Assembly: GCA_964196275.1 (NCBI GenBank)
Contig: CAXMSN010000001.1
Location: 12,769 to 76,768 of the forward strand
Reading direction: 5' to 3'
Origin: an uncultured Kiloniellales bacterium
GTDB taxonomy: Bacteria; Actinomycetota; Acidimicrobiia; Spongiisociales; UBA5794
Length of the DNA stretch: 64,000 nucleotides
Positions 1 through 64,000 of the stretch are shown piece after piece. Numbering within the stretch: position 1 is the stretch's first letter; every line of letters starts with the position of its first letter. The notes beneath the pieces are model-generated. The model searched no databases and had not been told where the DNA came from. It saw nothing but the letters and a program-made list of their open reading frames with translations. Both the position numbers and the translations under genes were made by a program.

Positions 1-567
1 CGCCGTTGCAACCTCTCTGGGACTGCCGGCAAGATCATGATCGAGGACGAAGACGCTCTCGCCGTGCATGAACACGATTCGTCCGGCTGTGAACAGCAAC
101 GGGTACCGATGAATTCCAGTCTCATATCGGAGGTCGGTTCGTGCAACCATGCTGCCATCTGTGCGGAGAATCCACACTGTGGCACCTTGTTCTCCCCAAC
201 CGGTCGGTGTCGTGATGGCAATATCGCCTGTCAGGACTGCCGGTCCTTCAGATTCAGGACCCACGATCAACGCTGGATCGACACGGATCGTCGTGGCCGT
301 GGCAGGCACCACGACCGTCGACTTCGGAACCTCATCTGAGGATGTCTCTGGGGTCGTCGACGTTGTCGAAACTTCGGTCGTTGACGTGATTGTCTTCGGT
401 AGCGCAAGCCCGGCGGGTCGTGCATCTCCGGGCGACCCCAGGCTTGTCAGCAGCCACGCGACGGCGATCATGGCGGATGCGAGAGCCACGATCACCCAGA
501 TAGGCGTCGATCGTGGCTCGTTGCGACGGTTGGCTTCTTCCCCAACGATGCGAACAGGATCTTCCCT
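1..567 (-). CDS. Partial CDS running off the window start: membrane-anchored Ser/Thr-rich hypothetical protein
   Basis: Open minus-strand frame with no stop down to position 1. The in-frame stop is upstream at ~610 and the probable start is a GTG near 567. It encodes a hydrophobic anchor PIWVIVALASAMIAVAWLL followed by a Thr/Ser-rich linker. It is not in the ORF track because it is incomplete. The start is uncertain. Confidence 0.35.
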
Positions 568-713
568 CACCCAGACAACCCTACGCGAACCAGCACCGAT
601 CTTCAGGAGTCAGAGCTCACGGCCACGCGTGAGAATGCCCGTGGTCTGTGGTCTGTGGTCTGTGGTCCGTGGTCCGTGGTCCGTGGTCCGTGGTCCGGAG
701 CGAAGGCGAGCGA

Positions 714-926
714 TCAATATCCGTCGGAGCCGAAGCGGAGATTCTCCGCCTGTGCGTCCGTGCCTTCACCGATCAAGTCGAAGCGGACGCGCTGGCCTTG
801 GCGAAGGAAACGGAACATTGAGCCCTCAAGGCTCCCTGGTTTGAGGAGAACTTCGGAGCGGTCGTCATCGCGGACGATGATGCCCACTCCCGTTGCAGCG
901 TCGTAGACCTTGACGACGCCTTGCAT
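714..926 (-). CDS. Cold-shock-domain-like small protein (70 aa), degenerate RNP motifs
   Basis: C-terminal part of ORF 714..1103, taken from Met60 (MQGVVKVYDAATGVGIIVRDD...GQRVRFDLIGEGTDAQAENL). Its pattern matches the CspA fold (G.VK...G.G.I...G..L.EGQ.V.F....G..A.N). Its ATG overlaps the rpmB stop as TGATG. Confidence 0.45.
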   Translation of the reverse strand: MQGVVKVYDAATGVGIIVRDDDRSEVLLKPGSLEGSMFRFLRQGQRVRFDLIGEGTDAQAENLRFGSDGY

Positions 927-1114
927 CAGACCTTCTCGACCTTGCCGGCTTTGATGCAGGATGTGCATACGCGCGCCCTGCGTGAGTTGGATCCGTGCTT
1001 GACGCGGATCTTCTGGATGTTTGGACGCCAGGTCTTTGAAGAACGCTTGTGTGAGAAGCTGACCTGCTTGCCCGTCCACGGCTCCTTGCCGCAGACTTCG
1101 CACCTGTATGCCAT
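926..1114 (-). CDS. rpmB: 50S ribosomal protein L28
   Basis: Translation MAYRCEVCGKEPWTGKQVSFSHKRSSKTWRPNIQKIRVKHGSNSRRARVCTSCIKAGKVEKV is a typical actinobacterial L28, including the CxxC...CxxC zinc ribbon. It is divergent from recG, as in other actinobacteria. Confidence 0.7.
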   Translation of the reverse strand: MAYRCEVCGKEPWTGKQVSFSHKRSSKTWRPNIQKIRVKHGSNSRRARVCTSCIKAGKVEKV

Positions 1115-1220
1115 GTTGGGTAATCCTCCTGAGGCGACGATGAACGATAGCAGCGCGGTCCGCGTATTCGACCCTGCATCATGCTCGTAATAGGTCCGAA
1201 AACAGACCAACATCGGTCCT

Positions 1221-3443
1221 GTGAACGATGCCACACAGCCAAAGCCACGCTCGCTTGTCTATCTCGACGACGTCGATGTTGTCAATGTCAAGGGGATAGG
1301 TGCCGTGACCAGCCGCAAGCTTGCGGCCGTGGGTGTGGAGTCGGTAGCGGATCTCTTGCTCACGACGCCGCGTCGATACCTCGACCGCAGCCAACTTTTC
1401 GACATCGGTGCGGCCCCGTACGACGAAGAAGTCACGGTCGGTGGCGTCGTCGAGACGTTCAACAAGCGCCGCATTTCCCGTGGTCGCACGATGGTCGAGG
1501 CGCGGGTGTCCGACGGGACGAGTTCGGTGCGCGTCGTCTGGTTCAACCCATGGATCTCCATGACGGTGGGAGAAGAGGTTGCCCTGTCTGGCAAGATCGA
1601 GAACTTCAAGGGCTCGCGCCAGATGAAAGGCCCGGACGTCGACAGGCTGTCCGGTCCCGAGTCGCTCATCACCGGCCGTGTCGTTCCTGTCTACGGCGGA
1701 CTCGGCGGGTTGACGCCTTTCAAGATGAGGGAGTCCATGGCCAACGCTCTTCGCCGGTCACTTCCGATGGACGATCCGCTCAGCGAAGAGCAACGTGAAC
1801 CATTCCGACTCATGGACCGAACCAGTGCGTTCCAGAGCATCCACCTGCCGGACGAGTTCAGGGATGTATCGGCGGCGAAGCGCAGGCTGATCTTCGATGA
1901 GTTCCTGCGGATCCAGATGGCGTTCCTCGCACGGGCGCACGATGATTACGAGTCGAGCCGTGGCGTGGCGTTCGTTCCGGGGGAAGGGGAACTCTCGCTG
2001 AGATTCCGCGCACAGTTCCTCGCGGCGATCGGTGCGGAGGAACTCACATCCGCGCAGGAAGATGCGCTCGGCAAGATCAGGGACGGAATGGAGAACCAGA
2101 GTCCCATGCATGCACTGCTCCAGGGCGAGGTGGGTTCCGGGAAGACGATCGTCGCGTTGCTTGCGCTTCTCGGCGCGGTCGAGGATGGGCATCAAGGTGT
2201 CGTGATGGCGCCCACCGAGGTTCTCGCGACGCAGCACTACTTCGGCATCGAGCGACTGCTTGTTGACGCCGCTATGGCTCCGCAGATCGAGGATCGAGGT
2301 GCGGCAGGGACTGAGAACCTCTTCGGCGGAGACGATCCCGTCACCAGGCCGGTCCGCATCGGTCTGTTCACCGGATCGCGTGTAACGACCAACTTCGTGG
2401 CAGGGGATATCGGACGGAAGCAGGGTCTCGCATGGCTCGAAGACGGACTGATAGACATCGCCTTTGGAACCCAGGCACTCATTCAAGCCGATGTCTCATT
2501 CCAGTCCCTCGGCCTTGCAGTTGTCGATGAGCAGCACCGGTTCGGGGTCGAGCAGAGGGTCCAACTGCGGGCCGCACGCGATGACGGTGCTGTACCCGAC
2601 CTGCTTCTGATGACGGCGACGCCCATTCCCAGGACCTTCGCGATGGTGCTGTATGGCGATCTCGATCTGGTGACCATCACAGATCTCCCACCAGGACGCG
2701 TCGCTGTAGCCACCACGGCGGTGGCCGATACAGCCGACGCGCTCGAGGTGATCGATGAGACGATCGTGGCTCACGTGGGTCGAGGCCAGCAGGTGTTCGT
2801 GGTTTGCCCGCTCGTCAATGACTCAGACAAGATCGATGCGATCTCAGCCACATCGGAGTTCGCTCGCGTCTCGGCTTCCATACCGCAGGTCTCCGTCGGG
2901 TTGCTCCACGGCCAGGTCGGGTCCGACGACAAGGCCGCGATCATGGAGCAGTTCCGAGTTGGGGAGATAGACGTCCTCGTGGCCACGACCGTGATCGAGG
3001 TTGGCATCGACATTCCGAACGCAAGCTTGATCGTGGTCCGCAGCGCCGAGCGGTTCGGCCTCAGCCAACTCCACCAACTGAGGGGTCGGGTGGGTAGGGG
3101 CGAACACGCGAGCGAATGTCTTCTCGTTCATGATGCGAAGACGGCTGAGTCCGAGCAGCGGATCGAGGCGATGCTCGCATCTCATGACGGATACGTCCTC
3201 GCCGAGAAGGACCTTGAGATCCGGGGCCAGGGGACGGTGTTCGGGGGCTCCCAGTCCGGGAGTGCAGATCTCAGGCTTGCCCACATCGTCAGGGATGCAG
3301 ACCTCCTCGGAATCGCACGCGAGGTTGCCGAGGAAGCGATGAAGGTCGGCCGTGAGAGCGATCTCGTCCTTGCGGTCCTCGAGGAATCTGATCGGTTTCT
3401 CGGAACGCTCCCTGAGGCGATCGATGACGAGGTCGAAGTATGA
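1221..3443 (+). CDS. recG: ATP-dependent DNA helicase RecG
   Basis: 740 aa. Contains a Walker A motif (GEVGSGKT), a DEQH box (VVDEQHRFGVEQR) and the helicase C motifs. It starts at a GTG codon. Confidence 0.9.
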   Translation: MNDATQPKPRSLVYLDDVDVVNVKGIGAVTSRKLAAVGVESVADLLLTTPRRYLDRSQLFDIGAAPYDEEVTVGGVVETFNKRRISRGRTMVEARVSDGTSSVRVVWFNPWISMTVGEEVALSGKIENFKGSRQMKGPDVDRLSGPESLITGRVVPVYGGLGGLTPFKMRESMANALRRSLPMDDPLSEEQREPFRLMDRTSAFQSIHLPDEFRDVSAAKRRLIFDEFLRIQMAFLARAHDDYESSRGVAFVPGEGELSLRFRAQFLAAIGAEELTSAQEDALGKIRDGMENQSPMHALLQGEVGSGKTIVALLALLGAVEDGHQGVVMAPTEVLATQHYFGIERLLVDAAMAPQIEDRGAAGTENLFGGDDPVTRPVRIGLFTGSRVTTNFVAGDIGRKQGLAWLEDGLIDIAFGTQALIQADVSFQSLGLAVVDEQHRFGVEQRVQLRAARDDGAVPDLLLMTATPIPRTFAMVLYGDLDLVTITDLPPGRVAVATTAVADTADALEVIDETIVAHVGRGQQVFVVCPLVNDSDKIDAISATSEFARVSASIPQVSVGLLHGQVGSDDKAAIMEQFRVGEIDVLVATTVIEVGIDIPNASLIVVRSAERFGLSQLHQLRGRVGRGEHASECLLVHDAKTAESEQRIEAMLASHDGYVLAEKDLEIRGQGTVFGGSQSGSADLRLAHIVRDADLLGIAREVAEEAMKVGRESDLVLAVLEESDRFLGTLPEAIDDEVEV

Positions 3444-3976
3444 GGGTCATCGCCGGTGCGGCGAAAGGCACGAACCTGAAGGCTGCACGACACGGGACCC
3501 GTCCCATGACCGGCCGAGCACGGGAGTCCCTCTTCTCGATCATCGCAGCCCGCTTGCCGGCCGCCGAAGTACTCGATCTGTTCGCCGGGACCGGATCGCT
3601 CGGCCTCGAGTCTCTGAGCAGGGGAGCGGAACTTGCTGTTTTCGTAGAGTGGGACGACGAGGCGGCCATTCTTCTGAAGGACAACATCGAGTCGGTCGGC
3701 CTCGGAGGCTCGGTCATACAGAAGGACGTCGAGGTAGCGCTTGGATCGCTTCGCCGATTGTTCGATGTCGTCTTCGTGGACCCACCGTACGCTGACGACG
3801 ACGAATCGGTCGAGCGGACACTGGCGCGCCTGGAGCCACTGCTCGCGCCCGATGGCCTTGTCGTCGTCCACAGACAGGCGCGGAGTGCGTTCGGAGTCCC
3901 TGATTTCCTCACTTCAACTGATGAGCGGCGTTACGGTGATGCTGTGATAACGATGTTGGAGAGGACGGTCGCGTGA
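3440..3976 (+). CDS. rsmD: 16S rRNA (guanine966-N2)-methyltransferase RsmD
   Basis: Contains DLFAGTGSLGLE and VFVDPPYA motifs. Overlaps the recG stop as ATGA. Confidence 0.85.
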   Translation: MRVIAGAAKGTNLKAARHGTRPMTGRARESLFSIIAARLPAAEVLDLFAGTGSLGLESLSRGAELAVFVEWDDEAAILLKDNIESVGLGGSVIQKDVEVALGSLRRLFDVVFVDPPYADDDESVERTLARLEPLLAPDGLVVVHRQARSAFGVPDFLTSTDERRYGDAVITMLERTVA

Positions 3977-4449
3977 TCACCGCGCTTGTACCAGGAAGTT
4001 TCGATCCCCCGACCAAGGGACATCTCGACGTCGTCGAGCGGCTCGTGCCGCTTTTCGATCAGATCGTCGTGGGCGTCGTGCACAATCCGTCGAAGAGTCC
4101 ACTGTTCTCCGCCGAGGAGCGAGTATCGCTTCTCGAGGAGTGCACCGCCCAGTGGTCGAACGTCAGCGTTCATAGCTTCTCCGGTCTGTTGGTTGACTAC
4201 GCCATCGAGATCGGTGCGAGGACCGTCGTCAAAGGACTCAGGGCGGTAACAGACTTCGAATACGAGATCCAGATGTCCCAGATGAACAGGCACCTTTCGG
4301 GCGACGTTGTGTCCCTGTTCGTTGCTACGAAGCCCGAGTACGGTTATCTCTCGTCATCACTTGTCAAGGAAGTGGCGCGTCTCGGGGGCTCGGTCGAGGC
4401 CTTGGTTCCCGGGCCGGTGGCGACAGCATTGAAGGAGCGACTCGCATGA
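3973..4449 (+). CDS. coaD: Phosphopantetheine adenylyltransferase
   Basis: Translation begins MITALVPGSFDPPTKGHLDVVER, carrying the (T/H)xGH nucleotidyltransferase motif. GTGA overlap with rsmD. Confidence 0.9.
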   Translation: MITALVPGSFDPPTKGHLDVVERLVPLFDQIVVGVVHNPSKSPLFSAEERVSLLEECTAQWSNVSVHSFSGLLVDYAIEIGARTVVKGLRAVTDFEYEIQMSQMNRHLSGDVVSLFVATKPEYGYLSSSLVKEVARLGGSVEALVPGPVATALKERLA

Positions 4450-4967
4450 CCGACAACATCGAGAGTGCACATCCAGCCCCAATGGTTCCGGGAGCCATCG
4501 CAGATCTGCTCGAAGATCTCCTTAGCGAGATCCAGAGTGCGCGTGCGGTCCCACTTTCGAACAACGTCATGATCAACCAGGAGGAGATCCTCGATCGACT
4601 CCACCAGGCGATCGAGGACCTCCCAGAAGAACTGAGGGCCGCCCGGTGGATGGTCCGTGAACGCGAGGCGTATATCTCACGTACCAACGAGAAGGCACGC
4701 GATCTCCTGGTGAAGGCACGTGAAGAGTCGGAACAGCTTGTCTCGGAGAACTACGTCGTCCAGGAAGCCGTCGAAGAGGCGAACGCACTTGTACGAAACG
4801 CAGAGAGCGAGGGGCGACGGATCAGACTCGAAGCCGAGGATTTCGCCGAACGCCACCTGAGCGAAGCCGAATCCGTACTTGGCGAGCTCTACCGCTACAT
4901 CACCGAAGCCAGAGCAGAACTCCACAAGGCTCTTCCGCCAGCTGAACCACCACCGATCAGCGAGTAG
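4446..4967 (+). CDS. Hypothetical coiled-coil protein conserved downstream of coaD
   Basis: 173 aa, charged, with heptad-like E/R/A-rich sequence. It overlaps the coaD stop. No catalytic motif was recognised. Confidence 0.5.
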   Translation: MTDNIESAHPAPMVPGAIADLLEDLLSEIQSARAVPLSNNVMINQEEILDRLHQAIEDLPEELRAARWMVREREAYISRTNEKARDLLVKAREESEQLVSENYVVQEAVEEANALVRNAESEGRRIRLEAEDFAERHLSEAESVLGELYRYITEARAELHKALPPAEPPPISE

Positions 4968-5013
4968 TCCGACAGAGGACCAAGCCGTTCCGCGCCGTCC
5001 CTACCCTGAAGGC

Positions 5014-5517
5014 ATGCTCCGTTCCCCCTTCTTGCTCAATGTTGCTGATCTTCTCGGGATGAACGCTTCCGGTCGCGAGGTCACGATCGAGGCCCCTGTG
5101 GACTGGGGCCTCGAACTCATTGCGTTAACTCCAGATGAGCCGATAACGGCTGATCTGATGCTGCACCCGATCTCGAACGGCATCGCCGTGACGGGCCGGG
5201 TCAACTTCGTGACTGTCGACACCTGCCATCGATGCCTCGACACGACCCGTAGGGAACGTTCGGCGTCGATCGGTGCCCTGTTCGATGAGGCCGTCGACGA
5301 TGAGAGCTACCCGCTCGACGGGCAGGAGATCGATGTCGAACAGATGCTTCGCGATGAGGTGATTCTCTCCTTGCCGTTGACCACGACATGCGACGACGAA
5401 TGCTCATCAGTTGTAGAAGACGCTCCGATAGACTTGAATGAAGACTCCCCGGACGACGAGGGCGATGTTCGTTCGCCCTTTGCAGTCCTCAAGGATCTCC
5501 TCGAACCCGGGGAATAA
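5014..5517 (+). CDS. yceD: DUF177/YceD family protein (large-subunit rRNA accumulation protein)
   Basis: Contains the CHRCLD...CDDEC metal-binding pattern. It sits immediately upstream of rpmF, as in most bacteria. Internal ATG of ORF 4879..5517 chosen as start. Confidence 0.7.
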   Translation: MLRSPFLLNVADLLGMNASGREVTIEAPVDWGLELIALTPDEPITADLMLHPISNGIAVTGRVNFVTVDTCHRCLDTTRRERSASIGALFDEAVDDESYPLDGQEIDVEQMLRDEVILSLPLTTTCDDECSSVVEDAPIDLNEDSPDDEGDVRSPFAVLKDLLEPGE

Positions 5518-5534
5518 GTAAAAGGTTTACCAAC

Positions 5535-5708
5535 ATGGCAGTACCGAAGAAAAAGATGTCGCGGTCCCGCACTCGGCGTCGCAAGGCTCAATGGAAGGTC
5601 GCACGGCCAACCATCGCCCGTTGCCAGCAATGCAACTCACCTCACCGCCCCCACAGGGCCTGCGAAGTGTGCGGCACCTACAACGGGCGCGAAGTTACCC
5701 CTGTCTAG
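5535..5708 (+). CDS. rpmF: 50S ribosomal protein L32
   Basis: 57 aa: MAVPKKKMSRSRTRRRKAQWKVARPTIARCQQCNSPHRPHRACEVCGTYNGREVTPV. It is below the ORF-track length cutoff. It lies between yceD and plsX. Confidence 0.85.
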   Translation: MAVPKKKMSRSRTRRRKAQWKVARPTIARCQQCNSPHRPHRACEVCGTYNGREVTPV

Positions 5709-5717
5709 TAGCTGCAC

Positions 5718-6695
5718 ATGCCACTGATAGCCATCGACGCCATGGGGGGCGACAACGCTCCTCATGAAGTCGTCGAAGGTGCCGTGGCCGCCTCCGAAGG
5801 AGGTACCCGCATCGTCCTCGTTGGTGACGAGGCTGCGATTGAACCAGTTCTTGCCGGACGAGGGAATGACATCTCGATCCGCCATGCGACAGAAGTCATC
5901 GACATGGATGACGATCCTTCGCATGCGATCCGTGAGAAGAAGGACGCATCGATCGTCGTCGCGTCCCGCATGGTCTCCTCAGGTGAAGCCGATGCGCTGA
6001 TCTCGGCTGGTTCCACCGGTGCTGCGATGGCATGCGCCGCGTTCTTGATAGGTCGCCTCAAAGGCGTGTCCCGCCCAGCCATCGCAACGTTCTTTCCAAG
6101 CGGTCAGTGCGTTATGGACATGGGTGCGAACCTCGAGGTGAAACCGGAACATCTTCTCGAGTTCGCCGTCATGGGCTCAGCGTTGTCAGAGGTCTATCGC
6201 CACATCGACAACCCGAAGGTGGGCCTCTTGAACATCGGCGAGGAGTCGACCAAGGGCAGGGAGGTCGAAAGGGCTGCCTATGCGCTCCTCGATGCCAGCG
6301 CAGCGATCAACTTCATCGGGAACGTCGAAGGCCGCGACATCGCCGCACACACCGCCGATGTCATCGTCACAGACGGCTTCACCGGCAACGTTCTGCTGAA
6401 AACGAGCGAGGGCGCAGGGAAGGCGATTCAGCAGATGATCCTCGAGACGCTCTCACAACCCGCCTACCAGGACATGGTTCCCGGCCTCATGCCCGCCTTC
6501 ATGGAGTTGCGCGAGCGACTGAGTCCTGAGAGCGTCGGCGGTGCGCACCTCGTCGGCACGAAGGGTGTCGTGGTGATCGCACATGGTTCGTCATCGCGGG
6601 TCGCCATCACGAATGCGATCACGATCGCAGCCGACGGTGCGAGATCCGGCCTTGTGGAGAAGATCGCTGATGGCATCCAAAACGCCACTCACTGA
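5718..6695 (+). CDS. plsX: Phosphate acyltransferase PlsX
   Basis: Translation begins MPLIAIDAMGGDNAPHEVVEGA, which matches the PlsX family over its 325-aa length. Confidence 0.9.
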   Translation: MPLIAIDAMGGDNAPHEVVEGAVAASEGGTRIVLVGDEAAIEPVLAGRGNDISIRHATEVIDMDDDPSHAIREKKDASIVVASRMVSSGEADALISAGSTGAAMACAAFLIGRLKGVSRPAIATFFPSGQCVMDMGANLEVKPEHLLEFAVMGSALSEVYRHIDNPKVGLLNIGEESTKGREVERAAYALLDASAAINFIGNVEGRDIAAHTADVIVTDGFTGNVLLKTSEGAGKAIQQMILETLSQPAYQDMVPGLMPAFMELRERLSPESVGGAHLVGTKGVVVIAHGSSSRVAITNAITIAADGARSGLVEKIADGIQNATH

Positions 6696-7380
6696 CGGAC
6701 CGACCGATGGCTCGCTTGCGTCGATAGAGACTGCCCTCGGCCATTCCTTCAGCGAACCAGATCTCCTTCTCCATGCCGTCACGCACACGTCGTTCGCCGC
6801 GGAGAATCACGGCGCCACGTCATACGAGCGCCTCGAATTCCTTGGCGACGCCGTCCTGGAGTTGAGCACAACGGATGTGATCTTCTCGCTACTCGCGGAA
6901 GAGTCCGAGGGCCGCATGACGAAGGTCCGTGCATCGGTTGTCGACATTACGACGCTTGCCGAGGTCGCTCGCACGGTTGGACTCGCAGACGTTGTCCGCC
7001 TCGGCGTTGGGGAGGAGCGCAGTGGGGGAGCAGACAGAGATTCGATCCTCTCCGACACGATGGAGGCCGTTCTCGGAGCGATCTACGTTGACGGCGGGTT
7101 CGAAGCGGCACACGGTGTGGTCACATCTCTGTGGACAGAGATAATCGCCTCTCGTATCGCCGCACCGGTAGTAACCGACGGCAGGTCACGACTTCAGGAA
7201 CTCATTGCGCAACGTGGCGGGACCGTGAAGTTCGGGTTCGAACGGAGCGGACCTGATCATGCCGCGGTGTACGTTGCCACCGTCCTCGTCAACGGAGAGG
7301 CGGCTGGGACGGGAACAGGGAGTTCCAAGAAGTCGGCGGCGATCGCGGCATCGGACAGCGCTCTTCGGTCGGATGAGTAA
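6670..7380 (+). CDS. rnc: Ribonuclease III
   Basis: Contains the RNase III signature ERLEFLGDAVLEL and a C-terminal dsRBD. Start at an internal ATG that overlaps the plsX 3' end. Confidence 0.85.
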   Translation: MASKTPLTDGPTDGSLASIETALGHSFSEPDLLLHAVTHTSFAAENHGATSYERLEFLGDAVLELSTTDVIFSLLAEESEGRMTKVRASVVDITTLAEVARTVGLADVVRLGVGEERSGGADRDSILSDTMEAVLGAIYVDGGFEAAHGVVTSLWTEIIASRIAAPVVTDGRSRLQELIAQRGGTVKFGFERSGPDHAAVYVATVLVNGEAAGTGTGSSKKSAAIAASDSALRSDE

Positions 7381-7444
7381 GGCTACAGCCGAACAGCCAA
7401 GGTGAAGCACACGCATGTAATTCGCTCTGGTAGCCTGTGGCACC

Positions 7445-10400
7445 GTGAAACTCAAACATCTGACATTGCGAGGCTTCAAGTCGTTCGCAGATAGAACCCG
7501 ACTCGACTTCTCCACCGGCGTCAACGTTGTTGTCGGCCCCAACGGCTCGGGGAAATCCAACATCCTCGATGCCATCGCGTGGGTCATGGGCACGCAGGGA
7601 ACGAAGTCGTTGCGCACGGAGAAGATGGAAGACGTCGTCTTCGCCGGTACTGAGTCTCGCCCGCCCTTGCCTCGAGCTGAGGTGGCACTGTCGTTCGCCA
7701 ACGATGACCAGCTCATGCCACTCGGTCTCGCAGAGATCACGATCACCCGTCGTTTGTTCAGAGACGGCACGTCTGAGTACGAGCTCAACGGTGCGCCATG
7801 CCGACTGCTCGATATCCAAGAATTGCTCTCTGATGGCGGAATCGGAAGACAGCAGCACGTCTTGGTGAATCAGGGACAGGTCGGCGACATCCTCAATGCA
7901 CGCCCCGAGGATCACCGTGGCGTCATCGAGGAGGCGGCAGGTGTCACGAAGCATCGTTCGAGACGTGACAGGGCGATGCGAAGGCTCGAACGGACGGACC
8001 ACGACGTGGAGAGGCTCAACGACATTCTGGGCGAGAAGCGCAAGGCCATGCGTCCGCTCAAGAGGCAGGCGAATGCAGCTGGGCGGCACGATTCGGTCCG
8101 TGACGAGGCCCTTGCGATCAGGCTCTGGCTCGGCGGTGAGGATCTCCGGTCCATCAGGAACAGATTGAATGAAGCCGAAACCGAGCGGTCTGAAGGTGCG
8201 AACGTCCGCGACACGACCGACAAGGAGCTGACCGATCTGCTCGGCTCGCTTGAGGACCTGCGGAGTGCCGCTGGCGTGGTTGGCTCGCAGCTCAGCCGTG
8301 ACACTGCAGCCGCAGCAAGGCTCGAGACAGTGACTGAACGCCTTCGACGTATCTCCCTTGTGTCTCGTGAACGCAGAAGATCGATCGCATCGCGTGCCGA
8401 AGGTGCCGATGAACGGCGCGAGGACCTCGAGATCGAACAACGAGATCTCACCGACGTCGTGGCGAGCACCGAAGCGGCAGAGTCGGCGGCATCTGAGGAA
8501 GCTGACCGCACAGACGTGGCGCTCAAGGCACTTGAGGACGAGGAACGGTCGCTTTCCGAGCAGATCAAACTGCCGACAGAGGGCGTTGTGGCCAATCTGC
8601 GTGGCGACCTTCGCGCACTCGAGAACGCATCCCAGCGAGACGTCAGTGAGACTGAGCACATAAGGGCGCGCTTCGACGTCGTCGCTGCGCGCCGTACCGA
8701 GGAGAACGAAGAGACCGATCGCCTCAATTCCGAGATCGAAACTACAGACGCCGCTGTCACAGAACTGCAGGACGTTTACACCACGAGGAAACAGGCCAGG
8801 GAGAGCGCTCAGGTGGTCTGGGAGCGCGACGAGTCCGACGTGGCCGAAGCCAGGCTGAAGGCTGCCGGGGCGGAAGCGAGAGTGGAGGCTCTCGAGACGG
8901 CCGTTGCCGGGCTAATCGATGAGCGTGCGCGTGACCTCGCTTCGGGCGCCGATGGCGTCCTGGGTTCTCTTGTCGCACGACTCGACGTTCCTGTGGAGGT
9001 CGCAGACGCGGTTGACGCTGCGCTGGGGGAGTGGCGGGGCGCCTTCGTTGCCCAGGACCAGTCCGCCGTTCGTTCCGTTGTCGAGGTTCTCAAGGGTGCG
9101 GGTTCTGGCGGAGTGTCGGTCGTGAGTTCGAGTCCTGTCCCGGTTGATCAGACGAGGGCGATAGCGGCTCGGTTCGGCGTGGACGCGATGGTTGACGTGC
9201 TCGGTCCGAAGGCGGACGAATCAGTCGCTTCGATGTTCCTCGGTGACGTCGTGGTCGTGCAGGGTTGGATGGCGGGCTGGAGCCTGGTGTCCGAGGAGCC
9301 CTGGGTCAGAGCGGTGACGCCTGAAGGAGACCTGATCACGCAGCGGGGCATGTTCGTGGCCCAGCCGGATGGAGCAGGCCCTGCTGCGCTTGAGGCAGCT
9401 CGGGTTGGCCTTGAAGCTGCTCAGCATCAACTCACTGAGACCGAGACCGGGCTTCACAAGTCCCGGCTCGCATTCGACGGGACGAGAGAAGGCGAGCGCA
9501 GCGCCCTCGAATCGCTCGAAGCGCTGGAAGCGACCCTGGCAGGGCTCACGGAAGCGCTCGGACTCGTTGGACGAGCTCATGTCGCGTCACGCGACGAGGC
9601 AGCCCGCCTGAGCAACCGCCTGGAAGCACTCGAAGAAGCGAGAACCTCGCGTGACGAGAGGATCACTTCGCTGCGAGACCGAGTCGCCGAGTTCCAAGGA
9701 GAGGAAGCCGTCAGGCAGCAGGCGTGGGATGCCCTCAACGACCGCAGGGCGGAAGTCGCTCAACTCCGTGACGGCGCTCGTAAGCGGCGTGAGGCAGCCA
9801 CAGCGGAACTCGCTTCGATCGTTGAACGGAGGCGGATAAGTGAGCGGAGGCTTGCTGTGATCTCTTCGGAGGTCGCCCAACTGCAGTTCCTGCCTGGTCA
9901 GGACGAAGCGGTTGCCGCTCTTGAACAGATCGAGGCTCGCTCGGATCGTGTGACGCTCGTCGTCGCATCACACATCGAGGCTCTGCGCATACGGCAACGG
10001 GAGCTGAGGGAGAGCGTTGGAACTGCGAATTCCGAACTCACCGATGCAGAGGAACGTCGGGAGGTTCTCGATACGCAGCGTCGAACGTCGGCCGACGCCG
10101 TGAATGCCCTCGATATTGAGATCGCTGAACTTCGTGTGCGGGACGAGTCCGTAGCCGAAGGTTTGAGACGCGACGCCGACTCCGACGAAGCCACCGCGCT
10201 CGGTGCGGAGATGCCGGAACTGGCCTCGGGGATCAACATGAAAGAGCGTCTGGCATCCCTTGAGGCTGACCTCCGACGGATGGGACCCATCAATCCGCTC
10301 GCTGCATCTGAATACGCTGAACTGTCGGGAGAGGTCGACGAGTTGGAAGCGCAGCTCAACGACTTGAGCGACTCTCGTGCAGAGCTCAAGAAGGTCGTTG

Positions 10401-10885
10401 CAGCGCTTGATGAGCAGATGGTGACGTTGTTCGAGGAGGCGTTCGCCGAGATAGCAGGCTTCTATGAGGAGAACTTTGCGCTTGTGTTCCCTGGTGGGTC
10501 CGGAAGGTTACGAATGACAGAGTCAGACGACCCGCTCAATGCCGGTGTCCTCGTGGAGGCACAGCCGGCAGGAAAGAAGGTTGGGCGGCTTTCGCTCTTG
10601 TCGGGTGGCGAGCGTTCTCTTGCTGCACTTGCCTTCCTGTTCGCAGTGTTCCGGGCAAGACCGAGCCCGTTCTACGTGCTCGACGAGGTGGAGGCCGCGC
10701 TCGACGATGCCAACCTGCATCGATTCCTGAAACTCGTCGACACCCTGCGACGCGACGTGCAGCTGGTGATCATCACCCATCAGCAGCAGACCATGCACGC
10801 AGCAGACGTGCTGTACGGAGTAACGATGGAACCCGGGGCGTCGTCCCAGGTGATCTCCAAGCGTATGACTTCCGTTACCGTCTGA
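7445..10885 (+). CDS. smc: Chromosome partition protein Smc
   Basis: 1146 aa. N-terminal Walker A motif (GPNGSGKSNI), long coiled coils, a hinge, and a C-terminal signature LSGGERSLAALAFLFA plus Walker B motif (YVLDEVEAALD). Confidence 0.95.
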   Translation: MKLKHLTLRGFKSFADRTRLDFSTGVNVVVGPNGSGKSNILDAIAWVMGTQGTKSLRTEKMEDVVFAGTESRPPLPRAEVALSFANDDQLMPLGLAEITITRRLFRDGTSEYELNGAPCRLLDIQELLSDGGIGRQQHVLVNQGQVGDILNARPEDHRGVIEEAAGVTKHRSRRDRAMRRLERTDHDVERLNDILGEKRKAMRPLKRQANAAGRHDSVRDEALAIRLWLGGEDLRSIRNRLNEAETERSEGANVRDTTDKELTDLLGSLEDLRSAAGVVGSQLSRDTAAAARLETVTERLRRISLVSRERRRSIASRAEGADERREDLEIEQRDLTDVVASTEAAESAASEEADRTDVALKALEDEERSLSEQIKLPTEGVVANLRGDLRALENASQRDVSETEHIRARFDVVAARRTEENEETDRLNSEIETTDAAVTELQDVYTTRKQARESAQVVWERDESDVAEARLKAAGAEARVEALETAVAGLIDERARDLASGADGVLGSLVARLDVPVEVADAVDAALGEWRGAFVAQDQSAVRSVVEVLKGAGSGGVSVVSSSPVPVDQTRAIAARFGVDAMVDVLGPKADESVASMFLGDVVVVQGWMAGWSLVSEEPWVRAVTPEGDLITQRGMFVAQPDGAGPAALEAARVGLEAAQHQLTETETGLHKSRLAFDGTREGERSALESLEALEATLAGLTEALGLVGRAHVASRDEAARLSNRLEALEEARTSRDERITSLRDRVAEFQGEEAVRQQAWDALNDRRAEVAQLRDGARKRREAATAELASIVERRRISERRLAVISSEVAQLQFLPGQDEAVAALEQIEARSDRVTLVVASHIEALRIRQRELRESVGTANSELTDAEERREVLDTQRRTSADAVNALDIEIAELRVRDESVAEGLRRDADSDEATALGAEMPELASGINMKERLASLEADLRRMGPINPLAASEYAELSGEVDELEAQLNDLSDSRAELKKVVAALDEQMVTLFEEAFAEIAGFYEENFALVFPGGSGRLRMTESDDPLNAGVLVEAQPAGKKVGRLSLLSGGERSLAALAFLFAVFRARPSPFYVLDEVEAALDDANLHRFLKLVDTLRRDVQLVIITHQQQTMHAADVLYGVTMEPGASSQVISKRMTSVTV

Positions 10886-10971
10886 GCCTCTGAGCGAACG
10901 AGCCGTGTTGTGCAGGTGACCGATAGCGCGGTTACGCACGACACGGCGCCACTATCGACAAGGAAAGCTCT

Positions 10972-11982
10972 GTGGATCCGCTGATCATCCTCATCGCACT
11001 GGTCGTGATCATCGCCGCCGTAGCCGTGTTCTGGTTGGCGAGGTCGGGTTCTGACGATGAGCAGGTTGCAACATCCGAGACCAGAGCGAAGCAGGACAAG
11101 GGAGGGCTCCGGAGTCGGCTTGCAAAGACAAGATCGGTTCTTGGAGGGTCGATCACATCACTCTTCAGCTCGGCAGGCGCCGACGAAGCGGCGTGGGAAG
11201 ACCTCGAAGACGCCTTGATCCTCGCCGATGTCGGCCCTGACACAGCATCGACCGTGGTGCACGAAGTGCGTCGGCGTTCTCCTCAGAATTCCGACGAGGC
11301 AACGACGATACTGGCCGAGATCTTGTCCGGTCTCCTCGCCGGACGGGACCGGTCTCTCGACCTTTCTGCCACTCCTTCTGTTGTCGTGGTTGTCGGGGTC
11401 AACGGAACGGGGAAGACGACGTCGATCGCAAAGCTGGCAAACACGCTTGTCGCCGATGGTCGAACCGTTGTCCTGGGGGCGGGGGACACCTATCGGGCGG
11501 CGGCAGACCATCAGCTCCAAGAGTGGGGAACCAGGGTCGGCGTCGAGGTGATCACCGGTGAGGCTGGATCCGATCCGGCAAGCGTCGCGTTCGCCGCAGT
11601 CGACCACGCCAAGTCCAACGAGGTCGACGTGGTCATCGTGGACACCGCTGGCAGGTTGCACTCGCAGACGAACCTGATGGATGAGCTGACCAAGGTCACG
11701 AAAATCGTCGCACGCGAGGCGGGATCAGTATCTGAGGTCCTGCTCGTGCTCGATGGAACAACAGGACAGAACGGCATCGCACAAGCTCGGGCCTTTGCCG
11801 AAGCGGTCGGAGTCACCGGCATTGTCCTCACGAAGCTCGACGGTACCGCGAAGGGCGGTATCGCGATCGCAGTCGAGCGCGAGCTTGATATCCCCATCAA
11901 GTACATTGGGGTGGGCGAAGGCATGGACGACCTGATGCCGTTTGTGCCAGATGACTTTGTGGAGGCGCTGATCACATCATGA
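10972..11982 (+). CDS. ftsY: Signal recognition particle receptor FtsY
   Basis: N-terminal TM segment, then an SRP-GTPase NG domain with GVNGTGKTTS, DTAGR and TKLDG motifs. GTG start preceded by an AGGAAAG RBS. Confidence 0.9.
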   Translation: MDPLIILIALVVIIAAVAVFWLARSGSDDEQVATSETRAKQDKGGLRSRLAKTRSVLGGSITSLFSSAGADEAAWEDLEDALILADVGPDTASTVVHEVRRRSPQNSDEATTILAEILSGLLAGRDRSLDLSATPSVVVVVGVNGTGKTTSIAKLANTLVADGRTVVLGAGDTYRAAADHQLQEWGTRVGVEVITGEAGSDPASVAFAAVDHAKSNEVDVVIVDTAGRLHSQTNLMDELTKVTKIVAREAGSVSEVLLVLDGTTGQNGIAQARAFAEAVGVTGIVLTKLDGTAKGGIAIAVERELDIPIKYIGVGEGMDDLMPFVPDDFVEALITS

Positions 11983-12368
11983 CGCATGAAGAACTTCTCG
12001 AAGCCGCGGCTGAAGCTGCGACAAGATCGTATTCACCTTATTCGTCGTTCCGTGTTGGAGCGGCAGTACTCGCAGCCGACGGGACCGTGTACACCGGGGC
12101 GAACGTCGAGAACGCCGCATACGGTTCTGCCGTCTGTGCAGAGGCCTCCGCGATCAGCGCCGCCGTGAATGCCGGCGTACGCAAGATCGAAACGGTTGCT
12201 GCGGTCTGCCTTGATGGCGAATTCTGTAGCCCGTGTGGCAACTGCCGCCAGATCATGCAGGAATTCTTCGTGGAGACGGTGATCATGCACGGGCCGGATG
12301 GCACGCCCAATGCTCTGCCACTGTCGGAACTGCTGCCCCTGTCGTTCGGTCCCGAGGCCCTCGGCTAG
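11979..12368 (+). CDS. cdd: Cytidine deaminase
   Basis: Contains the zinc ligand motifs CAEASAI and SPCGNCRQ. ATGA overlap with ftsY. Confidence 0.85.
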   Translation: MTHEELLEAAAEAATRSYSPYSSFRVGAAVLAADGTVYTGANVENAAYGSAVCAEASAISAAVNAGVRKIETVAAVCLDGEFCSPCGNCRQIMQEFFVETVIMHGPDGTPNALPLSELLPLSFGPEALG

Positions 12369-12387
12369 ACGGCTCGAACGAAGCAGG

Positions 12388-12473
12388 TATTACGTACCAC
12401 GTAGTACGTACAACTCCGGCGTCGTACTACGTAATCCGTACGACGCCCCACAGCCGGCTATCTCCCCTGCTAC
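12388..12473 (+). repeat. Composite TACGTA-hairpin plus pyrimidine-rich TCTCCCCTGC element, copy 1
   Basis: AT-rich island ATTACGTACCACGTAGTACGTAC...CGTACTACGTAAT. A 10-bp inverted repeat (ACGTAGTACG/CGTACTACGT) forms the stem. It is followed by CCGTACGAC...TCTCCCCTGCTAC. It lies between convergent cdd and etfA. Related copies are at ~23556, ~40888 and ~50115. Confidence 0.6.
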
Positions 12474-13414
12474 GAGCGCGCTTTGAGCGCCTCGATCAGC
12501 TGGGGCACCACCTTGTGGACGTCGCCAACGACGCCTAGGTCAGCGAGACCGAAGATCGGAGCGTCCGGATCCTTGTTGATCGCGATGATGGTCGCGGAAC
12601 CCTTCATGCCGACCAGATGCTGCATGGCTCCCGAGATCCCACATGCGATGTATACAGATGGCTTGACGGTCTTGCCCGTCTGCCCGACCTGGTAGCTGTA
12701 GGGAACCCAGCCAGCGTCTACGACCGCCCTCGTGCCACCAACGGCTCCACCGAGGAGGCCAGCAAGTTCGTGCATCATGTCGAACTTGTCACCGCTCCCG
12801 AGCCCTCGCCCGCCAGACACGACGACGGCTGCAACCTCGAGGTTGGGGCCTTCTGACGCCTCGACATGACGTTCGGTCACCGTTGCCCCACCGGATCGAC
12901 CGGTATCAGGCATCTCCACGGTGTGCACGGTGGGAGTGACGCCGCCTGTCGGTTCCGCTGTGAAGGCCTTTGGCCGCGTGACGATGATCGCGGGACTCTT
13001 GGCTGTGAACTCGGTCGAGATTCCCAGCGTGCCACCAAGGATCTCTGAGAAGACCGTGATGGTGTCGGTTCCGTCGAAGTCGAGGGCATTGGAAATGACT
13101 GGTCTACCCATCCGCGCGGCGAGTCTGCCCGCGATGTCCCTGTCCATGTTCCCTGCACCGAACAACACGATGTCAGCTGACTCCACCAGCGTGGCCATGG
13201 CCGCTGACGCCGGCGCGGAGGCGAGCGTGTCTCCGGCATCGAAGTGGTAGACATCCGAGGCCCCGTGGTCGCCGAGCGCAGCGAAGCTGGCATCGGAGCC
13301 TGCGCCGAGATAGAACACGTGCACATCGCCGTGAGTCTGCGCCTTGCTGATGAGTTCAAGGGAACCTGTCGACGGTACGCCTTCGTCTTCTTCTGCGAAA
13401 ACCCAAATATTCAT
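12470..13414 (-). CDS. etfA: Electron transfer flavoprotein alpha subunit
   Basis: 314 aa. Carries the ETF-alpha FAD-binding C-terminal region ([13 protein letters not shown]...IIAINKD). Confidence 0.85.
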
Positions 13415-14170
13415 TCAGATCACCTTGGCCTGTTCGAGCGTCTCAACGATCTTGATATACGCGTCACCGTCGTCCTCGACGATCTCGCCTGCGGCTCGAG
13501 CCTCGACGGGTTCGACACTTCGGATCATCTGGCCCGTTTCTGACTCAATGCCGAGATCGGCGGCAGTGAGTGTGCTGACGGGCTTCGACTTCGCCTGCAT
13601 GATTCCCTTGAAGGTCGGGTATCTCGGCTCGACCCCCGCGGTAACCGTTACGAGCGCCGGTGCCGGCGCCGTCACGACATCGTATCCGCCGGCAGTCTGG
13701 CGCTCGATGGTGATGGCGCCATCGGCCGCCTCGACCTTCCGTGCGAACGAAAGGCACGGTACGTCGAGAAGTTCGGACATCATCTGTGGCATGACGCCGC
13801 TGTACCCGTCGGTCGACTCGGTGCCAGTGACAACAAGGTCGAACCCCTCCTGAGTCATAGCCGCAGAGAGCACGCGTGCAGTAGTGAGAGCGTCGGAACC
13901 CCTGAGGGCTTCGTCGTCGATCACGACTGCACGGTCCGCGCCCATAGCAAGAGCCGTGCGAAGACCCTGCTGTCCTCCTGTTGGTCCCATGCTGTAGACC
14001 GTGACGGTCCCCTCGGTCGCCTCGGCGAGTTGTAGCGCGATCTCGACGCCCGATTTGTCTGTGTCGTCGAGTACCTGGTCGTCCGGCCGGACGACCCAGT
14101 GGTTCTCATCATCGAGTTCGTACGGTGACGCTGGGTCAGGAATCTGCTTCACGCAGACCGCGATGTTCAT
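13415..14170 (-). CDS. etfB: Electron transfer flavoprotein beta subunit
   Basis: 251 aa. Begins MNIAVCVKQIPD with a typical ETF-beta N-terminus. Sits directly upstream of etfA on the same strand. Confidence 0.85.
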   Translation of the reverse strand: MNIAVCVKQIPDPASPYELDDENHWVVRPDDQVLDDTDKSGVEIALQLAEATEGTVTVYSMGPTGGQQGLRTALAMGADRAVVIDDEALRGSDALTTARVLSAAMTQEGFDLVVTGTESTDGYSGVMPQMMSELLDVPCLSFARKVEAADGAITIERQTAGGYDVVTAPAPALVTVTAGVEPRYPTFKGIMQAKSKPVSTLTAADLGIESETGQMIRSVEPVEARAAGEIVEDDGDAYIKIVETLEQAKVI

Positions 14171-14238
14171 GGCGTTCCGCTCCTTCTTGTGGCTGTTCGC
14201 ATGTTACGAACGGCTGCGCGCTTTAGGTAAACCCGCGT

Positions 14239-15069
14239 TCACACGCCCCCAACCAGCGTGGGGAGGAAACGATCAACCACATTCGTGAACGTCTGTCTGG
14301 CGATGCCAGCGGTTTCGGTGACCTCTTCGTGGGACAGCGGTGTGGGGGAGATGCCCGCCGCCAGGTTCGTCACAAGTGATATGCCGACGACCTCTGCACC
14401 CATGTGCCGTATCGCGATCGCTTCTGGTGCGGTCGACATCCCCACCAGGTCCGCGCCCATCCGCTTGGCCATCTGGACCTCGGCCGGTGTCTCGTAGGTT
14501 GGTCCGAGGAACCAGGCGTAGACGCCCTCATGTGGCGTGATGCCAGCTTCGGTGAAGGTTTCTGCGAGCGCTGCTCGCAACGTCGGGCTGTAGACATTCG
14601 TCATGTCTGGAAAGCGTGGTCCGAGCCTGTCGTCGTTGGGCCCGGTCAGCGGATTCCGTCCGGTCAGATTGAGGTGGTCCGAGATGATGACCAGATCTCC
14701 TGGGATCAGGTTCTCGTTCACGCCACCGGCGGCGTTCGTCAGCAGAACGCGAGTCGCGCCGGAAGCAACCGCCGTACGGACACCGAAGACGACGTCATCC
14801 ATCTCCCATCCCTCGTACGTGTGGACTCTCCCGGAGAAGAGCAGCACTCTTCCGTCGCCGACCGGGGCTGAGTACAGGCTGCCGGAGTGACCCGCAACTT
14901 GGGGTTGCGGGAAGCCGGGGATGTCCGCGTACGGGATCTCGATGGCGCCGTCGATGCTGGCCGCGTAACTGCCGAGCCCAGAGCCGAGCACGACAGCAGC
15001 CTCGTGCGACTCGTGGCCGGTACGTGCCTTGATGGCGGTCGCTGCTGCCATAAGCGTGTGGTAGTTCAT
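14239..15069 (-). CDS. punA: Purine nucleoside phosphorylase (PNP/MTAP family)
   Basis: Starts at the internal Met (MNYHTLMAAATAIKARTGHESHEAAVVLGSGLG), whose ATG overlaps the deoA stop as ATGA. Trimeric PNP family. Confidence 0.8.
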   Translation of the reverse strand: MNYHTLMAAATAIKARTGHESHEAAVVLGSGLGSYAASIDGAIEIPYADIPGFPQPQVAGHSGSLYSAPVGDGRVLLFSGRVHTYEGWEMDDVVFGVRTAVASGATRVLLTNAAGGVNENLIPGDLVIISDHLNLTGRNPLTGPNDDRLGPRFPDMTNVYSPTLRAALAETFTEAGITPHEGVYAWFLGPTYETPAEVQMAKRMGADLVGMSTAPEAIAIRHMGAEVVGISLVTNLAAGISPTPLSHEEVTETAGIARQTFTNVVDRFLPTLVGGV

Positions 15070-16373
15070 CTCACATCTCCCAGTATCAGACGGGGTGCGG
15101 CGATCGGGACATCCGACACTCCCCACGTGTGGTCGAGCACGCTCAGCGCGCTCTGGAGCCTCGATTCCTCGCGGTACCAGATCTCGGCGAGCGGTTGGCC
15201 CTCTTCGACCGTGTCACCGACCTTCGCCAGAACCATGATGCCAACAGCGGGATCAACGATGTCTTCCTTCTTCGCTCTTCCCGCGCCGAGCCGAACAGCG
15301 GCGATCCCAATGTCGTATGCGTTGCACCTCGACAGATGGCCTGGATTCCGGGCCTGGATCACGTGCACGTTGCCGACCGATGGAAGCTTCGATGGATCCT
15401 CGATCGCTGCCACGTCGCCTCCTTGACGCTCGACCAATTGCAGGAAGCTGTCGTAGGCATCACCGGATGTGATCGCACGTTCGATGTTCGCCTCGGCTGA
15501 GGAACGGTCCACTGCTCCGGCAAGAAGCAGCATCTCTGTGGCGAACAGCTTGGTGATCCGGACGATGTCATCCGGACCGCCGCCCTTGAGGACATCGATC
15601 GACTCTGCGATCTCGTTGGCATTGCCGACGGCGACTCCGAGCGGTTGGTCCATGTTCGTGAGGACCGCCGTGACGGGAGTGTCGTGAGCGGCTCCGATGG
15701 CGACCATCATGGATGCGAGCGTCGTGGCGTCCGGCAGGTTCTTCATGAACGCACCATTGCCGACCTTGACGTCCAGGAGGAGTCCGTCGAGATCCTCAGC
15801 GAGTTTCTTCGACATGATCGAAGATGAGATGAGGGGCACGGATGGAACGGTCCCTGTTGCATCGCGCAGGGCGTAGATTCGTCGGTCGGCGGGCACGAGT
15901 GTCTCGGTCTGCCCCGCCATCACGACTCCGACGTCGTTGAGTTGATCCTCGAAGTCGCTTGGTGCGATCTGGGTGGTGAAGCCCGGTATCGATTCGAGCT
16001 TGTCGAGTGTCCCGCCGGTGTGTCCCAGCCCACGTCCGGAGATCATCGGGACGGCAACACCGCATGCGGCCATGATGGGAACCAGAGGAATCGAGATCTT
16101 GTCTCCGACTCCGCCGGTCGAGTGCTTGTCGACCTTGGGCTTCTGCACACCCGAGAGATCGAGGACCTCGCCGGAATGAAGCATCGCCTCGGTCCAGGGA
16201 GCGAGTTCCTCAGGCGTCATGCCCTTGAAGATGATGGCCATCAGCAGGGCCGACAGTTGATAGTCAGGAATGCGGTCTGCTGTGAACTCACTGATGATCC
16301 ACCGCAGCGCGTCATCGTCGAGCGCCTCACCGTCGCGCTTGGCTCGAATCAGTTCGACCATGGAGAACGTCAT
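15066..16373 (-). CDS. deoA: Thymidine/pyrimidine-nucleoside phosphorylase
   Basis: 435 aa. N-terminus MTFSMVELIRAKRDG...LSALLMAI plus the phosphate-binding HSTGGVGDK motif of the thymidine phosphorylase family. Confidence 0.85.
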   Translation of the reverse strand: MTFSMVELIRAKRDGEALDDDALRWIISEFTADRIPDYQLSALLMAIIFKGMTPEELAPWTEAMLHSGEVLDLSGVQKPKVDKHSTGGVGDKISIPLVPIMAACGVAVPMISGRGLGHTGGTLDKLESIPGFTTQIAPSDFEDQLNDVGVVMAGQTETLVPADRRIYALRDATGTVPSVPLISSSIMSKKLAEDLDGLLLDVKVGNGAFMKNLPDATTLASMMVAIGAAHDTPVTAVLTNMDQPLGVAVGNANEIAESIDVLKGGGPDDIVRITKLFATEMLLLAGAVDRSSAEANIERAITSGDAYDSFLQLVERQGGDVAAIEDPSKLPSVGNVHVIQARNPGHLSRCNAYDIGIAAVRLGAGRAKKEDIVDPAVGIMVLAKVGDTVEEGQPLAEIWYREESRLQSALSVLDHTWGVSDVPIAAPRLILGDVR

Positions 16374-16660
16374 GACGATCCTTTCATCCGCACTCTGCCC
16401 TTGACAATGGACACACCCTCAGCGCGGAGACGCTGGGCGTGCTCTCTCTCGCTGCCAGGGACGAGTCGTCCCGATACAGCGATAACTCTCCACCACGGTA
16501 ATCCGGGTGTGGTGCGAAGGAGATTGCCAACCGCCCTGGCTGCTCCCGGATACCCAGCCTCAGCCGCGACCTCTCCGTAGGTGCTGATCTCGCCTGACGG
16601 CACCGCTTCGATCACCGAGATCACCGCCTCCGTGAAGGCATCGTCCGGCGGGGAGGTCAC
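16370..16660 (-). CDS. atl: Alkyltransferase-like protein (Atl), MGMT-family DNA-binding domain with active-site Cys replaced by Trp
   Basis: 96 aa. Contains an HTH (EISTYGEVAAEAGYP), an Asn hinge (RAVGNLL) and PWWRV in place of the PCHRV active site. ATGA overlaps on both sides place it inside the upp-deoA-punA operon. Confidence 0.7.
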   Translation of the reverse strand: MTSPPDDAFTEAVISVIEAVPSGEISTYGEVAAEAGYPGAARAVGNLLRTTPGLPWWRVIAVSGRLVPGSEREHAQRLRAEGVSIVKGRVRMKGSS

Positions 16661-17274
16661 AGTGTCCCGAACAGCCTGTCGCCCATGTCACCAAGACCAG
16701 GGACTATGTAATAGTCGTCGTTGAGTTCGCGATCGTGCGCCGCTGCAACGATGTGTACGTCGGGATGATCCTCGTCCATCCGCCGTACGCCCTCAGGTGC
16801 GGTGACGACGCACAGAGCCGTGATATCGGTTGCTCCCGAGGACTTGACCTTGTCCGCAGCCCAGCTCAGCGAGCCACCTGTCGCAAGCATTGGCTCGCAT
16901 ATCAGGACCGACGCGTCCGTCAGGTTCGGGAGCTTGGAGTAGTACTCAAGAGGAAGGGCCGTGGCTTCGTCACGTTGGACGCCTGCGAACCCAACCTTGA
17001 CACCAGGGATCATCTCGAGAACCGCCGACAACATGCCAAGCCCCGCACGCAGTACGGGAACGGCGACGATGTTCTCTACGGCGTATCCCGTTGTGATTTC
17101 CATGGGCGTCTCAACGTCGAATTGGGTCAGGGGCACCCGCTTCGTTGCTTCGAGTACGAGCGAATACGTAAGCCCCTTGGCAGCTTCCCTGAAGGTCGGC
17201 GGAGAGGTGTCCTTGTCCCGGAGGACGGTCAGATAGTGGCGTGCGAGTGGGTGATCGATAACAGTGAGGTTCAT
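16657..17274 (-). CDS. upp: Uracil phosphoribosyltransferase
   Basis: Starts at the internal Met MNLTVIDHPLARHYLTVLRDKDT. UPRT family. Contains the PRPP-binding motif VLICEPMLATGGS. Confidence 0.85.
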   Translation of the reverse strand: MNLTVIDHPLARHYLTVLRDKDTSPPTFREAAKGLTYSLVLEATKRVPLTQFDVETPMEITTGYAVENIVAVPVLRAGLGMLSAVLEMIPGVKVGFAGVQRDEATALPLEYYSKLPNLTDASVLICEPMLATGGSLSWAADKVKSSGATDITALCVVTAPEGVRRMDEDHPDVHIVAAAHDRELNDDYYIVPGLGDMGDRLFGTL

Positions 17275-17326
17275 GGGTCGGCAGCTTAGCGCTGCCTCCA
17301 GACTCGCTCGGCTCCGCCTTCGCTGA

Positions 17327-17433
17327 CAGACCGCAGACCACAGGCGGCAGTCCCGCTCGCCGCACTCGCTGACAGGTCGGAAGCGGAGTTCTTGGTTGGC
17401 TGTTGTCTGTCGCCTGTGTTCTTCTGTCCGCCG
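17327..17433 (+). repeat. Heptad-type repeat motifs upstream of ffh (AGACCGC-AGACCAC and CTGTTGTCTGT-containing block)
   Basis: AGACCGCAGACCACAGG lies at 17327-17343 and TTGGTTGGCTGTTGTCTGTCGCCTGTGTTCTTCTGTCCGCCG at 17392-17433. They resemble the arrays at 641-696 and 20161-20194. They lie in the 174-nt upp/ffh divergent intergenic region, 15-55 nt before the ffh ATG. Confidence 0.4.
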
Positions 17434-17447
17434 TACACTCCGGATCC

Positions 17448-18791
17448 ATGTTCGATGCACTCTCATCCCGGCTCAATGGCGTATTTGGCGGCCTTCGTAG
17501 CAAGGGCAGGCTCAGCGAAGACGACGTGAACGCTACGCTGCGCGAGGTGCGATTGGCGCTCCTCGAGGCCGACGTGAACCTGAACGTCACGAAGGCGTTC
17601 ATCGAGAGGGTTCGGGTTCGGGCGATAGGCTCGGAGGTAACGAAGAGCCTCACGCCCGGCCAGCAGGTCATCAAGATCGTGCACGAGGAACTCGTGGTCA
17701 CGCTCGGAGATGCAGCGGCACCTTTGGTAAGACCGGCAGCCCCGCCGCTTGTCATCCTCATGGTGGGGCTTCAGGGGTCAGGTAAGACCACCACCGCGGC
17801 GAAGCTCGCACAGCACCTCAAGAGCAAGGGAAAGCGTCCCATGCTTATCGCTGCCGACCTTCAGCGCCCTGCTGCCATCGACCAACTCGAACAGCTGGGA
17901 CGGCAGATCGGTGTGCCCGTGTACGCCGAACGGGGCGGAAAGGCACCGAAGGTCGTCAAGGCTGGGATGAAAGCTGCGAGAGAAGAGAGTGCGAACGCGA
18001 TCATCGTGGACACCGCTGGCCGTCTCCAGATCGATACCGATCTCATGAAGGAGCTCGCGGCGATCGAGAAGGTTGCCGATCCCGATGAGACGCTGCTTGT
18101 CGTGGACGCTATGACCGGGCAGGAAGCGGTCAACGTTGCGCTGGGTTTTAAGAAGCACACGGATATCTCCGGTCTCGTGCTCACGAAGATCGACGGCGAT
18201 GCTCGTGGTGGCGCTGCAATCTCCGTCCGAGAGGTGACGGGCGTCCCGGTCAAATTCGTCGGAACGGGAGAATCCATCGACGGGCTGGATGTCTTTCATC
18301 CCGACCGTATGGCATCTCGAATCCTCGGGATGGGCGACGTGCTCACTCTCATCGAGAAGGCAGAGGCCAACTACGACGAGGAAGAGGCGGAACTGGCCGC
18401 AAAGAAGATGTTGGACGCGACGTTCGACCTCGAAGACTTCCTCGAGCAGTTCCAACAGATCAAGAGGATGGGGCCTTTGCAGCAACTCGTCGGTATGCTC
18501 CCGGGTGCAGGTTCGGCTTTAGGCGACATCCAGGTGGACGAGAAACAACTCGGCCGCGTGGAGGCGATTATCCGTTCGATGACTCCTCGGGAACGTCGAA
18601 ACCCCAAGATGATCACCGGTAGTCGTAAGCGTCGTATCGCTGCCGGGTCGGGAACCCGGCCGCAGGACGTCAATGGCGTTCTCAAACAGTTCTCGCAAGC
18701 GCAAAAGATGATGAAGGCAATGGCCGGTGGCAAGAGTCCCATCCCTGGGCTCCAGATGCCGGGCATGCCACGCACGACGAAGAAGAGGTAA
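17448..18791 (+). CDS. ffh: Signal recognition particle protein Ffh
   Basis: Starts MFDALSSRLNGVFGGL. NG domain with GLQGSGKTTT, DTAGR and TKIDGD motifs. Met-rich M domain at the C-terminus. Confidence 0.9.
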   Translation: MFDALSSRLNGVFGGLRSKGRLSEDDVNATLREVRLALLEADVNLNVTKAFIERVRVRAIGSEVTKSLTPGQQVIKIVHEELVVTLGDAAAPLVRPAAPPLVILMVGLQGSGKTTTAAKLAQHLKSKGKRPMLIAADLQRPAAIDQLEQLGRQIGVPVYAERGGKAPKVVKAGMKAAREESANAIIVDTAGRLQIDTDLMKELAAIEKVADPDETLLVVDAMTGQEAVNVALGFKKHTDISGLVLTKIDGDARGGAAISVREVTGVPVKFVGTGESIDGLDVFHPDRMASRILGMGDVLTLIEKAEANYDEEEAELAAKKMLDATFDLEDFLEQFQQIKRMGPLQQLVGMLPGAGSALGDIQVDEKQLGRVEAIIRSMTPRERRNPKMITGSRKRRIAAGSGTRPQDVNGVLKQFSQAQKMMKAMAGGKSPIPGLQMPGMPRTTKKR

Positions 18792-18798
18792 ACCAGAG

Positions 18799-19272
18799 AT
18801 GGCAACCAAAATCCGCCTGACGCGGCTTGGTAAGAAGAAACAGCCGACGTACCGCGTCGTCGTGATGGACTCCCGCAAGCCCCGTGATGGAAAATACATC
18901 GAGCAACTCGGGATCTACGATCCCCGCCAGCAGCCGTCGCTCATCAAGATCGACAACGAGCGGGCGCTCCATTGGCTTCGCACCGGTGCACAGCCGACAG
19001 AGCGGGCGCAGAAGCTCCTCGAGATTTCAGGAGCCTGGACCCAGTTCAAGGTGGCTAAGGGCGACATCCATACCGTGGCGGACACTCCTGCTGTGGTTGA
19101 GGAAGTTGTAGCTGAGGCGGTCGCTGTTGAGGCCGTTGCGGTTGAAGCAGACGACGGAGCAGAGGATGTCGGAAGTCCGAAGTCCGAGGTCCGAGCAGAA
19201 GAAGAGACAGAAGTAGCAGAAGCAGATCAGCAAGAAGAAGTAACCGCTGACGAGAGTTCGGAAGAAGCATGA
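18799..19272 (+). CDS. rpsP: 30S ribosomal protein S16 with acidic C-terminal extension
   Basis: Starts MATKIRLTRLGKKKQPTYRVVVMDSR. The C-terminal ~60 aa are E/A/V-rich (AVAVEAVAVEADDGAEDV...EETEVAEADQQEE). Confidence 0.9.
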   Translation: MATKIRLTRLGKKKQPTYRVVVMDSRKPRDGKYIEQLGIYDPRQQPSLIKIDNERALHWLRTGAQPTERAQKLLEISGAWTQFKVAKGDIHTVADTPAVVEEVVAEAVAVEAVAVEADDGAEDVGSPKSEVRAEEETEVAEADQQEEVTADESSEEA

Positions 19273-19520
19273 GCCAGGGCGAGATTGTCGAAAAGGTCGT
19301 TACGTACGTTGTATCCGAGATCGTTGACAACCCCGATGACATCGAGGTTGCGATCGTCCCCGATGGCTCCGATGCCGTTGTCGCAGAGGTGCGCACAGCA
19401 AAGAGCGACATGGGTCGTGTGATCGGAAAGCGTGGCCGTGTAGCCCGCGCCATCCGCAACGTTGCAGGTCAGGCCGGAGAAGAAGAGGGCCTCGGCGTCG
19501 ACGTCGACTTCCTCGACTGA
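19269..19520 (+). CDS. KH-domain RNA-binding protein (YlqC/Rv2908c-like)
   Basis: 83 aa with the KH GxxG loop (VIGKRGRVARAIRNV). Sits between rpsP and rimM, as in other actinobacteria. Confidence 0.75.
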   Translation: MSQGEIVEKVVTYVVSEIVDNPDDIEVAIVPDGSDAVVAEVRTAKSDMGRVIGKRGRVARAIRNVAGQAGEEEGLGVDVDFLD

Positions 19521-19521
19521 C

Positions 19522-20085
19522 GTGGCCGAAGGCCATACAGATCGCATCCCCGTCGGATACGTGCGAAGACCGCACGGCATTCGTGGGGATGTTGTCGTTC
19601 GCGGCCTCGTAGACGACGCCGAAGCCAAGTTCGCAGTAGGAGCATCGTTCCTTTCGAACGAAGACCCGCCCGCTGATCTGACGATCGCGATGGTTGCTCC
19701 CTTGAAGGGCGACTACAGGATCCACTTCGAGGAGGTCTCCGACAGAAATCGCTCGGAGGGTCTCCAAGGCGTGCAGATCACAGTTCCGTCCGGCGAACGC
19801 AGGCAACTCGAAGACGACGGGTGGTGGCCCGAGGACCTGATCGGGTGCCAGGTACTCGACGCCGAAGGCAGCGAGATCGCCGTGGTTCGCGAGGTCATCA
19901 TCGGGAGCGCCCAAGATCGCCTGGCGGTAGAGGCGAAGGATGGCTCCACGGCCGAGATCCCATTCGTCGATGCACTCGTCCTCAAGGTCGACATCGCCAA
20001 CGATGAGATCATCGTCGATCTCCCGGACGGCCTGTTCGAGTCGACGGACCACGGACCACGGACCACGGACGGCAGAAGTTCTTAG
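19522..20085 (+). CDS. rimM: Ribosome maturation factor RimM
   Basis: GTG start immediately after the KH-gene stop. Contains the RimM GIRGDVVV motif and a PRC barrel. Its C-terminal residues DHGPRTTDG are encoded by a GGACCAC heptad repeat. Confidence 0.8.
   Translation: MAEGHTDRIPVGYVRRPHGIRGDVVVRGLVDDAEAKFAVGASFLSNEDPPADLTIAMVAPLKGDYRIHFEEVSDRNRSEGLQGVQITVPSGERRQLEDDGWWPEDLIGCQVLDAEGSEIAVVREVIIGSAQDRLAVEAKDGSTAEIPFVDALVLKVDIANDEIIVDLPDGLFESTDHGPRTTDGRSS
20046..20070 (+). repeat. (GGACCAC)x3.5 tandem heptamer inside the rimM 3' coding end
   Basis: A perfect GGACCACGGACCACGGACCACGGAC run. It is the reverse complement of the GTGGTCC unit in the 641-696 array. Confidence 0.8.
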
Positions 20086-20160
20086 ATCTGGCGACAGGCG
20101 GGCGTCGTGGCAGCGATCGCGACGACGTTCAAATCGAGGAAGCGACATTTCGTCCTTTTC

Positions 20161-20194
20161 TGGTCTGTTGTCTGTGGTCTGTTGTCTGTGGTCC
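20161..20194 (+). repeat. (TGGTCTGTTGTCTG)x2 + TGGTCC tandem repeat upstream of icmF
   Basis: Two perfect 14-mers followed by TGGTCC. It ends 25 nt before the icmF ATG. GTGGTC-family motif. Confidence 0.8.
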
Positions 20195-20218
20195 TCCGCC
20201 GTGACCTAATCTCGCCTT

Positions 20219-23200
20219 ATGGCCGACCAACCGACTGTCCGCATCGTTACCGCTACGTCGTTGTTCGACGGGCACGATGCGGCGATCAACATCATGCGCC
20301 GGATCCTTCAGTCGTCAGGTGCTGAGGTCATCCATCTCGGCCACGACCGCTCCGCCGCGACGATCGCCGAAGCTGCGATCGAAGAGGATGCTCACGCCGT
20401 TGCGGTGACCTCGTATCAGGGTGGGCACATCGAGTTCTATCGATATCTCCGCTCTCTGCTCGATGATTCCGGTGGCTCCGACATCCAGATCTTCGGAGGC
20501 GGAGGTGGAACCATTCTCCCTGCAGAAGGCAAGGAACTCCTTGATGAGGGCACCGTCCGAATCTACTCCCCGGATGATGGCCGAAGGATGGGTCTCGAAG
20601 GCATGGTCGATCACCTCATCGCTGCCGCCAGATCCGAGAAGCCGGGTTTTGAAGGGGTATTTGACGGCGTGATGAACGGCGACAGCGCCGCGATCGCCCG
20701 AGCGATCACGCTAGCCGAGAGTGCCGCCGCTTCGAATGCCGAACTCCTCGATGCGATCCGTGATGCCGGAGCGGATACGAACGTCCCTGTGGTCGGATTC
20801 ACAGGCACCGGAGGTGCGGGCAAGTCCTCGATCCTCGACGAACTCGTGCTTCGATTTCGTGCCGATCTCCCTGATCACAGGATCGCCGTCATCTCGGTCG
20901 ATCCCTCCCGGCGTCGAACGGGAGGTGCGCTGCTTGGCGACCGCATCCGGATGAACTCAGTCGTCGGAGATCACTGCTTCATGCGTTCCCTGGCCACGCG
21001 GCAAGCGAACCTGTCGATGTCGCCCCACGTCGCAGACTCGGTGTCCATCGTGAAGGCAGCCGGGTTCGATCTGGTGCTCCTCGAGACATCAGGCATCGGG
21101 CAATCCGATACCCAGATCGTGGATGCTTCTGATGTGTCCGTGTACGTGATGACGCCCGAATACGGCGCTGCGACACAACTCGAGAAGATCGACATGCTCG
21201 ATTTCGCAGATCTGGTCGTCATCAACAAGTCCGACAGGCCTGGCGCCGACGACGCCCTTCGCGATGTTCGCAAGCAGGTCAAGCGGAATCGCAAGATGTT
21301 CGAAGCTTCAGACGAAGAGATCCCCGTTCTCGCAACGGTGGCATCGCGCTTCAACGACGCTGGTACACAAGCCATGTACGAAGCAGTGATGAGTCTCGTT
21401 ACAGACGCGTTCCCTGACGCTCTCGGGCCCATTCGGCACCGATCGGGGACACCGAACACCACGCCACTCATCCCCAGATCACGGGTGCGATATCTGTCAG
21501 AGATCTCCGATGCGGTTCGTGCGTACAACGCAGAGACAGATCGCTTTGTCGATGTTGCCCAAGACCTTCAAGCCATTGACAGGTTGGTCGCGATATCACC
21601 TGAGGCCCATACAGCAGCGGAAGGATCCGTAGAAGAGCTTCCCGAAGATGTAGGTTCGCAACTCGCAGCGTGGGACGCCACCGCCGACGAATACGCCGCA
21701 GATTCGGTGTCGTATGTCGTGAGGGGCAAGACGCTCGACGTTGACAACGCCGTCGAGAGCCTCTCGGGTACGACGTTCCCGAAGGTGATCCACCCAAGGC
21801 TGAGCGGCTGGGGAGACCGTCTGAGGTGGCTGCGCCAGGAGAATCTGCCCGGACGGTTCCCGTTCACTGCGGGAGTGTTTCCGTTCAAACGGGAGCGGGA
21901 AGACCCAACGAGGATGTTCGCCGGGGAGGGCGGCCCCGAGCAGACCAACCGACGATTCCACTACCTCGCGTCCGGCATGCCAGCCATCCGGCTCTCGACC
22001 GCGTTCGACTCTGTGACTTTGTACGGGAACGACCCCGATCCACGGCCAGACATCTACGGCAAGGTCGGGAACTCGGGTGTCTCGGTGTCGACACTCGATG
22101 ACGCCAAGAAGCTGTACTCAGGCTTCGACCTTCGCGATCCCACGACATCTGTATCGATGACGATCAACGGGCCTGCTCCGATGATGCTTGCCTTCTTCCT
22201 GAACACGGCTGTCGATCAGGCGTGCGAGAGGTACATCATCGAAAGTGGGCTTGGCGAACAGGCAGGTGTCACCGTCTCCGAGATCTTCGCCGAGCGCGGC
22301 GTGGAACAGCCCAGGTACCACGGCGCACTTCCCCCGGGACACGACGGGTCTGGTCTCATGTTGCTCGGCATCTCCGGCGAGGACGTTCTCGATGCTGAGG
22401 TGTACGAGAAGATCAAGATCGAGACGCTCGCCGCCGTGCGAGGCACCATACAGGCCGACATCCTCAAAGAGGATCAGGCTCAGAACACATGCATCTTCTC
22501 CACGGAATTCGCCCTTTCGATGCAGGGCGACATGCAGCAGTATTTCATCGACAATGACATCAGGAACTTCTACTCCGTCTCGATATCTGGCTACCACATG
22601 GCGGAAGCCGGAGCCAACCCGATCACGCAGTTGGCCTTCACGCTTGCGAATGGCTTCACCTTCGTCGAGTACTACAGAGCAAGGGGCATGGCCGTTGACG
22701 ACTTCGCACCGAACCTGAGCTTCTTCTTCTCGAATGGCATCGACCCCGAGTACGCCGTCATCGGGAGGGTTGCGAGGCGAATCTGGGCCAAAGCGATGGA
22801 CAACCTGTACGGAGCCTCGGAGCGGAGCCAGAAGCTCAAGTACCACATCCAAACATCAGGTCGGTCGCTCCATGCACAGGAGATCGGTTTCAATGACATT
22901 CGAACGACGTTGCAAGCCCTGTATGCGATCTACGACAACACGAACTCGCTCCACACGAACGCGTACGACGAAGCGATCACGACTCCGACAGAGGACTCCG
23001 TGCGTCGAGCACTTGCTATCCAGCTGATCATCAACAAGGAGCTCGGCCTTGCCAAGAACGAGAACCCCTTGCAAGGCTCGTTCATCATCGAAGAACTGAC
23101 AGATCTCGTTGAGGAAGCGGTTCTTGTCGAATTCGACCGGCTCACCGACCGAGGCGGAGTCCTCGGTGCGATGGAGTCGATGTACCAGCGATCGAAGATC

Positions 23201-23539
23201 CAGGAGGAGTCGATGCGGTACGAGCATCTCAAGAACAACGGAGAACTTCCCATCGTCGGTGTCAACACGTTCCTTTCTACCGATGGCTCACCCTTCGTCA
23301 TTCCAGAAGAAGTGATCAGATCCGACAGCGCAGCCAAGGACCAGCTGATCGCCGACACGGCGACACTGAAGGATTCGATGGCCAAACAAGCGGAGGCCTC
23401 GGTTCGTGAGGTCCAGGCGGCGGCTCTGGCCGGCGAGAACGTATTCGCCGCCCTCATGGAAGCGGCAAAGGTCTGTTCCCTCGGAGCCATGACCCACGCC
23501 CTTCACGCCGTAGGCGGTCAGTACCGCCGGAACATGTAA
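20219..23539 (+). CDS. icmF: Fused isobutyryl-CoA mutase IcmF (B12-binding domain + MeaB-like G-protein + mutase substrate domain)
   Basis: 1106 aa. N-terminal B12 domain ([12 protein letters not shown]), central P-loop GTPase ([12 protein letters not shown], MeaB/ArgK-like), C-terminal methylmalonyl-CoA-mutase-like TIM barrel. The domain order is diagnostic of IcmF. Confidence 0.85.
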
Positions 23540-23555
23540 TCGCTCGGCTACGCCT

Positions 23556-23708
23556 CGCTCCGGACCATGGACTACGAGGCTTCCCCGTATTACGTATGAC
23601 GTATGACGTACTCCGGAGCGGCCTCGACGTTGTTCTGCTGATTGATCGATCAGAGCCGAGCGGCTTGGTAGAGAGCTACGGGCATTTCCGTGGTCCGTAG
23701 TCCTCTGC
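23556..23708 (+). repeat. Composite TACGTA-hairpin plus GTCCGTAGTCCTCTGC element, copy 2
   Basis: Inverted repeat CGCTCCGG (23556-63) / CCGGAGCG (23613-20) enclosing GGACCATGGACTAC and GTATTACGTATGACGTATGACGTAC. It is followed at 23688-23708 by CCGTGGTCCGTAGTCCTCTGC. It lies between convergent icmF and the Rieske-TPP gene. Confidence 0.55.
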
Positions 23709-25639
23709 TAGTACTGAAGCTTGCTTGAGCGGATGTCCAGGACGCCTGGGCCCTTGGTGGCGAAGAGTTCGGTCATTCCTTCGTCAAGATCTGCGGGCGT
23801 TTCGACGCGTCGGCCGTACATGTCGAGGGAGGTCGCCATGTTGGCCCACGATGGGTTTTTGAGCTTCGTTGCCCATACGTGCGTGTTTGCGAGTTGCTGT
23901 TCTGCGGTGATCTTTCCAAGCTCGTCGTTGGAGAGGACGAGCATCTTCACGTTGAGGTCGTGGAGAGCAACGGTCGCGAGTTCCAGTGCGTACTGGCCGA
24001 ATCCGCCGTCGCCTGCGATGCCCACGATGGTCTTCTCCGGATACGCGGCCGCAGCACCGATCGCGGCCGGCAATGCGTATCCGATCGAACCAAGCCATCC
24101 CGACATCGCGACCCGTTGCCCGTTCGCCTGGAAGTACCGGCCAAAGGAGTAGGTCGAATTGCCAACGTCGAGTGCGACGATCGCGTCGTGGGGAATGTGT
24201 CGTTCAAGAGCCGTGAAGATCGCTGCACTCGTCAGCCGTCCGTCACGATCGAGTCCCAATCTGGATCGCTTCCTCTCGTTCCACCAGGCCTTTCGCGTTT
24301 CCAACCACTCCCGGAGTTCCGGACGATCCTTCGCTGCCGTTACGGTTGTCAGCGCTGTTGCGGTCTCCCCAGCGTCAGCCAGAGCGAACACCTCCACGTT
24401 CGCACCGTTGCGACGAGACGCAAGCGGGTCGGTATCGATCCGAACGACGCGGCGTTTCGGTGTGATCCCCGTGTGGGGAGCCATGCCTCCGCCGAACACG
24501 ACGATCAGATCCGACCGCGTCTGCATCGCGGCGGAAACGGGTGTGCCCGACCTGCCGAGAACGCCTGTCGACAGCGCCGACGTCTCGTCGACGCAACCCT
24601 TCGCCGGGAAGGTCGTCGCAACGGCGGCGTCAACGTGTTCCGCCAGGTCGAGGATGGCGCTGGCGTGCGGTCCGCCGCCCCTGCCGATCACGAACAGCGG
24701 CGTTTCAGCCTCGTCGATCATCCTGGCGATCTCGACGACATCCTGGGGCGTGGGGGAGAGGTGGTTTTCGAGCGGGCGGATGGGGACGTGTACATCGTCA
24801 GTGGCTGGCAATGTCTGGACGTCGTCGGGAATCACAAGATGGGAGATGTCATGCTGCGTTGTTGCATACGTAAGCATGTCGGCTGCCACATCGGGGCCGT
24901 CGCTCGCAGACATTCGCTTTGACCATCCGGCGACAGGCCCCATAGCGCTTACAAGCGGAACTTCCTGGAACGCCCTGGTTCCGAGCAGTTTCGTCGGAAT
25001 CTGGCCCGTGATAGCGAGCAGCGGCGTGTTCGAGAGTTTCGCGTCCCACATTCCGGTGTACAGGTTCGTCGCACCCGGACCCGCGATAGCGAAACAGACA
25101 GCGGGCTTCCCTGTCAGCTTTCCGAACGACGATGCAGCGAACGCTGCCGCACCTTCGTGTCGCACGCCGATGAATCGAAGGTCGCCACGTTTCTCTGCCG
25201 CTCGGAAGGCATCGGCGAGGCCGAGATTCGAGTGTCCGACTATGCCGAAGACCGCTGTGATCCCACCCTCGACGAGTTCGTCCACGACCTGTGTCATGAG
25301 CGTTGTGTCATGGATGACTGGTTCCTCGACTCCAATGTGGATTCCGTCGTCGCGCTCCTCGACGGGAAAGCATTCAACACGGTCATCGAACGGGCCGGGT
25401 GTCTCGCCCGTCTTCGGGTCGTATTCCCAGCCATGCCATGGACAGACGAGCCACTGACCCTCAATGAGACCTTCCCCGAGCGGCCCCCCCTGGTGTGGGC
25501 AGCGGTTGGAGACGGCTCCCCAGCCGTCCTCGGTCCGCGACAGCGCGAGCGTGAAGTGGCCTGCTTGAACCACCGTGACGGTTCCCACGGCGATCTCATC
25601 TGCGTCGGCAACCCGGAACCAAGTAAGCGAATCGGTCAT
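23708..25639 (-). CDS. Rieske [2Fe-2S] domain fused to a thiamine-pyrophosphate/FAD-type (acetolactate synthase/pyruvate oxidase-like) enzyme
   Basis: N-terminal Rieske ligand motifs CPHQGGPL and CPWHGWEY. These are followed by TPP_enzyme N/M/C architecture: catalytic Glu in RHEGAAAFAA, and GDGGFGQY...LSNDELGKI matching the TPP/Mg motif. ATG 25639 preferred over the in-frame GTG 25657, which lies inside a repeat. Confidence 0.8.
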   Translation of the reverse strand: MTDSLTWFRVADADEIAVGTVTVVQAGHFTLALSRTEDGWGAVSNRCPHQGGPLGEGLIEGQWLVCPWHGWEYDPKTGETPGPFDDRVECFPVEERDDGIHIGVEEPVIHDTTLMTQVVDELVEGGITAVFGIVGHSNLGLADAFRAAEKRGDLRFIGVRHEGAAAFAASSFGKLTGKPAVCFAIAGPGATNLYTGMWDAKLSNTPLLAITGQIPTKLLGTRAFQEVPLVSAMGPVAGWSKRMSASDGPDVAADMLTYATTQHDISHLVIPDDVQTLPATDDVHVPIRPLENHLSPTPQDVVEIARMIDEAETPLFVIGRGGGPHASAILDLAEHVDAAVATTFPAKGCVDETSALSTGVLGRSGTPVSAAMQTRSDLIVVFGGGMAPHTGITPKRRVVRIDTDPLASRRNGANVEVFALADAGETATALTTVTAAKDRPELREWLETRKAWWNERKRSRLGLDRDGRLTSAAIFTALERHIPHDAIVALDVGNSTYSFGRYFQANGQRVAMSGWLGSIGYALPAAIGAAAAYPEKTIVGIAGDGGFGQYALELATVALHDLNVKMLVLSNDELGKITAEQQLANTHVWATKLKNPSWANMATSLDMYGRRVETPADLDEGMTELFATKGPGVLDIRSSKLQY

Positions 25640-25650
25640 GGATGCAGAGT

Positions 25651-25692
25651 AGACCACGGACCACGGACTACAGACTTCGGACTACGGAACCT
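25651..25692 (+). repeat. Degenerate heptad array AGACCAC-GGACCAC-GGACTAC-AGACTTC-GGACTAC-GGAACCT
   Basis: Six 7-nt units lying 12 nt upstream of the Rieske-TPP ATG. It reads GTGGTCC on the gene's sense strand. It lies between the lipoprotein gene and the Rieske-TPP gene. Confidence 0.7.
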
Positions 25693-26545
25693 CGATTACC
25701 ACGATCGTGCCTACTTCGGGGTCGATGGCGACGTCCCCTGAGCCGACGAAGATCTCGACCGTGCCCGACGGCCCGTCTGGGATCGAGACGACGAAGGCCT
25801 GCCACGCATCTGTCCATCCTGGCAGCGAGTGCGAGATGTCCGTGACGACCTCGCCGTCTGACACGAGTTGTACCTTGGTGGATGGCTCGCTCGGTGCTGC
25901 GTATCCCTCGACGGTGAAGGGGTAGATCGTCGGACCTGCCGGAGGGGTCACCACGATGGCGGTTCTGGACGTTCCCGCTCCAATCGGGTGGGCATCCGAC
26001 TCCGATGCGATCACGTCGATGACGAGCGTCGACGGGGAGGCAGTCACGAAGGCGCGTGCGGCGATAGCCAGACCATGCCGTCCGTGGATATCGATCGACA
26101 TCGCGTCGTCATCACCTCGTACGACGAACGCTCTTTCAACGAGGTTCCCATCGGCGAGCATGTCGGCGACTGCAGTGTCCGTGAGTTCGGCTGGAAGGGC
26201 AATACGAACCACCGATGCAAAGCTGAGAACCGAGACGCCGGTTGGTCCGAGCGTCTTGGCTGGTGCTCCTGATGTTGACGCGAACGCGATGGTTATCCGC
26301 TCGCACGAAGCAGACCCGTCCCACCGGATGCTCGAGAGCGTCGTGGCATCGCCAACGTCCTCGCCAAGGGCAGCGACGAGTCCGTCCTCACCGAATTTCA
26401 GATCGCCGCTCTTGCAGATCTCGTCGGACGGCTGGGTCGTCGTTGTCGTCACGACCACTGACGTGGTCGTCACCGATGGCGATGGCTCCCCGGGCGAGCA
26501 GGAAGACACCGCAAGGGCGATCAATGCAAGAGTCCACCAGCGCAT
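25682..26545 (-). CDS. Hypothetical secreted lipoprotein
   Basis: Signal peptide plus lipobox (MRWWTLALIALAVSSCS), then a Thr-rich linker (VTTTSVVVTTTTTQ). No recognisable catalytic motif. Sits upstream of the Rieske-TPP gene on the same strand. Confidence 0.6.
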   Translation of the reverse strand: MRWWTLALIALAVSSCSPGEPSPSVTTTSVVVTTTTTQPSDEICKSGDLKFGEDGLVAALGEDVGDATTLSSIRWDGSASCERITIAFASTSGAPAKTLGPTGVSVLSFASVVRIALPAELTDTAVADMLADGNLVERAFVVRGDDDAMSIDIHGRHGLAIAARAFVTASPSTLVIDVIASESDAHPIGAGTSRTAIVVTPPAGPTIYPFTVEGYAAPSEPSTKVQLVSDGEVVTDISHSLPGWTDAWQAFVVSIPDGPSGTVEIFVGSGDVAIDPEVGTIVVIEVP

Positions 26546-26614
26546 GGCTCGCAGGCTACCGCCCGAAGGTTCACACACGAGGAAGCACCGGAGGACGGAC
26601 GTTTTGAGCACGAC

Positions 26615-28045
26615 TTGACAAATGGTCGGGAATTCCCGACAATACCGCCGATGGATGATCTCACCACGTCAGAAGACGAACTCACGACGCCTGGAGAAGA
26701 GTCAGCACCGGCTGATCCGCCACGGTTCGGGCGTACCTTCCTGATCGTGTGGTTCGGACAGGTGATATCGCTCGTAGGCAGCGGACTCACGTGGTTCGGG
26801 CTGAGCATCTGGGTCTTTCTTGAGACGGGATCCGTCACGTCCCTGGCGATGGTGCTCCTTGCATCGAACCTGCCCCGGATCCTTCTGTCTCCGGTCGCCG
26901 GTGCCCTCGTCGACCGGTGGGACCGCCGTTGGGCGATGATCCTGTCCGACGCAGGATCGGGAGTCGGCACGATCATCATCTTCGTGCTGTTCCTCAACGA
27001 TGCGGCGAGCATCACTGCGCTGATCGTCGTGGGCGCCTTCTCCTCAGTGTTCCAGGCGTTCCAATGGCCGGCGTATCAAGCATCGATCTCGCTTCTCGTC
27101 CCGAAGGAGAGTTACCAGCGTGCATCTGGCATGGTGCAGATGGCTGAGGCGATCTCGCAACTCATCGCCCCGTTACTGGCTGCGGTTGCCATCGTCGGGC
27201 TTGGCGTGACGGGACTCGTTCTCATCGATGTGGTCACGTTCACGTTTGCAATCGTGACGTTGCTCGTCGTCCGATTTCCTCGGCCACCGAAGAGTGAGGT
27301 AGGTGAGGAGTCGAAGGGCTCCTTGTGGCAGGAGACGCTGTTCGGTTTCAAGTACATCTTCGCCCGTCATGGTTTGTTCGCTCTTCTCATGTTCTTCGCA
27401 GCGGTGAACTTTGCGTTCGGCTTCCTCGGCCCGATGCTGATCGCTTTCATGCTCAGCGTCGGCAGTGAGACGACGCTTGGCCTGACTGTCACCATCGGAA
27501 GCACGGGCATGCTCGTGGGTTCGATCGTCGCAGCGACCTGGGCGGAGGCAGAACACAAGGTCAAAGGGATCCTTCTTGCCTCGATGGTGCTGGGCACCGT
27601 GATGATCACGATGGGTTGGACAACTTCGCTGGTCATCATCGTTGCATCGATGTGGATTGGGATGTTCTCCGTTCCGATCCTTGGTGCGATGAGCCAGGCG
27701 ATATGGATGGTGAAGGTGGAGCCTGACGTGCAAGGGCGCGTGTTCGCGGTGCGGGGAATGCTCGCTCAGTTGACGTCGCCGCTGGCGCTCTTGGTCGCTG
27801 GACCGCTTGCCGACCGGGTGTTCGTTCCGCTGATGACGGAGTCGTCGGGTCTCGGTGACTTCCTTCAGTCACTCATGGGGAGCGGAACTGCCAGTGGATA
27901 CGGACTGTTCTTCGTGGCGATCGGCGTGTTCGTGATCGCCTCAGCTTTCGTCGCGTGGTCGTACGAACCGTTACGCAATCTTGAGACGGATGTTCCCGAC
28001 GCCGTAGGTCTTCCGTCCGTCGAGACTGCCGCCGACGGCGTCTGA
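26615..28045 (+). CDS. MFS transporter
   Basis: 476 aa with about 12-14 predicted TM helices (LIVWFGQVISLVGSGL...). The alternative start at Met13 (26651) is plausible. Sits directly upstream of cofG. Confidence 0.8.
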   Translation: MTNGREFPTIPPMDDLTTSEDELTTPGEESAPADPPRFGRTFLIVWFGQVISLVGSGLTWFGLSIWVFLETGSVTSLAMVLLASNLPRILLSPVAGALVDRWDRRWAMILSDAGSGVGTIIIFVLFLNDAASITALIVVGAFSSVFQAFQWPAYQASISLLVPKESYQRASGMVQMAEAISQLIAPLLAAVAIVGLGVTGLVLIDVVTFTFAIVTLLVVRFPRPPKSEVGEESKGSLWQETLFGFKYIFARHGLFALLMFFAAVNFAFGFLGPMLIAFMLSVGSETTLGLTVTIGSTGMLVGSIVAATWAEAEHKVKGILLASMVLGTVMITMGWTTSLVIIVASMWIGMFSVPILGAMSQAIWMVKVEPDVQGRVFAVRGMLAQLTSPLALLVAGPLADRVFVPLMTESSGLGDFLQSLMGSGTASGYGLFFVAIGVFVIASAFVAWSYEPLRNLETDVPDAVGLPSVETAADGV

Positions 28046-28075
28046 GAGTCCGCCGAGGCGTGATACCTTCTCTCC

Positions 28076-29212
28076 GTGCTCGGTACGCCTGACCCAGATC
28101 TTGCGCTTCGGTTCCTCGATTCTTCTGTCGACGGTTCCGAACTGCTTTCAACGGCATCCTCGCTGAGGAATGACGGTCACGGCACGACGATCACGTACTC
28201 GAAGAAGGTGTTCGTGCCCATCACGACGATGTGCAGGGACACGTGCACCTACTGCACCTTCGTGAAGCCTCCCGGAAACGGTGGCGAATATCTTGAGCCC
28301 GAGGACGTGCTGGCGATAGTGACGGCCGGGGACGAACTCGGCTGCACAGAAGCGCTGTTGACCCTTGGCGACCGACCCGAGGACAAGTGGCCGCAGGCGC
28401 GTCAGTTCCTCTCTGACCATGGGGCTGCTTCGACGCTCGACTACGTGGTGATGATGTCGGAGTTGATACGGGCCGAGACCGGGCTCTTCCCTCACGCCAA
28501 TCCGGGGATCATGGACCGCGAGGCGGTCGCATCGCTGCGCAAGACCAACGTGTCAATGGGCCTCATGCTTGAGAACATCTCGCACCGGCTTACCGAGCCG
28601 GGAATGCCCCATCACAACTGTCCCGACAAGATCCCCGCAGTTCGGGTCGAGACGATCCGGGAAGCCGGTCGCCAGAACGTTCCGTTCACAACCGGCATCC
28701 TTGTCGGTATCGGAGAGACCGCCGAAGAGATCGTCGAAAGCCTGTTCGCGCTGAGGGACCTTCAGACGGAGTTCGGGCATCTTCAGGAGTTCATCATCCA
28801 GAACTTCAGGGCGAAAGCCGACACCCGGATGCGCAACGCACCGGAGCCATCCATACCGTTCTTCGTCCGTGTCGTTGCGCTCGCACGATGGATACTCGGA
28901 GCCGAGGCGAACCTGCAGGTGCCCCCGAACCTGACGGACGACTTCGGTGTCTATCTCGATGCGGGAATCAATGACTGGGGCGGTGTGAGCCCCTTGACGA
29001 TTGACTGGGTCAACCCAGAGGCACCATGGCCGCAGCTCGAAAGACTCGATGCGGTGACGAGCGCCCATGGGTTCTCATTGCGACCCCGCCTCCCCGTCTA
29101 CCCCGAGTACCTCACGGCGCAGTGGATCGATGCCGACCTGTTCGGAGCGGCGTCGGCCGCTGCTACTGAGGACGGCTACGCTGCGACCTCCGAATCTGAG
29201 AAGGCCAGATGA
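28076..29212 (+). CDS. cofG: 7,8-didemethyl-8-hydroxy-5-deazariboflavin (FO) synthase subunit CofG (radical SAM)
   Basis: Radical-SAM CxxxCxxC motif (CRDTCTYCTF) and CofG-like length. ATGA overlap with cofH. Confidence 0.8.
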   Translation: MLGTPDPDLALRFLDSSVDGSELLSTASSLRNDGHGTTITYSKKVFVPITTMCRDTCTYCTFVKPPGNGGEYLEPEDVLAIVTAGDELGCTEALLTLGDRPEDKWPQARQFLSDHGAASTLDYVVMMSELIRAETGLFPHANPGIMDREAVASLRKTNVSMGLMLENISHRLTEPGMPHHNCPDKIPAVRVETIREAGRQNVPFTTGILVGIGETAEEIVESLFALRDLQTEFGHLQEFIIQNFRAKADTRMRNAPEPSIPFFVRVVALARWILGAEANLQVPPNLTDDFGVYLDAGINDWGGVSPLTIDWVNPEAPWPQLERLDAVTSAHGFSLRPRLPVYPEYLTAQWIDADLFGAASAAATEDGYAATSESEKAR

Positions 29213-31080
29213 ACGAGATCACGTTCCTCCAACTACGACCAGTCGATGCGGTCAACGAGATCTGGGCTTCGACGCGCCGCAGAGAAGGAACCCTTGTCGC
29301 TGAGGTGGAGAGACCGACATCTGAGGATGTTCTCAGCGCCCAGAAGGGCGGTCTCATCGTGGCGAGCGGGACAGCGGCCGCTGATGCCCCGGCCTACGTC
29401 GTGATCCCCGCTGAAGCATCGTTGCTCGCCAAGCGGAATCTCGCCGGATGGAGGGTCACGGTGCTCGACGAGGGCTCCCGCATGGATGTGCTCGACGCCC
29501 TTGCCTTCACGCGAGCGGCGTACCTGAGGACGAACCGAAGCTCGGTCCTTCAGGCCGCTGGGATGGTCGGCATTCCCGGAGGAAAAGCCGTCGTGTCTGT
29601 GTTCGTGGATGACGTAGACGACGCCGTCACCGCTGTCTCGCACGGTGCAGGTGACCTTCTGCTCAGAGATTGGGACACGGAGCGGATCGGCGAGCTGAGA
29701 GAGGCGATCGCCGAGTTCAGACTGGTAGAGCGCACCGCGTTTCCCTCCACCGTTACGTATGACGAAGCCGCAGCGGAAATGGAGAAGGGTGCATTCAGCG
29801 CTTACCTGAATCAGATCGATGGATCCGGGCGGGCACGTCCCAGAGTCGACTGGGCGCCAGGCAAGGACCTGGATACACCCGACCCAGAGTTCCGGCTTTC
29901 GTCCGCATGGAAGGACTCGTCATGGGCCGATGGCAGGCGTGCTCACTTCGAAGACGCAACGTCCGACGTAGCCGGAATACTCGCCCGTGCCCTTGCGGGA
30001 ACCGCACCGACGAAGGATGAGGTCGAGGCGCTCTTCCGAGCACACGGCACCGACGTTGAGGCGATCGCCGACGTCGCAGACACGCTCAGAGAGCAGATCG
30101 TCGGGGACGATGTCACCTTCGTCGTGAACAGGAACATCAACTACACGAACCAGTGCTACTTCAAGTGTGGATTCTGTGCGTTCTCCAAGGGGCCCCGATC
30201 GCTGGATCTGAGGGGCGAGCCGTATCTCATGTCGATCGAAGAAGTGGTCGAGAGGTCGGTCGAGGCTTGGGGGACCGGGGCCACAGAGGTGTGCCTCCAG
30301 GGAGGCATCCATCCCGAGTTCACAGGCCACTTCTATGTCGACCTGGTAACCGCGATCAAAGCCGAACTTCCTGACATCCACATCCATGGCTACACGCCCC
30401 TCGAGATCTGGCAAGGCGCCGAAACCGCCGGTGTCAGCGTGAGGGAGCTCTTGGTCGAGTTGCAGCAGGCGGGTCTCGGGACACTCCCGGGTACGGCAGC
30501 TGAGATTCTCGACGACGATGTCCGGCTGACGCTGTGCCCGGACAAGATCCGCACGAGCCAATGGGCCGAGGTCATGCTCACCGCTCATGACATAGGGCTA
30601 CGCACCACTTCGACGATCATGTTCGGGCACGTCGACGGCCCACGGTCGTGGGCGAGCCACATCGAGGTCCTGAGGCGTATCCAGCGCAAAACCGGGGGCT
30701 TCACAGAGTTCGTCCCCCTCCCTTTCGTCCACATGGGCTCACCGATCTGGCTGAGGGGTCAGTCTCGGCCCGGCCCCACATGGGATGAGGTCATCCTGAT
30801 GCACGCGGTGTCGCGCATCGCCTTCATCGGTCTGATCGACAACATTCAGGCATCGTGGGTCAAGTTGGGCCTCGATGGTGCCGGAGCGCTTCTGCGGTCC
30901 GGGTGCAACGACGTCGGTGGAACCCTGATGGATGAGTCGATATCGAGAGCTGCAGGTGCGTCCCACGGAACGCAAGTAACCGCCGCCGACTTCCGTGATC
31001 TGATCTTCGACCTCGATCGCAACCCGGTCAGACGGAACACCACATACGAGCCCATCGAATCCGGTCTCACCATCCAGTAG
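29209..31080 (+). CDS. cofH: FO synthase subunit CofH (radical SAM) with ~230-aa N-terminal domain of unknown function
   Basis: 623 aa. Residues ~240-623 are CofH-like (NINYTNQCYFKCGFCAFSKG radical-SAM motif). Residues 1-230 have no recognisable motif; they include the stretch GGLIVASGTAAADAPAYVVIPAEASLL. Confidence 0.75.
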   Translation: MNEITFLQLRPVDAVNEIWASTRRREGTLVAEVERPTSEDVLSAQKGGLIVASGTAAADAPAYVVIPAEASLLAKRNLAGWRVTVLDEGSRMDVLDALAFTRAAYLRTNRSSVLQAAGMVGIPGGKAVVSVFVDDVDDAVTAVSHGAGDLLLRDWDTERIGELREAIAEFRLVERTAFPSTVTYDEAAAEMEKGAFSAYLNQIDGSGRARPRVDWAPGKDLDTPDPEFRLSSAWKDSSWADGRRAHFEDATSDVAGILARALAGTAPTKDEVEALFRAHGTDVEAIADVADTLREQIVGDDVTFVVNRNINYTNQCYFKCGFCAFSKGPRSLDLRGEPYLMSIEEVVERSVEAWGTGATEVCLQGGIHPEFTGHFYVDLVTAIKAELPDIHIHGYTPLEIWQGAETAGVSVRELLVELQQAGLGTLPGTAAEILDDDVRLTLCPDKIRTSQWAEVMLTAHDIGLRTTSTIMFGHVDGPRSWASHIEVLRRIQRKTGGFTEFVPLPFVHMGSPIWLRGQSRPGPTWDEVILMHAVSRIAFIGLIDNIQASWVKLGLDGAGALLRSGCNDVGGTLMDESISRAAGASHGTQVTAADFRDLIFDLDRNPVRRNTTYEPIESGLTIQ

Positions 31081-31154
31081 TCGGTGCGCGAGATCGCGTG
31101 CACCAACCCCTCGGAACCCGTGAACGTCGGTGCGAATGCCGGTAGCCTTGTCGC

Positions 31155-31748
31155 ATGGCGACCAGACAGACGTCGGATGATGTGCGCGATGCGATGTTCG
31201 ATGCTGCGCGGGACCTGATCGCGCAGATCGGTTACAGCGAAATGTCTCACGCCGATATCACCGCCGCCGTCGGCATGGGGCGCACGACCTTCTATGAACA
31301 TTTCGCCTCCAAGGAGGATCTCCTGGTGGCGATGGTCAATCGAGATCTCCCCGAGGTGACGGTCGAGATCGTCGAGGCGGTCCCAGCCGATCTGCCACCG
31401 GACGAACGCCTCGCTCAGCTTGCCATGCGGATGGTTCAGTTCGTTGGCACGGACCACATGGGTCTCATCCTGCACACGGAGGTACCGCGCCTCTCCCCGG
31501 AGGCGCAGAAGGCGATCTCGGAGGCCCATGAGGGCCTTGCATCAGAATTCGCGAACGTCTACCGGGCGGGCGTCGTGTCTGGCGTGTTCAGGCGATATCC
31601 ACCACGCCTTGCCGGCCGGATGATCGAGCAGATGATCATGACCGGGGGCCAGGTCGTGATGGACTCCGATGACCCTGTCGGTCAGGTCGATTCGATCGCC
31701 CAAGACACAGCCTCGCTCCTCGTGGCGGCTTTCAGGGCTGGCGCCTGA
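31155..31748 (+). CDS. TetR-family transcriptional regulator
   Basis: N-terminal HTH (ITAAVGMGRTTFYEHFASKEDLL). 197 aa. Ends 21 nt upstream of trmD. Confidence 0.8.
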   Translation: MATRQTSDDVRDAMFDAARDLIAQIGYSEMSHADITAAVGMGRTTFYEHFASKEDLLVAMVNRDLPEVTVEIVEAVPADLPPDERLAQLAMRMVQFVGTDHMGLILHTEVPRLSPEAQKAISEAHEGLASEFANVYRAGVVSGVFRRYPPRLAGRMIEQMIMTGGQVVMDSDDPVGQVDSIAQDTASLLVAAFRAGA

Positions 31749-31769
31749 CACCCGAGATGAAGACCTGAG

Positions 31770-32438
31770 ATGAAGTTCCACGTCGTCACACTGTTCGAGG
31801 AGTTCTTCGGGTCGCCTCTTGCCACGTCTCTGGTCGGCAAAGCGATCGAAGAGGGTCTCATCGAGATCGAGTTCCACGACCCACGCGACCATGGCAAAGG
31901 TGTGCACCGTCAGGTCGATGATGCACCGTTCGGTGGGGGCGCTGGGATGGTGATGACGGTCGAGCCACTGGCGAAAATGCTGGAGCCTCTTGCAGATACA
32001 CACAGGGTTCTGCTGACACCGGCTGGAGCGCCGCTGACGCAGTCTCACCTCGATCGATTCGCCGAGATCGAGGAACTCACTCTTGTCTGCGGCCGGTACG
32101 AGGGCATCGATGAGCGAGTGGTCGAGCACTTCATCGATGAGGAGGTGTCGCTCGGAGACTTCGTCCTCCTTGGGGGAGAGGCCGCGGCAGCCGTGATCAT
32201 CGAGGGCACCGGAAGGCTGCTACCAGGCGTCATAGGAAATCCTGCATCATCCGAGTCCGAGTCCTTCCGAGGAGATGGTCTCCTTGAGGAACCCCAGTAC
32301 ACGAGACCCGCTGACTTTCGAGGATGGAAGGTTCCCGAGGTCCTACTCAGTGGGGATCACGGGAAGATCGCAGAGTGGCGAAGGCAACAGCGGGCGCACC
32401 GTACGGCGGAGCGGCGACCGGATCTCCTCGACGAGTAG
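31770..32438 (+). CDS. trmD: tRNA (guanine37-N1)-methyltransferase
   Basis: Begins MKFHVVTLFEEFFGS...GKAIEEGL. SPOUT-family TrmD. Sits upstream of rplS. Confidence 0.9.
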   Translation: MKFHVVTLFEEFFGSPLATSLVGKAIEEGLIEIEFHDPRDHGKGVHRQVDDAPFGGGAGMVMTVEPLAKMLEPLADTHRVLLTPAGAPLTQSHLDRFAEIEELTLVCGRYEGIDERVVEHFIDEEVSLGDFVLLGGEAAAAVIIEGTGRLLPGVIGNPASSESESFRGDGLLEEPQYTRPADFRGWKVPEVLLSGDHGKIAEWRRQQRAHRTAERRPDLLDE

Positions 32439-32504
32439 GGCTGATACGGTCGGCGTGCGTATAGAATCCCGTCCCTACCTCACCCTTTCATTTCGGAGGA
32501 CCCC

Positions 32505-32852
32505 GTGAATACGATCGAGCAGATCGAGAATGCGCAACTGCGCGATGACATCCCGGACTTCGGTCCTGGTGACACCGTCGTTGTGAACGTGCGAGTCATT
32601 GAAGCCGGCCGCGAGCGCGTCCAGGCTTTCGAAGGTGTCGTGATCGCCAGGAGCGGCGGTTCGGGCGCCCGAGCGACCTTCACGGTGCGCAAGATCAGCT
32701 TCGGAGTCGGCGTCGAGCGCATCTTTCCCCTTCACGCTCCCATCGTTCAATCGATCGAAGTTACGAGGCGGGGCGACGTGCGTAGAGCCAAGCTCTACTA
32801 CCTGCGTGACCGCATCGGCAAGGCGACCCGTATCAAGGAAAAGCGCGACTAG
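32505..32852 (+). CDS. rplS: 50S ribosomal protein L19
   Basis: 115 aa beginning MNTIEQIE and ending [19 protein letters not shown]. Typical L19. Confidence 0.9.
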
Positions 32853-32883
32853 TCGTCGATGCGCATCGTCAGACTCGTGACAC

Positions 32884-32913
32884 CGGCCTGTGCGAACGGG
32901 CCGGTTTGTCGTT
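32884..32913 (+). terminator. Putative intrinsic terminator/attenuator after rplS
   Basis: CCGGCCT-GTGCGAAC-GGGCCGG hairpin followed by TTTGTCGTT. Moderate stem, U-tract interrupted. Confidence 0.35.
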
Positions 32914-32914
32914 G

Positions 32915-33580
32915 ATGGACCTCGCAACGCTCCACGAAGAGGTTGAGATGCTTGCCTTTCGTGAACGGGTCTTCGCCGATCTGTCCGAGAGGAATGGCCC
33001 GCCGCCCCTATGGATGCGCCAGCCGACGTTCGAGACAGTCACGAGGCTCATCCTGGAGCAGCAGGTCTCCCTGGCGTCGGCCAACGCCGCGTATCGTCGC
33101 CTCGACGACCGTCTCGGAACCGTCGAACCAGCGGGATTCCTGTCTTTGACCGATAGTGAACTCAAATCGGTCGGGTTCTCGCGTCAGAAGACAAGCTACG
33201 TGCGAGGCGTCGCAGACCTTATATGTACGGGTGGTCTCGACCTCGCAGCGATAGCAGAGCTTGAAGATGACGATGCGGAATCGCAGTTGTTGCGGATTCG
33301 CGGAATCGGTAAGTGGACCGCGGCGTGTTTCCTTCTCTTTGCCAAAGGGTCGCCAGACATCTGGCCATCCGGCGACCGCGCTCTCTACGTGTCTATGGCA
33401 TCAGTATTCAACCTCGGTGCGGTACCGGACAAGGAGACCGCCGACGGAATGGCTCAATCGTGGGCCCCGCACCGCTCGACTGCGGCCCGAATGCTGTGGT
33501 ACGACTACCTCGGCGGGAGGGAATACGTTCCTTCAGACACCTCTGGATTTGCCGAAGGCACCGGTATGGTTCCTACGTGA
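32915..33580 (+). CDS. HhH-GPD family DNA glycosylase (AlkA/3-methyladenine glycosylase II-like)
   Basis: HhH-GPD features: LRIRGIGKWTAACFLLF helix-hairpin-helix and a catalytic Asp region. Internal ATG chosen as start. The track ORF begins at a TTG at 32906. Confidence 0.65.
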   Translation: MDLATLHEEVEMLAFRERVFADLSERNGPPPLWMRQPTFETVTRLILEQQVSLASANAAYRRLDDRLGTVEPAGFLSLTDSELKSVGFSRQKTSYVRGVADLICTGGLDLAAIAELEDDDAESQLLRIRGIGKWTAACFLLFAKGSPDIWPSGDRALYVSMASVFNLGAVPDKETADGMAQSWAPHRSTAARMLWYDYLGGREYVPSDTSGFAEGTGMVPT

Positions 33581-33606
33581 CTGATGACTCAAAGGATGAC
33601 GCGGCG

Positions 33607-34365
33607 ATGCCTCCAGAGGCGGCGGACTGGTATCTCACCGTCTATCAGACCGATGGAGAGAGTGCCACGGATGACGACGCCGACATCGTCGGATCTGGTG
33701 ATGAATCCGAGCCTACTGATGAGGCAGATGCGCAGACCGAGGCCGAAGAGAAGAAGCGTTCCATGCCTTTCTGGATGGAACTTCCGATCCTCATCGGTGT
33801 CGCTCTCATCGTCGCCGTCATCATCAAGACGTTTCTCTTCCAGGCATTCTTCATCCCCTCAGGCTCGATGAAGGAGACGCTGCAGATCGACGACCGTGTC
33901 CTCGTGAGCAAGGTCTCGTATACCTTCGGCGAGCTGGCGTATGGCGACGTGATCGTGTTCGACGATCCACGCGGTGGATTCGAGTCAGCCACCGACGGCG
34001 TGGGAGAGCGCGCCATCAGGAACCTTCTGGAGTCGATTGGCCTGGCGACACCTGAGTCAGAGTTCATCAAGCGTGTGGTCGCCCTACCGGGCGACACGGT
34101 TGAGTTGGTGATGAACCAACTCCTCATCAACGGCGTGCCGGTCGACGAGCCGTACCTGGCCGCCGATGCTGTTCCTCCGTCCACGTGCGCCTCGGGAGGC
34201 CATGACTACGGACCTCAGCTCATTCCAGAGGGTCACGTGATGGTCATGGGGGACAACAGATGTCACTCAAGCGACGGCCGGAGGTTCGGCCCGGTACCCG
34301 AAAATGCGATTGTCGGCAAGGCATTCATCATCATTTGGCCGCCGGGTCGCTGGTCCGGCTTGTAA
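33607..34365 (+). CDS. lepB: Signal peptidase I
   Basis: TM anchor (LPILIGVALIVAVIIKTF) plus the catalytic Ser box (IPSGSMKETL) and the Lys box (RVVALPGD). Acidic N-terminal tail. Alternative GTG start at 33577. Confidence 0.8.
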   Translation: MPPEAADWYLTVYQTDGESATDDDADIVGSGDESEPTDEADAQTEAEEKKRSMPFWMELPILIGVALIVAVIIKTFLFQAFFIPSGSMKETLQIDDRVLVSKVSYTFGELAYGDVIVFDDPRGGFESATDGVGERAIRNLLESIGLATPESEFIKRVVALPGDTVELVMNQLLINGVPVDEPYLAADAVPPSTCASGGHDYGPQLIPEGHVMVMGDNRCHSSDGRRFGPVPENAIVGKAFIIIWPPGRWSGL

Positions 34366-34394
34366 GTCAATACTTGTGTCTAGATTGTTGAACC

Positions 34395-34691
34395 ATGAGT
34401 GACGAAGATCTTGAGCGGTACGAATCCGACGTCGAACTGAAGATCTACCGCGAGTACCGCGACGTGCTCTCGATGTTCAAGTACGTCGTCGAGACCGAGC
34501 GCCGGTTCTATCTCGCCAACAATGTTGATGTCCAGACGAAGCAGTCAGGTGAGGCGACCTACTTCGAGATCAATCTCGAAGACGCCTGGGTGTGGGACAT
34601 GTACCGGCCTGCGCGTTTCGTTCGGTCGGTGAGGGTCATGACCTTCCGCGACGTCAATATCGAAGAGATCGACAAGAGCCCAACCTCCTAG
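34395..34691 (+). CDS. DUF2469-family conserved actinobacterial protein
   Basis: 98 aa (MSDEDLERYESDVELKIYREYRDVLSMFKYVVETERRFYLANNVD). Occupies the Rv2901c-equivalent position downstream of lepB. Confidence 0.7.
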   Translation: MSDEDLERYESDVELKIYREYRDVLSMFKYVVETERRFYLANNVDVQTKQSGEATYFEINLEDAWVWDMYRPARFVRSVRVMTFRDVNIEEIDKSPTS

Positions 34692-34723
34692 TCGTCGCAG
34701 CGCCTCTCAGATACTGTCGAACT

Positions 34724-35062
34724 GTGTCTCGACGTCCAACTCGCTCAGAAGTCGGAAGACTTGGCGAACAGATCGCCGCAACGTTCCTTGTGGGCCGCGG
34801 GTACCGCATCGAGGCGACGAACGTTGCAAGCAGTGGCGGAGAGATCGACATCATCGCATTTGGTGAGGATGGGCGTATCGCCCTTGAGGTCAAGACAACG
34901 ACCGACGGTGTTGACCCGACGGAAGCCATAGATCACAGGAAACTCGAAGCGCTTGAGAGGGCGATAGCGGGCCTCCCGGTGGCGGTTCAGAGACTCGATG
35001 TGATCGCGGTCAGGATCTCCGCGAGGGGAGCGGGGGTACGTTGGCTACGAGACGTCAGCTGA
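34724..35062 (+). CDS. yraN: YraN/UPF0102 family endonuclease
   Basis: Contains LGEQIAATFLVGRGYRIEATN...GEIDIIAFGEDGRIALEVK, matching the YraN restriction-endonuclease-like fold. GTG start at 34724 is assumed. Confidence 0.7.
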   Translation: MSRRPTRSEVGRLGEQIAATFLVGRGYRIEATNVASSGGEIDIIAFGEDGRIALEVKTTTDGVDPTEAIDHRKLEALERAIAGLPVAVQRLDVIAVRISARGAGVRWLRDVS

Positions 35063-35299
35063 TCGGTGGTAGCCGAGACGCCTGCGCTCCTTGAACCAGC
35101 ACCCACGGTGCCAATGTCGACGTAGGTCCGGTGCGTCCTGAGGAACCACAACGATGTGACCAACTCCGGGGTCGATGATCGATTCACATCCTGGACAGAT
35201 GTACGACTTGCGCGCTTGATACGGCTGGATCGGATGAACCATCTCATCCTCGTTCCCCGACAGTGGGGGCATCGCGTACGCATTCGAATCGTTGCTCAT
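35045..35299 (-). CDS. Small hypothetical zinc-ribbon protein (84 aa)
   Basis: C-terminal part of ORF 35045..35521, taken from the internal Met (MSNDSNAY...ICPGCESIIDPGVGHIVVV...HWHRGCW). Has a CPGC...H.HRGC metal-binding pattern. Divergent from the crotonase gene. Confidence 0.4.
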   Translation of the reverse strand: MSNDSNAYAMPPLSGNEDEMVHPIQPYQARKSYICPGCESIIDPGVGHIVVVPQDAPDLRRHWHRGCWFKERRRLGYHRSADVS

Positions 35300-35373
35300 G
35301 CCGCGATGGTACGGCTCCAGACGCGAAATTTCGGTGTTCAGGATGCCGTGGCAGACACCGGTAGTGTGGAGCC

Positions 35374-36153
35374 GTGATCGAATTCGTTTCCACCGAAGAT
35401 CGTGGTGCGGTCCGATGGTTGACGATGTCGAACCCGGGCCGCATGAACGCGGTGCCACAGGATGGCTGGACGCAGCTTGCGGACGCCTTTTCGGCGTTCC
35501 AATCGTCGGACGCAAGAGCACTCGTGATCACCGGAGCCGATGGAGACTTCTGCTCGGGCGCCGACATGAACAAGGAAGCCGTATCGGTTCCGAGTGCTGC
35601 CGACAATGCCGCCCGCATGCGGGTCACCAACTCTGCGGCGATCGGACTTCATCGGCTGACGAAACCGACGATCGCCGCTGTCGACGGTGTCGCGGTCGGG
35701 GCGGGCATGAACCTTGCCATCGGTTGTGACATCGTCATCGCTTCAGAATCCGCTCGCTTTGCGGAGATCTTCGTGAAGCGGGGCCTCACCATCGATTTCG
35801 GCGGAACCTGGCTGTTACCAAGACTCGTCGGACTGGCTCGTGCCAGAGAGCTGGCCTTGACCGGGAGAGTGATCGACGCTGACGAGGCGCTGACGATAGG
35901 TCTTGTGACATCAGTCGTCCCGGCGAATGAGCTCAGTCGAACCGCCTCTGATGTGGCGGATCAGTTGGCTGCAGGTCCACCGTTGGCACAATCGATGGTC
36001 AAGCGAGGTCTTGACCGGTCATCGACGTTCACGTTCGAACAGGCGCTTTCGTTCGAGGAGCAGGCACAGGCGATACTGCTCGCTTCAGAAGATCTTGCCG
36101 AGGGCGCCGAGGCCTTCGTCGAGAAGCGGCCGCCCCAGTTCAGAGGTCGATAG
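35374..36153 (+). CDS. Enoyl-CoA hydratase/isomerase (crotonase) family protein
   Basis: 259 aa with crotonase-fold motifs (ITGADGDFCSGADM, VDGVAVGAGMNLA). Confidence 0.8.
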   Translation: MIEFVSTEDRGAVRWLTMSNPGRMNAVPQDGWTQLADAFSAFQSSDARALVITGADGDFCSGADMNKEAVSVPSAADNAARMRVTNSAAIGLHRLTKPTIAAVDGVAVGAGMNLAIGCDIVIASESARFAEIFVKRGLTIDFGGTWLLPRLVGLARARELALTGRVIDADEALTIGLVTSVVPANELSRTASDVADQLAAGPPLAQSMVKRGLDRSSTFTFEQALSFEEQAQAILLASEDLAEGAEAFVEKRPPQFRGR

Positions 36154-36409
36154 CGGTGGCCGGTTCTTCACCGTCGCCACTCTCCGCCTGATCAGCCCGT
36201 GATTTCTCGCCGGTCTTCTCCTCGGTGACATGTTCGATCGAAGGCTGATAGATCTCCTCGACGAGACCAAGGGACGATGGACGAGGCCGGTCCTTGGTCC
36301 GGTAGTACACCCATCCACGACGCTCCATCCATGAGAGTACGAGGTGCACGGTCAAGGCAGCGCATGTCAGCGCGATCAGTACGGCGATGATGGCGAGGAT
36401 TTGATTCAC
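36140..36409 (-). CDS. Hypothetical small membrane protein
   Basis: 89 aa. N-terminal TM helix (ILAIIAVLIALTCAALTVHLVLSW), then a charged tail. Convergent with, and overlapping, the crotonase gene's 3' end. Confidence 0.35.
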   Translation of the reverse strand: MNQILAIIAVLIALTCAALTVHLVLSWMERRGWVYYRTKDRPRPSSLGLVEEIYQPSIEHVTEEKTGEKSRADQAESGDGEEPATAIDL

Positions 36410-36556
36410 AGGTTCAGATTCTCACAGAAATATTGACTTGTGCCGATCACAGCGCTTGCGATGGCTGAACCGCGCAACGTCCAGAGTGCTGCTCATCACG
36501 CGGCGTAGTCCGCAGCCCGATCGTGACCTGTCATAGTGGTGGTATACGTTCGGGGT

Positions 36557-38023
36557 ATGTCCAGATTCGCAACATCCTGTGCCCTTGTTGGCGTTTCGCC
36601 TCGGCTTGTTCGGGTCGAAACCACTCTGGGCGGTGGACGTGGCCAGTTCATCATCGTCGGGCTTCCGGACGCCTCGGTGCGCGAGTCTCGCGAGCGTGTG
36701 CGCTCGGCGATCAAGGCATCCGGATATAGATTCCCTCCGGGCAGAGTGGTGGTGAACCTCTCGCCTGCCGATCTACCGAAGGTTGGGTCCTCGTTCGATC
36801 TTGCCATCGCACTCAGCATCGTTGAGGCATCCGAGAAGATCGGTCTTGCATTCGAAGACTTCATCGCGATGGGTGAACTGTCGCTCCACGGCCAGGTGAA
36901 GGTGTCCCGAGGCGCGGTTGCAGCGGCGGCATCCGCTGCGGAAGGAGCGGCGATGGCGCTCGTCTCGTCCGATACGGTGATGCTGCCCGTGTTCGCCGAT
37001 CATGCGCGCGGCGTAAAGACGTTGAGACACGCAGTTGATGTGATCCTCGGGATCGGTTCGTCGGACGATCTGCGACCAGTCACACCGAGTCCAGCGATAC
37101 ACCCTGACCTCTCCGTTGTCCGTGGCCAGTCGGTCGCCCGGCGAGCTCTGGAGATCGCTGCGGCCGGGGGGCATCACCTCCTCATGGTCGGGCCGCCAGG
37201 GGCAGGGAAGTCACTTCTCGCATCCTGTCTGCCAGGGATCCTTCCCAGCCTGACCGAAGACGCCCAGCGTGAAGTCGGGTTGGTGTCTGCCGCGGGTGGT
37301 TCTGATCGCGATGTTGACGTGGCCATGCCGTTTCGCGCGCCCCACCACTCGATCACTATGGCAGCGCTCGTCGGAGGAGGATCGGGGATTCCGACACCAG
37401 GGGAGATCAGCAGAGCACACAGGGGCGTTCTCTTCCTCGACGAACTCGGAGAGTTTCCTCCAGCGGTCCTCGAGTCGTTGAGGCAGCCGATGGAGACCGG
37501 TTCCGTTCTGGTGTCACGCCAAGCAGGCTCGGTGAGGTTCCCTTCTGACGTCCAGGTTATCGCAGCTTCGAACCCGTGTCCGTGCGGATATCTCGGCGAC
37601 AGGCTGAAGGGATGCGAGTGCTCCGAGCCACGGCGTGATCGGTATCGGGCAAGGCTTTCCGGGCCGCTCCTCGACAGGTTCGATCTCAGGCTCACCGTGC
37701 ACCGGTTGAGGCCTCTTGACATCATCGGCCCGATTGGGGAGTCGTCCGAGACGGTTCGTGGCAGGGTGGAGACGGCACGGGATCTTCAATCTGCGCGAGC
37801 TGTTCTGAATCGGTCGCTTTCCGCCGAACAGCTCGTTCCGCTCGAGGAGCCATCCGCCTTGGGTTCCCTGATGATGTCCGAGCCGGCGGCTGAAGGGCTC
37901 ACAGCCCGCGGGTGGCATCGCATCCGCAGGGTCGCTCGAACGATCGCCGATCTTGATGGGAGAGACCTGACGACCGACATCCATTTCAAGGAAGCGTTCT
38001 CGTTTCGCGGGGAGACGTCGTGA
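36557..38023 (+). CDS. comM: YifB/ComM family Mg-chelatase-like AAA+ ATPase
   Basis: Lon-protease-like N-terminal domain, Walker A motif (GPPGAGKS), Walker B motif (LFLDELGEF) and a C-terminal ChlI-like domain. GTGA-type overlap with dprA. Confidence 0.85.
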   Translation: MSRFATSCALVGVSPRLVRVETTLGGGRGQFIIVGLPDASVRESRERVRSAIKASGYRFPPGRVVVNLSPADLPKVGSSFDLAIALSIVEASEKIGLAFEDFIAMGELSLHGQVKVSRGAVAAAASAAEGAAMALVSSDTVMLPVFADHARGVKTLRHAVDVILGIGSSDDLRPVTPSPAIHPDLSVVRGQSVARRALEIAAAGGHHLLMVGPPGAGKSLLASCLPGILPSLTEDAQREVGLVSAAGGSDRDVDVAMPFRAPHHSITMAALVGGGSGIPTPGEISRAHRGVLFLDELGEFPPAVLESLRQPMETGSVLVSRQAGSVRFPSDVQVIAASNPCPCGYLGDRLKGCECSEPRRDRYRARLSGPLLDRFDLRLTVHRLRPLDIIGPIGESSETVRGRVETARDLQSARAVLNRSLSAEQLVPLEEPSALGSLMMSEPAAEGLTARGWHRIRRVARTIADLDGRDLTTDIHFKEAFSFRGETS

Positions 38024-38877
38024 GCGACGGCGCACTCAGGCTCGCCTTCGGAGGACTCTCACCGAAGGCCGTAGACAAACACGTCGACCGACACGGCTCC
38101 ATCGACGCAGCGGTTGCAGCCATCACTCGGGGGCGAACGAAACTGAGCACGACGGTGTGCGATGAGGTACGCGTAAGCGGCCAGATTCGGACCGAAGAAC
38201 TTGCCGAGATCGGCGCAACATTCATCGAACCCTCTGACGCCGGATTTCCTGAGCGGCTCGGCGCATACTCCGACGCCCCGCGCTGGCTGTTCGCAATGGG
38301 AACGCCTCCGGATGGTCCGTCGATCGGCATTGTCGGTTCGCGAGCGTGCACGTCGTACGGTGCAGAACTTGCCGAGAAGTACGGTCGAGCGGCAGCGCAG
38401 TCCGGCTGGATAGTGGTGAGCGGTCTCGCGAGAGGCGTTGACGCTGCAGCTCATAAGGGAGCGCTCGACGTAGGAGGGTTCTGCACAGCGGTCTTCGGGT
38501 CGGGTATCGACGTCGTCTATCCGAGATCGAACAGCGGACTCCACCGGCGACTGCTCGAGGGGTCAGGTTGTGTGTTGTCCGAGTTCCCTCCAGGGACGAG
38601 GCCCGATGCGTGGCGGTTCCCGACGCGGAACCGAGTGATCGCAGGGTTGTCCGACGTGGTCCTCGTCGTTGAGGCCTCAAAACGAGGTGGCGCACTGATC
38701 ACAGCGCGCATCGCCCTCGACTATGGCGTGCCTGTGTATGCCGTGCCTGGCGACATCGACAGACCCACGTCCGCGGGGACCAACCGGCTCATCAGGGATG
38801 GCGCTTTCCCCATCTTCGGCCCGGACGATCTCAGCACCGTGCTGTCCTTGGTGACGCCGCTGATCCGGCCGAGGTGA
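38020..38877 (+). CDS. dprA: DNA processing protein DprA
   Basis: Rossmann-like DprA core (IGIVGSRACTSYG...VVSGLARGVDAAAH). Confidence 0.85.
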   Translation: MSDGALRLAFGGLSPKAVDKHVDRHGSIDAAVAAITRGRTKLSTTVCDEVRVSGQIRTEELAEIGATFIEPSDAGFPERLGAYSDAPRWLFAMGTPPDGPSIGIVGSRACTSYGAELAEKYGRAAAQSGWIVVSGLARGVDAAAHKGALDVGGFCTAVFGSGIDVVYPRSNSGLHRRLLEGSGCVLSEFPPGTRPDAWRFPTRNRVIAGLSDVVLVVEASKRGGALITARIALDYGVPVYAVPGDIDRPTSAGTNRLIRDGAFPIFGPDDLSTVLSLVTPLIRPR

Positions 38878-38945
38878 GTGGAACGAAACTGACGGTCCCG
38901 AACGTCAGAGATGTATCAAGAGCAATCACGCGTGAGGAACACCTG

Positions 38946-39179
38946 ATGATCACCATGTATGGCGCCGACTGGTGCGGCGACTGCCGAAGGGCGAAACGCT
39001 ATCTGGACCGCAACGCGGTTCCCTACGAATACATCGATGTCGCTGCGGATCCAACCGAGATCGAAACCGTCATCCGATACAACGGTGGCAGGCGAACCAT
39101 TCCGGTCGTGGTGTTCCCAGACGGCACGCATCTCACCGAACCGACCGATGCCGATCTCTCAGCGAAGCTTGCAAGCTGA
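38946..39179 (+). CDS. Mycoredoxin/glutaredoxin-like protein (CGDC active site)
   Basis: MITMYGADWCGDCRRAKRYL...RTIPVVVFPDGTHLTEP resembles mycoredoxin-1 (CGYC...VPTVKFADGSTLTNP). 77 aa. Confidence 0.65.
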   Translation: MITMYGADWCGDCRRAKRYLDRNAVPYEYIDVAADPTEIETVIRYNGGRRTIPVVVFPDGTHLTEPTDADLSAKLAS

Positions 39180-39223
39180 CAACAAACATTGACTATGCGT
39201 GGTCGTGCCGCCACCATGTGGGC

Positions 39224-40102
39224 ATGGGTGCCACCAACATCTCTACATCGATCGACGCATATCTGCAGCGGTGTGCGATCGAACGCGGTCTTTCAACGAA
39301 TACGCTCGTTGCGTATGAGAGGGACTTGACAGCCTTCAACGAGTTCTGCGCCCGGTATGGCGTGTCAGGCCTCGACGACATTGACCGAAGGCTCGTGAGA
39401 CGCTTCATCGCGAACCTCTCCACTCGCGGCTACGCATCTCGCTCAGTAGCTCGCAAGGCATCATCGGTACGAGGCTTCCTTGCGGACGCTGCGAATCACG
39501 ATCTCATCGCTGCCAATCCAGCCGAAGGCGTTCCGCAGCCAAAGACGCCGGGCACGTTACCGAAGGCGATACCGGCCGGTTCACTCGGCGCGCTGATCGA
39601 TGCCGTCGACGGTGATGAACCGGTCGATGTACGCGACCGGGCGATCCTCGAAATGCTGTACGGAACCGGCGTCAGGGTGTCCGAACTCGCTGCCCTGCGC
39701 GTCGCAGATGTGACCGCGGGTGCGTTCTTGGTGGTCACAGGGAAGGGCAACAAACAGCGTTCGATCCCCATAAGCAATACGGTGACCGATGCTGTGGAGT
39801 CGTATCTGGGCTCGCCGCGCGAGCGGTTGCTCGATGGCCGGATGAGTCCGATGCTGTGGATCGGCGTTCGTGGTGGCGATCTCTCGTCCCGCGGTATCCG
39901 CCGTGTTGTACATCACCGCGTCGGATCATTCCCTCACGCGCTTCGTCATTCGTTCGCTACGCATCTCCTCGAAAATGGGGCAGATCTGCGGTCTGTGCAG
40001 GATCTTCTGGGACACTCCGAACTCGCAACGACGCAGATATACACTGCGGTCACCCGAAAGCACCTAACAGACACCTACGAGAGAAGCCACCCGCGTGCCT
40101 GA
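39224..40102 (+). CDS. xerC: Tyrosine recombinase XerC
   Basis: N-terminal SAM-like domain (IDAYLQRCAIERGLSTNTLVAYERDL). C-terminal catalytic region with the R...HxxR...Y residues (LRHSFATHLLENGADLRSVQDLLGHSELATTQIYT). Confidence 0.85.
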   Translation: MGATNISTSIDAYLQRCAIERGLSTNTLVAYERDLTAFNEFCARYGVSGLDDIDRRLVRRFIANLSTRGYASRSVARKASSVRGFLADAANHDLIAANPAEGVPQPKTPGTLPKAIPAGSLGALIDAVDGDEPVDVRDRAILEMLYGTGVRVSELAALRVADVTAGAFLVVTGKGNKQRSIPISNTVTDAVESYLGSPRERLLDGRMSPMLWIGVRGGDLSSRGIRRVVHHRVGSFPHALRHSFATHLLENGADLRSVQDLLGHSELATTQIYTAVTRKHLTDTYERSHPRA

Positions 40103-40868
40103 CCCCCAGGAACAGGAACTGAAAGACCTCTGGACCGAGTTCAAGTCATCTGGTGATGAGCGCGCTCGCGAGGGGCTCATCCTTCACTACTCGCCGCTCG
40201 TCAAGTTCGTAGCCGGAAGGGTCGGTGCGGGGCTTCCGAAGAACGTCGACCATTCCGATCTCGTGTCGTACGGCACGTTCGGTCTCATCGACGCTGTCGA
40301 TAAGTTCGAGCCTGAACGTGGTTTCAAGTTCGAGACCTATGCCGTCAACCGAATCAAAGGTGCCATCCTCGACGAACTGCGTGCGCTCGACTGGGTGCCC
40401 CGATCGGTTCGCTCAAGGGCAAGAGAGATCCAGCGAACCATGGCGGAACTGAACCACACGCTCCAGCGGACGCCGACCGAAGAGGAAGTCGCGGAGTCGA
40501 TGGAAGTGCCACTCGACACGCTGCGGGGCCACCTCGGCGAGATCGCCAATCTCGGTTTCGTCGCGCTCGATGAACTGCTGAACCCATCAGAGAACGCGTC
40601 GGGCTCGATGACCGATGTCCTTCCGGACTCCGGCGCCATAGACCCGTCGGGAAGTTTCGAGAAGGAGGAGACCAGATACATGCTGGCCGACTCCATCAAC
40701 AGGCTTCCAGACCGCGAGCGTCTCGTCCTCACGTTGTACTACTACGAGGGCCTCACGCTCGCAGAGATCGGCGGCGTCCTCAACGTCACCGAGTCACGCA
40801 TCTGTCAGATCCATACCAAAGCAGTGATGAGCCTCCGCAACCGCTTCATAGAACCAGCGTTCAAATAG
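40095..40868 (+). CDS. whiG: Group-3 sigma-70 factor, WhiG/FliA/SigD type
   Basis: Region 2 (FETYAVNRIKGAILDELR), region 3 and region 4 HTH (LTLAEIGGVLNVTESRICQIHTKAV). Start overlaps the xerC stop by 8 nt. Confidence 0.75.
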   Translation: MPDPQEQELKDLWTEFKSSGDERAREGLILHYSPLVKFVAGRVGAGLPKNVDHSDLVSYGTFGLIDAVDKFEPERGFKFETYAVNRIKGAILDELRALDWVPRSVRSRAREIQRTMAELNHTLQRTPTEEEVAESMEVPLDTLRGHLGEIANLGFVALDELLNPSENASGSMTDVLPDSGAIDPSGSFEKEETRYMLADSINRLPDRERLVLTLYYYEGLTLAEIGGVLNVTESRICQIHTKAVMSLRNRFIEPAFK

Positions 40869-40887
40869 TCGCTCGCTTTGCTCGCCC

Positions 40888-40943
40888 CAGTAGTACGTAT
40901 TAGGTACTACGTAGTCCCGTATCCGTTATCTCCTCTGCCCGCC
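40888..40943 (+). repeat. Composite TACGTA-hairpin plus TCTCCTCTGCC element, copy 3
   Basis: CAGTAGTACGTATTAGGTACTACGTAGTCCCGTATCCGTTATCTCCTCTGCCCGCC. It begins 20 nt after the sigma-factor stop, in the rpsB leader region. Confidence 0.55.
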
Positions 40944-41062
40944 ATATCCTCTCAGCATCAAACACGATCATCGCAATCCCCGTGTGGTGCGGTCTCCGCT
41001 TGGAGAACGTTCGGGGGCTCGAAGGGTGGTCGGAAGCACAACCCGAACAAGGAGAAAACACT

Positions 41063-41797
41063 ATGGCTGTCATTGCCATGCGCGAGCTGCTTGAAGCTGG
41101 CGTCCACTTTGGTCATCAGACCTCCCGGTGGAATCCCAAGATGCGTCCGTTTATTTTCTCGGAACGCAACGGGATCCACATCCTCGACCTCCGGCAGACC
41201 CTCGAGGCTGCGGAGCAGGCATACGTGATCGCCCGTGACATCACGATCAAGGGCGGCACCGTACTCTTCGTTGGAACGAAGAAGCAGGGTCAGGCTGCGA
41301 TCGAAGAAGCTGCGAAGCGCGCTGACATGCCGTACGTCAACCACCGTTGGCTCGGCGGAATGCTCACCAACTTCCAGACGATCCACAAGCGGATTCTCTA
41401 CATGCGTGAGCTTGAGCAGATGGAATCCTCAGGCGAGATGGAGGGCCTCCCGAAGAAGGAGCGCATTCGTCTCCGCAGAGAGCTCGTGAAGCTCCAGGCG
41501 ATTCTCGGCGGTGTCCGTGATCTCCTGCGTCCCCCGGACGCCGTGTTCATCATCGACATCAACCAGGAGCACATCGCGGTTGCCGAAGCCAAGCGTCTCG
41601 GTATCCCGCTTATCGCCCTCGTTGACACGAACTGTGACCCCGACCCGGTAGACCTCGTCATTCCTGGAAACGACGACGCCATCCGCGCCGCACATCTGAT
41701 CGCCGGCGTCGTAGCCGACGGATGCATCGCTGGTGCGGAGATCGCGAACGCCAAGCGCAAGGACGCACCGCAGGTTGACACAGAAGTGAAGGAGTAG
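41063..41797 (+). CDS. rpsB: 30S ribosomal protein S2
   Basis: Starts [39 protein letters not shown]-type RBS upstream. Confidence 0.9.
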
Positions 41798-41799
41798 CG

Positions 41800-42414
41800 A
41801 TGGCGGACTTCACGGCGAAGGACGTCCAAGCGCTTCGTCAAGCCACCGGCGCAGGCATGATGGATGCCAAGAAGGCGCTGACCGAGACCGCTGGCGACAT
41901 GGAGAAGGCAGCTGACTACCTCCGTGAAACCGGAGTTGCGTCGGCCGCGAAGCGGTCAGGTCGCGATCAGTCCGAAGGCGTCGTCGGCGTGTACATGCAC
42001 AGCCAGGCGGGAAGGCCTGTCATCGGTGTCCTCATCGGCCTCGTCTCGGAGACGGACTTCGTCGCAAAGAACGAGGAGTTCATCGCAGCGGCGAACGACA
42101 TCGCTATGCACGCGGCCGCTTCGAGGCCCCAGTGGTTGACGCGGGAAGAGGTTCCTGAGGATGCGTTGGAGAAGGAGAAGGAGCTGATCGCAGCTCAGGC
42201 TCGAAACGAAGGCAAACCAGATCAGATCGTCGAGAAGATCGTCGATGGCCGGATCGGATCCTTCTACAAGGAGAACGTCCTCCTCGATCAGGTCTTCGTG
42301 CGGTCAGATAAGTTCGAAGGAACGGTCGGGGACATGGTCCAACAACTCGCCTCCCGCATGGGCGAGAACATCTCGGTCGCTTCCATGGCTAGGGTCGCTG
42401 TCGGAGAGGGCTGA
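41800..42414 (+). CDS. tsf: Elongation factor Ts
   Basis: Starts [27 protein letters not shown]. Sits 3 nt after rpsB. Confidence 0.9.
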
Positions 42415-42418
42415 TCGA

Positions 42419-43141
42419 ATGACGAGGCGTCGTGTCGTACTGAAACTGTCCGGAGAAGCGTTTGCGGATGCTGAGATCGGATATGGAATCGATCCGACCA
42501 CCGTCGATGAGATCGCGACAGAGATCGCTGACATCTCTGCCCAAGGGCACGAGATAGCCATCGTGGTCGGTGGTGGCAACATATTCAGAGGCCTCTCTGC
42601 CGCAGCCAACAACATGGATCGTGCGAACGCCGATTACATGGGCATGCTTGCAACAGTGATCAACGCCCTTGCGATAAGGGATGCCCTCGAACGGGCTGGT
42701 GCTGAATGCCGAGTCCAGACCGCCATCAACATCCAACAGGTCGCTGAGCCATACATACGACTGAGAGCGATTCGTCACCTGGAGAAGGGTCGGATCGTCG
42801 TCTTCGCTGGTGGCACGGGTAACCCGTTCTTCACGACGGACACGACAGCCGCCTTGCGAGCTGCCGAGATCGGTGCCGATGCTGTGCTCAAGGCAACGAA
42901 GGTCGACGGGATCTACACGTCGGACCCCATGATCGATCCTTCCGCCAAGAAGTTCGACGAACTGGACTACATGCGCGCTATCTCTGACAAGCTCGGAGTC
43001 ATGGATGCCACAGCAATTACGATGTGTATGGAGAATGATCTACCGATACGGGTGTTCAACATGACAGTTCCAGGCAACATCACCAAGGCGGTCCGAGGCG
43101 AAGAGGTCGGAACGCTGGTCACAGCAGGGAGTTCCCGATGA
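42419..43141 (+). CDS. pyrH: Uridylate kinase
   Basis: Starts [17 protein letters not shown]...[11 protein letters not shown]. Confidence 0.9.
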
Positions 43142-43683
43142 TCAACGCTGATCTCGCCGACGCGAACACGAAGATGGACCAAGCCGTTGAGCACACGATT
43201 CATGAGTTCTCCGGAGTGCGTACCGGACGTGCGAACTCGGGTCTTCTCAGCCGCGTCATGGTCGACTACTACGGCACGAAGACGCCTCTTCAGCAGCTCG
43301 CCTCGTTCACGGTCCCCGAGGCGCGGATGCTGATCGTCCAGCCCTACGACAAGGGAGCGATTGCAGCCATCGAACGTGGCATCCAGGAAGCAGACCTCGG
43401 CTTGAATCCGTCGAATGACGGGAACATCATCAGGCTTGCGTTCCCACAGCTCACTGAGGAGCGTCGTCGCGAACTGATCAAAGTTGTCCGAGGCTTGGCC
43501 GAGGAAGGCCGGGTAGCGATCCGAAATGTTCGACGCCACTCAAAGGATGCAATCGAGGCGGAGGATGTGTCCGAGGACGACGTTCGGCGGGCGGAGAAGG
43601 AACTCCAGGAACTCACCGACAAGCACACCGCCAGCATCGATGACGCCCTTCACCGCAAGGAAGAAGAGTTGCTAGAGGTCTGA
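43138..43683 (+). CDS. frr: Ribosome recycling factor
   Basis: 181 aa beginning [23 protein letters not shown] overlap with pyrH. Confidence 0.9.
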
Positions 43684-43764
43684 TGGCGGATGTGCCGTCG
43701 AGCGAACCGAGCAACGGTGCGTGGTTACGCACTCTGATCCCTGATTCCGGTACCGTGGAGCGAT

Positions 43765-45678
43765 ATGCCAGATGATCCCCGCAACGACACCGAGTCCGGT
43801 GGCTTCGACGATTGGTTGTCCGAAGCGCCTGGCAAGGTCACCGACCCGTATGCCGAATCTGAGCTTGACGGACAAGATTCCGAAAATGACGAGTCTCAGT
43901 CGTCTGTCGACGATCCCGTCCTCGAGGAAGAAGCCGGGGACGACACCGAGCCGGAGTCTTCGGTCGACGATCCAGACCTCGATGAGGAGGCCAGTGACGA
44001 TGCCGAGTCGGAACACCCCGTCGCTGACGATGATGAGACGGCCGAGGCTGTACCCGACGCCGAGCCCCCGACACCTGTGGGTCCAGAAGTCGATCTGAAC
44101 AGCGACAGCGACGAGGACGATGACACGGACGAGGACCCCGTCACCAGTGTCGACGATGAGCGATCGGAGGAACAGGACGATACCGACGACACCGGAGAGA
44201 TCCCCATAGTCGAATCCGTCGAAAACGAACCAGCCGATCTCGCTCCAGAAGAGTTCCACGCCGAACCACTGGTCGAGTTCGAAGCCTTCGACGGCGGAGA
44301 CGAAGCGGACACGGGCGAACTCGAGATCGTCGCCCCCGCGCCCTTCGGTGAGATCGATTCTGGTCAGCAAGAGGCGACCCTCGTGTACGACGGGGCAGTC
44401 GAGTCGGATTCGTCCGTGCTTCCGGATGAATCTTCGGACGAGGACGAGTTGCAAGAGGATGACACATCCGAAGTGCCGATCGTTGCATGGTTCCCCGAAT
44501 CGACCGATGAGGACGTCTCGCAAAGTGACGACTTCGATCCGCTTGAGGACACCGGAGAAGCAGTCTTCGTTTCCGGTGAAGGCGCAAGTATCGCCGCAGC
44601 TGCTGCTGGATTCGGTGATCTTTGGGACGATGACTCAGTCGACGACTCATCCACCAACGACTCTCCGCAGGATGACGACGTCGAGGAGTTCACGCTCGGA
44701 GAAGGCGATCTGTTGCTAGGAGCAACTCAGGAGCACGTCGATCTTGCCGCCGCGATCGCCGCCGCTGAGAACGAGGACACCGAGCAGGTGGCGCTCGTCG
44801 CCGAGATTCCCGGGCTCGAAACGTCGGTTGTGGGCTTCGAAGATGTGGTTGAGGCTGAGGGCCACCGCCGCGTCAGGGCGAGAGCGTCGGGAGACCTCAT
44901 CGCTCGCGTCATCACCGGCATCGTTCTCGTCCTTGCGCTCGGGGCATCTCTCATCTGGCGCCCCGCTCTTGTCGTATTCGCCATAGCGGTGTTCGTTTTG
45001 GGAGCCGGCGAGTTCTACACGGCGCTCGTGCGCACAGACCGAAAGCCGATCGCCCTGTTCGGCTTCATCGGAATCATCGGTGCGAGCGTCGGCGCCTTCT
45101 TCTGGAGTGCAGTCGCGATTCCCATGGCCTTCGTGCTGGCAACCATCCTGTTGCTGCTCTTCTACGCTGTGGTACCTGGCAAGTCGGACCCGATGGGCAA
45201 TCTCGCTCTGACCACAACTGTCATGGTGTGGGCAGGTCTTGGCTCGTTTGCGATGCTCATCGCTCGCTCGGATGACTATCAGGTGCTCATCCTTGGGGTG
45301 GTTGTCGCCGTCGCGGCCGCTGACATAGCGGCGTTCTTTGTGGGTCGATCACTTGGACGCACACACTTCGCCCCATGGGTCTCGCCGAAGAAGACGGTTG
45401 AGGGACTGGTAGCGGGCATCGTGGTTGCCTTGGGCGTCGGAGCGATGCTTCACTTCTTCCCTCCCTTCGAACTCACCTCTGGCCTCGCCATAGGCGCAGC
45501 TGCAGCGTTTCTGACACCGGTCGGTGACCTCGCCATGTCCGCTGCCAAGCGATCCTTGGGCCTCAAGGACATGGGCTCAGTCCTTCCTGGCCACGGCGGA
45601 TTCCTCGATCGTATCGATGGCCTTCTTTTCGTCATTCCCGTCGCGTGGGCAGTGTTCATCTGGGCTGGCCTCCTCTGA
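43765..45678 (+). CDS. cdsA: Phosphatidate cytidylyltransferase CdsA with ~350-aa acidic low-complexity N-terminal extension
   Basis: The C-terminal ~280 aa are a polytopic CdsA core (CTP-transferase signature region SAAKRSLGLKDMGSVLPGHGGFLDRIDG). Residues 1-~350 are D/E-rich (~40% acidic) with internal repeats: SVDDPVLEEEAGDDTEPE / SVDDPDLDEEASDDAESE. Confidence 0.8.
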   Translation: MPDDPRNDTESGGFDDWLSEAPGKVTDPYAESELDGQDSENDESQSSVDDPVLEEEAGDDTEPESSVDDPDLDEEASDDAESEHPVADDDETAEAVPDAEPPTPVGPEVDLNSDSDEDDDTDEDPVTSVDDERSEEQDDTDDTGEIPIVESVENEPADLAPEEFHAEPLVEFEAFDGGDEADTGELEIVAPAPFGEIDSGQQEATLVYDGAVESDSSVLPDESSDEDELQEDDTSEVPIVAWFPESTDEDVSQSDDFDPLEDTGEAVFVSGEGASIAAAAAGFGDLWDDDSVDDSSTNDSPQDDDVEEFTLGEGDLLLGATQEHVDLAAAIAAAENEDTEQVALVAEIPGLETSVVGFEDVVEAEGHRRVRARASGDLIARVITGIVLVLALGASLIWRPALVVFAIAVFVLGAGEFYTALVRTDRKPIALFGFIGIIGASVGAFFWSAVAIPMAFVLATILLLLFYAVVPGKSDPMGNLALTTTVMVWAGLGSFAMLIARSDDYQVLILGVVVAVAAADIAAFFVGRSLGRTHFAPWVSPKKTVEGLVAGIVVALGVGAMLHFFPPFELTSGLAIGAAAAFLTPVGDLAMSAAKRSLGLKDMGSVLPGHGGFLDRIDGLLFVIPVAWAVFIWAGLL

Positions 45679-46817
45679 GACCCCTGGTCATCCTCGGTGC
45701 GACCGGTTCCATCGGGCGCCAGACAGTCGAAGTAGCAGACCGCATCGGTGCGCCCATCGTGGCGCTCGCTGCGAGGACACCTTCCAAACGCCTACTCGAA
45801 CTTGGGATTCAGTATCCCGACGCCGTCGTTTGTGTGGTTGAGCCTGGCGAAAGTGCGGATGTCTTCCGCGAAGCTCTTGGAGACAGAGCCCACTTCGGCA
45901 AGGGCGCCATGACTGAAGTGGCGGCCATGTCCGGGGCCACGGTCGTCAATGGTGTCGTTGGAGCTGCAGGTCTGGAAGCATCTCTGTCTGCGCTCTACGC
46001 AGGGAACCGCCTTGCGCTTGCCAACAAGGAGAGTCTCGTGGCGGGTGGAAGCCTCATGCGAGCGGCTCTCGAGAGCGGGGACGGGGAGCTGATCCCTGTC
46101 GACTCCGAACATTCGGCGATCTGGCAATGCATCGCAGGGGAGAACGTTGACAGCGTTCACCGGCTCATCTTGACGGCGTCAGGAGGCCCATTCAAGGGGT
46201 ACAGCCCTCAGGATCTTGAATCCGTGACGGTCGAGCAGGCCCTTGCGCATCCGACGTGGGTGATGGGCCCTCGGATCACCACGGACTCTGCGACCCTGAT
46301 GAACAAGGCGTTCGAGGTGATCGAAGCCCACTATCTGTTCGACATGCCGTACGACAATATCGATGTTGTGGTCCACCCGCAGAGCATCGTTCACTCGCTG
46401 GTCGAGTTCAGCGATGGGGTCGTGAAAGCCGAGCTGGGACACCCTGACATGCGAAAGCCGATCCAGATCGCCATGACACATCCCGACCGTGCCGCTGTCG
46501 AACATGAACCGTTCGATCTTGTCGGAGTCGATCTCACGTTCGAACGGCCAGATGTCGATTCGTTCCCGTGTCTGACACTTGGCTACGAGGCTGGGCGGGC
46601 GGGCGGTACGGCAACTGCGGTCCTGAACGCAGCTGACGAGATCGCGGTCGCGGCGTTCCTTGACGGACGTGTTCCGTTCACGGCGATCGCCCAGGTCGTG
46701 GAGTCGGTTCTCGCAGCCCATGACGTCCGCGAGCCGGAGGGCGTCGAAGATGTCGTCGATGCAGACGGATGGGCACGGCGCATGGCTCAGCAACTGTGCG
46801 AGACCACCGCCGGTTGA
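45645..46817 (+). CDS. dxr: 1-deoxy-D-xylulose 5-phosphate reductoisomerase
   Basis: LVILGATGSIGRQT NADPH-binding motif. GTG start overlaps the cdsA 3' end. Confidence 0.85.
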   Translation: MGSVHLGWPPLRPLVILGATGSIGRQTVEVADRIGAPIVALAARTPSKRLLELGIQYPDAVVCVVEPGESADVFREALGDRAHFGKGAMTEVAAMSGATVVNGVVGAAGLEASLSALYAGNRLALANKESLVAGGSLMRAALESGDGELIPVDSEHSAIWQCIAGENVDSVHRLILTASGGPFKGYSPQDLESVTVEQALAHPTWVMGPRITTDSATLMNKAFEVIEAHYLFDMPYDNIDVVVHPQSIVHSLVEFSDGVVKAELGHPDMRKPIQIAMTHPDRAAVEHEPFDLVGVDLTFERPDVDSFPCLTLGYEAGRAGGTATAVLNAADEIAVAAFLDGRVPFTAIAQVVESVLAAHDVREPEGVEDVVDADGWARRMAQQLCETTAG

Positions 46818-46870
46818 GCGATATCGGCGGTACCGTTTACCGACACTGTTGACTGAGACGGAGGCACCCG

Positions 46871-48031
46871 ATGGGGCCGTTCATAATGATCGCGGGCATC
46901 ATCCTCATGATCGTGATCCATGAGGGCGGGCACTTCGTCGCCGCGAAGTACTTCGGTATGAAGGCCACCGAGGCGTTCTTCGGGTTTGGCCCGCGCCTGT
47001 GGTCGACCCAGCGAGGTGAGACAGAGTACGGAATCAAGGCGATTCCCTTCGGCGGATATGTCCGCATCATCGGGATGAACCCCTTCGAAGAGGTTGCCCC
47101 AGAAGAAGAGGGTCGTACGTATCGCGTTGCCGCGTTCTGGAAGAAATCCGTCGTGGTCCTCGCTGGGATCGCGAGCCATTTCGTTGTTGCGTTCACGATC
47201 CTGTTCCTGGTCGGTCTGATCTATGGAACGGTCGCTCGCGATGCCGACGATCTCGTACTGCTTACCACGACCATCGGAGACGTCTCGGAGACGGTTCTGG
47301 ACGGCTCCGAGACGTCACCCGCAGCGATGGCTGGCGTCGATGTCGACGATGTGATCGTGGCGACCGACGGGGTTCCTGTGGCGACATGGGACGACTTCGC
47401 TGACTTCACAGCTTCGCGGCCAGGCGAGGCGGTGGTGATCGGTGTCGAACGCGATGGCGAGCGGTTGGACCTCAGCACCACCTTGGCAATGGTGGAGCGA
47501 CCGAAAAGGGACGATCAGCGAAATATCATCCTTGACGCTGACAATGAACCCGTCCTTGAGACGGTCGGCTTCTTCGGTGTGACGCCGCTTGCGGATCGCG
47601 AATACCACGGACCGATTGGGATGATCGGCGTGGCCGTCGGGCAGATGGGCGAAGCGATTGTCCAGAGCGTCAACGGGCTTTGGCAGATGGTTGTCGGGTT
47701 CCCCAAGCTCCTGATGGCGACGTTCGGTGGGGATGACGAGATCCTGGAAACGGTCCGGCCCGTGTCTCCCATCGGTCTTGTGAAACTCGCGGGTCCTGTC
47801 GAGAGCACCCTCATATTGCTTGCCCTTGTGAACATCTTCGTCGGGGTCCTGAACTTCGTCCCGCTGTATCCCCTCGACGGTGGACACTTCGCTGTTGCGC
47901 TCTACGAGAAGATCACGGGTCGCGTCCCGGCTGTGGAGAAGATGATGCCCGTGGCAGCTGCCGTCTTCATCTTCCTCGTGAGTCTGGGCCTCATGGGCCT
48001 GTACTTCGACACGTTCGGACAAGTGGGCTGA
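46871..48031 (+). CDS. rseP: RseP/Rip1 family site-2 zinc metalloprotease (M50)
   Basis: HExxH in the first TM helix (IVIHEGGHFVAAKY), a PDZ domain and a C-terminal LDGG motif. Confidence 0.85.
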   Translation: MGPFIMIAGIILMIVIHEGGHFVAAKYFGMKATEAFFGFGPRLWSTQRGETEYGIKAIPFGGYVRIIGMNPFEEVAPEEEGRTYRVAAFWKKSVVVLAGIASHFVVAFTILFLVGLIYGTVARDADDLVLLTTTIGDVSETVLDGSETSPAAMAGVDVDDVIVATDGVPVATWDDFADFTASRPGEAVVIGVERDGERLDLSTTLAMVERPKRDDQRNIILDADNEPVLETVGFFGVTPLADREYHGPIGMIGVAVGQMGEAIVQSVNGLWQMVVGFPKLLMATFGGDDEILETVRPVSPIGLVKLAGPVESTLILLALVNIFVGVLNFVPLYPLDGGHFAVALYEKITGRVPAVEKMMPVAAAVFIFLVSLGLMGLYFDTFGQVG

Positions 48032-48076
48032 CCACCTCCCGTTGACACGGGTGACAGCTCACTACGCTTCCAGAAG

Positions 48077-49288
48077 ATGACTTATCCACGACGAATCACA
48101 CGTTCGCTCCATGTTGGCGACGTCGAAGTCGGCGGAGGCTCGCCTGTGAGCGTCCAGTCGATGACGACGACCAAGACGGCGGACGTCGATGCAACCCTCG
48201 CTCAGATCTACGCCCTCGCGGGTGCGGGTGCCGACATCGTCAGAGTGACTTGCAATACCGTCGAGGCCGCTCAGGGCATCGCCGAGATGATGCCTCGCTC
48301 CCCGGTGCCCATCGTCGCCGACATCCACTTCCAGTACCGGCTTGCGCTTGCAGCCATCGAGGCCGGCGTCTCGGCGCTGCGCCTGAACCCTGGGAACATA
48401 AGGAACGAAGACCACATCAAGACCGTCGCGCGCGCTGCGCTCGATGCTGGGATTCCCATCCGCATCGGAGTGAACGCCGGGTCACTCGACAAGGACCTGT
48501 TGGCCAAGCATGGCGGACCCGTGCCCGAGGCGCTCGTCGAATCCGCGTTGCTGGAGATCAAGTACCTCAACGATGTCGATTTCCACGACATCAAGATCTC
48601 CGTCAAGCATTCGAACGTACCGCTCATGATCGAGTCGTATCGGCTTCTCGCCGACACGGTCGACTACCCGCTGCATCTCGGCGTGACCGAGGCGGGCCCG
48701 CCTCCGGGTGGATTGATCAAGTCGGTCGCTGGCATCGCGACGTTGCTCAGCGAGGGGATAGGCGACACGATCCGGTTCTCCCTGACCGCGGATTCGGTGG
48801 AGGAGGCGAAGGCGGGGAGGTCTCTCCTCGAGTATCTGGGACTCCGTGAGCGCTCTTCGCTCGACCTCATAGCCTGCCCGTCCTGCGGTCGTGCCGAGGT
48901 CGATGTCATCAAGGTGGCATCGGAGGCGAACGAACGCCTCGAAGCGATGAAACTCCCCATCCAGGTAGCGGTCATGGGTTGTGTCGTCAACGGGCCAGGC
49001 GAAGCCCGCGAGGCCGACATCGGCTTGGCAGCCGGCAGAGGGAAAGGCCACTTGTTCATCAAGGGCGAAGTAGTCAGGGTCGTGCCTGAGGCGATGATGG
49101 TGGATGCCTTGGTGGAGGAAGCAGGTCTGCTTGCCGAGCAGGGCGTCGAGGCCCGCATTGCGGCTGCCGATGTCACCGCAGCCGACCTCGCTCAGGAGAC
49201 ACGGCTGGAGTTACTGACCTCCCAGGGCGACATCAACCACGCCGCCGAACGCCGAGCCGCCGTGAAAGAAGTAGCGAGCGACTCGTAA
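48077..49288 (+). CDS. ispG: 4-hydroxy-3-methylbut-2-en-1-yl diphosphate synthase
   Basis: Starts MTYPRRITRSLHVGDVEVGGGSPVSVQSMTTT. [4Fe-4S] cysteines (CPSCGR...GCVVNGPGE). Confidence 0.9.
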   Translation: MTYPRRITRSLHVGDVEVGGGSPVSVQSMTTTKTADVDATLAQIYALAGAGADIVRVTCNTVEAAQGIAEMMPRSPVPIVADIHFQYRLALAAIEAGVSALRLNPGNIRNEDHIKTVARAALDAGIPIRIGVNAGSLDKDLLAKHGGPVPEALVESALLEIKYLNDVDFHDIKISVKHSNVPLMIESYRLLADTVDYPLHLGVTEAGPPPGGLIKSVAGIATLLSEGIGDTIRFSLTADSVEEAKAGRSLLEYLGLRERSSLDLIACPSCGRAEVDVIKVASEANERLEAMKLPIQVAVMGCVVNGPGEAREADIGLAAGRGKGHLFIKGEVVRVVPEAMMVDALVEEAGLLAEQGVEARIAAADVTAADLAQETRLELLTSQGDINHAAERRAAVKEVASDS

Positions 49289-49303
49289 CCGAGCAATGGG
49301 TAG

Positions 49304-50110
49304 GTGTCGGCTATGGGCCGAGGAGTTGGACAAACGGATCATGAGGGCAGACCCGTCGACTTCGGACGGACAGCCTCTGACTACGAGCAGTATCGCCCAG
49401 GCTTCCCAGACCAATTCTTCGATCGCCTTGAGAGCCGCGGCTGGATTGTCGCTGGGCAGCACGGCTTGGATCTTGGAACCGGTACAGGGACGGTCGCAAT
49501 AGGCCTGTCGGCTCGCGGGCTTGACATGACCGGTCTTGACATAGCGCCTGAGCTCCTCGACGCGGCACGACAGACCGCAGTGGACCGTGGCCTCTCGCCC
49601 CGATTTTTCGTCGGGAAGGCTGAGGCGACGGGTCAGACCGATGCGTCGTACGCTCTTGTGACTGCCGGCCAAAGCTGGTGGTGGTTCGACTCGGACGCCA
49701 CCATCCGCGAAGTGCACCGCATCCTCAGATCAGGCGGGCGTCTCGCGATCTGTGCCTTCAGTTATCTGCCGTTAGGTGGCACTGCCGCCGGTCGTACCGA
49801 GGATCTCATCCTTGAGCACAACCCTGGATGGACCAAAGCCGGCTGGCGAGGTGTACATCCTGAGCAGGTGCGAGCACTCGACGAGGGTGGCTTCACCGGG
49901 GTGGAAAGTTTCAGCTACACGGTCGATGTGCCCTTCACCCACGAGGCCTGGCGTGGCCGCATGCGAACATGCAACGGAGTCGGAGCGTCACTCGACGAGG
50001 GGGAAGTGGATCGATTCGACGGGGCTCTCGCCACGATGCTCGCCAACGAGTTCCCTGGCGACCTCACCGTCCCTCACCGCATCTTCGCCGCCAGCGGCAT
50101 CAAGCCTTGA
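49304..50110 (+). CDS. Class I SAM-dependent methyltransferase
   Basis: Motif I (LDLGTGTGTVAIGL) plus post-I acidic and motif II features. Substrate unknown. Confidence 0.65.
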   Translation: MSAMGRGVGQTDHEGRPVDFGRTASDYEQYRPGFPDQFFDRLESRGWIVAGQHGLDLGTGTGTVAIGLSARGLDMTGLDIAPELLDAARQTAVDRGLSPRFFVGKAEATGQTDASYALVTAGQSWWWFDSDATIREVHRILRSGGRLAICAFSYLPLGGTAAGRTEDLILEHNPGWTKAGWRGVHPEQVRALDEGGFTGVESFSYTVDVPFTHEAWRGRMRTCNGVGASLDEGEVDRFDGALATMLANEFPGDLTVPHRIFAASGIKP

Positions 50111-50114
50111 AGCC

Positions 50115-50170
50115 GCAGTACGTACCACGTAACACGTACTGCGTGATCCGGTAGTCCGTGGTCCTCTGCC
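50115..50170 (+). repeat. Composite TACGTA-hairpin plus GTAGTCCGTGGTCCTCTGCC element, copy 4
   Basis: Perfect 9-bp stem GCAGTACGT / ACGTACTGC around the loop ACCACGTAAC (50115-50142). It is followed by GTGATCCGGTAGTCCGTGGTCCTCTGCC. It lies in the MTase-proS intergenic region; CCACGGACC recurs at ~50192. Confidence 0.6.
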
Positions 50171-50210
50171 GAGCGCTATCCTCGCTCGAAGCCACGGACC
50201 CAGGAGACGC

Positions 50211-51914
50211 ATGCGCTGGTCGCAAGCTTTCATACCCACTCTGCGCGACGACCCTGCTGATGCAGAGGCGGTGAGTCACCGGTTGCTCGTACGGGCCGGG
50301 TACATACGGCAACTGATGGCCGGCGTGTACTCGATGCTTCCGCTCGGCCAGAGGGTCCGCACGAAAGTCATGAACATCATCCGCGAGGAGATCGATGCGA
50401 TCGGTGGTCAGGAGTTCCTCCTCCCGCAGATGCATCCCCGTGAGATCTGGGACCGCACAGGTCGCTCGGAGACGATGGCAGACATCATGATGTCCTTTCA
50501 GGACAACAAGGGTGCAGACATCATCCTCGGTCCCACGCATGAGGAGATCTTTGCGACCGTTTCGACCGAGTTGACCTCCTACAAGCAACTTCCGCAGCTG
50601 TGGTATCACATCCAGACCAAGTTCAGAGACGAGGCTCGGCCGAAGTCCGGCCTCCTACGTGTCCGAGAGTTCACGATGAAGGACTCGTATTCGTTCGACA
50701 TCGACGAGGCGGGTCTCGACCTCCAGTTCGATCGGCACTACGACGCCTACGTACGGATCTTCGAACGCCTTGGAATGAGCGTTGTCTCGGTCCGTGCTTC
50801 GTCTGGAGCCATGGGTGGCAAGGAATCTGTGGAGTTCATGGTCCGCAGCGACGTCGGTGAGGATGAGGTCGCACACTGCGCTGAGTGCGGCTACGCAGCC
50901 AACGTGGAGACCGCATCATCGGTGGTAGCACCGGTCGAAGATCCAGACGGTGAATTCGAACTCGAGCGGTTCGACACTCCCGCCGTCCGCACCATCGCCG
51001 ATCTCGAGGTCTTCGAAGGTGGTGCCTCGGCTGATCGACAAGTGAAGACGCTGGTATATGTGCTCGACGGCGACCTCGCGTTGGTACTCCTCAGAGGTGA
51101 CCACGTGCTCCAGGAGCAGAAGCTCAAGGACGAGGTGCGTGCGATAGTGGCGAGGCCTGCTCAGGCGGACGAGATCGTGAAACTTCTTGGTGCGGATGCC
51201 GGAAGCCTCGGAGCGGTCGGTGTCACGGACGTGCCGATATACGCAGATGCGGCACTCAAGGGCAGAACCTCGATGACGACGGGGGCGAACACCAACGACG
51301 TCCATGTTCGTGGCGTCGATGTGGAGCGGGACATCGGCGTGACTCAATGGGTCGACGTTCGTAGGGTGTTCGATGGTGAGCCATGCGTCGAGTGTGGCGC
51401 ACCGGTCAGCGTGTTTCCGGCCATCGAAGCTGGTCACATCTTCAAACTGGGGACTTTCTATGCCGAACCGCTCGGCGTGAAGGTGCTCGACAAGGATGGG
51501 AAGATGGTCCCCGTGGTGATGGGCTCGTATGGAATCGGAGTCGAACGTAACATGGCGGCCTCAGTCGAGGCGAACCACGACGACAAAGGGATTGTCTGGC
51601 CGATCGAGATAGCACCGTTCCACGTAGTGATCACGACAGTCCGACCCGACGACGAGGAAACCGAGCGTGTCAGCACCGAGATCTACGACGCGCTCGTTGC
51701 CGACGGTGTGGAGGTTCTCCTCGATGATCGTCACGAGCGCCCTGGGGTGAAGTTCAACGATGCCGAGTTGATAGGTGTTCCCGTTCGGATCACGGTCGGA
51801 CCGAGGGGCATCCAATCCGGGATCGCTGAAATCACTGAGCGTTCGACCGGAGTAAGCAGCGAGGTTGCTCTCGCTGATGTTGTCGCCGCCGTCAAGGACC
51901 TGCTCGCCGCGTAG
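50211..51914 (+). CDS. proS: Proline--tRNA ligase
   Basis: 567 aa, class II aaRS with an editing insertion. N-terminus MRWSQAFIPTLRDDPADAEAVSHRLLVRAGYIRQ. Confidence 0.9.
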   Translation: MRWSQAFIPTLRDDPADAEAVSHRLLVRAGYIRQLMAGVYSMLPLGQRVRTKVMNIIREEIDAIGGQEFLLPQMHPREIWDRTGRSETMADIMMSFQDNKGADIILGPTHEEIFATVSTELTSYKQLPQLWYHIQTKFRDEARPKSGLLRVREFTMKDSYSFDIDEAGLDLQFDRHYDAYVRIFERLGMSVVSVRASSGAMGGKESVEFMVRSDVGEDEVAHCAECGYAANVETASSVVAPVEDPDGEFELERFDTPAVRTIADLEVFEGGASADRQVKTLVYVLDGDLALVLLRGDHVLQEQKLKDEVRAIVARPAQADEIVKLLGADAGSLGAVGVTDVPIYADAALKGRTSMTTGANTNDVHVRGVDVERDIGVTQWVDVRRVFDGEPCVECGAPVSVFPAIEAGHIFKLGTFYAEPLGVKVLDKDGKMVPVVMGSYGIGVERNMAASVEANHDDKGIVWPIEIAPFHVVITTVRPDDEETERVSTEIYDALVADGVEVLLDDRHERPGVKFNDAELIGVPVRITVGPRGIQSGIAEITERSTGVSSEVALADVVAAVKDLLAA

Positions 51915-51988
51915 ACGCGTCGCGGTCACGAGGTTCGGCACCGCCGCCATCCTGATATACTGGCTTGACGAACCGAGATCTCTGCTGG

Positions 51989-52015
51989 GGTGGGCCGTGG
52001 CCCACCTTTTTGTTT
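51989..52015 (+). terminator. Rho-independent terminator downstream of proS
   Basis: GGTGGGCC-GT-GGCCCACC GC-rich hairpin followed by TTTTTGTTT. Confidence 0.65.
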
Positions 52016-52051
52016 GAGCAGAGTTCTCTTTGCTGTGTGTAAGGAGACATT

Positions 52052-52531
52052 GTGACAGGCGTCGCAGAGAGACTGTGGGGGACGATCGAACCCTACGTCG
52101 CGGCCGAAGGCGTGGAACTCGACGACCTCGAGGTACTCGGCGGCGGTCAGATCGTACGCGTCACACTCGATGCGAGCGAGCCTGTCGGAGTCGACATGAT
52201 CGCGGAACTCTCACGGGGAATCGGACGGCTGCTTGATGCCGATGATCCCATCAAGAGCGCATACACACTTGAGGTTTCGTCGCCTGGCCTTGAGCGGAAG
52301 CTCACTCGCCAGAGGCATTACGAGAAGTCGATCGGCCGAGAGATCAAGGTCAAAACCTTCGCCCCGGTTTCTGGCGAGAAGAGCCACAGCGGAGCCTTAC
52401 TTTCGGTGGACGACGCGGGGTTCGTAATCGATGTCGACGGTGAGAACCGAGAATTTACATATGGTGACGTCTCCTCGACACGGACTGTGTTCGTGTGGGA
52501 GAAGACGGCGCCCAAAGGGAAAGACGCGTAG
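52052..52531 (+). CDS. rimP: Ribosome maturation factor RimP
   Basis: GTG start with an AAGGAG RBS. 159 aa. Sits directly upstream of nusA. Confidence 0.8.
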   Translation: MTGVAERLWGTIEPYVAAEGVELDDLEVLGGGQIVRVTLDASEPVGVDMIAELSRGIGRLLDADDPIKSAYTLEVSSPGLERKLTRQRHYEKSIGREIKVKTFAPVSGEKSHSGALLSVDDAGFVIDVDGENREFTYGDVSSTRTVFVWEKTAPKGKDA

Positions 52532-52539
52532 GAGACACC

Positions 52540-53928
52540 ATGGACTACAACCTGATGGATGCACTGGAGCTTCTCGAGAGGGAGAAAGGTGTCCCACGAG
52601 ACACGATTCTCGAGGCGCTTGCTAACGCGCTCGTGTCAGCCTACAAGCGGACCCCAGGAGCAGCCGAAGAGGCTCGCGTAACGATCGACGCCGATTCCGG
52701 CGAGATCATCGTTTACGGCCAAGAGCTCGACGAGGACGGAAACGTCATTGAAGAGTGGGAGGACACACCGGGCGACTTCGGCCGGATCGCAGCGCAGACA
52801 GCCAAGCAGGTCATCCTCCAGCGGTTGCGCGATGCAAAGCGCTCCCAGGTGTTCGAGATCTACGAAGGCCGAGAAGGAGATCTCATCACCGGGATCGTTC
52901 AGCAGTCCGACCACCGGTTTGCGATCCTGGACCTTGGTGATGCTGAGGCAATGCTCCCCGGCTCAGAGAAGATTCCATATGAGCGGCTTGAGCGCGGCAA
53001 CCGAGTCAAGGCACTCATTCTTGAGGTCCGCGGTGAAGGCAAAGGTGCGCCAATCGTCGTGTCCAGGAGCCATCCCGAGTTCATTCGAGCGCTGTTCGCC
53101 CTTGAAGTGCCCGAACTCGTTGACGGTGACATTGAGATCAAAGTCATCGCACGCGAAGCCGGCCATCGGACCAAGATCGCGGTGGTCTCGCACGACCCGA
53201 ACGTTGACCCCGTAGGCGCGTGTGTCGGAGCCAGAGGTTCCCGCGTACGGCAAGTCGTGAACGAATTGAAGGGCGAGAAGGTCGACATCGTCGAGTGGGA
53301 TGACAATCCGAACTCGTTCATCGCCGAAGCGCTGAGTCCTGCGCGAGTGCTTGAGGTCAGAATCGACGAAGAAGAGCAGACCGCCATCGTGATCGTGCCG
53401 GACCATCAACTCTCACTCGCCATCGGCAAGGAGGGCCAGAATGCCCGTCTTGCAGCCAGGCTGAGTGGCTACCGCATCGACATTCGCTCCGAATCCCAGG
53501 ACCTCGGCCTCGATGTGCAAGAGGATGAGGAGGCCGAGTTCGAGACAGTTGCTGAAGGCGACGGTGCAGGAACGATGACACCAGCGGTCGAGGCTGACGA
53601 GACCGACGAGGCCGCCGCTGACGACGAGCCTGACGACGAGCCTGACGGCGACGCCGCACAGACTGACGCCACTGCTGACGATGAAGCTGAGGGCGATGCG
53701 ACTGATGACGAGGCCGAAGGCGACTCCGCTGACGAAACCGATGCGGTGGACGAGGAAGAGTCCGGCCAGGCAGATGCGGCTGATGAGGCTTCCGAAGTCG
53801 AAGATGCTGCGGAGCCTGCCGCTGAAGAAGATTCCGAAGAGGAAGCGCCGGCTGAACCGGTCGCTGACGATGGTGTCGATGCCGGGGAGGACGAACCCTC
53901 CGGTAACGACGATTCCGAGAACAAGTAG
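52540..53928 (+). CDS. nusA: Transcription termination/antitermination factor NusA with acidic C-terminal tail
   Basis: Starts MDYNLMDALELLEREKGV, with S1 and tandem KH domains. The C-terminal ~130 aa are D/E/A-rich (DDEPDDEPDGDAAQTDATADDEAEGD...). Confidence 0.9.
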   Translation: MDYNLMDALELLEREKGVPRDTILEALANALVSAYKRTPGAAEEARVTIDADSGEIIVYGQELDEDGNVIEEWEDTPGDFGRIAAQTAKQVILQRLRDAKRSQVFEIYEGREGDLITGIVQQSDHRFAILDLGDAEAMLPGSEKIPYERLERGNRVKALILEVRGEGKGAPIVVSRSHPEFIRALFALEVPELVDGDIEIKVIAREAGHRTKIAVVSHDPNVDPVGACVGARGSRVRQVVNELKGEKVDIVEWDDNPNSFIAEALSPARVLEVRIDEEEQTAIVIVPDHQLSLAIGKEGQNARLAARLSGYRIDIRSESQDLGLDVQEDEEAEFETVAEGDGAGTMTPAVEADETDEAAADDEPDDEPDGDAAQTDATADDEAEGDATDDEAEGDSADETDAVDEEESGQADAADEASEVEDAAEPAAEEDSEEEAPAEPVADDGVDAGEDEPSGNDDSENK

Positions 53929-53954
53929 AGATCTGAAAAGCGCATTGCGCGGAG

Positions 53955-56048
53955 GTGAGCGTGCCCAAAGTACGCGTATACGAGCTTGCACGTGAGCTCG
54001 GCGAAGAATCGAAGGATGTGCTTGCGCGCGCCCAGGAGCTCGGCGTAGAAGTCAAGACAGCATCCTCAGGCCTTGACGAGGACGCTGCTGCTCTCGTGAA
54101 GATGTCCTATGACGACACGGAGAAATCGGCGAAACAGCCGGCGTCAGATGACGCAGTCGAACCTGTCTCCGAGTCCGAAGCACAAGAGCCGGACGCGCCA
54201 GCATCGGAGTCGGACGCGCAACCGTCCGATGACGAGGATCAGGATGTTGAAGGCGCCGACGAGGTCGACGACGACGAGGAGAAGGTCCTTCTCGTCGAGC
54301 CGGGGATCACCGTCCACGACCTCGCACGGTTGGTCAAGATCCGCACAGCTGACATAGTCAAGACGCTCATGTTCATGGGAGAGATGGTGCCTGGCGGGGG
54401 AGAGATCCCCGTTGCAGCCCTTGGACCGCTCGGCAAGGAACTCGGTTGGGAGATCCTGGTGGCCGAGACCGATGAGGACGAGGAGCCGCAGGGCAGACAA
54501 CGCCATCTGATCGAGTTCGAAGACGCTCCCGACAGCCTCGTCGGGAGACCACCGATCGTGACGGTGATGGGCCACGTCGACCACGGAAAGACACAACTTC
54601 TCGACACGATCCGCGAAGCCAATGTGATCGAGGGTGAAGCAGGTCGCATCACCCAGCACATCGGTGCCTACCAGGTAGACCACAACGGCTCGCCGATCAC
54701 GTTCATCGACACGCCAGGTCACGAGGCGTTCACTGCGCTCAGGGCCCGCGGCGCAGAGGTCACTGATATCGCCATCATCGTGGTTGCCGCGGATGACTCT
54801 GTGATGCCACAAACAGCGGAAGCCATCAGCCACGCACAGGCTGCCGAGGTCCCGATCATCGTTGCGATCAACAAGATGGATCTTGAGGCTGCTGACCCGT
54901 TTGCTGTCAGAGCTGCGCTGACAAAGCACGAGATCGTCGTCGAAGACCTCGGCGGGGAGGTGCCAGCCATAGAGATCTCTGCGCTGGTGGGAACGGGCGT
55001 CGAAGATCTTCTCGAGATGGTCTCGCTCGTGTCCGAGGTTGAAGAGCTCACGGCGAACCCGAAGGCTCCGGCTATCGGAACGGTGATCGAGGCCCAGATC
55101 GAGGTCGGAAGAGGACCGATCGCCACCGTCATCGTCCAGCGCGGGACGTTGAAGCGAGGCGACGCACTGGTTGCTGGCCCTGTGTCGGGAAGGGTTCGTG
55201 CAATGTTCAACGACAAAGGCGAGCAGGTCAATGAGGCAGGACCGTCGACGCCCGTTGTTGTCTCAGGCTGGGACGAAGTTCCAACCGCCGGGGACATGTT
55301 CGAGGTGGCAAAGAACGAGCGAACGGCTCGCAAACTAGCTCAAGTCAAGGTCGACGAACTGCGAGCGAATGAACTCGTCGTCCCGTCGGCCATCGACAGG
55401 CTCGGCCAACTCATCGAGCAGATAAGGACCGAGGACTTCTCCGAACTGCGGATCATCGTCAAGACCGATACGCACGGTTCACTCGAAGCGATCAAGGAGT
55501 CTGTTCCGAAGATCGAGCGTGACGATGGATACGTCAGCATCGTGCACGCAGCGGTTGGGGGTATCACGGCCAATGATGTCGCCCTCGCCGAGGCATCGGG
55601 AGCGCTCATATATGGTTTCAACGCTCGTCCAGACGCTCCAGCACGTGCAGCAGCGAAGAAGACCGGGACAGACATCCGCACCTTCTCCATCATTTACGAG
55701 CTGCTCGATGACATCGAGCTCCTGCTCGTCGGCGAGCTGCACCCTGAGGTCGTTGAGAACTTCCTCGGCGTAGCCGAGGTGCGCCAGGTGTTCCGAGCAC
55801 CACGGCTTGGCATGGTCGCTGGATCGTATGTCACGGAGGGTTCCATCGAAAGGAACGCGAAAGTCCGCTTGGTTCGAGATGGCGTTGTCGTCTACGACGG
55901 AACGATCGTCTCGTTGCGACGGTTCAAGGACGATGTGCAGACGGTCGCCACCGGCTACGAGTGCGGTATCGGCCTTGCGAAGTTCCGAGACATCAAAGAG
56001 GGCGACACCATCGAGTCCTACCAGGTCCGTGAGATCGCTCGTACATAG
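53955..56048 (+). CDS. infB: Translation initiation factor IF-2
   Basis: GTG start. Acidic N-terminal region, then a G domain (GHVDHGKTQLLD, DTPGHEAF, NKMD). Confidence 0.9.
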   Translation: MSVPKVRVYELARELGEESKDVLARAQELGVEVKTASSGLDEDAAALVKMSYDDTEKSAKQPASDDAVEPVSESEAQEPDAPASESDAQPSDDEDQDVEGADEVDDDEEKVLLVEPGITVHDLARLVKIRTADIVKTLMFMGEMVPGGGEIPVAALGPLGKELGWEILVAETDEDEEPQGRQRHLIEFEDAPDSLVGRPPIVTVMGHVDHGKTQLLDTIREANVIEGEAGRITQHIGAYQVDHNGSPITFIDTPGHEAFTALRARGAEVTDIAIIVVAADDSVMPQTAEAISHAQAAEVPIIVAINKMDLEAADPFAVRAALTKHEIVVEDLGGEVPAIEISALVGTGVEDLLEMVSLVSEVEELTANPKAPAIGTVIEAQIEVGRGPIATVIVQRGTLKRGDALVAGPVSGRVRAMFNDKGEQVNEAGPSTPVVVSGWDEVPTAGDMFEVAKNERTARKLAQVKVDELRANELVVPSAIDRLGQLIEQIRTEDFSELRIIVKTDTHGSLEAIKESVPKIERDDGYVSIVHAAVGGITANDVALAEASGALIYGFNARPDAPARAAAKKTGTDIRTFSIIYELLDDIELLLVGELHPEVVENFLGVAEVRQVFRAPRLGMVAGSYVTEGSIERNAKVRLVRDGVVVYDGTIVSLRRFKDDVQTVATGYECGIGLAKFRDIKEGDTIESYQVREIART

Positions 56049-56071
56049 AGCCACTGTGTGAAAGGCGTCGC

Positions 56072-56464
56072 ATGGCACGTCAGAAGAGCCCCCGGATGCG
56101 GAAGGTCAACGAGCTCGTACGCGAGATCGTTGCGGAAGCCGTTCAGGACCTCAAGGATCCCCGGATAGGGTTCCTCACGATCACCGGAGCGGAGACGAGC
56201 CCCGACCTTCGATCAGCGGTCGTCTATTACTCGGTCATGGGGACCGAAGAGGAGAAGAGCGGTACCGGAGATGCCCTGCGCTCCTCAGCGTCGAGGATCC
56301 AGAGAGAGATCGGAGCGCAGTCGACGCTCCGGTACACACCGAAGCTCGAGTTCAGAGTGGACCCTTCCATCGAGGAGGGAATCAGAATCTCGAAGCTCGT
56401 CGCCGGACTGGATACCGGTGAGGGCACACAGACCGGTGAGGGCACACAGGACGATGACCGATAA
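56072..56464 (+). CDS. rbfA: Ribosome-binding factor A
   Basis: Starts MARQKSPRMRKVNELVREIVAEAV. Confidence 0.9.
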   Translation: MARQKSPRMRKVNELVREIVAEAVQDLKDPRIGFLTITGAETSPDLRSAVVYYSVMGTEEEKSGTGDALRSSASRIQREIGAQSTLRYTPKLEFRVDPSIEEGIRISKLVAGLDTGEGTQTGEGTQDDDR

Positions 56465-57413
56465 ACGCGTGATCACCCCGGTGGTCGATGCGATCCGGGC
56501 GGCCGAAAGCATCGGCGTTGTCGGTCATGTGGGCCCTGACGGTGACGCGCTCGGCTCGATGATCGCTCTCGCGCTGGCTGCCACCGAGAACGGCAAGACG
56601 GGAGTCGCTTCCTTCGCCGAGCCGTTCGTGGTGCCTGCCGAGATGTCATACCTGGACACGTCCGTTCTTGTTGTCCCGTCAGTGTTTCCCACCAACCTTG
56701 ACCTTGCGGTAGCGGTGGACACATCGGTCCGCCATCGCGTCGGCTCGCTGGCGGGTGCGATGGAGCAGGCTTCGATACTGGCCGTGATCGACCATCACAT
56801 CTCCGATGGCTCATGGGGGGATGTCACCGCCATCGATCCGAAGGCTGCGGCGACGACCGAACTCGTCTATCAGATCATCAAGGAACTCGGGTGGCCGATC
56901 TCGGAACCGGTTGCGACAGCCCTCTATACCGGTCTTGTCACCGACACTGGTCGGTTCCAGTACTCGTCGACATCCCCGAGTACACATCGAATCGCCGCCG
57001 ATCTGCTCTCGTGTGGCGTGGAACCTGATGTCATCGGCCAGCAACTGTTCGAAGAGGCTCCGTTCGGTTACTACGCCGTCGCTGCGGCGGTTCTTGCCCG
57101 TTCCGTAATGGACGTTGATCACGAATTCGTCTGGTCGATGCTGACGATGGCGGATCTCGATGATGCCGGTGTGGCCTATCACGAGGTCGACGGCTTGATC
57201 GATCTCGTGCGGATGGCGAGAGGCACCGAGGTGGCATGCCTCCTGAAGGAGGCGAAGCCCGGCGTGATCAAGGGTAGCTTGCGTTCCCGGGGGCTGATCG
57301 ACGTGTCGGCGATCGCCGGGACATTCGGCGGTGGCGGACACCACAACGCCTCGGGGTTCACATCCACCGATCCGCCTGAGGACATCGTCGAGCAGATCGT
57401 TTCGCACCTGTAA
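56454..57413 (+). CDS. nrnA: DHH-family bifunctional oligoribonuclease/pAp phosphatase NrnA
   Basis: Starts at the internal Met MTDKRVITPVVDAI. Contains DHH motifs (VGHVGPDGDALGS, VIDHH) and GGGH in the DHHA1 domain. Confidence 0.8.
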   Translation: MTDKRVITPVVDAIRAAESIGVVGHVGPDGDALGSMIALALAATENGKTGVASFAEPFVVPAEMSYLDTSVLVVPSVFPTNLDLAVAVDTSVRHRVGSLAGAMEQASILAVIDHHISDGSWGDVTAIDPKAAATTELVYQIIKELGWPISEPVATALYTGLVTDTGRFQYSSTSPSTHRIAADLLSCGVEPDVIGQQLFEEAPFGYYAVAAAVLARSVMDVDHEFVWSMLTMADLDDAGVAYHEVDGLIDLVRMARGTEVACLLKEAKPGVIKGSLRSRGLIDVSAIAGTFGGGGHHNASGFTSTDPPEDIVEQIVSHL

Positions 57414-57423
57414 TGGTTGCCTG

Positions 57424-58311
57424 ATGTCAGCCGGATTCATCCTCATAGACAAGGAACCTGGCTGGACCTCGCACGACGTAGTGGCGAAGGTGCGAGGATC
57501 CGTCGATGGGAAGGTCGGGCACGCTGGAACGCTCGACCCCATGGCCACCGGACTGCTGGTCCTCGCCGTCGGCGGTGCCACACGACTCTTACGATTCGTT
57601 CAGACCTCGCGTAAGGAGTACGTCGCTACCGCGATGTTCGGCGTCGCTACGGATTCGCTTGATGCGGATGGAGCGGTTCTGTCGAGGGACCCGATGCCGG
57701 TGACCCAAGATCAGGTGGAAGACGTTCTCGACCGTTTCCGCGGCGACATCGTGCAGATTCCACCGATGGTTTCGGCCCGTAAGGTTGAGGGCAGACGGCT
57801 CTATGAGTTAGCGCGCGAAGGCCAGGTCGTCGAACGTGAAGCGCGACCCGTGGCGATCGACGAGCTAGAGATCATCGACTTCGCACCATCTGACTACCCG
57901 GAAGTGACGTTCAGGGTCGTGTGTTCGACGGGGACCTACGTCCGGACGCTTGGCGATGACATCGCACGGGCTCTCGGCGGGAGGGCTCATCTCATTGCGC
58001 TCAGACGGACTCGGAATGGATCAATGGATGTTGCTGACGCGGTCTCCGTGGCTGCGGTCGCAGAGGCTGTTGACCAGGGCCGCGTTGACGAACTGATCAT
58101 CGAAGCATCGATCGCCCTCGGTGGCCTCGACCTCATGTCCGTGGACGCACCCACGGCGTTTCGGGTTCACAATGGTCGGCCCGTGGCCATTGAACCGTCG
58201 ATCGATGTTGACGACGGCGCGTACGTCCGAGTCGTTGATGATGCCGGATCACTCATTGCGGTGTACCGTCGCTTCGGTGAACAGCTTCTACCAGAGGTCG
58301 TACTTGCGTGA
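57424..58311 (+). CDS. truB: tRNA pseudouridine(55) synthase
   Basis: Starts MSAGFILIDKEPGWTSHDVV, with the catalytic Asp in GHAGTLDPMATG. Confidence 0.9.
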   Translation: MSAGFILIDKEPGWTSHDVVAKVRGSVDGKVGHAGTLDPMATGLLVLAVGGATRLLRFVQTSRKEYVATAMFGVATDSLDADGAVLSRDPMPVTQDQVEDVLDRFRGDIVQIPPMVSARKVEGRRLYELAREGQVVEREARPVAIDELEIIDFAPSDYPEVTFRVVCSTGTYVRTLGDDIARALGGRAHLIALRRTRNGSMDVADAVSVAAVAEAVDQGRVDELIIEASIALGGLDLMSVDAPTAFRVHNGRPVAIEPSIDVDDGAYVRVVDDAGSLIAVYRRFGEQLLPEVVLA

Positions 58312-59228
58312 AGATCTTTAGGAACGCGCCCGAGACGTGGAATGAAGAAGGCGCCCGGCATGCAGTGGCGGTCGGAGTCTTCGACGGCGTTCATCGCGGA
58401 CATGCGTCGGTGTTCCAAGCTCTGCGCGATGCCGCTGGAGACGTTCCGGTCTGTGCGTTGACGTTCGGCGTGCATCCCGACGGCATCGTGAGCCCGGACA
58501 CATCGCCGCTCCTGCTCGCAACGCTTGAGCGGAGGTTGGAGCTGCTCGAAGCGGCGGGACTCGACTCTGCCGCCGTGATCGAGTTCGATCAGGATGTTCG
58601 TCATCTGACACCGGACCAGTTTATCGACACCTACCTCGTCTCTGCACTGAGAGCGACCACCGTATCTGTCGGCACGGGATTTCGCTTCGGGTTCGGCGCC
58701 GAGGGAACGGTCGACACCTTGCGACTCGCCGGAAAGACGAGCGGGTTCGAAGTTGTCGAGACGCCGATCGTTGAGCTTCACGGCACCGAAGTGAGGTCAT
58801 CATCTATCCGGGCTGCGATCGCGACCGGCGCGGTCGAACTCGCTGCTCGCATGCTTGGTCGTCCGTTCGAGATCGAGGGACTTGTCGTTGAGGGCGATCA
58901 ACGTGGGAGGACGATCGGTTTCCCAACTGCCAACATCACGATGCCGATCGGCCTTGTGAGACCAGCCGGGGGCGTGTATGCGGTTCGCTGCGGTGTCGAT
59001 GGCGTTGCCATGGCCGGTGTCAGCAACGTAGGAACCCGTCCGACGTTCGGGGGAGGGCCGGAAACGATCGAGGTGCACATCCTCGACGAGACGATCGATC
59101 TGTACGGCAAGACGGTCCTTGTGGAATTCATAGACAGGATTCGCAACGAACAGCGCTTCGCTTCGGTTGATGCTCTGGTTTCGCAGATTGAAGCCGACGT
59201 GGACGTGGCACGGGCGATTCTCGCCTAA
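58308..59228 (+). CDS. ribF: Bifunctional riboflavin kinase/FMN adenylyltransferase
   Basis: GTG start overlapping the truB stop. GVFDGVHRGH nucleotidyltransferase motif plus a C-terminal riboflavin-kinase domain. Confidence 0.9.
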   Translation: MKIFRNAPETWNEEGARHAVAVGVFDGVHRGHASVFQALRDAAGDVPVCALTFGVHPDGIVSPDTSPLLLATLERRLELLEAAGLDSAAVIEFDQDVRHLTPDQFIDTYLVSALRATTVSVGTGFRFGFGAEGTVDTLRLAGKTSGFEVVETPIVELHGTEVRSSSIRAAIATGAVELAARMLGRPFEIEGLVVEGDQRGRTIGFPTANITMPIGLVRPAGGVYAVRCGVDGVAMAGVSNVGTRPTFGGGPETIEVHILDETIDLYGKTVLVEFIDRIRNEQRFASVDALVSQIEADVDVARAILA

Positions 59229-59310
59229 GTTCCGATGCCGTGGGGGTTGAAGTTGGCGGCGATGGCACGCATGCTGGACGGACACCTGCGCTTCCCGTGA
59301 GAGGAAGCAC

Positions 59311-60309
59311 ATGTTCGTTGCGATCGCAACAGCGGTTCTGCTCGCAATTCCCGTCTTCGAGTCTGATCCAGTATCGCCTGCCGGTGGTCTTGGACTCTCG
59401 CCGAATCCGATCGTTCGCAGCATTGGAGCGGCATCGCCGCCGTCCCGTTCTGCGTTGCCCGTCTCGCTTCCGTTCGCAGGGGTAGCGGTCACCGCTGCTG
59501 GTGCGGCGGCTATCTACCGGCGAAGACGCAACGACTCTCCATTGCTCGTGGTCGTGCATGGGCACGGCGGCGATGCGGAGAACTTCGATCGCCTGATCGA
59601 CATGATGGACATCGATGGAGCAAGGGTCGTCGCGTTCGATTACAGCTGGGCCGACGGCGGGACGGACTCAACGTCGTCGTCTCGATCCGTGCCGACAGCC
59701 GCAGCGGCTATCGCGCTGGATGCGTTCATGCGCCAACTGGCTGTGACGAACTCGAATATGTACTCCCTGCACCACTCCAAGGGCGGAGCAGTCGGCGTTT
59801 CGATGATCGCATCGCTCGACGACGGTTCACGGCCACCGATCGACGGGTACCAGGGGGCAGCACTTCTGGACCCAGCAATCGCTTCTGGGTTCCTAGGAGA
59901 GCTTCAATCCTCGGGCCAGGGACACGGTTGGCTTCCTGACGATGGCGGCTTCGATCCGATCCACTGCGATGACACGGGATGCACCGATGTACGCCATCAC
60001 CTCGGCGAAGCATCCGGTGTCGAGGTGATCGCCGTCCGGAACCGGGATGCCCTTGTGACGAACTTCACCGATCGACCTGACGGTCTTCGGGTCTTCGACC
60101 TGCACGATGGGCTTCCCAGTGCACTCGCGTACGGCGGATTCCTCCTCCCTCGAATCATCCAGGCCCACAACTCCGTGCTGAACCACAAGGATGTCGCCAA
60201 CTGTGTGAAAGCAGAGGTCAGCCTCCCTGGCTCATGCGAATGGGGTGTCGAACCGCGGCGCCAACGATTCAGAGGCGGAGGATCGCGTCGCATGAATCTT
60301 GTTCTGTAG
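59311..60309 (+). CDS. Secreted alpha/beta-hydrolase, lipase class 2-like
   Basis: Signal peptide (MFVAIATAVLLAIPVFE), an oxyanion region (VVVHGHGGD) and a nucleophile elbow (LHHSKGGAV, resembling AHSMGG). Confidence 0.6.
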   Translation: MFVAIATAVLLAIPVFESDPVSPAGGLGLSPNPIVRSIGAASPPSRSALPVSLPFAGVAVTAAGAAAIYRRRRNDSPLLVVVHGHGGDAENFDRLIDMMDIDGARVVAFDYSWADGGTDSTSSSRSVPTAAAAIALDAFMRQLAVTNSNMYSLHHSKGGAVGVSMIASLDDGSRPPIDGYQGAALLDPAIASGFLGELQSSGQGHGWLPDDGGFDPIHCDDTGCTDVRHHLGEASGVEVIAVRNRDALVTNFTDRPDGLRVFDLHDGLPSALAYGGFLLPRIIQAHNSVLNHKDVANCVKAEVSLPGSCEWGVEPRRQRFRGGGSRRMNLVL

Positions 60310-60353
60310 GGAAGGCAGATCCCTGGCACGTGAGAGCCGGACACGACGTCGCT

Positions 60354-60863
60354 ATGTTGGAGTCACCAACACAGACGGAGAGATCGATGGGTGAAGAGGG
60401 ACGATCAGAGAGCCACCGGCAGTTCTCGGCTGAGTGCTTCAACAGCGTCTGGGATCTACTCGATCGGTCCGAGCGAACCGAGGACGAAACGGAACTGATG
60501 ATCGATACGGCTCACGCCTCCCGATATCACTGGCGGATGCGCGACGACGTAGAACCACGGAACATGGCCATATCGAGTTGGCAACTCTCTCGCGTGTACG
60601 CGGCCGCGGGTCACCCCGATCCGGCCCTGCGGTACGCGGAGGAGTCTCTCGACCTTTGCAAGTCGAATGGCCTGTCACCCTTCCTCACCGGCTACGCCTT
60701 GGAGGCGCTCACGCGAGCAGCGCTTCTCGGCGGTGATTCCAAGGCAGCCGGTCTGACGCGTGCGGCGGCGACGGAGGCCGCCATGAAGGTAGAGGACGAC
60801 GAAGAGCGGGTGATGCTTCTCAAAGATATCGATGACGCGATGGGGCACGGGGGAGAGCGATGA
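60354..60863 (+). CDS. Hypothetical protein translationally coupled to AhcY-like gene
   Basis: Internal ATG of ORF 60234..60863. No recognisable motifs. ATGA overlap with the downstream gene. Confidence 0.4.
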   Translation: MLESPTQTERSMGEEGRSESHRQFSAECFNSVWDLLDRSERTEDETELMIDTAHASRYHWRMRDDVEPRNMAISSWQLSRVYAAAGHPDPALRYAEESLDLCKSNGLSPFLTGYALEALTRAALLGGDSKAAGLTRAAATEAAMKVEDDEERVMLLKDIDDAMGHGGER

Positions 60864-62080
60864 CGTCGGGCGGACGTACCGACGATGATGCAGAGCAACG
60901 GGTCCTCTGGACGGCGTCGAACATGCCCCTGCTACGAACGATCGGTGAGGAATTCGACCGCACGCTGCCGTTCGCCGGTCTTCGGATTGGGGTCTCGCTG
61001 CATCTCGAAGCGAAGACGGCGGTCCTCCTGGAAACGCTTCAGCGGGGCGGGGCCGACGTCGTGGCCAGCGGAAACTACGGAACCACGCAAGACGACATTG
61101 TCGAGTATCTTCTCCGCCGAGGGATCGACGCGCGAGGGTCGCGCTCCGACGATCTCGACACGCACATGGAAGCCGTGTCATCTGTCGTCGATGCCGATCC
61201 AGATATCCTGCTCGACAACGGCGCCGATCTAATGAGCCTCGTTGTTGACAGGGGCCTTGACGTCGTCGGAGGCACCGAAGAAACCACATCCGGACACATG
61301 AGGCTGGTTGGTGAGTTCAAGGATCGGATCGGGTTTCCCGTCATCGTGATCAATGACACTCCGCTCAAGGCGATAGCGGAAAATCAGCATGCGGTCGGGC
61401 AATCGGTGTACGAGTCGTTCTGTCGATTGACCAACCTCATGCCGCAGGGGAAGCGGTTCCTTGTCGTCGGCTACGGATGGTGCGGTCGTGGTGTTGCTCA
61501 CTATGCACGTTCGAACGGCGCACACGTAAGCGTCGCCGAAGTGGACGAGATCAAGAGACTTGAGGCGGCACTCGATGGCTTCCGGGTCGGGTCGGTCCTT
61601 GAACTCATCGAGGATGCCGATGTGGTGATCACCGTCACAGGATCCGAGAAGGTCGTCGGGTCTGAGGCCCTTGCTGTCGCTCCGAGCGGTGTGCTCTTGG
61701 CCAATGCCGGTCACTTCCCGACAGAGATCGATGTCGCACATCTCATGTCGCTGACGAAGGAAGAGATCGGTCTCGGAGAGTCGATCACACGCCATGTTCT
61801 CAACGACGGCCGGACGATCGATCTGGTGACGGGTGGCCGCATGATGAATCTTGCAGGTCCGTACCCCAAAGGAAACTCGATCGAGTCGATGGATCTCGGC
61901 TTCGCTCTCCAGGCGAGATCCCTTGAGAGGGTGGCGCTCCACCACGCCGATCTTCCATCGGGAGCACAGTCCGTGCCTGATGACATCAACCGCAGCCTCG
62001 CTACAGCGTTCGTCGACGCAATGCAGGACTGGAGAGGCGCACGCGCAGCTTTCGTGGAGCGAGACACCAACGGCCTCTAA
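60860..62080 (+). CDS. Short (406 aa) adenosylhomocysteinase-family protein, divergent
   Basis: Aligns with AhcY motifs: LHLEAKTAVLLETL vs LHMTIQTAVLIETL, EETTSG vs EETTTG, NAD-binding GYGWCGRG vs GYGDVGKG, NAGHFPTEID vs NIGHFDVEID. It lacks the ~40-aa insertion of bacterial long-form AhcY. Confidence 0.65.
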   Translation: MTSGGRTDDDAEQRVLWTASNMPLLRTIGEEFDRTLPFAGLRIGVSLHLEAKTAVLLETLQRGGADVVASGNYGTTQDDIVEYLLRRGIDARGSRSDDLDTHMEAVSSVVDADPDILLDNGADLMSLVVDRGLDVVGGTEETTSGHMRLVGEFKDRIGFPVIVINDTPLKAIAENQHAVGQSVYESFCRLTNLMPQGKRFLVVGYGWCGRGVAHYARSNGAHVSVAEVDEIKRLEAALDGFRVGSVLELIEDADVVITVTGSEKVVGSEALAVAPSGVLLANAGHFPTEIDVAHLMSLTKEEIGLGESITRHVLNDGRTIDLVTGGRMMNLAGPYPKGNSIESMDLGFALQARSLERVALHHADLPSGAQSVPDDINRSLATAFVDAMQDWRGARAAFVERDTNGL

Positions 62081-62364
62081 GGCGCCGGCTTGTCCTGGTG
62101 GAGGTCGGCGTATGAGATGTGGCTGATCGTGACGTCGTGCGGCTTCTTGTTCGGTATGAAGCGTGGTCCGCTCAGGAGCTTGTAGGTCCGGATCTGCACA
62201 ACAGCGGGTGCGGAGTCGTCTTCGGGTAGCGCCATTATCTCGGCGTACTCGATGATCCGGCCGTCGTGCATATGGACGCTGGTGAGCCACCCGTTGGCCA
62301 TCGCCATCGAGAGTTCAGCTTTGACTGTTTCGATGCTCATGGAACGACGATAGGTTGGTGACAT
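62077..62364 (-). CDS. Hypothetical small protein
   Basis: 95-aa ORF, convergent with the AhcY-like gene and divergent from ridA. No recognisable motifs. May be spurious. Confidence 0.3.
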   Translation of the reverse strand: MSPTYRRSMSIETVKAELSMAMANGWLTSVHMHDGRIIEYAEIMALPEDDSAPAVVQIRTYKLLSGPRFIPNKKPHDVTISHISYADLHQDKPAP

Positions 62365-62743
62365 GGCGGAACGTCACCACGGTGTATCACCGTACGAGAA
62401 TCGATATGGGTTCGCTCGTGGTGTGCGGGTGGGCAGCAGGATCCTCGTCGCTGGCACGGCGCCTGTTCCCGAGCCTGACGATGAACTCGCATCCGGGCCG
62501 TACGCACAGATGTTGCGGTGTGGTGAGATAGCGCTCGAGTCCGTCGTCGCTCTCGGAGGCTCCGTGGACGACGTCGTGAGGACCCGCATGTTCATCACCG
62601 ATGCGGCGGATTCCGATGAGGTCGGCCGAGCCCACAAGGAGTTGTTCGGAGCGTCAGAGCCTGCAGCGACGATGGTCGTCGTGGCTGCACTGCTCGATCC
62701 CGCGTGGCTTGTCGAGATCGAGGTCGAAGCGGTGCTGCGGTAG
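62363..62743 (+). CDS. ridA: RidA/YjgF/L-PSP family enamine/imine deaminase
   Basis: 126 aa with an end typical of the RidA family (TRMFITDAADSDEVGRAHKELFG...PAATMVVVAAL). Confidence 0.75.
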   Translation: MAERHHGVSPYENRYGFARGVRVGSRILVAGTAPVPEPDDELASGPYAQMLRCGEIALESVVALGGSVDDVVRTRMFITDAADSDEVGRAHKELFGASEPAATMVVVAALLDPAWLVEIEVEAVLR

Positions 62744-62861
62744 GAGCAACGCTTTCTCAGGCCGGAAATATGTTCGGTTGGGGAGGGCGCATTGAGCTAG
62801 CGCGCTGTTACTCTCCCGGTGGGCAATCGGCCGACCACTTACACGCGTAGGAAAGTACCTC

Positions 62862-63119
62862 GTGGAAGACACTCAGACAGTTGTAGATGATTACGGCACG
62901 CATGCCACCGACACGGGTTCGCCCGAGGTTCAGGTAGCGCTGCTGACTCAACGTATCAACCACCTCACCGAGCACCTGAAGACCCATAAAAAGGATCATC
63001 ACGGCCGGCGGGGTTTGCTCATGATGGTCGGTAAGAGGCGGCGACTGCTCCGGTACCTCCAAGAACAAGATGTGGAGCGTTACCGGGCCCTGATTGCAAA
63101 ATTGGGACTGCGTCGCTAG
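62862..63119 (+). CDS. rpsO: 30S ribosomal protein S15
   Basis: GTG start with an [47 protein letters not shown] matches S15. Confidence 0.9.
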
Positions 63120-63199
63120 CGAACCTGACACGAAGGTGGCATCTGCCGCCCTCAGTCATATTCGCTTCGATGCACCGTCGGAGGACGTACCCCAGTTGA

Positions 63200-63241
63200 C
63201 AGTGGTGGCCATTCGAACCACTTCTCGAATGCTCACCACTG
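63200..63241 (+). promoter_or_regulatory. Two-tier hairpin in rpsO-pnp intergenic leader
   Basis: Outer 8-bp stem CAGTGGTG/CACCACTG enclosing an inner ATTCGA/TCGAAT stem. Its position mirrors the RNase III-processed pnp leader hairpin of other bacteria. Confidence 0.4.
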
Positions 63242-63278
63242 CCAATTGGACGTTCCTCCCTAATCAAAGGAGAGACGC

Positions 63279-64000
63279 GTGGCAGAGACCACCGTTCGCG
63301 GGCGCGTAGGCGAAGTAGAAATTTCGTTCACCGCAGGTAAGCTCGCACAACTCGCAGATGGATCCGCAGTGGTCCGTATCGGCGATACAGAGGTCCTCGT
63401 GACCGCAACCGGAAGCCGACGTTTGAGAGACAACGTCGACTTCTTCCCCCTGACCGTTGACGTTGAAGAGCGCACGTACGCCGTGGGACGCATCCCCGGC
63501 TCGTTCTTCCGCCGTGAAGGCAGGGCAACCGAGAAGGCGACGCTCACTGCTCGCTTGATCGATAGGCCGCTCAGGCCGAACTTCAAGGACGGCTACCGCC
63601 ACGACACTCATGTCGTTGCGACGATCCTTGCTGCAGACCTTGAGAACCCACATGACATCATGGCGCTCAACGGCGCATCGGCTGCCCTTTCGGTCAGCCC
63701 GATCCCGTTCGAGGGTCCGATCGGCGCAATCCGACTCGCACTCATCGATGGTGAATGGGTGGCGTTCCCGACGTACGAGCAAGGCGAAGAAGCCGTGTTC
63801 GAGATCATCGTTGCCGGAAAGCGAAATGCCGAAGGCAATATCGATATCGCTATGGTCGAAGCTGGTGCGTCTGAGGACGGCTACCGGATGGTCCAGAACG
63901 GCGCACAGCGTTCAGACGAAGCAACCGTGGCCGCAGGCCTTGAGGCTTCGAAGGAGTACATCTCGACGTTGATCGACCTTCAGCTCGAACTGGCTGAGAA
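63279..64000 (+). CDS. pnp: Polyribonucleotide nucleotidyltransferase (PNPase), 5' partial, runs off window end
   Basis: GTG start with an AAAGGAGAG RBS. Translation VAETTVRGRVGEVEISFTAGKLAQLADGSAVV...FFPLTVDVEERTYAVGRIPGSFFRREGR matches the PNPase N-terminal RNase PH domain. Not in the track because no stop lies within the window. Confidence 0.85.
   Translation, partial: MAETTVRGRVGEVEISFTAGKLAQLADGSAVVRIGDTEVLVTATGSRRLRDNVDFFPLTVDVEERTYAVGRIPGSFFRREGRATEKATLTARLIDRPLRPNFKDGYRHDTHVVATILAADLENPHDIMALNGASAALSVSPIPFEGPIGAIRLALIDGEWVAFPTYEQGEEAVFEIIVAGKRNAEGNIDIAMVEAGASEDGYRMVQNGAQRSDEATVAAGLEASKEYISTLIDLQLELAE

Follow-up and report, generated by a model that had tools for sequence, protein, structure and literature searches.

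Heptanucleotide tandem repeats in an Acidimicrobiia genome probably form a lineage-specific microsatellite family evolving by slippage

Results

A heptamer array downstream of the rpmB gene and related arrays in the window

The window, i.e., the whole analyzed DNA stretch of 64,000 nucleotides, has a G+C content of about 61%. It stems from an uncultured Acidimicrobiia bacterium, and NCBI assigns the identical L28 protein to Acidimicrobiia MAGs. Near its beginning, a heptamer array occupies the spacer between the gene for a cold-shock-domain-like (CSD-like) protein, which follows the rpmB gene, and the gene for a membrane-anchored hypothetical protein (Table 1). The coding strand of the genes flanking the array is the minus strand, and 18 nt lie between the stop codon of the CSD-like gene and the start of the array. 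The perfect array described in the first-pass annotation was verified by direct reading of the window, which yielded eight perfect units with zero mismatches at 641-696, and TRF reported a repeat at 639-697 with period 7, 8.4 copies, and 96% matches. The CSD-like protein is 31% identical to E. coli CspA, and its aromatic RNA-binding residues are replaced. The gene was considered as a link between the array and Csp proteins and was rejected because these residues are missing.

Seven additional heptamer sites had been listed earlier, and all of them turned out to be real when they were re-read in the window. Several sites were added: a sister family with units of the type ACGTANN, the GTNGTCT units at 17399-17433, and a tract at 19164-19195 in the tail of ribosomal protein S16. 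In all, about a dozen 7-base tandem repeats in the window belong to the family, the units of which roughly follow NGACNNC (GNNGTCN on the other strand), plus the ACGTANN sister type. The latter occurs at four sites (12385-12440, 23586-23610, 40889-40930, and 50118-50142); the units ACGTACC and ACGGACC are one base apart. One further candidate, 51990-52003 (GTGGGCCGTGGCCC), was rejected as a family member, as it forms the stem of a hairpin that precedes a T-run and belongs to an ordinary terminator. No spacers separate the contiguous units, in agreement with the earlier exclusion of a CRISPR array, which has repeats of about 23-50 nt that alternate with unique spacers of similar length.

Table 1. 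Heptamer arrays, leader copies, and neighboring genes in the window
Feature	Position	Strand	Units and context
Membrane-anchored hypothetical protein	start near 575		beyond the 641-696 array
Main array	641-696	-	(GTGGTCT)3(GTGGTCC)5 on + strand; (GGACCAC)5(AGACCAC)3 on - strand
C-rich post-stop leader	692-713	-	TCGCTCGCCTTCGCTCC; directly 3' of the CSD-like gene TGA, into the array; match to model R1, E 8e-4
CSD-like gene, 70 aa	714-926	-	Pfam CSD; context only; overlaps the L28 stop
rpmB (L28)	926-1114	-	order on - strand: rpmB, CSD-like gene, array
recG	from 1221		divergent from rpmB / CSD-like genes
ACGTANN-type degenerate heptamers	12385-12440	.	TTACGTA CCACGTA GTACGTA ...; between convergent genes; fold z -2.6
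Leader, then units	17304-17343	+	TCGCTCGGCTCCGCCTTCGCTGAC, then AGACCGC AGACCAC (units at 17327-17343); spacer between divergent - strand gene and ffh
Second leader-like copy	17354-17372		same spacer upstream of ffh
Degenerate GTNGTCT-type units	17399-17433	+	GTTGTCT GTCGCCT GTGTTCT ...; inverted relative to 17327-17343
Period-7 tract, GAAGTCC-type	19164-19195	+	within variable C-terminal tail of ribosomal protein S16
(GGACCAC)3.5	20040-20070	+	within 3' tail of rimM; 20046-20070 is GGACCAC x3.5
Five GTNGTCY units	20157-20194	+	CTGGTCT GTTGTCT GTGGTCT GTTGTCT GTGGTCC; ends 24 nt before icmF ATG
Post-stop leader, then units	23540-23575	+	TCGCTCGGCTACGCCTCGCTCC, then GGACCAT GGACTAC; directly 3' of icmF TAA; model match, E 1.8e-5
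CGTATGA x3.6	23586-23610	+	ACGTANN sister family
GTGGTCC GTAGTCC on +	23688-23708	-	GGACTAC GGACCAC on -; directly after stop of - strand Rieske/TPP gene
Six degenerate units	25651-25692	+	AGACCAC GGACCAC GGACTAC AGACTTC GGACTAC GGAACC; fill spacer between two - strand genes
Post-stop leader, then units	40869-40930	+	TCGCTCGCTTTGCTCGCCCC, then degenerate ACGTA/GTAGTCC-type heptamers; model match, E 1.6e-4
ACGTANN units, then inverted-sense units	50118-50164	+	ACGTACC ACGTAAC ACGTACT, then GTAGTCC GTGGTCC; between two + strand genes; hairpin fold z -3.6

All arrays are located in intergenic spacers or in the dispensable 3' tails of two genes (S16 and RimM), and none lies in a gene body, according to a gene map that combined our own crude ORF/GC3 call with gene tables. 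The length of S16 varies from 112 to 203 amino acids among relatives. The gene that we call icmF for short, and which we take to be a fused isobutyryl-CoA-mutase-like gene, encodes the Pfam domains B12-binding, MeaB, and MM_CoA_mutase. Upstream of it, the sequence at 20161-20194 can be read as TGGTCTGTTGTCTG x2.4. The convergent spacer downstream of icmF contains arrays on both sides: 23562-23575 reads GGACCATGGACTAC, and 23688-23708 reads GTGGTCCGTAGTCC, for which a local hairpin was predicted. The units at 17399-17433 end 16 nt upstream of the ATG at 17449, which was taken as the ffh start; the first start codon in that open reading frame is at 17403. In the spacer at 50111-50210, the GTAGTCC GTGGTCC pair is at 50151-50164.

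Tandem repetition exceeds chance expectation

Arrays of at least two units, each with at most one mismatch to GTGGTCC, were counted in the window and in Markov-2 random sequence. The window contains seven such arrays, one of which is the terminator hairpin at 51990-52003, compared with 0.58 expected. At a fixed score threshold, six period-7 arrays were found versus 0.43 expected. Periods from 4 to 12 were otherwise near expectation, with the exception of a few period-6 and period-9 repeats, which were not assigned to gene calls, and period 7 is the sole repeat period clearly above expectation in the window.

The word GTGGTCC occurs 22 times in the window, compared with an expectation of 12.0 +/- 2.9. 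The entire excess is due to 12 occurrences within arrays; the remaining 10 are isolated and number no more than expected by chance. Therefore, the signal is tandem repetition and not a dispersed recognition word.

Unit number differs between near-identical genomes and arrays are remodeled in relatives

The sister assembly GCA_964196555.1 (loci L211 and L212) was aligned to positions 1-23538 of the window in two stretches that overlap by 4.2 kb. The identities were 99.65% and 99.76%, i.e., about 99.7% over 23.5 kb, and the substitutions amounted to 26 in 13.4 kb and 35 in 14.3 kb. The single indel in the 23.5 kb has a length of 21 bp, or three units, and lies in the 641-696 array: the L211 allele is (GTGGTCT)3(GTGGTCC)2, compared with (GTGGTCT)3(GTGGTCC)5 in the window. 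The comparison of unit number between strains that had been proposed earlier thus yielded five versus two GTGGTCC units. The 56-bp array is shorter than a typical read, and population heterogeneity or assembler behavior could add to the difference in copy number. One contig of the sister assembly ends right at an array spacer.

Relatives that are 82-91% identical have different heptamers or copy numbers in the same spacers. In L002 (90.7% identical), the 11 kb of aligned flanks are free of indels of 4 nt or longer, but the spacer that follows the CSD-like gene has been completely rebuilt with other units (AGACCC, AGACCAC, and GCTCGCT modules). Yet other spacer arrangements are present in L223 and in L004, the 82% identity of which refers to the one coding stretch that aligned. 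Upstream of icmF, five GTNGTCT units with a varying third base are found in the window, L212, L218, L219, and L220, three units in L214, and two in L216 and L221, while L213 and L215 have none; the ATG is preceded by the same GACCTAATCTCGCC leader throughout. The L213 spacer orthologous to 23688-23708 contains GTGGTCC GTGGTCT in the same place.

The rimM array has exactly three units, i.e., 21 nt, which add seven codons and keep the frame. The (GGACCAC)3 tract is absent from the relatives, which read GTCGAGGACGGATCTTCCTAG at this site (...GAGGACGGA...). The array was thus born in place from a GGAC seed. Taken together, the alignments show that units are replaced and remodeled at 82-91% identity and that new arrays arise from short seeds, such as GGAC at the end of rimM.

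A metagenome scan with IcmF retrieved distant relatives only, which are at most 73% identical and were used as an outgroup and not for strain comparison. The 889 kb around the IcmF homologues (about 60% identity) contain only nine period-7 arrays at a minimum score of 14, together with seven arrays at period 8 and two at period 9. Three of the nine are in the closest relative, L131, where they are orthologous to the arrays downstream of icmF and have different units. Arrays are few in the outgroup loci, and therefore, the richness in heptamers is specific for the lineage.

These results directly support the earlier suggestion that the repeats are simple sequence repeats (SSRs) that expand or contract by slippage: the sole indel against the sister assembly is a change of three units, and unit counts vary in the spacers of the relatives. 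The array at 641-696 thus probably belongs to a family of heptanucleotide microsatellites that is specific for the lineage and evolves by slippage, a mechanism that we infer from a single comparison of two strains represented by metagenome assemblies.

GGACCAC arrays in other phyla

When one genome per species was searched for exact matches to (GGACCAC)3, at least 120 stretches in many phyla were retrieved. The matches listed stem from Planctomycetota, Verrucomicrobiota, Acidobacteriota, Streptomyces, Bacteroidota, Myxococcota, Chloroflexota, and others, and several of these stretches share one genome. The loci of the listed matches contain 88 further period-7 arrays with many different units, and period 7 is several-fold above every other period. 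In compound arrays at these loci, the unit shifts by single-base steps.

The orientation relative to the flanking genes was evaluated for the 77 (GGACCAC)n arrays among the matches listed. Between co-directional genes the two orientations were found 33 and 18 times, 16 arrays are between divergent and 10 between convergent genes, and for 34 of the 77, a gene is closer on the 5' side than on the 3' side. The strand bias in other phyla is thus weak at most. In viral contigs, (GGACCAC)3 was found in 27 stretches, compared with 9, 9, 10, and 15 for four composition-matched controls, an excess of about 2.5-fold. GGACCAC as a universal motif was rejected based on the many other units at the same loci, an orientation bias that is weak at most, and an excess of only about 2.5-fold over the controls. 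GGACCAC is somewhat favored, and the general phenomenon is heptamer microsatellites.

A common leader and the folding of array spacers

The word TCGCTCG directly follows three real stop codons, those of the CSD-like gene (716), of icmF (23537), and of a gene ending at 40868, compared with about 0.02 cases expected from the 39 TCGCTCG words on both strands. All three C-rich post-stop leaders end in CGCTCC and run into heptamers; the sequence after the stop at 40868 is CTCGCCCC. A sequence model of the leader had five matches in the window, four of them strong and one weaker, and also matched L002, L004, L211, L213, and L223, and no copy was found in the outgroup loci (about 890 kb). Gapless pattern searches retrieved the query copy of the leader only. 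In L213, too, the icmF stop is followed by the leader.

The arrays could be the expandable inner parts of a spacer element of the REP/MITE type that is copied between intergenic sites and is composed of a leader, GAC-form units, a core, GTC-form units, and an inverted leader, with slippage acting only after insertion. We regard this as unlikely, but several observations fit it. The leader TCGCTCG...CGCTCC stands ahead of arrays in four spacers of the window and at non-orthologous sites in L002, L004, and L211, and in L211 an inverted leader together with GTNGTCT units is found upstream of a start codon. Positions 10213-10260 of L004 and 17284-17332 of the window share a 49-nt match with 92% identity, despite the different contexts of these non-orthologous spacers. 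In inverted pairs, the GAC form always comes first. However, an all-against-all BLAST of the spacers in the window revealed little similarity beyond the heptamers and about 7 nt of flank, neither target-site duplications next to the arrays nor conserved cores were seen in the window, no RAYT/IS200-like transposase gene was noticed beside the arrays, and the rimM array was clearly born in place from a seed.

RNA folding, which also bears on such an element, was performed for six array-bearing spacer segments and eight controls, and three further array spacers were folded separately. No consistent difference between array spacers and controls was found. Three spacers are predicted to form stable hairpins (z -5.05, -3.6, and -2.6), as expected for a palindromic element, but palindromy is inconsistent: the transcript of the main-array spacer is predicted to be unstructured (z 0.05), and the values for further array spacers (-0.2, -0.7, +0.5, and +0.9) are like those of control spacers. 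The two inverted arms upstream of ffh (17327-17343 and 17399-17433) pair in the predicted fold, with a z of only -0.2. A striking hairpin was predicted for the rimM-icmF pair, where 20040-20070 pairs with 20157-20194 over about 30 bp (MFE -92 kcal/mol, z -5.05). RNAalifold on eight orthologous spacers yielded -0.94 kcal/mol and no common helix over the arrays. Because the helix is not conserved in the eight orthologues, the hairpin in the window is a recent pairing that is private to the lineage. Scans of the whole window yielded no Rfam match and no tRNA, and scans for promoter and terminator consensus sequences around the arrays detected nothing at the arrays. Neither a conserved structure nor an Rfam match thus marks the arrays as a structured non-coding RNA.

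Strand polarity of the arrays

On the coding strand, the C-rich GGACCAC form follows stop codons and the G/U-rich GTGGTCY form precedes start codons in about 18 of 20 arrays of the lineage, and in spacers with both forms the C-rich form is first in every case. The arrays could be multivalent RNA or single-stranded DNA platforms for a protein with a 7-nt footprint, e.g., a cold-shock-domain protein, or rut-like tracts for Rho, with a copy number that tunes termination, antitermination, or the initiation of translation in the flanking genes. In B. subtilis, each CspB molecule binds one heptanucleotide, with the consensus 5'-GTCTTTG/T-3', in which C3, T2, T4, and T6 are strongly preferred (PMC1904285; PMC4679880). 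Compared by eye with this B. subtilis consensus, and with the units read as GTCTGT(G/T/C), GTCTGTG and GTCTGTT match at six of seven positions, including all four preferred ones, and the GTCCGTG units of 662-696 match at five of seven; we estimate that a random heptamer has a chance of about 3% of such a six-of-seven match in some register. The GTC form is on the coding strand 16-40 nt upstream of the starts of icmF, ffh, the Rieske gene, and the gene at 50211, the C>G form is found after stop codons, and the length of five units upstream of icmF is common to four lineages with differing flanks.

Nevertheless, we consider such putative binding platforms very unlikely. The adjacent CSD-like protein is devoid of aromatic stacking residues, and the copy number upstream of icmF varies from zero to five in the relatives. 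No structure is conserved among the eight rimM-icmF orthologues, and the 77 (GGACCAC)n arrays among the matches listed have at most a weak strand bias and do not favor the end that is closer to a gene. The majority of other heptamer families in bacteria, such as GGGAATC and TAACTGA, are unlike the CspB consensus. The more general idea that the 7-nt period reflects tandem loading of a single-strand binder of the cold-shock-domain type, and is not a polymerase quirk, is likewise judged to be a long shot. If it applied, the G/U-rich GUCUGUK units ahead of start codons would represent CSD sites close to the consensus, and the C-rich post-stop units would be their pairing partners or rut-like tracts. 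As to the recurrent protein- or RNA-recognition motif considered in the first-pass annotation, which is a less likely reading, isolated copies of the heptamer are not over-represented, no conserved structure was found among the orthologues, and the strand bias in other phyla is weak at most.

A role of the arrays as phase-variation (contingency) switches that act via promoter spacing or the reading frame is highly improbable. The copy number does vary, and heptamer SSRs upstream of the hmw genes of H. influenzae are reported to work in this way (PMC12721329, PMC8262952). However, the neighbors are housekeeping genes (L28/CSD, rimM, icmF, and ffh) and not surface or restriction genes, the arrays are located after stops or in 3' tails and not in 5' coding regions, promoter-like hexamers do not flank them, and the lifestyle is environmental and free-living. 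Chance or an assembly artefact, for which only the general tendency of assemblers to mis-size repeats can be adduced, is hardly credible in view of arrays at the same positions in several independent assemblies and of the strong statistics (7 versus 0.58, 6 versus 0.43, and 22 versus 12.0 +/- 2.9).

Discussion

Evolution of the arrays by slippage

The lineage-specific microsatellite family is characterized by contiguous tandem units of 7 nt, a restriction to spacers and 3' tails, and a change of copy number between near-identical strains. Slipped-strand mispairing during replication would allow the arrays to grow and shrink. Loops of seven nucleotides are too large to be corrected by mismatch repair, and those formed in the arrays would thus escape correction. 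Purifying selection against frameshifts would leave the arrays tolerated only where a frameshift is harmless; they would be kept to such places because seven is not a multiple of three. The recurring layout of the spacers in this lineage is a stop codon, a C-rich leader, and units of the GGACCAC form, with units of the GTGGTCY form just upstream of the next start, the two forms often being an inverted pair in one spacer. The consequence would be 3' and 5' untranslated regions whose length and local pairing vary heritably and change fast. Such variation is the most likely consequence, and a dedicated sequence-specific function of the arrays is less likely.

Slippage alone leaves several features unexplained, namely the common core of the units together with the leader, the polarity, and the 49-nt match between non-orthologous spacers. 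All of these hint at copying between loci or at selection. The layout, with its post-stop leader, strand polarity, and inverted pairs, offers a handle on the question whether such arrays are tolerated or used.

The class of repeats is known, and the preference for seven nucleotides and the function have been without explanation to date. The 641-696 locus is a clean natural example of a change in copy number between near-identical genomes, and the rimM locus documents how an array was born within a gene tail from a seed of 4 nt. For practical purposes, the arrays are markers for strain typing, and contigs of this group may break at them in metagenome assemblies. If the tandem-loading idea were true, slippage would give each gene a heritable and quickly adjustable dose of chaperone recruitment, and a reason for the dominance of heptamers among bacterial long SSRs would be offered.

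Comparison with known repeats

The SARP-type heptamers were rejected as a related system, as they need gaps of 4 or 15 nt (11-nt periodicity) by the -10 box (PMC8780764) and the units described here are contiguous. Elements of the REP/BIME and mycobacterial MIRU types resemble the arrays in being dispersed and intergenic, in abutting stops and starts, and in the hairpin potential of some copies. REPs are palindromes of 20-40 nt and MIRUs are units of 40-100 bp, whereas here a 7-nt unit and a leader of about 20 nt are common.

ToxR, one of the regulators of the heptads in the V. cholerae ctxAB promoter, is an OmpR-type protein. The earlier side remark on OmpR-type site arrays needs correction, as a 7-bp period alone does not rule out protein-binding arrays: contiguous TTTTGAT heptads recruit transcriptional regulators at this promoter (bioRxiv 10.1101/2021.05.14.444153). 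The heptamer SSRs upstream of H. influenzae hmw are reported to act as phase-variation switches (PMC12721329, PMC8262952). Both systems share with the family described here contiguous 7-bp units and a copy number that differs between strains. They are single loci in virulence-gene promoters or 5' UTRs with demonstrated effects on expression, whereas the arrays of the window are a dispersed family beside housekeeping genes.

The TAACTGA repeats of marine Beggiatoaceae, cyanobacteria, and Bacteroidetes (MacGregor 2015, PMC4679880) are similar in that two to six copies occur just upstream of starts and that one unit recurs in distant phyla, as GGACCAC does here. S1, Csp, and CsrA proteins have been proposed as their binders (PMC4679880). 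In contrast to TAACTGA, the arrays in this lineage also have the complementary form after stop codons.

A likeness also exists to the GGGAATC heptamers of Xanthomonas and the GGGGAYT heptamers of Nostoc, the positions of which are conserved and the length and sequence of which are variable (Rehm et al. 2015, PMC4692102). These repeats are also intergenic, close to ORF ends, and found between the same gene pairs across related species, and they occur as inverted pairs with one form downstream on the coding strand and the complement upstream. They differ in that their units contain G-tracts that form G-quadruplexes, with four units preferred, whereas GGACCAC has no G-tract.

Heptanucleotide tandem repeats have reportedly been known since 1990, when Mazel is said to have described the cyanobacterial STRR with the units CCCCAGT, TTGGTCA, and CAACAGT. 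Among the long SSRs (LSSRs) of most prokaryotic genomes, heptanucleotide units make up the most abundant class, and an origin by slippage has been put forward for them (Mrazek 2007, as summarized in PMC4679880). The slippage reading of the arrays matches this description as well as the one by Rehm et al. (PMC4692102). Contiguous 7-nt units at many dispersed non-coding loci, in excess over chance, with a dominant period of 7, polymorphism of copy number and unit, lineage-specific richness, and no assigned function are common to the LSSR/STRR and to the arrays in the window. The differences are the Acidimicrobiia host with about 61% G+C, the units (GGACCAC, AGACCAC, GGACTAC, and ACGTANN), and the short arrays of two to eight units with a recurring post-stop leader and transcript polarity.

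A literature search retrieved no published description of such repeats in Acidimicrobiia, which are thus, as far as we found, a lineage without an earlier record of them. The arrays are the Acidimicrobiia counterpart of the cyanobacterial STRR, the Xanthomonas GGGAATC, and the Beggiatoaceae TAACTGA repeats, and two further features, the leader and the stop/start polarity, hold for this lineage only.

Possible copying of repeat modules and possible interruption of assemblies

The comparison with a relative gave a hint that modules consisting of the leader, a C-rich sequence of about 20 nt after stop codons, and the following heptamers may be copied between loci. A stretch of 49 nt at 17284-17332 was found to be 92% identical to positions 10213-10260 of the relative's locus L004, although the two spacers are not orthologous and the identity of the two genomes is only about 82%, a value derived from the sole coding stretch that aligned. 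The repeats also seem to affect assembly. Contig CAXMUF010000031.1 of the sister assembly (L212) stops exactly at the stop codon of icmF, the fused isobutyryl-CoA-mutase-like gene (23538/23539), and the leader/heptamer spacer begins right after this end point, which suggests that the repeats interrupt short-read assemblies.

Features outside the heptamer family

The additional features are compiled in the table. The hairpin at 51984-52015 had been picked up falsely and was rejected as a member of the heptamer family; it looks like an ordinary intrinsic terminator.

Additional features of the window
Position	Feature	Location
714-926 (- strand)	CSD-like protein gene, 70 aa	
18727-19272	ribosomal protein S16	
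20200-20218 (and orthologues)	GACCTAATCTCGCC(T/C)T	directly 5' of icmF ATG
43898-44012	tandem duplication, 57 bp, 2.0 copies, 79% matches	within 637-aa ORF 43765-45678
51984-52015	GGTGGGCC-GT-GGCCCACC, then TTTTTGTTT	downstream of gene ending at 51914
53589-53790	cluster of GA/C-rich (GACGAG-type) tandem repeats of 9, 12, 18 and 27 bp	close to 3' end of 477-aa ORF 52495-53928
56414-56449	perfect direct duplication, 18 bp, ACCGGTGAGGGCACACAG x2	within ORF 56271-57413

The sequence that directly precedes the icmF start codon was retained in all nine relatives (9/9), even where the remaining spacer could not be aligned. No Shine-Dalgarno-like purine run is visible, and therefore, it may represent an unusual signal for translation initiation or regulation.

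Other repeats lie within open reading frames. The GACGAG-type cluster probably encodes an acidic low-complexity tail. The C-terminal extension of S16 is acidic and rich in repeats both in the window and in the relatives' loci (L213-L221), and it varies in length; relatives with an identical KH protein have S16 proteins of 112 to 203 aa. In one of them (L216), the tail contains a 30-nt motif three times at a spacing of 90 nt, made of GACGACGGA-type units.

The start of the CSD-like gene overlaps the L28 stop codon (ATGA), and this gene pair was present in 10 of the 10 related loci examined. At the positions of the aromatic RNP residues W11, F18, F20, F31 and H33 of CspA, the protein carries V, V, I, L and K, respectively, and it is therefore possibly not a cold-shock protein of the canonical, nucleic-acid-binding type.

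Heptamer-rich genomes in other phyla

In other phyla, heptamer arrays are extremely plentiful in some genomes that stem from cultures or are nearly complete, e.g., Haloferula sargassicola NBRC 104335 (L013, L034, L038), in which GGACCAC x10 adjoins AAGCACC x9, and a Rubricoccaceae MAG (L017-L105). A cultured strain as rich in heptamers would provide a practical experimental system for these repeats.

Follow-up and report, generated by a model that had tools for sequence, protein, structure and literature searches.

Intergenic TACGTA palindromes of an uncultured acidimicrobial bacterium: a probable unit variant of a spacer-filling heptanucleotide repeat family

Heptanucleotides are the most abundant class of long simple sequence repeats (SSRs), and slippage has been proposed as their source, as Mrazek 2007 is cited in PMC4679880 and PMC4692102; the long-SSR class of Mrazek et al. 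2007, as cited, covers units of 5-11 nt. Of the GGGAATC arrays of Xanthomonas, about 90% are intergenic; their mean distance to the end of the preceding gene is 28 nt, inverted pairs are frequent, and species differ in the length and sequence of the array at a given locus (PMC4692102). For the TAACTGA repeats, cold-shock proteins, S1 and CsrA have been proposed as binders (PMC4679880), while the deletion of Nostoc heptamers alters reporter output, and a binding partner has been postulated (bioRxiv 10.1101/2022.06.06.494920). Here we describe the period-7 arrays in a 64-kb window (the whole stretch of DNA analysed, 64,000 nt) from an uncultured member of the Acidimicrobiia. The repeats are a further case of this known kind of bacterial SSR; they constitute neither a new RNA in four copies nor a new mobile element.

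The four TACGTA sites and their orthologous spacers

A sequence-only reading of the window had described four palindromic sites (12388-12446, 23588-23620, 40888-40915 and 50115-50142), hereafter S1 to S4, against a background of about 65% GC, which was measured here as 61%. All four sites are present. The identities of the upstream genes, cdd, icmF, a sigma factor and a methyltransferase, were confirmed by Pfam, and the arrays start 7-50 nt after the respective stop codons, in agreement with the proposed location at transcription-unit boundaries just 3' of plus-strand genes. TACGTA occurs 13 times in the window against 1.4 expected, with 7 of the 13 inside the four sites, and ACGTANNACGTA, at one mismatch or less, occurs 21 times against 0.9 expected, with 19 of the 21 inside. 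Each site carries 3-4 in-register nnACGTA units, and the four can be aligned without gaps across 3.5 heptads.

Perfect inverted repeats do exist at these sites, as had been claimed, but the sites themselves are tandem heptads in a common register, and the self-complementarity of the TACGTA unit is what produces the palindromes. The stem between ACGTAGTACG (12399-12408) and CGTACTACGT (12423-12432) is perfect, as described; that at 50115 is also perfect but measures 10 bp (50114-50123/50134-50143) instead of 9. The common plus-strand orientation holds for the GTCC/pyrimidine part only, the TACGTAN arrays being near-identical on both strands. A discrete composite element in four copies was not recovered: only a heptad core of about 25 nt is common, without flanks, and a BLAST comparison, with full spacers against the window plus 219 loci, matched heptads and no common flanks. 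S1, S2 and S4 have GTAYTACGTA...ACGTAC...TCCGG in common, slightly beyond the heptads; this extra similarity could have come from copying between loci.

The features of S1, in the cdd-etfA spacer, are as follows.
12369-12469, plus strand: the entire cdd-etfA spacer, a lineage-specific insertion that separates two convergent stop codons by about 100 nt
12383-12410, plus strand: array A, heptads GCAGGTA TTACGTA CCACGTA GTACGTA
12418-12447, plus strand: array B, CGTCGTA CTACGTA ATCCGTA, within a perfect 10-bp stem GGCGTCGTAC/GTACGACGCC
12459-12473, plus strand: pyrimidine motif TATCTCCCCTGCTAC, overlapping the minus-strand etfA stop codon (12470-12472)

In the minimum-energy fold, array A forms a small hairpin (12387-12407); the second perfect 10-bp stem is formed by 12418-12427 and 12438-12447, and the whole spacer, folded as the plus strand, gives z = -2.6 to -2.9. 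The site is confined to relatives of 97-100% identity. L214 (97%) has a 127-nt version with unit counts different from those of the window, and one strain variant (L121) has a spacer of the same length with two SNPs, both within the array. In L215, L216 and L219, of which the cdd genes are 88-92% identical, the spacer is just 3 nt. The pyrimidine motif is conserved only in L214 and is missing, like the whole insertion, from the other relatives.

Between icmF and the TPP/Rieske enzyme gene, S2 consists of three parts.
23540-23561, plus strand: head motif TCGCTCGGCTACGCCTCGCTCC, immediately after the icmF stop codon
23583-23617, plus strand: heptads CCCCGTA TTACGTA TGACGTA TGACGTA CTCCGGA, also reported by Tandem Repeats Finder with period 7
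23686-23707, plus strand: right-hand heptads and block TTCCGTG GTCCGTA GTCCTCT G, abutting the minus-strand TPP/Rieske stop codon (23708-23710)

The array lies within a hairpin (23575-23626) with z = -1.7 on the plus strand and -3.7 on the minus strand. The head motif pairs with 23654-23662, and the right-hand block is one arm of a conserved 3' hairpin with its partner at 23666-23682. In the orthologous spacer of L213 the TACGTA part is missing while head and tail motifs are retained, the head as TCGTTCGGCTCCGCCTCGCT at the orthologous place and the block as TTCCGTGGTCCGTGGTCTTCCG beside the same TPP/Rieske stop codon.

S3 occupies the spacer between the sigma factor gene and rpsB.
40869-40888, plus strand: head-like motif TCGCTCGCTTTGCTCGCCCC, immediately after the sigma-factor stop codon
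40890-40917, plus strand: heptads GTAGTAC GTATTAG GTACTAC GTAGTCC, found by the heptad scan
40918-40944, plus strand: degenerate heptads and block CGTATCC GTTATCT CCTCTGCC CGCCA, 5' of the rpsB -10 box
40945-40950, plus strand: rpsB -10 box TATCCT, with a predicted start at 40957 and a conserved leader at 40957-41062

A head-type motif follows the sigma-factor stop codon also in L132 and L134, and in another acidimicrobial MAG (L098) a similar motif, GCTCGCTTTGCTCGC, accompanies a TACGTA array in the tuf-rpsJ spacer. The stem of S3 reaches only 7 bp, and shuffled sequences fold as well as the spacer does (z = -0.1 to -0.2). Among the relatives, the flanking genes and the leader show 84-95% DNA identity with 0-1 gaps, and the leader is 84-92% identical where the spacer itself is unalignable, its length from stop codon to -10 box being 24, 24, 76, 150, 172 or 252 nt. 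The units differ likewise: TACGTA in the window, ACAGACC/GTCTGTN in L132, ACGGACC/CTTCGGG/GTCCGTR in L134 and CACGGTC/GTCAACC/AGCTCAC in L138, with no heptads in L133 and L135. Comparable blocks precede the rpsB -10 box in relatives (GGCTTCCGAACCGCCA in L132, GCATCTCCG in L133), and about 25 relatives have TAnnnT at one constant spacing from the conserved leader, ATCAmACACG...CGCAATCCCCGTGTGGTGCG.

S4 lies in the methyltransferase-proS spacer.
50114-50145, plus strand: heptads GTACGTA CCACGTA ACACGTA CTGCGTG, with the perfect 10-bp stem CGCAGTACGT/ACGTACTGCG, also reported by Tandem Repeats Finder
50146-50170, plus strand: continuation of the array, ATCCGGTA GTCCGTG GTCCTCT GCC (the pyrimidine block), assigned by sequence register
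50177-50182, plus strand: proS -10 box TATCCT, with a predicted start near 50189 and the ATG at 50211

The continuation keeps the register of the TACGTA units save for one extra base, and the fold of the site is weak (z = -1.6). S4 stands at the edge of an 871-nt segment carrying the methyltransferase gene, which is absent from the collinear relative L132. Upstream of proS, L132 has GTCCGAG plus (GTTGTCT) x 5 instead of TACGTA, and the alignment resumes at 50165. The proS promoter is conserved in L132 as GGTATCCTCGCTCGGAGCCACGGACCCAGGAGACGCATG, and TATCCT is found also in L150. As S4 follows an inserted gene, a reading as an integron attC-like site was considered and rejected, there being neither R'/R'' core sites nor an integron context. 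Exact-protein look-ups with the methyltransferase and the S2 protein found no record.

Heptad arrays and core promoters across the window

In a periodicity scan at 17/21 matches, lag 7 gave 6 regions and lags 4-6, 8, 10 and 11 gave none. At the looser threshold of 14/21, the window contains 11 lag-7 arrays, all four sites among them, and Tandem Repeats Finder also reports period-7 arrays in the window. The TACGTA sites are thus part of a wider 7-base repeat family, in line with the relation to the GTCCGTGGTCC heptads and the membership in a repeat family suggested before. The chief unit of this family is GTCCGTG/GTCTGTK, and GTACGTA differs from GTCCGTA by one base. Nine of the 11 arrays are intergenic, and the other two reside in C-terminal tails past the last domain. 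Besides the four sites, the following arrays were noted.
639-697, plus strand: largest array of the family, (CTGTGGT/CCGTGGT) x 8.4, by periodicity and Tandem Repeats Finder
17325-17423, no strand assigned: inverted array pair GACAGAC CGCAGAC CACAGGC...GGCTGTT GTCTGTC GCCTGTG in the divergent UPRTase-ffh spacer
19168-19194, plus strand: GTCCGAA/GTCCGAG heptads within the acidic C-terminal tail of ribosomal protein S16
20044-20070, plus strand: (ACGGACC) x 3.9 in the 3'-terminal part of the rimM reading frame, past the last Pfam domain
20161-20206, plus strand: (TGGTCTG/TTGTCTG) x 4.7, then GGTCCTCCGCCGTGACC, immediately 5' of the icmF -10 box
25646-25688, minus strand: TTCCGTA GTCCGAA GTCTGTA GTCCGTG GTCCGTG GTC, 5' of the -10 box of the TPP/Rieske enzyme gene

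When read on the minus strand, the array at 639 comes after a cold-shock-domain gene (stop codon 714-716), and the head motif TCGCTCGCCTTCGCTCC occupies 697-713; the fold of the array shows no excess stability (z about 0). For the head motif, an ungapped search gave one clear match, and a fuzzy search (up to 4 errors) gave 9 against 5-8 in shuffles, the level of chance.

The arrays vary in copy number and unit among close relatives, with conserved flanks. The tail of S16 ranges from 112 to 203 aa across contigs with an identical KH protein, and at the place of (ACGGACC) x 3.9, the 3' end of rimM has only one GACGGA in relatives. This rimM array pairs with 20161-20195, in front of icmF. The -10 box of icmF, TAATCT at 20207-20212, precedes a leaderless ATG at 20219, and CTAATCT plus 6 nt plus ATG is invariant in 9 relatives, in which the number of heptads is 0, 2, 3 or 5. 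The TPP/Rieske gene on the minus strand has the -10 box TACTCT (25651-25646), 6 nt and then the ATG (25639), and the same upstream region in L213 consists only of GTGTTCCGTGGTC followed by TAGTCT, 6 nt and ATG. The UPRTase-ffh layout is conserved in L213 together with the TACACT box (17434-17439), the -10 of ffh, for which a start near 17448 is predicted.

The usual spacer begins at the stop codon, often followed at once by TCGCTCGGCTnCGCCTCGCT, and then by an A/C-rich array (ACGGACC/ACAGACC); its second part is a G/T-rich array (GGTCCGT/GGTCTGT), GTCCTCYGCC, 1-6 nt and the next gene's -10 box, TAnnnT. The G/T-rich arrays are directed toward the downstream start at all 6 of the 6 window promoters, a count that partly depends on our own reading of the sequence. 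The block GTCCTCYGCC is the conserved end of the right-hand array, located 1-6 nt 5' of the conserved TAnnnT -10, and the arrangement of block plus -10 is found at rpsB, proS, icmF and ffh.

The pyrimidine block had been claimed to follow each of the four arrays. The exact form TCCTCTGC is indeed linked to the arrays: among its 5 copies on both strands of the window, 3 are within 75 nt downstream of a same-strand TACGTA array (a rough estimate of the chance of at least 3 of 5 is about 3e-7) and a fourth abuts another heptad array. The S1 copy, TCCCCTGC, differs from it by one mismatch and is at chance level, one-mismatch matches numbering 79 against 75 expected. The pyrimidine motif is different in kind from the arrays, being a conserved promoter-proximal block before a conserved -10 box at S3 and S4, a conserved hairpin arm beside a stop codon at S2 and part of the lineage-specific insertion at S1.

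The -10 boxes are conserved for rpsB (about 25 relatives), icmF, TPP, ffh and proS. At the predicted starts, TAnnnT is conserved 6-8 nt before the start or the leaderless ATG, as in actinobacterial housekeeping promoters. A scan of the four sites for E. coli-type -35/-10 pairs gave nothing relevant, which fits promoters without a -35 consensus. The arrays themselves were considered as -35 elements (TTGTCT) and rejected, since their spacing to the -10 box varies over 19-26 nt among relatives.

In the collection scan, TACGTA arrays were found at 119 loci or more against about 17 expected (an estimate assuming uniform composition), in heptad-rich genomes of many phyla. Among the matches listed, arrays at lag 7 number 132 of the TACGTA type and about 139 of other types, while other lags give 8-31. 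A crude gene call places 60 of 70 classifiable arrays from other high-GC genomes between genes, and of the TACGTA arrays that lie there in co-directional spacers, about half are within 20 nt of a stop codon. A comparison of the distances of TACGTA arrays in other genomes to the upstream stop and to the downstream start, 24 versus 21, relied on a crude gene caller that over-extends starts.

Origin of the arrays and alternative explanations

On these observations, the four sites are probably slippage-driven heptanucleotide SSRs, a local unit variant of a family that fills spacers in Acidimicrobiia. The unit is head-to-tail, specific for period 7 and above chance, and it is predominantly intergenic. 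A one-base change, ACGGACC to ACGTACC (equal to GTCCGTA to GTACGTA), would have given the TACGTA unit, and this change makes the unit self-complementary so that a run of units reads as a palindrome. Slipped-strand mispairing in the 7-nt register would then lengthen or shorten arrays and exchange their unit type, and copying between arms probably contributes where the arms are inverted. The apparent composite would thus be a fast-changing array beside a conserved promoter block at S3 and S4, or beside a conserved 3' hairpin arm at S2. We infer that the arrays do not act as sequence-specific signals and serve, at most, as spacer or hairpin material that transcription-unit boundaries can do without. 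Local slippage alone, however, cannot make S1, an insertion of about 100 nt with non-repetitive ends at a place that spans 3 nt in relatives. Different lineages have arrays in the same spacers, and inverted arms stay complementary as units change (L132, L134, L138, rimM-icmF and L096); this recurrence and complementarity, together with the orientation of the G/T-rich arrays, suggest selection or a directed mechanism and not pure drift.

Boundary hairpins kept by selection, formed by self-complementary TACGTA runs or by inverted ACGGACC...GGTCCGT pairs as RNA stem-loops or DNA cruciforms that end or insulate upstream transcription or protect the 3' end ahead of the next promoter, with heptad slippage merely lengthening the stems, are an unlikely but substantial alternative. 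It agrees with the position of all four sites 7-50 nt past a stop codon at a transcription-unit boundary, and with the closeness to stop codons of about half of the TACGTA arrays in co-directional spacers of other high-GC genomes. Spacers with inverted arrays fold better than shuffles, with z = -4.7 to -5.2 for rimM-icmF, -2.9 to -4.5 for S2, -2.8 to -3.9 for L132, L134 and L138, and -2.2 to -2.9 for L214. The inverted arrangement persists at sigma-rpsB in three lineages with differing units, and L096 carries a perfect hairpin, (TACGTAC)3-GGGGCGAAGCCCC-(GTACGTA)3. However, S3 folds as its shuffles do and S4 only weakly, and direct-only arrays give z of 0 or above (L128, the 639 array, and L132 upstream of proS with +2.5). 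The favoured strand is inconsistent between relatives: strand asymmetry of folding through G-U pairs, strong at rimM-icmF (-84.8 vs -59.5 kcal/mol), was rejected as a general sign of RNA-level selection, being reversed in L132 and L138. Close relatives without arrays exist (L133, L135, L123, L125 and those with 3-nt cdd-etfA spacers). The terminator role suggested earlier was not borne out, terminator scans detecting no T-run terminator at any of the four sites; in place of a G+C-rich stem-loop with a T/U run, the stems are A/T-rich and no T run follows. The TACGTA arrays of MAG111 (L006) follow canonical terminators and do not replace them.

Distinctly less plausible is a tandem platform for a single-strand nucleic-acid-binding protein with a 7-nt footprint, for which the most plausible candidate would be a cold-shock-domain protein: one protein per heptad would bind the G/T-rich strand and modulate hairpins, anti-termination or initiation. 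The main units GTCTGTG/GTCTGTT match 6 of 7 positions of GTCTTTG/T, the heptanucleotide preferred by B. subtilis CspB, including the favoured C3 (PMC1904285), and CspB binds dT7 (PMC1636342); the earlier proposal for TAACTGA heptads (PMC4679880) points the same way, as do the 6/6 orientation toward the downstream start and the longest array, which adjoins a cold-shock-domain gene. Such a protein would account for the 7-nt period and for the tolerated variation of units. The TACGTA units, however, have A where CspB prefers C and match at 3 of 7 only, the units at orthologous sites are unrelated (AGCTCAC, GTCAACC, CTTCGGG), and arrays 5' of a leaderless -10 box are outside the transcript of that gene. 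The 3' region of the cold-shock gene itself bears the complementary (ACGGACC) strand, and the likeness to GTCTTTK is to a Bacillus protein. With the same low expectation, one may propose more generally that the arrays are built or oriented by a process that measures 7 nt, such as landing pads of cold-shock proteins on the GUCYGUK strand that switch boundary hairpins. If so, a temperature- or stress-responsive system of anti-termination and insulation would be common to many phyla, and the self-complementary TACGTA arrays would be its protein-independent variant with locked hairpins.

It is very unlikely that a REP- or MITE-like element spread TACGTA hairpins with flanking sequence by transposase or recombination, as the sequence-only reading had offered. 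S1 is a clean insertion between stop codons 3 nt apart in three relatives, S4 is at the edge of the segment that L132 is without, and the sequence common to S1, S2 and S4, the recurrence of the head motif right after several unrelated stop codons and, by our own reading, heptad units starting with GTAG or GTGG like REP heads are all compatible with mobility. The full-spacer BLAST, however, found nothing in common past the heptads. The copies have neither a fixed length nor common ends, terminal inverted repeats are lacking, and a comparison of empty and filled S1 sites shows no clear target-site duplication of the kind that marks a MITE. Near-identical palindromes of 20-40 nt with a GT[AG]G head, as in REPs and REPINs, were not found: length and sequence differ, and the substructure is tandem. 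At the S1 insertion, L214 has other unit copy numbers than the window, and no transposase was seen adjoining any site in the selected reading frames of the window that were scanned.

Operator arrays for a regulator that reads contiguous heptads on double-stranded DNA have a very small probability. Contiguous heptads are read by the omega repressor of pSM19035 and by ToxR/H-NS at the TTTTGAT heptads of ctxAB. The window has contiguous direct and inverted heptads directly 5' of core promoters, with variable copy number as at ctxAB (bioRxiv 10.1101/2021.05.14.444153). Operators of the omega or ctxAB type have one conserved heptad; here a single genome contains several unrelated units, as does a single orthologous promoter when close relatives are compared. 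S1 and S2 are flanked by convergent gene ends without a promoter, and no candidate regulator was identified. Small ncRNA genes or structured 3'-UTR RNAs, also proposed before, can be practically dismissed: Rfam searches of the four sites were empty both at the gathering threshold and at E<=0.5, and the sites have no common fold or structure covariation by RNAalifold (-2.5 kcal/mol, 0 compensatory pairs, though with the low power of four copies), no conservation in close relatives and no promoter and terminator pair of their own.

By the slippage reading, an apparent new RNA or mobile element is reassigned to a known, poorly understood class of repeats, which averts misannotation as sRNAs, terminators or MITEs in MAGs of Acidimicrobiia. 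The relatives provide an unusually clean series, in which one spacer has no array or other heptad types beside an invariant core promoter, and this series makes it testable why long SSRs favour 7 nt and whether promoters or transcript ends are affected. The layout rule of the spacers, the orientation toward starts and the likeness of GTCTGTK to the heptanucleotide of cold-shock proteins offer experimental handles.

Comparison with known repeat systems

REP/BIME sequences and REPINs resemble the present sites as short intergenic palindromes after stop codons, sometimes in inverted doublets, with GT[AG]G-like starts. The window arrays differ in that they have a tandem 7-nt substructure, that neither length nor sequence of the unit is fixed and that near-identical dispersed copies are lacking; in the selected reading frames of the window, no RAYT transposase was identified. 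The TTTTGAT heptads of V. cholerae ctxAB (bioRxiv 10.1101/2021.05.14.444153) and the repeats of H. influenzae hmw1/2 (PMC12721329, PMC8262952) are likewise tandem heptads of strain-variable number, placed in promoter and 5' regions or immediately before them. Those systems are single contingency loci of pathogens with defined binding proteins or phase variation, whereas the arrays here are genome-wide, beside housekeeping genes and also between convergent gene 3' ends.

The STRR sequences of heterocystous cyanobacteria, including the Nostoc heptamers (bioRxiv 10.1101/2022.06.06.494920), are contiguous heptamers near promoters and start codons genome-wide, as in our case; the phylum and the units are different. 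The TAACTGA repeats of marine Beggiatoaceae, cyanobacteria and Bacteroidetes (MacGregor 2015, PMC4679880) are similar in forming arrays of 2-6 heptads, in standing directly 5' of start codons without Shine-Dalgarno sequences, including those of ribosomal protein genes, and in the finding of one unit in distant phyla. There, a single unit prevails in the genome and few related heptamers occur, whereas in the window lineage many unit types coexist, and the -10 box, which is conserved at leaderless spacing, makes a transcriptional interpretation more fitting here than one by ribosome binding.

The closest parallel is with the GGGAATC repeats of Xanthomonas and the GGGGAYT repeats of Nostoc (Rehm et al. 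2015, PMC4692102), which are tandem 7-nt units with heterogeneous variants, about 90% intergenic and near the 3' end of the upstream gene, with many convergent inverted pairs able to form stem-loops. They occupy the same loci in related species with differing length and sequence and adjoin housekeeping genes, and slippage has been proposed as their cause. In contrast, the units of the window are not G-rich, so that no quadruplex is expected, and TACGTAN is self-complementary, a single array being its own inverted repeat. Furthermore, the window arrays border directly on conserved -10 boxes (TAnnnT), of which several belong to leaderless genes, and between close relatives of these uncultured Acidimicrobiia the turnover of unit type is complete.

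TACGTA sites and the heptad family of the window

The four TACGTA sites, S1 (between cdd and etfA), S2 (between icmF and a TPP enzyme gene), S3 (between the sigma factor gene and rpsB) and S4 (upstream of proS), are present as the sequence-only reading described them, perfect stems included; its interpretation of them was only partly supported. Pfam confirmed the flanking genes (cdd, ETF-alpha on the minus strand, icmF, Rieske/TPP enzyme on the minus strand, sigma factor, rpsB, methyltransferase and proS), while the GC content of the window is 61%, not about 65% as stated. TACGTA occurs 13 times in the window (1.4 expected), and ACGTANNACGTA with at most one mismatch gives 21 matches (0.9 expected), 19 of them within S1-S4. 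Put in one register, all four sites are runs of nnACGTA units, aligning over 3.5 units without gaps.

Units at the four TACGTA sites
S1: GCAGGTA TTACGTA CCACGTA GTACGTA ... CGTCGTA CTACGTA ATCCGTA
S2: CCCCGTA TTACGTA TGACGTA TGACGTA CTCCGGA
S3: GTACGTA TTAGGTA CTACGTA GTCC(C)GTA
S4: GTACGTA CCACGTA ACACGTA CTGCGTG ATCCG(G)TA GTCCGTG GTCCTCT GCC

A run of TACGTA, which is self-complementary, is near-palindromic, and the described perfect stems follow from this. The claimed relation to the heptad family of the window holds, since GTACGTA is one base from GTCCGTA and GTCCGTA itself is present in S2. The unit of this family (heptad, 7 nt; array, its tandem run) is GTCCGTG/GTCTGTK, or ACGGACC/ACAGACC on the opposite strand. 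Self-similarity scans at 17/21 matches detected six lag-7 regions and none at lags 4-6, 8, 10 and 11; a looser threshold gave 11 arrays in the window, with Tandem Repeats Finder concordant.

Heptad arrays in the window besides S1-S4
639-697: CYGTGGT, 8.4 copies
17325-17354 and 17388-17423: inverted array pair
19168-19194: array in the S16 tail
20044-20070: ACGGACC, 3.9 copies, at the rimM 3' end
20161-20193: TGGTCTG/TTGTCTG
25649-25688, minus strand: array

In the rimM reading frame (20044-20085), the 3.9 copies of ACGGACC follow the last domain and extend the C-terminus (…STDHGPRTTDGRSS). In relatives, GACGGA occurs just once here and the tail is shorter. Ribosomal protein S16 (18727-19272; fetched loci L122-L131) carries an acidic C-terminal tail made up in part of 7-nt and 14-nt repeats (GAAGTCC, GACGGAAGTCGGAC), and in contigs encoding an identical KH protein its length varies between 112 and 203 aa.

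At S3 and S4, ACGTA-type units pass without a break into CCGTG-type units, ending in GTCCTCTGCC. This continuity suggests that the proposed four-copy composite of array and pyrimidine block (GTCCTCYGCC-type) would be a single array whose unit variants grade into one another. A related block follows S2, S3 and S4, but the S1 match is no better than expected by chance, the block there being part of the S1 insertion. The window contains five exact copies of TCCTCTGC, of which three lie just downstream of TACGTA arrays and one beside the 19168 array.

Turnover of arrays between conserved flanks

Orthologous spacers at graded distances were collected by exact-protein look-up (KH protein), metagenome scan (ribosomal protein S2) and cdd-homologue look-ups; the cdd homologues carry the Acidimicrobiia label, and GCA_964196555.1 is a further assembly containing the species of the window. 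Between the window and the relatives L132, L133 and L134, identity is 84-95% (0-1 gaps) across the 3' end of the sigma gene, the leader of rpsB and rpsB itself. The stretch from the sigma stop codon to the -10 box is unalignable between the window and relatives, measuring 76 nt in the window, 172 in L132, 24 in L133, 252 in L134, 150 in L138 and 24 in L135. Its units are TACGTA in the window, ACAGACC...GTCTGTN in L132, ACGGACC...CTTCGGG...GTCCGTR in L134 and CACGGTC/GTCAACC/AGCTCAC in L138; no heptads were found in this spacer of L133 and L135.

Upstream of proS (S4), the window and L132 are collinear (87-93% identity), but the window has an extra 871 nt (49294-50164) comprising the methyltransferase gene and the TACGTA array; the L132 counterpart is 62 nt long and consists of GTCCGAG and GTTGTCT heptads. 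In the icmF-TPP spacer (S2), L213, a more remote relative, has retained both the motif that follows the icmF stop (TCGTTCGGCTCCGCCTCGCT) and, adjoining the TPP stop codon, the tail TTCCGTGGTCCGTGGTCTTCCG; it is without the middle part, where the window has its TACGTA array. At S1, only 3 nt separate the convergent stops of cdd and etfA in three relatives (cdd 88-92% identical), and in L214 (97%) the spacer is 127 nt, with 3 + 7 units versus 4 + 3-4 in the window. Taken together, these spacer comparisons indicate that the TACGTA arrays are probably young, lineage-specific and variable. The methyltransferase gene (49304-50110) differs by presence or absence exactly at the L132 heptad array, and heptad spacers may thus be sites of gene gain or loss.

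As the best explanation, which we consider rather probable, the arrays would be slippage-driven heptanucleotide repeats in which a one-base variant made the unit self-complementary, adjoining conserved promoter or 3'-end sequence.

Promoters, orientation and folding of the spacers

A TAnnnT box is always located downstream of the pyrimidine block, as found for five genes.

Predicted -10 boxes
40945-40950: rpsB, TATCCT, with constant spacing to a leader conserved across some 25 relatives
20207-20221: icmF, CTAATCT + 6 nt + ATG, invariant in nine relatives with 0, 2, 3 or 5 heptads
25651-25637, minus strand: TPP/Rieske enzyme, TACTCT/TAGTCT + 6 nt + ATG, conserved in L213
17434-17450: ffh, TACACT + 8 nt + ATG, conserved in L213
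Upstream of proS: TATCCT, conserved in L132 and L150

At the rpsB position, relatives have TACACT, TATACT, TACAAT or TAGAAT. TANNNT promoters and leaderless mRNAs are established in Actinobacteria. We predict the boxes to be actinobacterial-type -10 boxes, with leaderless spacing predicted where 6 nt precede the ATG (icmF, TPP enzyme) and a close value for ffh (8 nt); no Shine-Dalgarno sequence was found for these three genes. The rpsB 5' leader (40957-41062; ATCAAACACGATCATCGCAATCCCCGTGTGGTGCGG...GGCTCGAAGGGTGGTCGGAAG...AAGGAG), conserved in about 25 Acidimicrobiia relatives and without an Rfam match, may be an autoregulatory element responding to ribosomal protein S2.

In relatives as in the window, GTCCTCYGCC or GTCTTCCGC, the block in which the G/T-rich array ends on the promoter side, lies 1-6 nt upstream of the box for rpsB, proS, icmF and ffh; its spacing is too variable for it to be a strict -35 element. 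The block sequence at S2 provides the 3' arm of a hairpin next to the stop codon and is conserved in L213. The spacers of the window and relatives share one order. Read 5' to 3', the stop codon, in many cases with TCGCTCGGCTnCGCCTCGCT directly behind it, precedes an A/C-rich array, then come a G/T-rich array, the block and finally the -10 box. The G/T-rich arrays are aimed at the downstream start in 6/6 window promoters (UPRTase and TPP enzyme on the minus strand; ffh, icmF, rpsB and proS on the plus strand).

The C/T-rich motif TCGCTCGGCTnCGCCTCGCT(CC) starts at the first base after the stop of three unrelated genes (cold-shock-domain gene, icmF, sigma factor) and is kept at orthologous stop codons of relatives.

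Positions of the C/T-rich motif
Window: 697-713 (minus strand), 23540-23561, 40869-40888, 17303-17325
Relatives: L132 2365-2450; L134 3635-3655; L213 6166-6186

The tuf-rpsJ spacer of two other Acidimicrobiia MAGs (L046 60-130; L098 130-190) carries TACGTA heptads followed by GCGAGCA(A/G)AAGCGAGC, the reverse complement of the GCTCGCTTTGCTCGC motif preceding the S3 array.

The main rival to slippage is that the hairpins were selected as boundary elements, which we regard as unlikely. Where both arms are present, the A/C-rich and G/T-rich arms pair, and inverted arms remain complementary although their units change. The rimM-icmF spacer folds at -84.8 kcal/mol (z = -5.2 versus shuffles), with z of -2.8 to -3.9 for L132, L134 and L138 and -2.9 to -4.5 for S2; direct-only arrays show no excess structure (z 0 to +2.5), and the better-folding strand is not constant between relatives. 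For the sites themselves, z is -2.6 to -2.9 at S1, -1.7 to -3.7 at S2 (local), -0.1 at S3 and -1.6 at S4.

If the arrays served as landing pads for cold-shock proteins, both the orientation rule and the 7-nt period would be accounted for; GTCTGTK agrees with the CspB heptanucleotide GTCTTTK at 6/7 positions (PMC1904285), and the largest window array (639-697) is immediately 3' of a cold-shock-domain gene (639-1103; Pfam CSD, E = 6e-8). This model fits the TACGTA units poorly, however, and we judge it very improbable.

The remaining proposals failed: the four sites showed no Rfam match at either threshold, no common fold and no compensatory pairs (ncRNA family), no T-run terminator, and neither shared flanks nor the defining features of REPs and MITEs. 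No E. coli-type promoter was found at the four sites, and the arrays lack the defining features of a single-motif operator. Elsewhere, 4583-4623 (minus strand) gave a weak sub-threshold Rfam match to Actino-pnp RNA (26 bits versus gathering 47.7, E = 0.31).

Heptad arrays in other genomes and in known systems

A TACGTANNACGTANNACGTAC scan of one genome per species detected at least 119 loci versus about 17 by our estimate of chance. Among the matches listed were Acidimicrobiia, other Actinomycetota, Chloroflexota, Bacteroidota, Deinococcota, Acidobacteriota and Saccharibacteria, and a single Terrimonas MAG (Bacteroidota) contributed over 40 loci. In the 850 kb that the loci listed make up, 132 TACGTA-type arrays are accompanied by about 139 further lag-7 arrays with diverse units, versus 8-31 arrays at lags 5, 6 and 8-11, indicating that TACGTA arrays inhabit genomes heptad-rich in general. 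By a crude gene call, those of the high-GC loci listed are mostly intergenic, commonest between co-directional genes (46/60) and rarest between divergent genes (5/60 versus 19% of all spacers), about half being within 20 nt of a stop codon.

Dozens of composite loci in Terrimonas MAG JBIQMS01 (such as L022, L026, L045, L087, L089, L100 and L115) run from plant-telomere-like (CCCTAAA/CCTTAAA)n straight into (ACGTAWW)n. In Calidithermus (L084, L103), (TTGCGTC/TTGCGTT)n is followed by (GACGTAC/GACGTAA)n, and these arms pair only with G-U pairs, so that the hairpin is specific to one RNA strand.

The window arrays show the testable defining features of heptanucleotide simple-sequence repeats, according to citing papers the most abundant bacterial class of long simple-sequence repeats, for which polymerase slippage was proposed (Mrazek 2007, cited in PMC4679880 and PMC4692102). 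Beggiatoa TAACTGA repeats lie just upstream of start codons without Shine-Dalgarno sequences (PMC4679880), Nostoc heptamers near promoters alter reporter output (bioRxiv 10.1101/2022.06.06.494920), and strain-variable heptads occur in the ctxAB and hmw promoters (bioRxiv 10.1101/2021.05.14.444153; PMC12721329). Most features are held in common with the Xanthomonas GGGAATC repeats, which are intergenic, near the upstream gene end and often in convergent inverted pairs, and which occupy the same loci in sister species with differing length and sequence (PMC4692102). The Xanthomonas repeats do not share the complete replacement of unit types seen among close relatives in the lineage of the window.

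Follow-up and report, generated by a model that had tools for sequence, protein, structure and literature searches.

A seven-gene interval, probably old and vertically inherited, between rimM and trmD in an Acidimicrobiia chromosome

Genes between rimM and trmD

The window, the whole 64,000-nucleotide stretch analysed here, is part of an Acidimicrobiia chromosome and carries the conserved core region recG...ffh-rpsP-KH-rimM // trmD-rplS-lepB...nusA-infB; a scan with TrmD returns Acidimicrobiia MAGs at 59-78% identity. Profile calls with Pfam and NCBIfam confirm the original prediction that seven genes split rimM (stop at 20085) from trmD (start at 31770), in the order icmF, Rieske-TPP, lipoprotein, MFS, cofG, an N-terminally extended cofH and TetR, and that 21 nt separate the TetR stop (31748) from the trmD ATG (Table 1). 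RimM (100 bits against TIGR02273, cut-off 66) and TrmD (296 bits against NF000648, cut-off 220) pass their equivalog cut-offs, and their genes have the usual neighbours, ffh-rpsP-KH ... rplS-lepB-DUF2469, which identifies them as the housekeeping copies and not the paralogs that had been considered as an alternative. The start of rimM is probably near 19522, right after the stop of the KH gene. A 13-nt tandem duplication (31750-31775) makes a 3-codon mini-ORF just 5' of the trmD ATG, and a terminator scan identified a terminator-like hairpin (32882-32905) 3' of rplS.

IcmF (1620 bits against NF045497, cut-off 1500) contains B12-binding, MeaB and MM_CoA_mutase domains. The Rieske-TPP fusion protein contains Rieske, TPP_enzyme_N, TPP_enzyme_M and TPP_enzyme_C domains but no NCBIfam family matches it at or above its cut-off; its homologues are 69-94% identical in Acidimicrobiia and 44-49% identical in Chloroflexi-named records. 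The lipoprotein (true start 26545, ORF end 26611) has a signal peptide with lipobox, MRWWTLALIALAVSSC, and no match in Pfam or NCBIfam; its AlphaFold model (pLDDT 85) is all-beta with two beta-sandwich domains and no specific match in the PDB, and its 82 homologues either lack a name or are annotated as "hypothetical", the named sources being mostly Acidimicrobiia or Actinomycetota MAGs. The MFS transporter (true start 26651, ORF end 26615; 464 aa by the gene caller on the relative L162) scores under the cut-off of TIGR00900. The cofG stop and the cofH ATG overlap (ATGA). CofG (441 bits against TIGR03550, cut-off 213) has a visible CxxxCxxC motif, and the match of CofH to TIGR03551 (494 bits, cut-off 374) is confined to residues 268-616; thus, CofH has about 250 extra N-terminal residues. 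These were modelled as a (beta/alpha)8 barrel-like domain of ~205 aa followed by a disordered linker (AlphaFold pLDDT 84, eight strand-helix repeats), resembling only generic TIM barrels in the PDB. The extension is ~99% covered in relatives with a complete cofH on the contig, and its homologues come from Acidimicrobiia or Actinomycetota sources only.

Table 1. Coordinates of genes, promoter-like motifs and heptad features in the window
Feature	Position	Strand	Description
Largest same-family heptad array	639-697	.	GTGGTCT x3 + GTGGTCC x5; 19 kb outside the interval, 3' of a cold-shock-domain gene
rimM, longest ORF	19462-20085	+	Pfam RimM, PRC_RimM; TIGR02273
rimM-icmF spacer hairpin	20046-20194	+	Arms 20046-20076 (GGACCAC x3) and 20164-20194 (GTNGTCY x5), 87 nt apart
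icmF leaderless-type -10, putative	20207-20212	+	TAATCT, 6 nt before ATG
icmF	20219-23539	+	Fused isobutyryl-CoA mutase/MeaB GTPase; NF045497 equivalog
icmF/Rieske-TPP convergent spacer	23560-23703	.	Inverted heptads, folds into hairpins; sequence, TRF, inverted repeats
Rieske-TPP	23708-25639	-	Rieske [2Fe-2S] + pyruvate-oxidase/acetolactate-synthase-like TPP enzyme fusion, 643 aa; Pfam
-10-like hexamer	25646-25651	-	TACTCT, 6 nt before Rieske-TPP ATG
Lipoprotein	25682-26545	-	287 aa; signal peptide + lipobox
Lipoprotein gene -10, putative	26553-26558	-	TAGCCT
MFS promoter, putative	26615-26643	+	TTGACA-17 nt-GACAAT; promoter scan, 10/12 matches
MFS transporter	26651-28045	+	Mef/EntS-like efflux type; Pfam MFS_1
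cofG -10-like hexamer	28064-28069	+	TACCTT
cofG	28076-29212	+	FO synthase subunit; TIGR03550
cofH	29209-31080	+	FO synthase subunit; TIGR03551
TetR leaderless-type -10, putative	31143-31148	+	TAGCCT, 6 nt before ATG
TetR-family regulator	31155-31748	+	Pfam TetR_N, TetR_C_24
trmD	31770-32438	+	NF000648
rplS with putative own promoter	32462-32852	+	-10, Shine-Dalgarno leader, GTG start 32505

Promoter-like motifs and predicted transcription units

Promoters and operon boundaries are assigned here from motif conservation. TANNNT, which has a background rate of 0.0012 per position, stands 5-8 nt before the start of 17 of the 59 window genes, versus 0-4 at displaced spacings; a sigma-70 scan was not enriched overall (2 sites, 2.6 expected). 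We infer that the promoter-like motifs fire as promoters. All five genomes compared (the window, L162, L163, L164 and L082) have TANNNT 6-7 nt ahead of icmF, and the lipoprotein -10 was judged by eye to be present in most of the relatives displayed. The cofG gene, too, follows a conserved -10-like hexamer of the leaderless type (TACCTT). The spacer between the Rieske-TPP and lipoprotein genes has the same -10 in L162; in L163 and L164 its place before Rieske-TPP is taken by a Shine-Dalgarno sequence.

The putative MFS promoter encloses a perfect palindrome, GTCGGGAATTCCCGAC (26625-26640), in its spacer, and its -10 lies 7 nt before the ATG (26651), so the transcript is probably leaderless. L003, L005, L007, L010, L011, L014, L018, L020, L036, L044 and L162 conserve the -35, the -10 and a palindrome-like core, the palindrome being exact in the window and L162 only. 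We infer that the MFS promoter is repressed by TetR acting at this palindrome.

Upstream of the TetR gene, TA(G/C/T)(C/T)CT occurs 6-8 nt before the start in all 11 nearest relatives as well as in L162 and L164. By spacer comparison, trmD has no -10 of its own in the window or in this group of relatives, and co-transcription of trmD with TetR is suggested by this and by the 21-nt gap; TetR family regulators within 35 bp of a same-strand neighbour have been classed as likely co-transcribed (PMC3511530). The hexamer at 31143-31148 is most likely the promoter for TetR-trmD. The original prediction, that trmD-rplS may depend on read-through or on a promoter inside the insert, is thus borne out in part: trmD probably has a promoter within the insert (the TetR -10 in the window and 13 relatives), but rplS appears to have its own and to be independent of the insert, with a -10 (TAGAAT, 32462-32467) and a GGAGGA Shine-Dalgarno sequence in its leader. 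Of 79 related loci, 69 have TANNNT 25-60 nt 5' of the rplS start, and most of them show a GGAGG-like sequence ahead of the start codon.

On this reading the region would be divided into several independently transcribed, mostly leaderless units: rpsP-KH-rimM, with a hairpin after it; icmF alone; lipoprotein to Rieske-TPP, on the opposite strand; MFS-cofG-cofH, with a consensus-like promoter and an operator-like palindrome; TetR-trmD, with the conserved -10 directly 5' of TetR; and rplS, served by a promoter and leader of its own.

Whether selection has kept this arrangement was considered. TetR would then respond to a ligand, for example FO or a deazaflavin-related metabolite, by controlling trmD and perhaps MFS-cofGH, and tRNA m1G37 methylation would be linked to deazaflavin production or export. 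In 18 related loci the TetR gene stands 14-37 nt 5' of trmD, and this spacing is kept even where 2-3 kb are inserted between cofH and TetR (L006-L008, L010); MFS and TetR genes co-occur in most loci and are directly adjacent in L057; and the MFS promoter has an operator-like palindrome. These features fit such coupling, as do the conserved -10 before TetR and the lack of one before trmD. Selected coupling is nevertheless improbable, as in a second group of relatives trmD is preceded by a TANNNT of its own at 7 nt from the ATG, TetR is 2-2.7 kb from trmD in L017, L024, L030 and L032 and absent there in many lineages, no operator shared by the TetR and MFS promoters was found, and nothing ties the ligand to FO.

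Heptad arrays and hairpins

Arrays of at least three heptad units number five in the window, versus 0.2 in shuffled sequences. TRF places heptad arrays at 20044-20070, 20161-20193 and 25652-25688, and further arrays are located at 639-697, 19168-19194, 23560-23575, 23586-23610 and 23688-23703. The GTGGTCC/GGACCAC arrays that the original prediction took as borders of the interval and of its icmF/Rieske-TPP part (20046-20070, 20161-20194 and 25651-25692) are thus real and non-random, but the first two are the arms of one hairpin (31-nt arms, 81% complementary) and not separate borders. The RNA fold of 20046-20194 has an energy of -84.8 kcal/mol (z = -5.8), and none of 200 shuffles was equally stable. 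Its left array is part of the rimM reading frame and encodes the last ~8 codons, such that RimM ends in ...LFESTDHGPRTTDGRSS here versus ...LFDSVEDGSS in the 94% relative L162. The convergent icmF/Rieske-TPP spacer contains inverted heptads (GGACCAT GGACTAC at 23560-23575, GTGGTCC GTAGTCC at 23688-23703) and a CGTATGA x3.6 array (23586-23610), with a fold of -79.6 kcal/mol (z = -4.5). The array at 25651-25692 fills the Rieske-TPP spacer up to the lipoprotein stop and abuts the TACTCT hexamer.

The arrays vary among relatives. L162 differs in array unit and copy number, lacks the rimM arm, and has a longer paired array of different units in its Rieske-TPP/lipoprotein spacer; L003, L008, L082 and L162 have icmF/Rieske-TPP spacer arrays built from unrelated units; and L163 and L164 (73-75% identity) have no arrays despite the same rimM-icmF junction, nor any before Rieske-TPP. 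This variability, together with the arrays inside the icmF/Rieske-TPP part and 19 kb away, argues against the proposal that heptads mark piecewise acquisition. They are most probably ordinary slippage-prone simple repeats that arose after the gene order and are uninformative on how the interval was assembled; in these genomes they are often found in spacers as inverted pairs, which fold into long hairpins. In most prokaryotic genomes surveyed, heptanucleotide repeats have been reported to outnumber all other long simple repeats (PMC4679880), and among unrelated control loci from other phyla, arrays of period 7 are again the most frequent repeat class. Five of the six period-7 arrays of at least 2.8 copies in the window, however, are found in 6.5 kb around rimM, icmF and Rieske-TPP, where a Poisson expectation from a density of 64/Mb is ~0.4; for this local excess, "ordinary simple repeats" alone is an insufficient explanation.

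A functional role may be entertained tentatively, in which the hairpins serve as factor-independent terminators, insulators or mRNA-end stabilisers between newly juxtaposed units, their structure being kept while their sequence turns over. The local enrichment and the stable folds are consistent with this, as are the inverted partners within 250 nt of 26 of 80 arrays (7 have a direct partner), the arrays of unrelated units right after the icmF stop in five genomes, and their recurrence 3' of the trmD stop in another group of relatives. Against it are the absence of a U-tract after the hairpins, the array-free junctions of L163 and L164, the unpaired single arms at 25651-25692 and 639-697, and the prevalence of period 7 in the control loci.

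Gene order in relatives and age of the split

Sampling of relatives was limited to the 80 genomes nearest by TrmD, of which 68 loci were informative, with 1.5 kb or more of sequence 5' of trmD. None of the 68 has rimM closer to trmD than 1 kb; in the 24 loci that contain both, the two genes are 1.07-12.7 kb apart. A cofH gene precedes trmD in 52 of the 68, and in 36 of the 46 loci whose upstream sequence extends for 9 kb or more. L162 (Rieske-TPP 94% identical) has the full order ffh-rpsP-KH-rimM-icmF-(RieskeTPP, lipoprotein)-MFS-cofG-cofH-TetR-trmD-rplS; L164 (73%) has it too, but there MFS is fragmentary and additional genes separate icmF from Rieske-TPP; and L163 (75%) has the rimM-icmF-RieskeTPP-lipoprotein part, at which its sequence ends. 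Other cargo in the relatives' interval includes GAPDH, acyl-CoA dehydrogenase, SulP and DUF222-HNH genes, the last located between rimM and icmF in L082.

The composition of the interval is native. Its GC content is 0.615, versus 0.607 +/- 0.017 elsewhere in the window, its tetranucleotide distance is inside the window-wide range, and its codon use is like that of the flanks. Interval genes diverge in step with their flanks: the identities of cofH and trmD are correlated (rho 0.44, p = 0.004), as are those of TetR and trmD (rho 0.69), with rho 0.58 for the comparison pair trmD and rplS. The window contains no tRNA genes, the seven interval genes, all of which were assigned, include no mobility gene, and no flanking repeats other than the heptads are present.

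These results bear on two further explanations. The nearest genomes are all MAGs, but an assembly or binning chimera has next to no credibility, given the uniform composition of the window, the identical TetR-trmD junction in the independent Logan assembly L001, and the whole order in a JGI metagenome contig (L162) and a 214.7-kb NCBI contig (GCA_003359175.1, L164). The reading of the 11.7-kb accessory block of the original prediction as an island gained recently and piecewise by horizontal transfer, with heptads at its junctions, is largely refuted. The restriction of icmF and Rieske-TPP to the nearest relatives, the direct-orientation GGACCAC-type arrays (family D1) that flank them, the extra gene of L082 and the broken rimM-trmD adjacency could suggest it. 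The checks that the original prediction proposed, comparison of synteny and of GC/codon usage, turned out otherwise: independent assemblies at 94% and 73% identity share the order and a 75% relative its left half, no related locus has rimM beside trmD, the left array is missing in L162 and all arrays in L163 and L164 at identical junctions, and neither composition, divergence nor gene content sets the interval apart. Such a recent origin is very unlikely.

Thus, the shared order in relatives, the matching composition and the absence of tRNA and mobility genes indicate that the split of rimM from trmD is old and vertically inherited, with lineage-specific layers (probability roughly 0.8), as judged within the 80 genomes sampled. 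Within the interval, cofG-cofH is most widespread; lipoprotein, MFS and TetR come next, and icmF and Rieske-TPP are restricted to the nearest relatives. Layering of the content across lineages is thus supported, whereas layered acquisition would be a reading of this nested distribution and TrmD identity, in which gains and losses look alike. The deazaflavin (FO) synthase pair cofG-cofH is usually preceded by the divergent lipoprotein gene and the MFS efflux gene and, in nearer relatives, followed by TetR directly before trmD; icmF and Rieske-TPP are a further layer adjoining rimM in the closest relatives. Other lineages have unrelated genes in the interval. The rpsP-rimM-trmD-rplS operon would thus have been broken between rimM and trmD long ago in this lineage and the interval handed down vertically since, in a supported departure from the ancestral adjacency of the two genes that is typical of other bacteria.

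Gene content and history of the rimM-trmD interval

The window, at ~61% GC throughout, encodes a conserved core region in which rpsP, rimM, trmD and rplS occur in canonical order, all on the + strand (Pfam and NCBIfam equivalog matches above cut-off). Between the rimM stop codon (20085) and the trmD ATG (31770) lie exactly the seven genes listed in the original prediction, as assigned with Pfam and NCBIfam, two of them on the strand opposite to rimM and trmD. IcmF combines B12-binding, MeaB GTPase and mutase domains in a single chain and exceeds its equivalog cut-off. That rimM and trmD might be paralogues, a possibility named in the prediction as counting against it, can be dismissed, since both pass their equivalog cut-offs in a normal housekeeping context.

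Features of the rimM-trmD region (window positions unless a relative is named; L-numbers denote related loci or contigs)
Feature	Position	Strand	Assignment, motif or conservation
Left-hand core genes			recG, plsX, smc, ftsY, ffh-rpsP-KH-rimM; one side of the block
Right-hand core genes			trmD, rplS, lepB, DUF2469, YraN, rpsB, tsf, frr, cdsA, dxr; other side of the block
Right-hand core genes, further			ispG, proS, nusA, infB, truB, ribF; same side as trmD
icmF			IcmF; NF045497, 1620 vs 1500 bits cut-off
Rieske-TPP fusion	23708-25639	-	Rieske [2Fe-2S] plus pyruvate-oxidase/acetolactate-synthase-like TPP enzyme
Lipoprotein	25682-26545	-	without family match
MFS			efflux-type transporter
cofG			CofG; TIGR03550, 441 vs 213
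cofH			CofH; TIGR03551, 494 vs 374; match confined to residues 268-616 of 623
CofH extension	29209-29980		residues 1-257
TetR gene			TetR regulator; last block gene before trmD
icmF -10	20207-20212		TAATCT; kept in 5/5 genomes
Rieske-TPP -10			TACTCT; kept in the window and L162 only
Lipoprotein gene -10			TAGCCT; equivalents in most relatives compared
MFS promoter	26615-26643		near-consensus TTGACA-17-GACAAT; ATG 7 nt past the -10
cofG -10			TACCTT
TetR -10	31143-31148		TAGCCT; kept in 11/11 nearest relatives, plus L162 and L164
Tandem duplication at trmD start	31750-31775		13 nt
rplS -10	32462-32467		TAGAAT; TANNNT at that position in 69/79 loci
rplS spacer	32462-32504		-10, leader and Shine-Dalgarno sequence
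Hairpin after rplS	32882-32905		terminator-like
Example TANNNT-preceded starts	7445, 20219, 28076, 31155, 34395, 35374, 43765, 48077, 62363
Heptad arrays, window	639-697, 19168-19194, 20044-20194, 23560-23703, 25651-25692
Heptad inverted repeat, arms	20046-20076, 20164-20194		fold -84.8 kcal/mol, z = -5.8
Heptad arrays, icmF/Rieske-TPP spacer	23560-23575, 23586-23610, 23688-23703		fold z = -4.5
Heptad arrays, relatives	L003 1775-1929, L005 10662-10738, L035 2353-2451, L082 5656-5913, L026 10-217

A TrmD scan with one genome per species yielded 80 loci (59-78% TrmD identity), nearly all labelled Acidimicrobiia or Actinomycetota MAGs, on which all window proteins were placed by tblastn. The sequence upstream of trmD reaches 1.5 kb or more in 68 of these loci; in none of the 68 does rimM lie within 1 kb of trmD, and no empty rimM-trmD site was found among them; the gap measures 1.07-12.7 kb in the 24 loci containing both genes. 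The most widespread interval gene is cofH, which in 52 of the 68 loci precedes trmD by no more than 10 kb (36 of 46 where the upstream sequence extends to at least 9 kb), followed by the lipoprotein gene (26 loci), MFS (21 loci) and a TetR gene within 300 nt of trmD (19 loci), with icmF in nine loci and Rieske-TPP in six, the 10-kb flank often ending before icmF is reached. Other lineages have unrelated genes in the interval, for GAPDH, an acyl-CoA dehydrogenase, a SulP permease and a YbjQ-like protein. Further contigs were obtained via homologues of the Rieske-TPP protein: L162 (94% identical) has the complete order ffh-rpsP-KH-rimM-icmF-(RieskeTPP, lipoprotein)-MFS-cofG-cofH-TetR-trmD-rplS, L163 (75%) has the left half of the block, and L164 (73%) has the whole order, with a decayed MFS gene and additional genes between icmF and Rieske-TPP. 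The cofH-TetR-trmD junction is exactly reproduced in an independent Logan assembly. A metagenome scan with IcmF returned mostly ~60%-identical, low-GC loci of other phyla, of which only L082 (IcmF 73% identical) was informative. In L082 a DUF222 and HNH endonuclease gene (486-1811, - strand), the sole mobility-associated interval gene seen in any locus, lies between rimM and icmF. L164 (8283-9017 and 13720-13932) retains only three pieces of the MFS gene, and the end of its icmF, ~70 codons, is picked up by tblastn apart from the rest and more weakly, at 54% identity; thus, genes of the block undergo loss as well as gain.

The composition of the block does not deviate from the rest of the window in GC (0.615 versus 0.607 +/- 0.017), codon use (GC3 0.737 versus 0.697 +/- 0.037) or oligonucleotides (tetranucleotide distance 11.5-14.4 versus a mean of 12.1, sd 1.3, within the window-wide spread). 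Its genes have diverged in step with the flanks (rho 0.44 for cofH versus trmD, 0.69 for TetR versus trmD and 0.83 for cofH versus ffh; 0.58 for the reference pair trmD versus rplS). There are no tRNA genes within the 64-kb window, and none of the seven block genes, every one of which was assigned, has a mobility function. As att-like direct repeats at the block edges only the heptad arrays qualify, but relatives do not keep them at the junctions.

The original prediction took the block to be accessory and acquired in pieces, and allowed that an order common to related genomes together with an absence of compositional deviation would speak against this. Relatives at 94% and 73% identity share the gene order, and the composition is native; therefore, the block is neither accessory nor recent, and the rimM-trmD split, although derived, is old in this lineage and has been inherited vertically. 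The prediction of a layered history survives, in that Rieske-TPP and the trmD-adjacent TetR gene are restricted to the nearer relatives among the TrmD-scan loci, whereas cofH is widespread. The rimM-trmD interval acts like a long-lived variable slot, and the event is of a known type, the lineage-specific break of a conserved operon that is then filled with self-promoted genes. Such rearrangements are often seen and this one changes little for general biology, but it counsels caution in naming such blocks 'islands' on the evidence of a single genome.

Three uncharacterised features of the Acidimicrobiia are flagged by this comparison: a barrel-extended CofH, the enzyme that fuses Rieske and TPP domains, and the lipoprotein encoded next to rimM, which is conserved and has two domains. 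CofG and CofH, whose genes overlap by 4 nt, are predicted to be FO synthase subunits from the family cut-offs and the radical-SAM cysteine motif (CRDTCTYC in CofG, CYFKCGFC in CofH); no other F420-pathway families are among the Pfam-assigned genes of the 64-kb window. The N-terminal extension of CofH consists of a ~205-aa (beta/alpha)8 barrel-like domain and a disordered linker (model pLDDT 84, eight strand-helix repeats preceding the linker). It is kept wherever cofH is complete on the contig in the sampled Acidimicrobiia (coverage ~0.99), all sources of its homologues are Acidimicrobiia or Actinomycetota, with some of the homologues listed as short stand-alone proteins, and its PDB matches are generic TIM barrels only. 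The extension was also considered as the decayed CofG half of an FbiC fusion, but profile comparison detected no similarity to CofG, aligning only the radical-SAM parts of longer matches. Neither the extension nor the lipoprotein has a Pfam match at E <= 10. The lipoprotein is modelled as two beta-sandwich domains (pLDDT 85) with no specific structural match, and each of its 82 homologues either has no name or is labelled hypothetical. In many lineages its gene immediately follows rimM on the other strand, also in loci that lack cofGH (L043, L051, L052 and L073). The Rieske-TPP fusion, for which no NCBIfam family reaches its cut-off, belongs to a large family without a name, with members at 69-94% identity in Acidimicrobiia and at 44-49% in records named Chloroflexi.

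Heptad arrays

The window has five heptad arrays (tandem 7-nt repeats, such as GGACCAC/GTGGTCC) with at least three units, compared with 0.2 in shuffles; they are real, as originally reported, and above chance. Their interpretation as borders or junction scars of the block fails, because the arrays at 20046-20076 and 20164-20194 are the arms of a single inverted repeat, arrays occur elsewhere as well, and they are not conserved at the junctions of relatives. The convergent icmF/Rieske-TPP spacer holds three arrays and is likewise predicted to fold, and the family has its largest array 19 kb off, on the 3' side of a cold-shock gene. In L162 the three spacers also contain arrays, but these differ in unit (GTTGTCT and GTCGTCT; AGACCTC) and in copy number. 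L162 is missing the rimM arm, which in the window is an in-frame gain of three heptads that makes RimM longer by seven residues. L163 and L164 have no period-7 array at all despite having the same gene junctions.

Period 7 is the commonest repeat class in 1.24 Mb of Acidimicrobiia loci (64 per Mb) and likewise in a control set of loci from other phyla (39 per Mb in 1.14 Mb). Heptad arrays occur in 31 of 85 sequences (84 Acidimicrobiia loci and the window) with a unit that varies by genome; 26 of 80 arrays have an inverted partner within 250 nt and seven of 80 a direct one, and paired arms frequently fold into long spacer hairpins after icmF, after trmD and before gene starts. No U-tract follows these hairpins, which thus differ from intrinsic terminators (GC-rich stem and U run). 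The arms of a pair stay complementary although the unit changes. The arrays fit the published picture, in which heptanucleotide repeats are reported to dominate among the long simple repeats of prokaryotes; an example is TAACTGA, repeated between genes in Beggiatoaceae, Cyanobacteria and Bacteroidetes (PMC4679880). This simple-repeat picture does not explain the local density of arrays (five of the six window arrays with at least 2.8 copies lie within 6.5 kb around icmF and Rieske-TPP) or the recurrence of arrays of unrelated sequence directly after the icmF stop codon in five genomes (25 copies in L082).

Predicted promoters of the region and the TetR-trmD junction

Assignments of promoters and transcription units are based on conservation of motifs. 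TANNNT occurs 5-8 nt before the start codon of 17 of the 59 window genes, compared with 0-4 at displaced spacings, which suggests that leaderless transcription is frequent in this organism; five of the 17 genes belong to the seven-gene block. Generic sigma-70 and terminator scans did not exceed shuffles and were used only where position and conservation agree; the only terminator-like site reported, with the longest stem, is the hairpin after rplS. Screening 17-35 kb against Rfam (E <= 0.1) turned up nothing beyond a chance snoRNA match, and therefore no riboswitch or known leader. For a class that has received little study and is mostly uncultured, the result is a predicted map of promoters, with leaderless starts at TANNNT motifs, the near-consensus promoter of MFS and a separate one for rplS.

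The spacer of the MFS promoter contains a perfect palindrome (GTCGGGAATTCCCGAC), of which there is no second copy in the window, and the arrangement of promoter and palindrome is kept in eleven relatives. Another perfect palindrome (GGGAGAAATTTCTCCC), operator-like, is located ~15-30 nt upstream of the icmF start of L164 (17042, - strand), where it abuts the -10 (TATCCT) and takes the position held by a heptad array in the window.

The original prediction had trmD and rplS as possibly dependent on read-through or on a promoter inside the insert. For rplS this is contradicted by a putative -10 of its own, conserved in the same spacer in 69 of 79 related loci; a leader rich in pyrimidines comes next, with GGAGGA as a strong Shine-Dalgarno sequence, so that rplS is apparently independent of the insert. 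The leader has no match to the Rfam L19-leader and could be a candidate lineage-specific autoregulatory leader. For trmD, a promoter inside the insert is likely: no -10 of its own was found in the window's group of relatives, whereas that of TetR is conserved, and trmD is therefore most likely expressed from the TetR promoter, possibly together with read-through from the MFS promoter. A TetR gene 35 bp or less from its same-strand neighbour belongs to the co-transcribed class (Ahn et al. 2012, PMC3511530), and the distance from the TetR stop to the trmD start is 21 nt, exactly as predicted. In a second group of relatives, TetR follows directly after cofH with a Shine-Dalgarno sequence, and trmD has a TANNNT motif that overlaps the TetR stop codon, 7 nt ahead of its own ATG; thus, the expression solution differs between sub-lineages. 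A 13-nt tandem duplication (ACCCGAGATGAAG / ACCTGAGATGAAG) across the trmD start of the window yields a three-codon mini-ORF (ATG AAG ACC TGA) that ends 1 nt before the trmD ATG and has an equivalent in L162 (ATG ACG TCC TGA); a possible role is to pass translation on from TetR to trmD by termination and reinitiation.

Most loci have MFS and TetR together, and in L057 the two are neighbours; this hints at an action of TetR on the MFS promoter but is no proof of it. No operator common to both promoters was found at the TetR promoter, leaving the palindrome in the MFS promoter as the sole candidate; a palindrome upstream of TetR in four related loci (CCGAC-N5-GTCGG; L002, L007, L008 and L010) was rejected as a shared operator, being absent from the window and L162. 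In the broadest reading, trmD may have lost its ribosomal-operon promoter in a family-level clade of Acidimicrobiia and would be expressed from a leaderless message as the gene behind TetR, with TetR also gating deazaflavin (FO) synthesis and export by MFS-cofG-cofH via the palindrome, while inverted heptad arrays may be structure-selected, sequence-free hairpins that arose de novo and insulate new neighbours. Taken jointly these proposals are improbable, at roughly one chance in eight. If TetR does control trmD, an essential tRNA-modification gene would have an unusual regulatory input, and if the joint reading of TetR-trmD and MFS-cofG-cofH is true, tRNA modification would be under small-molecule control.

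Comparison with known systems

The trmD operon is rpsP-rimM-trmD-rplS in E. coli, and rpsP-KH-rimM-trmD followed by rplS-lepB in Mycobacterium. The Acidimicrobiia operon has orthologous genes with order and orientation kept, ffh upstream and lepB/DUF2469 downstream. Unlike the canonical transcription unit, in which trmD immediately follows rimM, it has a gap of 11.7 kb in the window and 1-12.7 kb in relatives, a TetR gene preceding trmD, and a predicted promoter and leader for rplS; together, the gap, the TetR-trmD junction and the rplS promoter would divide the operon into at least three units. The TANNNT motif and the spacing of these predicted starts are those of leaderless transcription in Actinobacteria, where studies of Mycobacterium and Streptomyces place this -10 ~7 nt before the start codon.

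In the TetR/TetA paradigm, a TetR-family regulator is paired with an efflux pump. The block similarly has a TetR gene in the same locus as an efflux-type MFS gene and a palindrome inside the pump promoter. In contrast to the paradigm, the regulator is not divergent from the pump but 3 kb downstream of it, past cofG-cofH, the operator is a predicted one, and the putative co-transcribed neighbour encodes an essential tRNA methyltransferase.

FO synthase consists of separate CofG and CofH subunits in archaea and cyanobacteria, and of the fused FbiC in other Actinobacteria. The window's pair resembles the separate-subunit enzyme, with both proteins above the NCBIfam equivalog-domain cut-offs and radical-SAM CxxxCxxC in both. 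It differs from FbiC in being split, and from known CofH in the ~205-aa N-terminal barrel-like domain.

The cyanobacterial STRR sequences are another example of heptanucleotide simple repeats. Like the known prokaryotic repeats of this kind, the heptad arrays are tandem 7-nt units, mainly in spacers near gene starts and ends, their copy number and unit vary among near relatives, and period 7 is dominant. Unlike known repeats, which share a heptamer, they have a genome-specific unit, a third of them form inverted pairs with long hairpins, and one arm prolongs the rimM reading frame by 7 codons.
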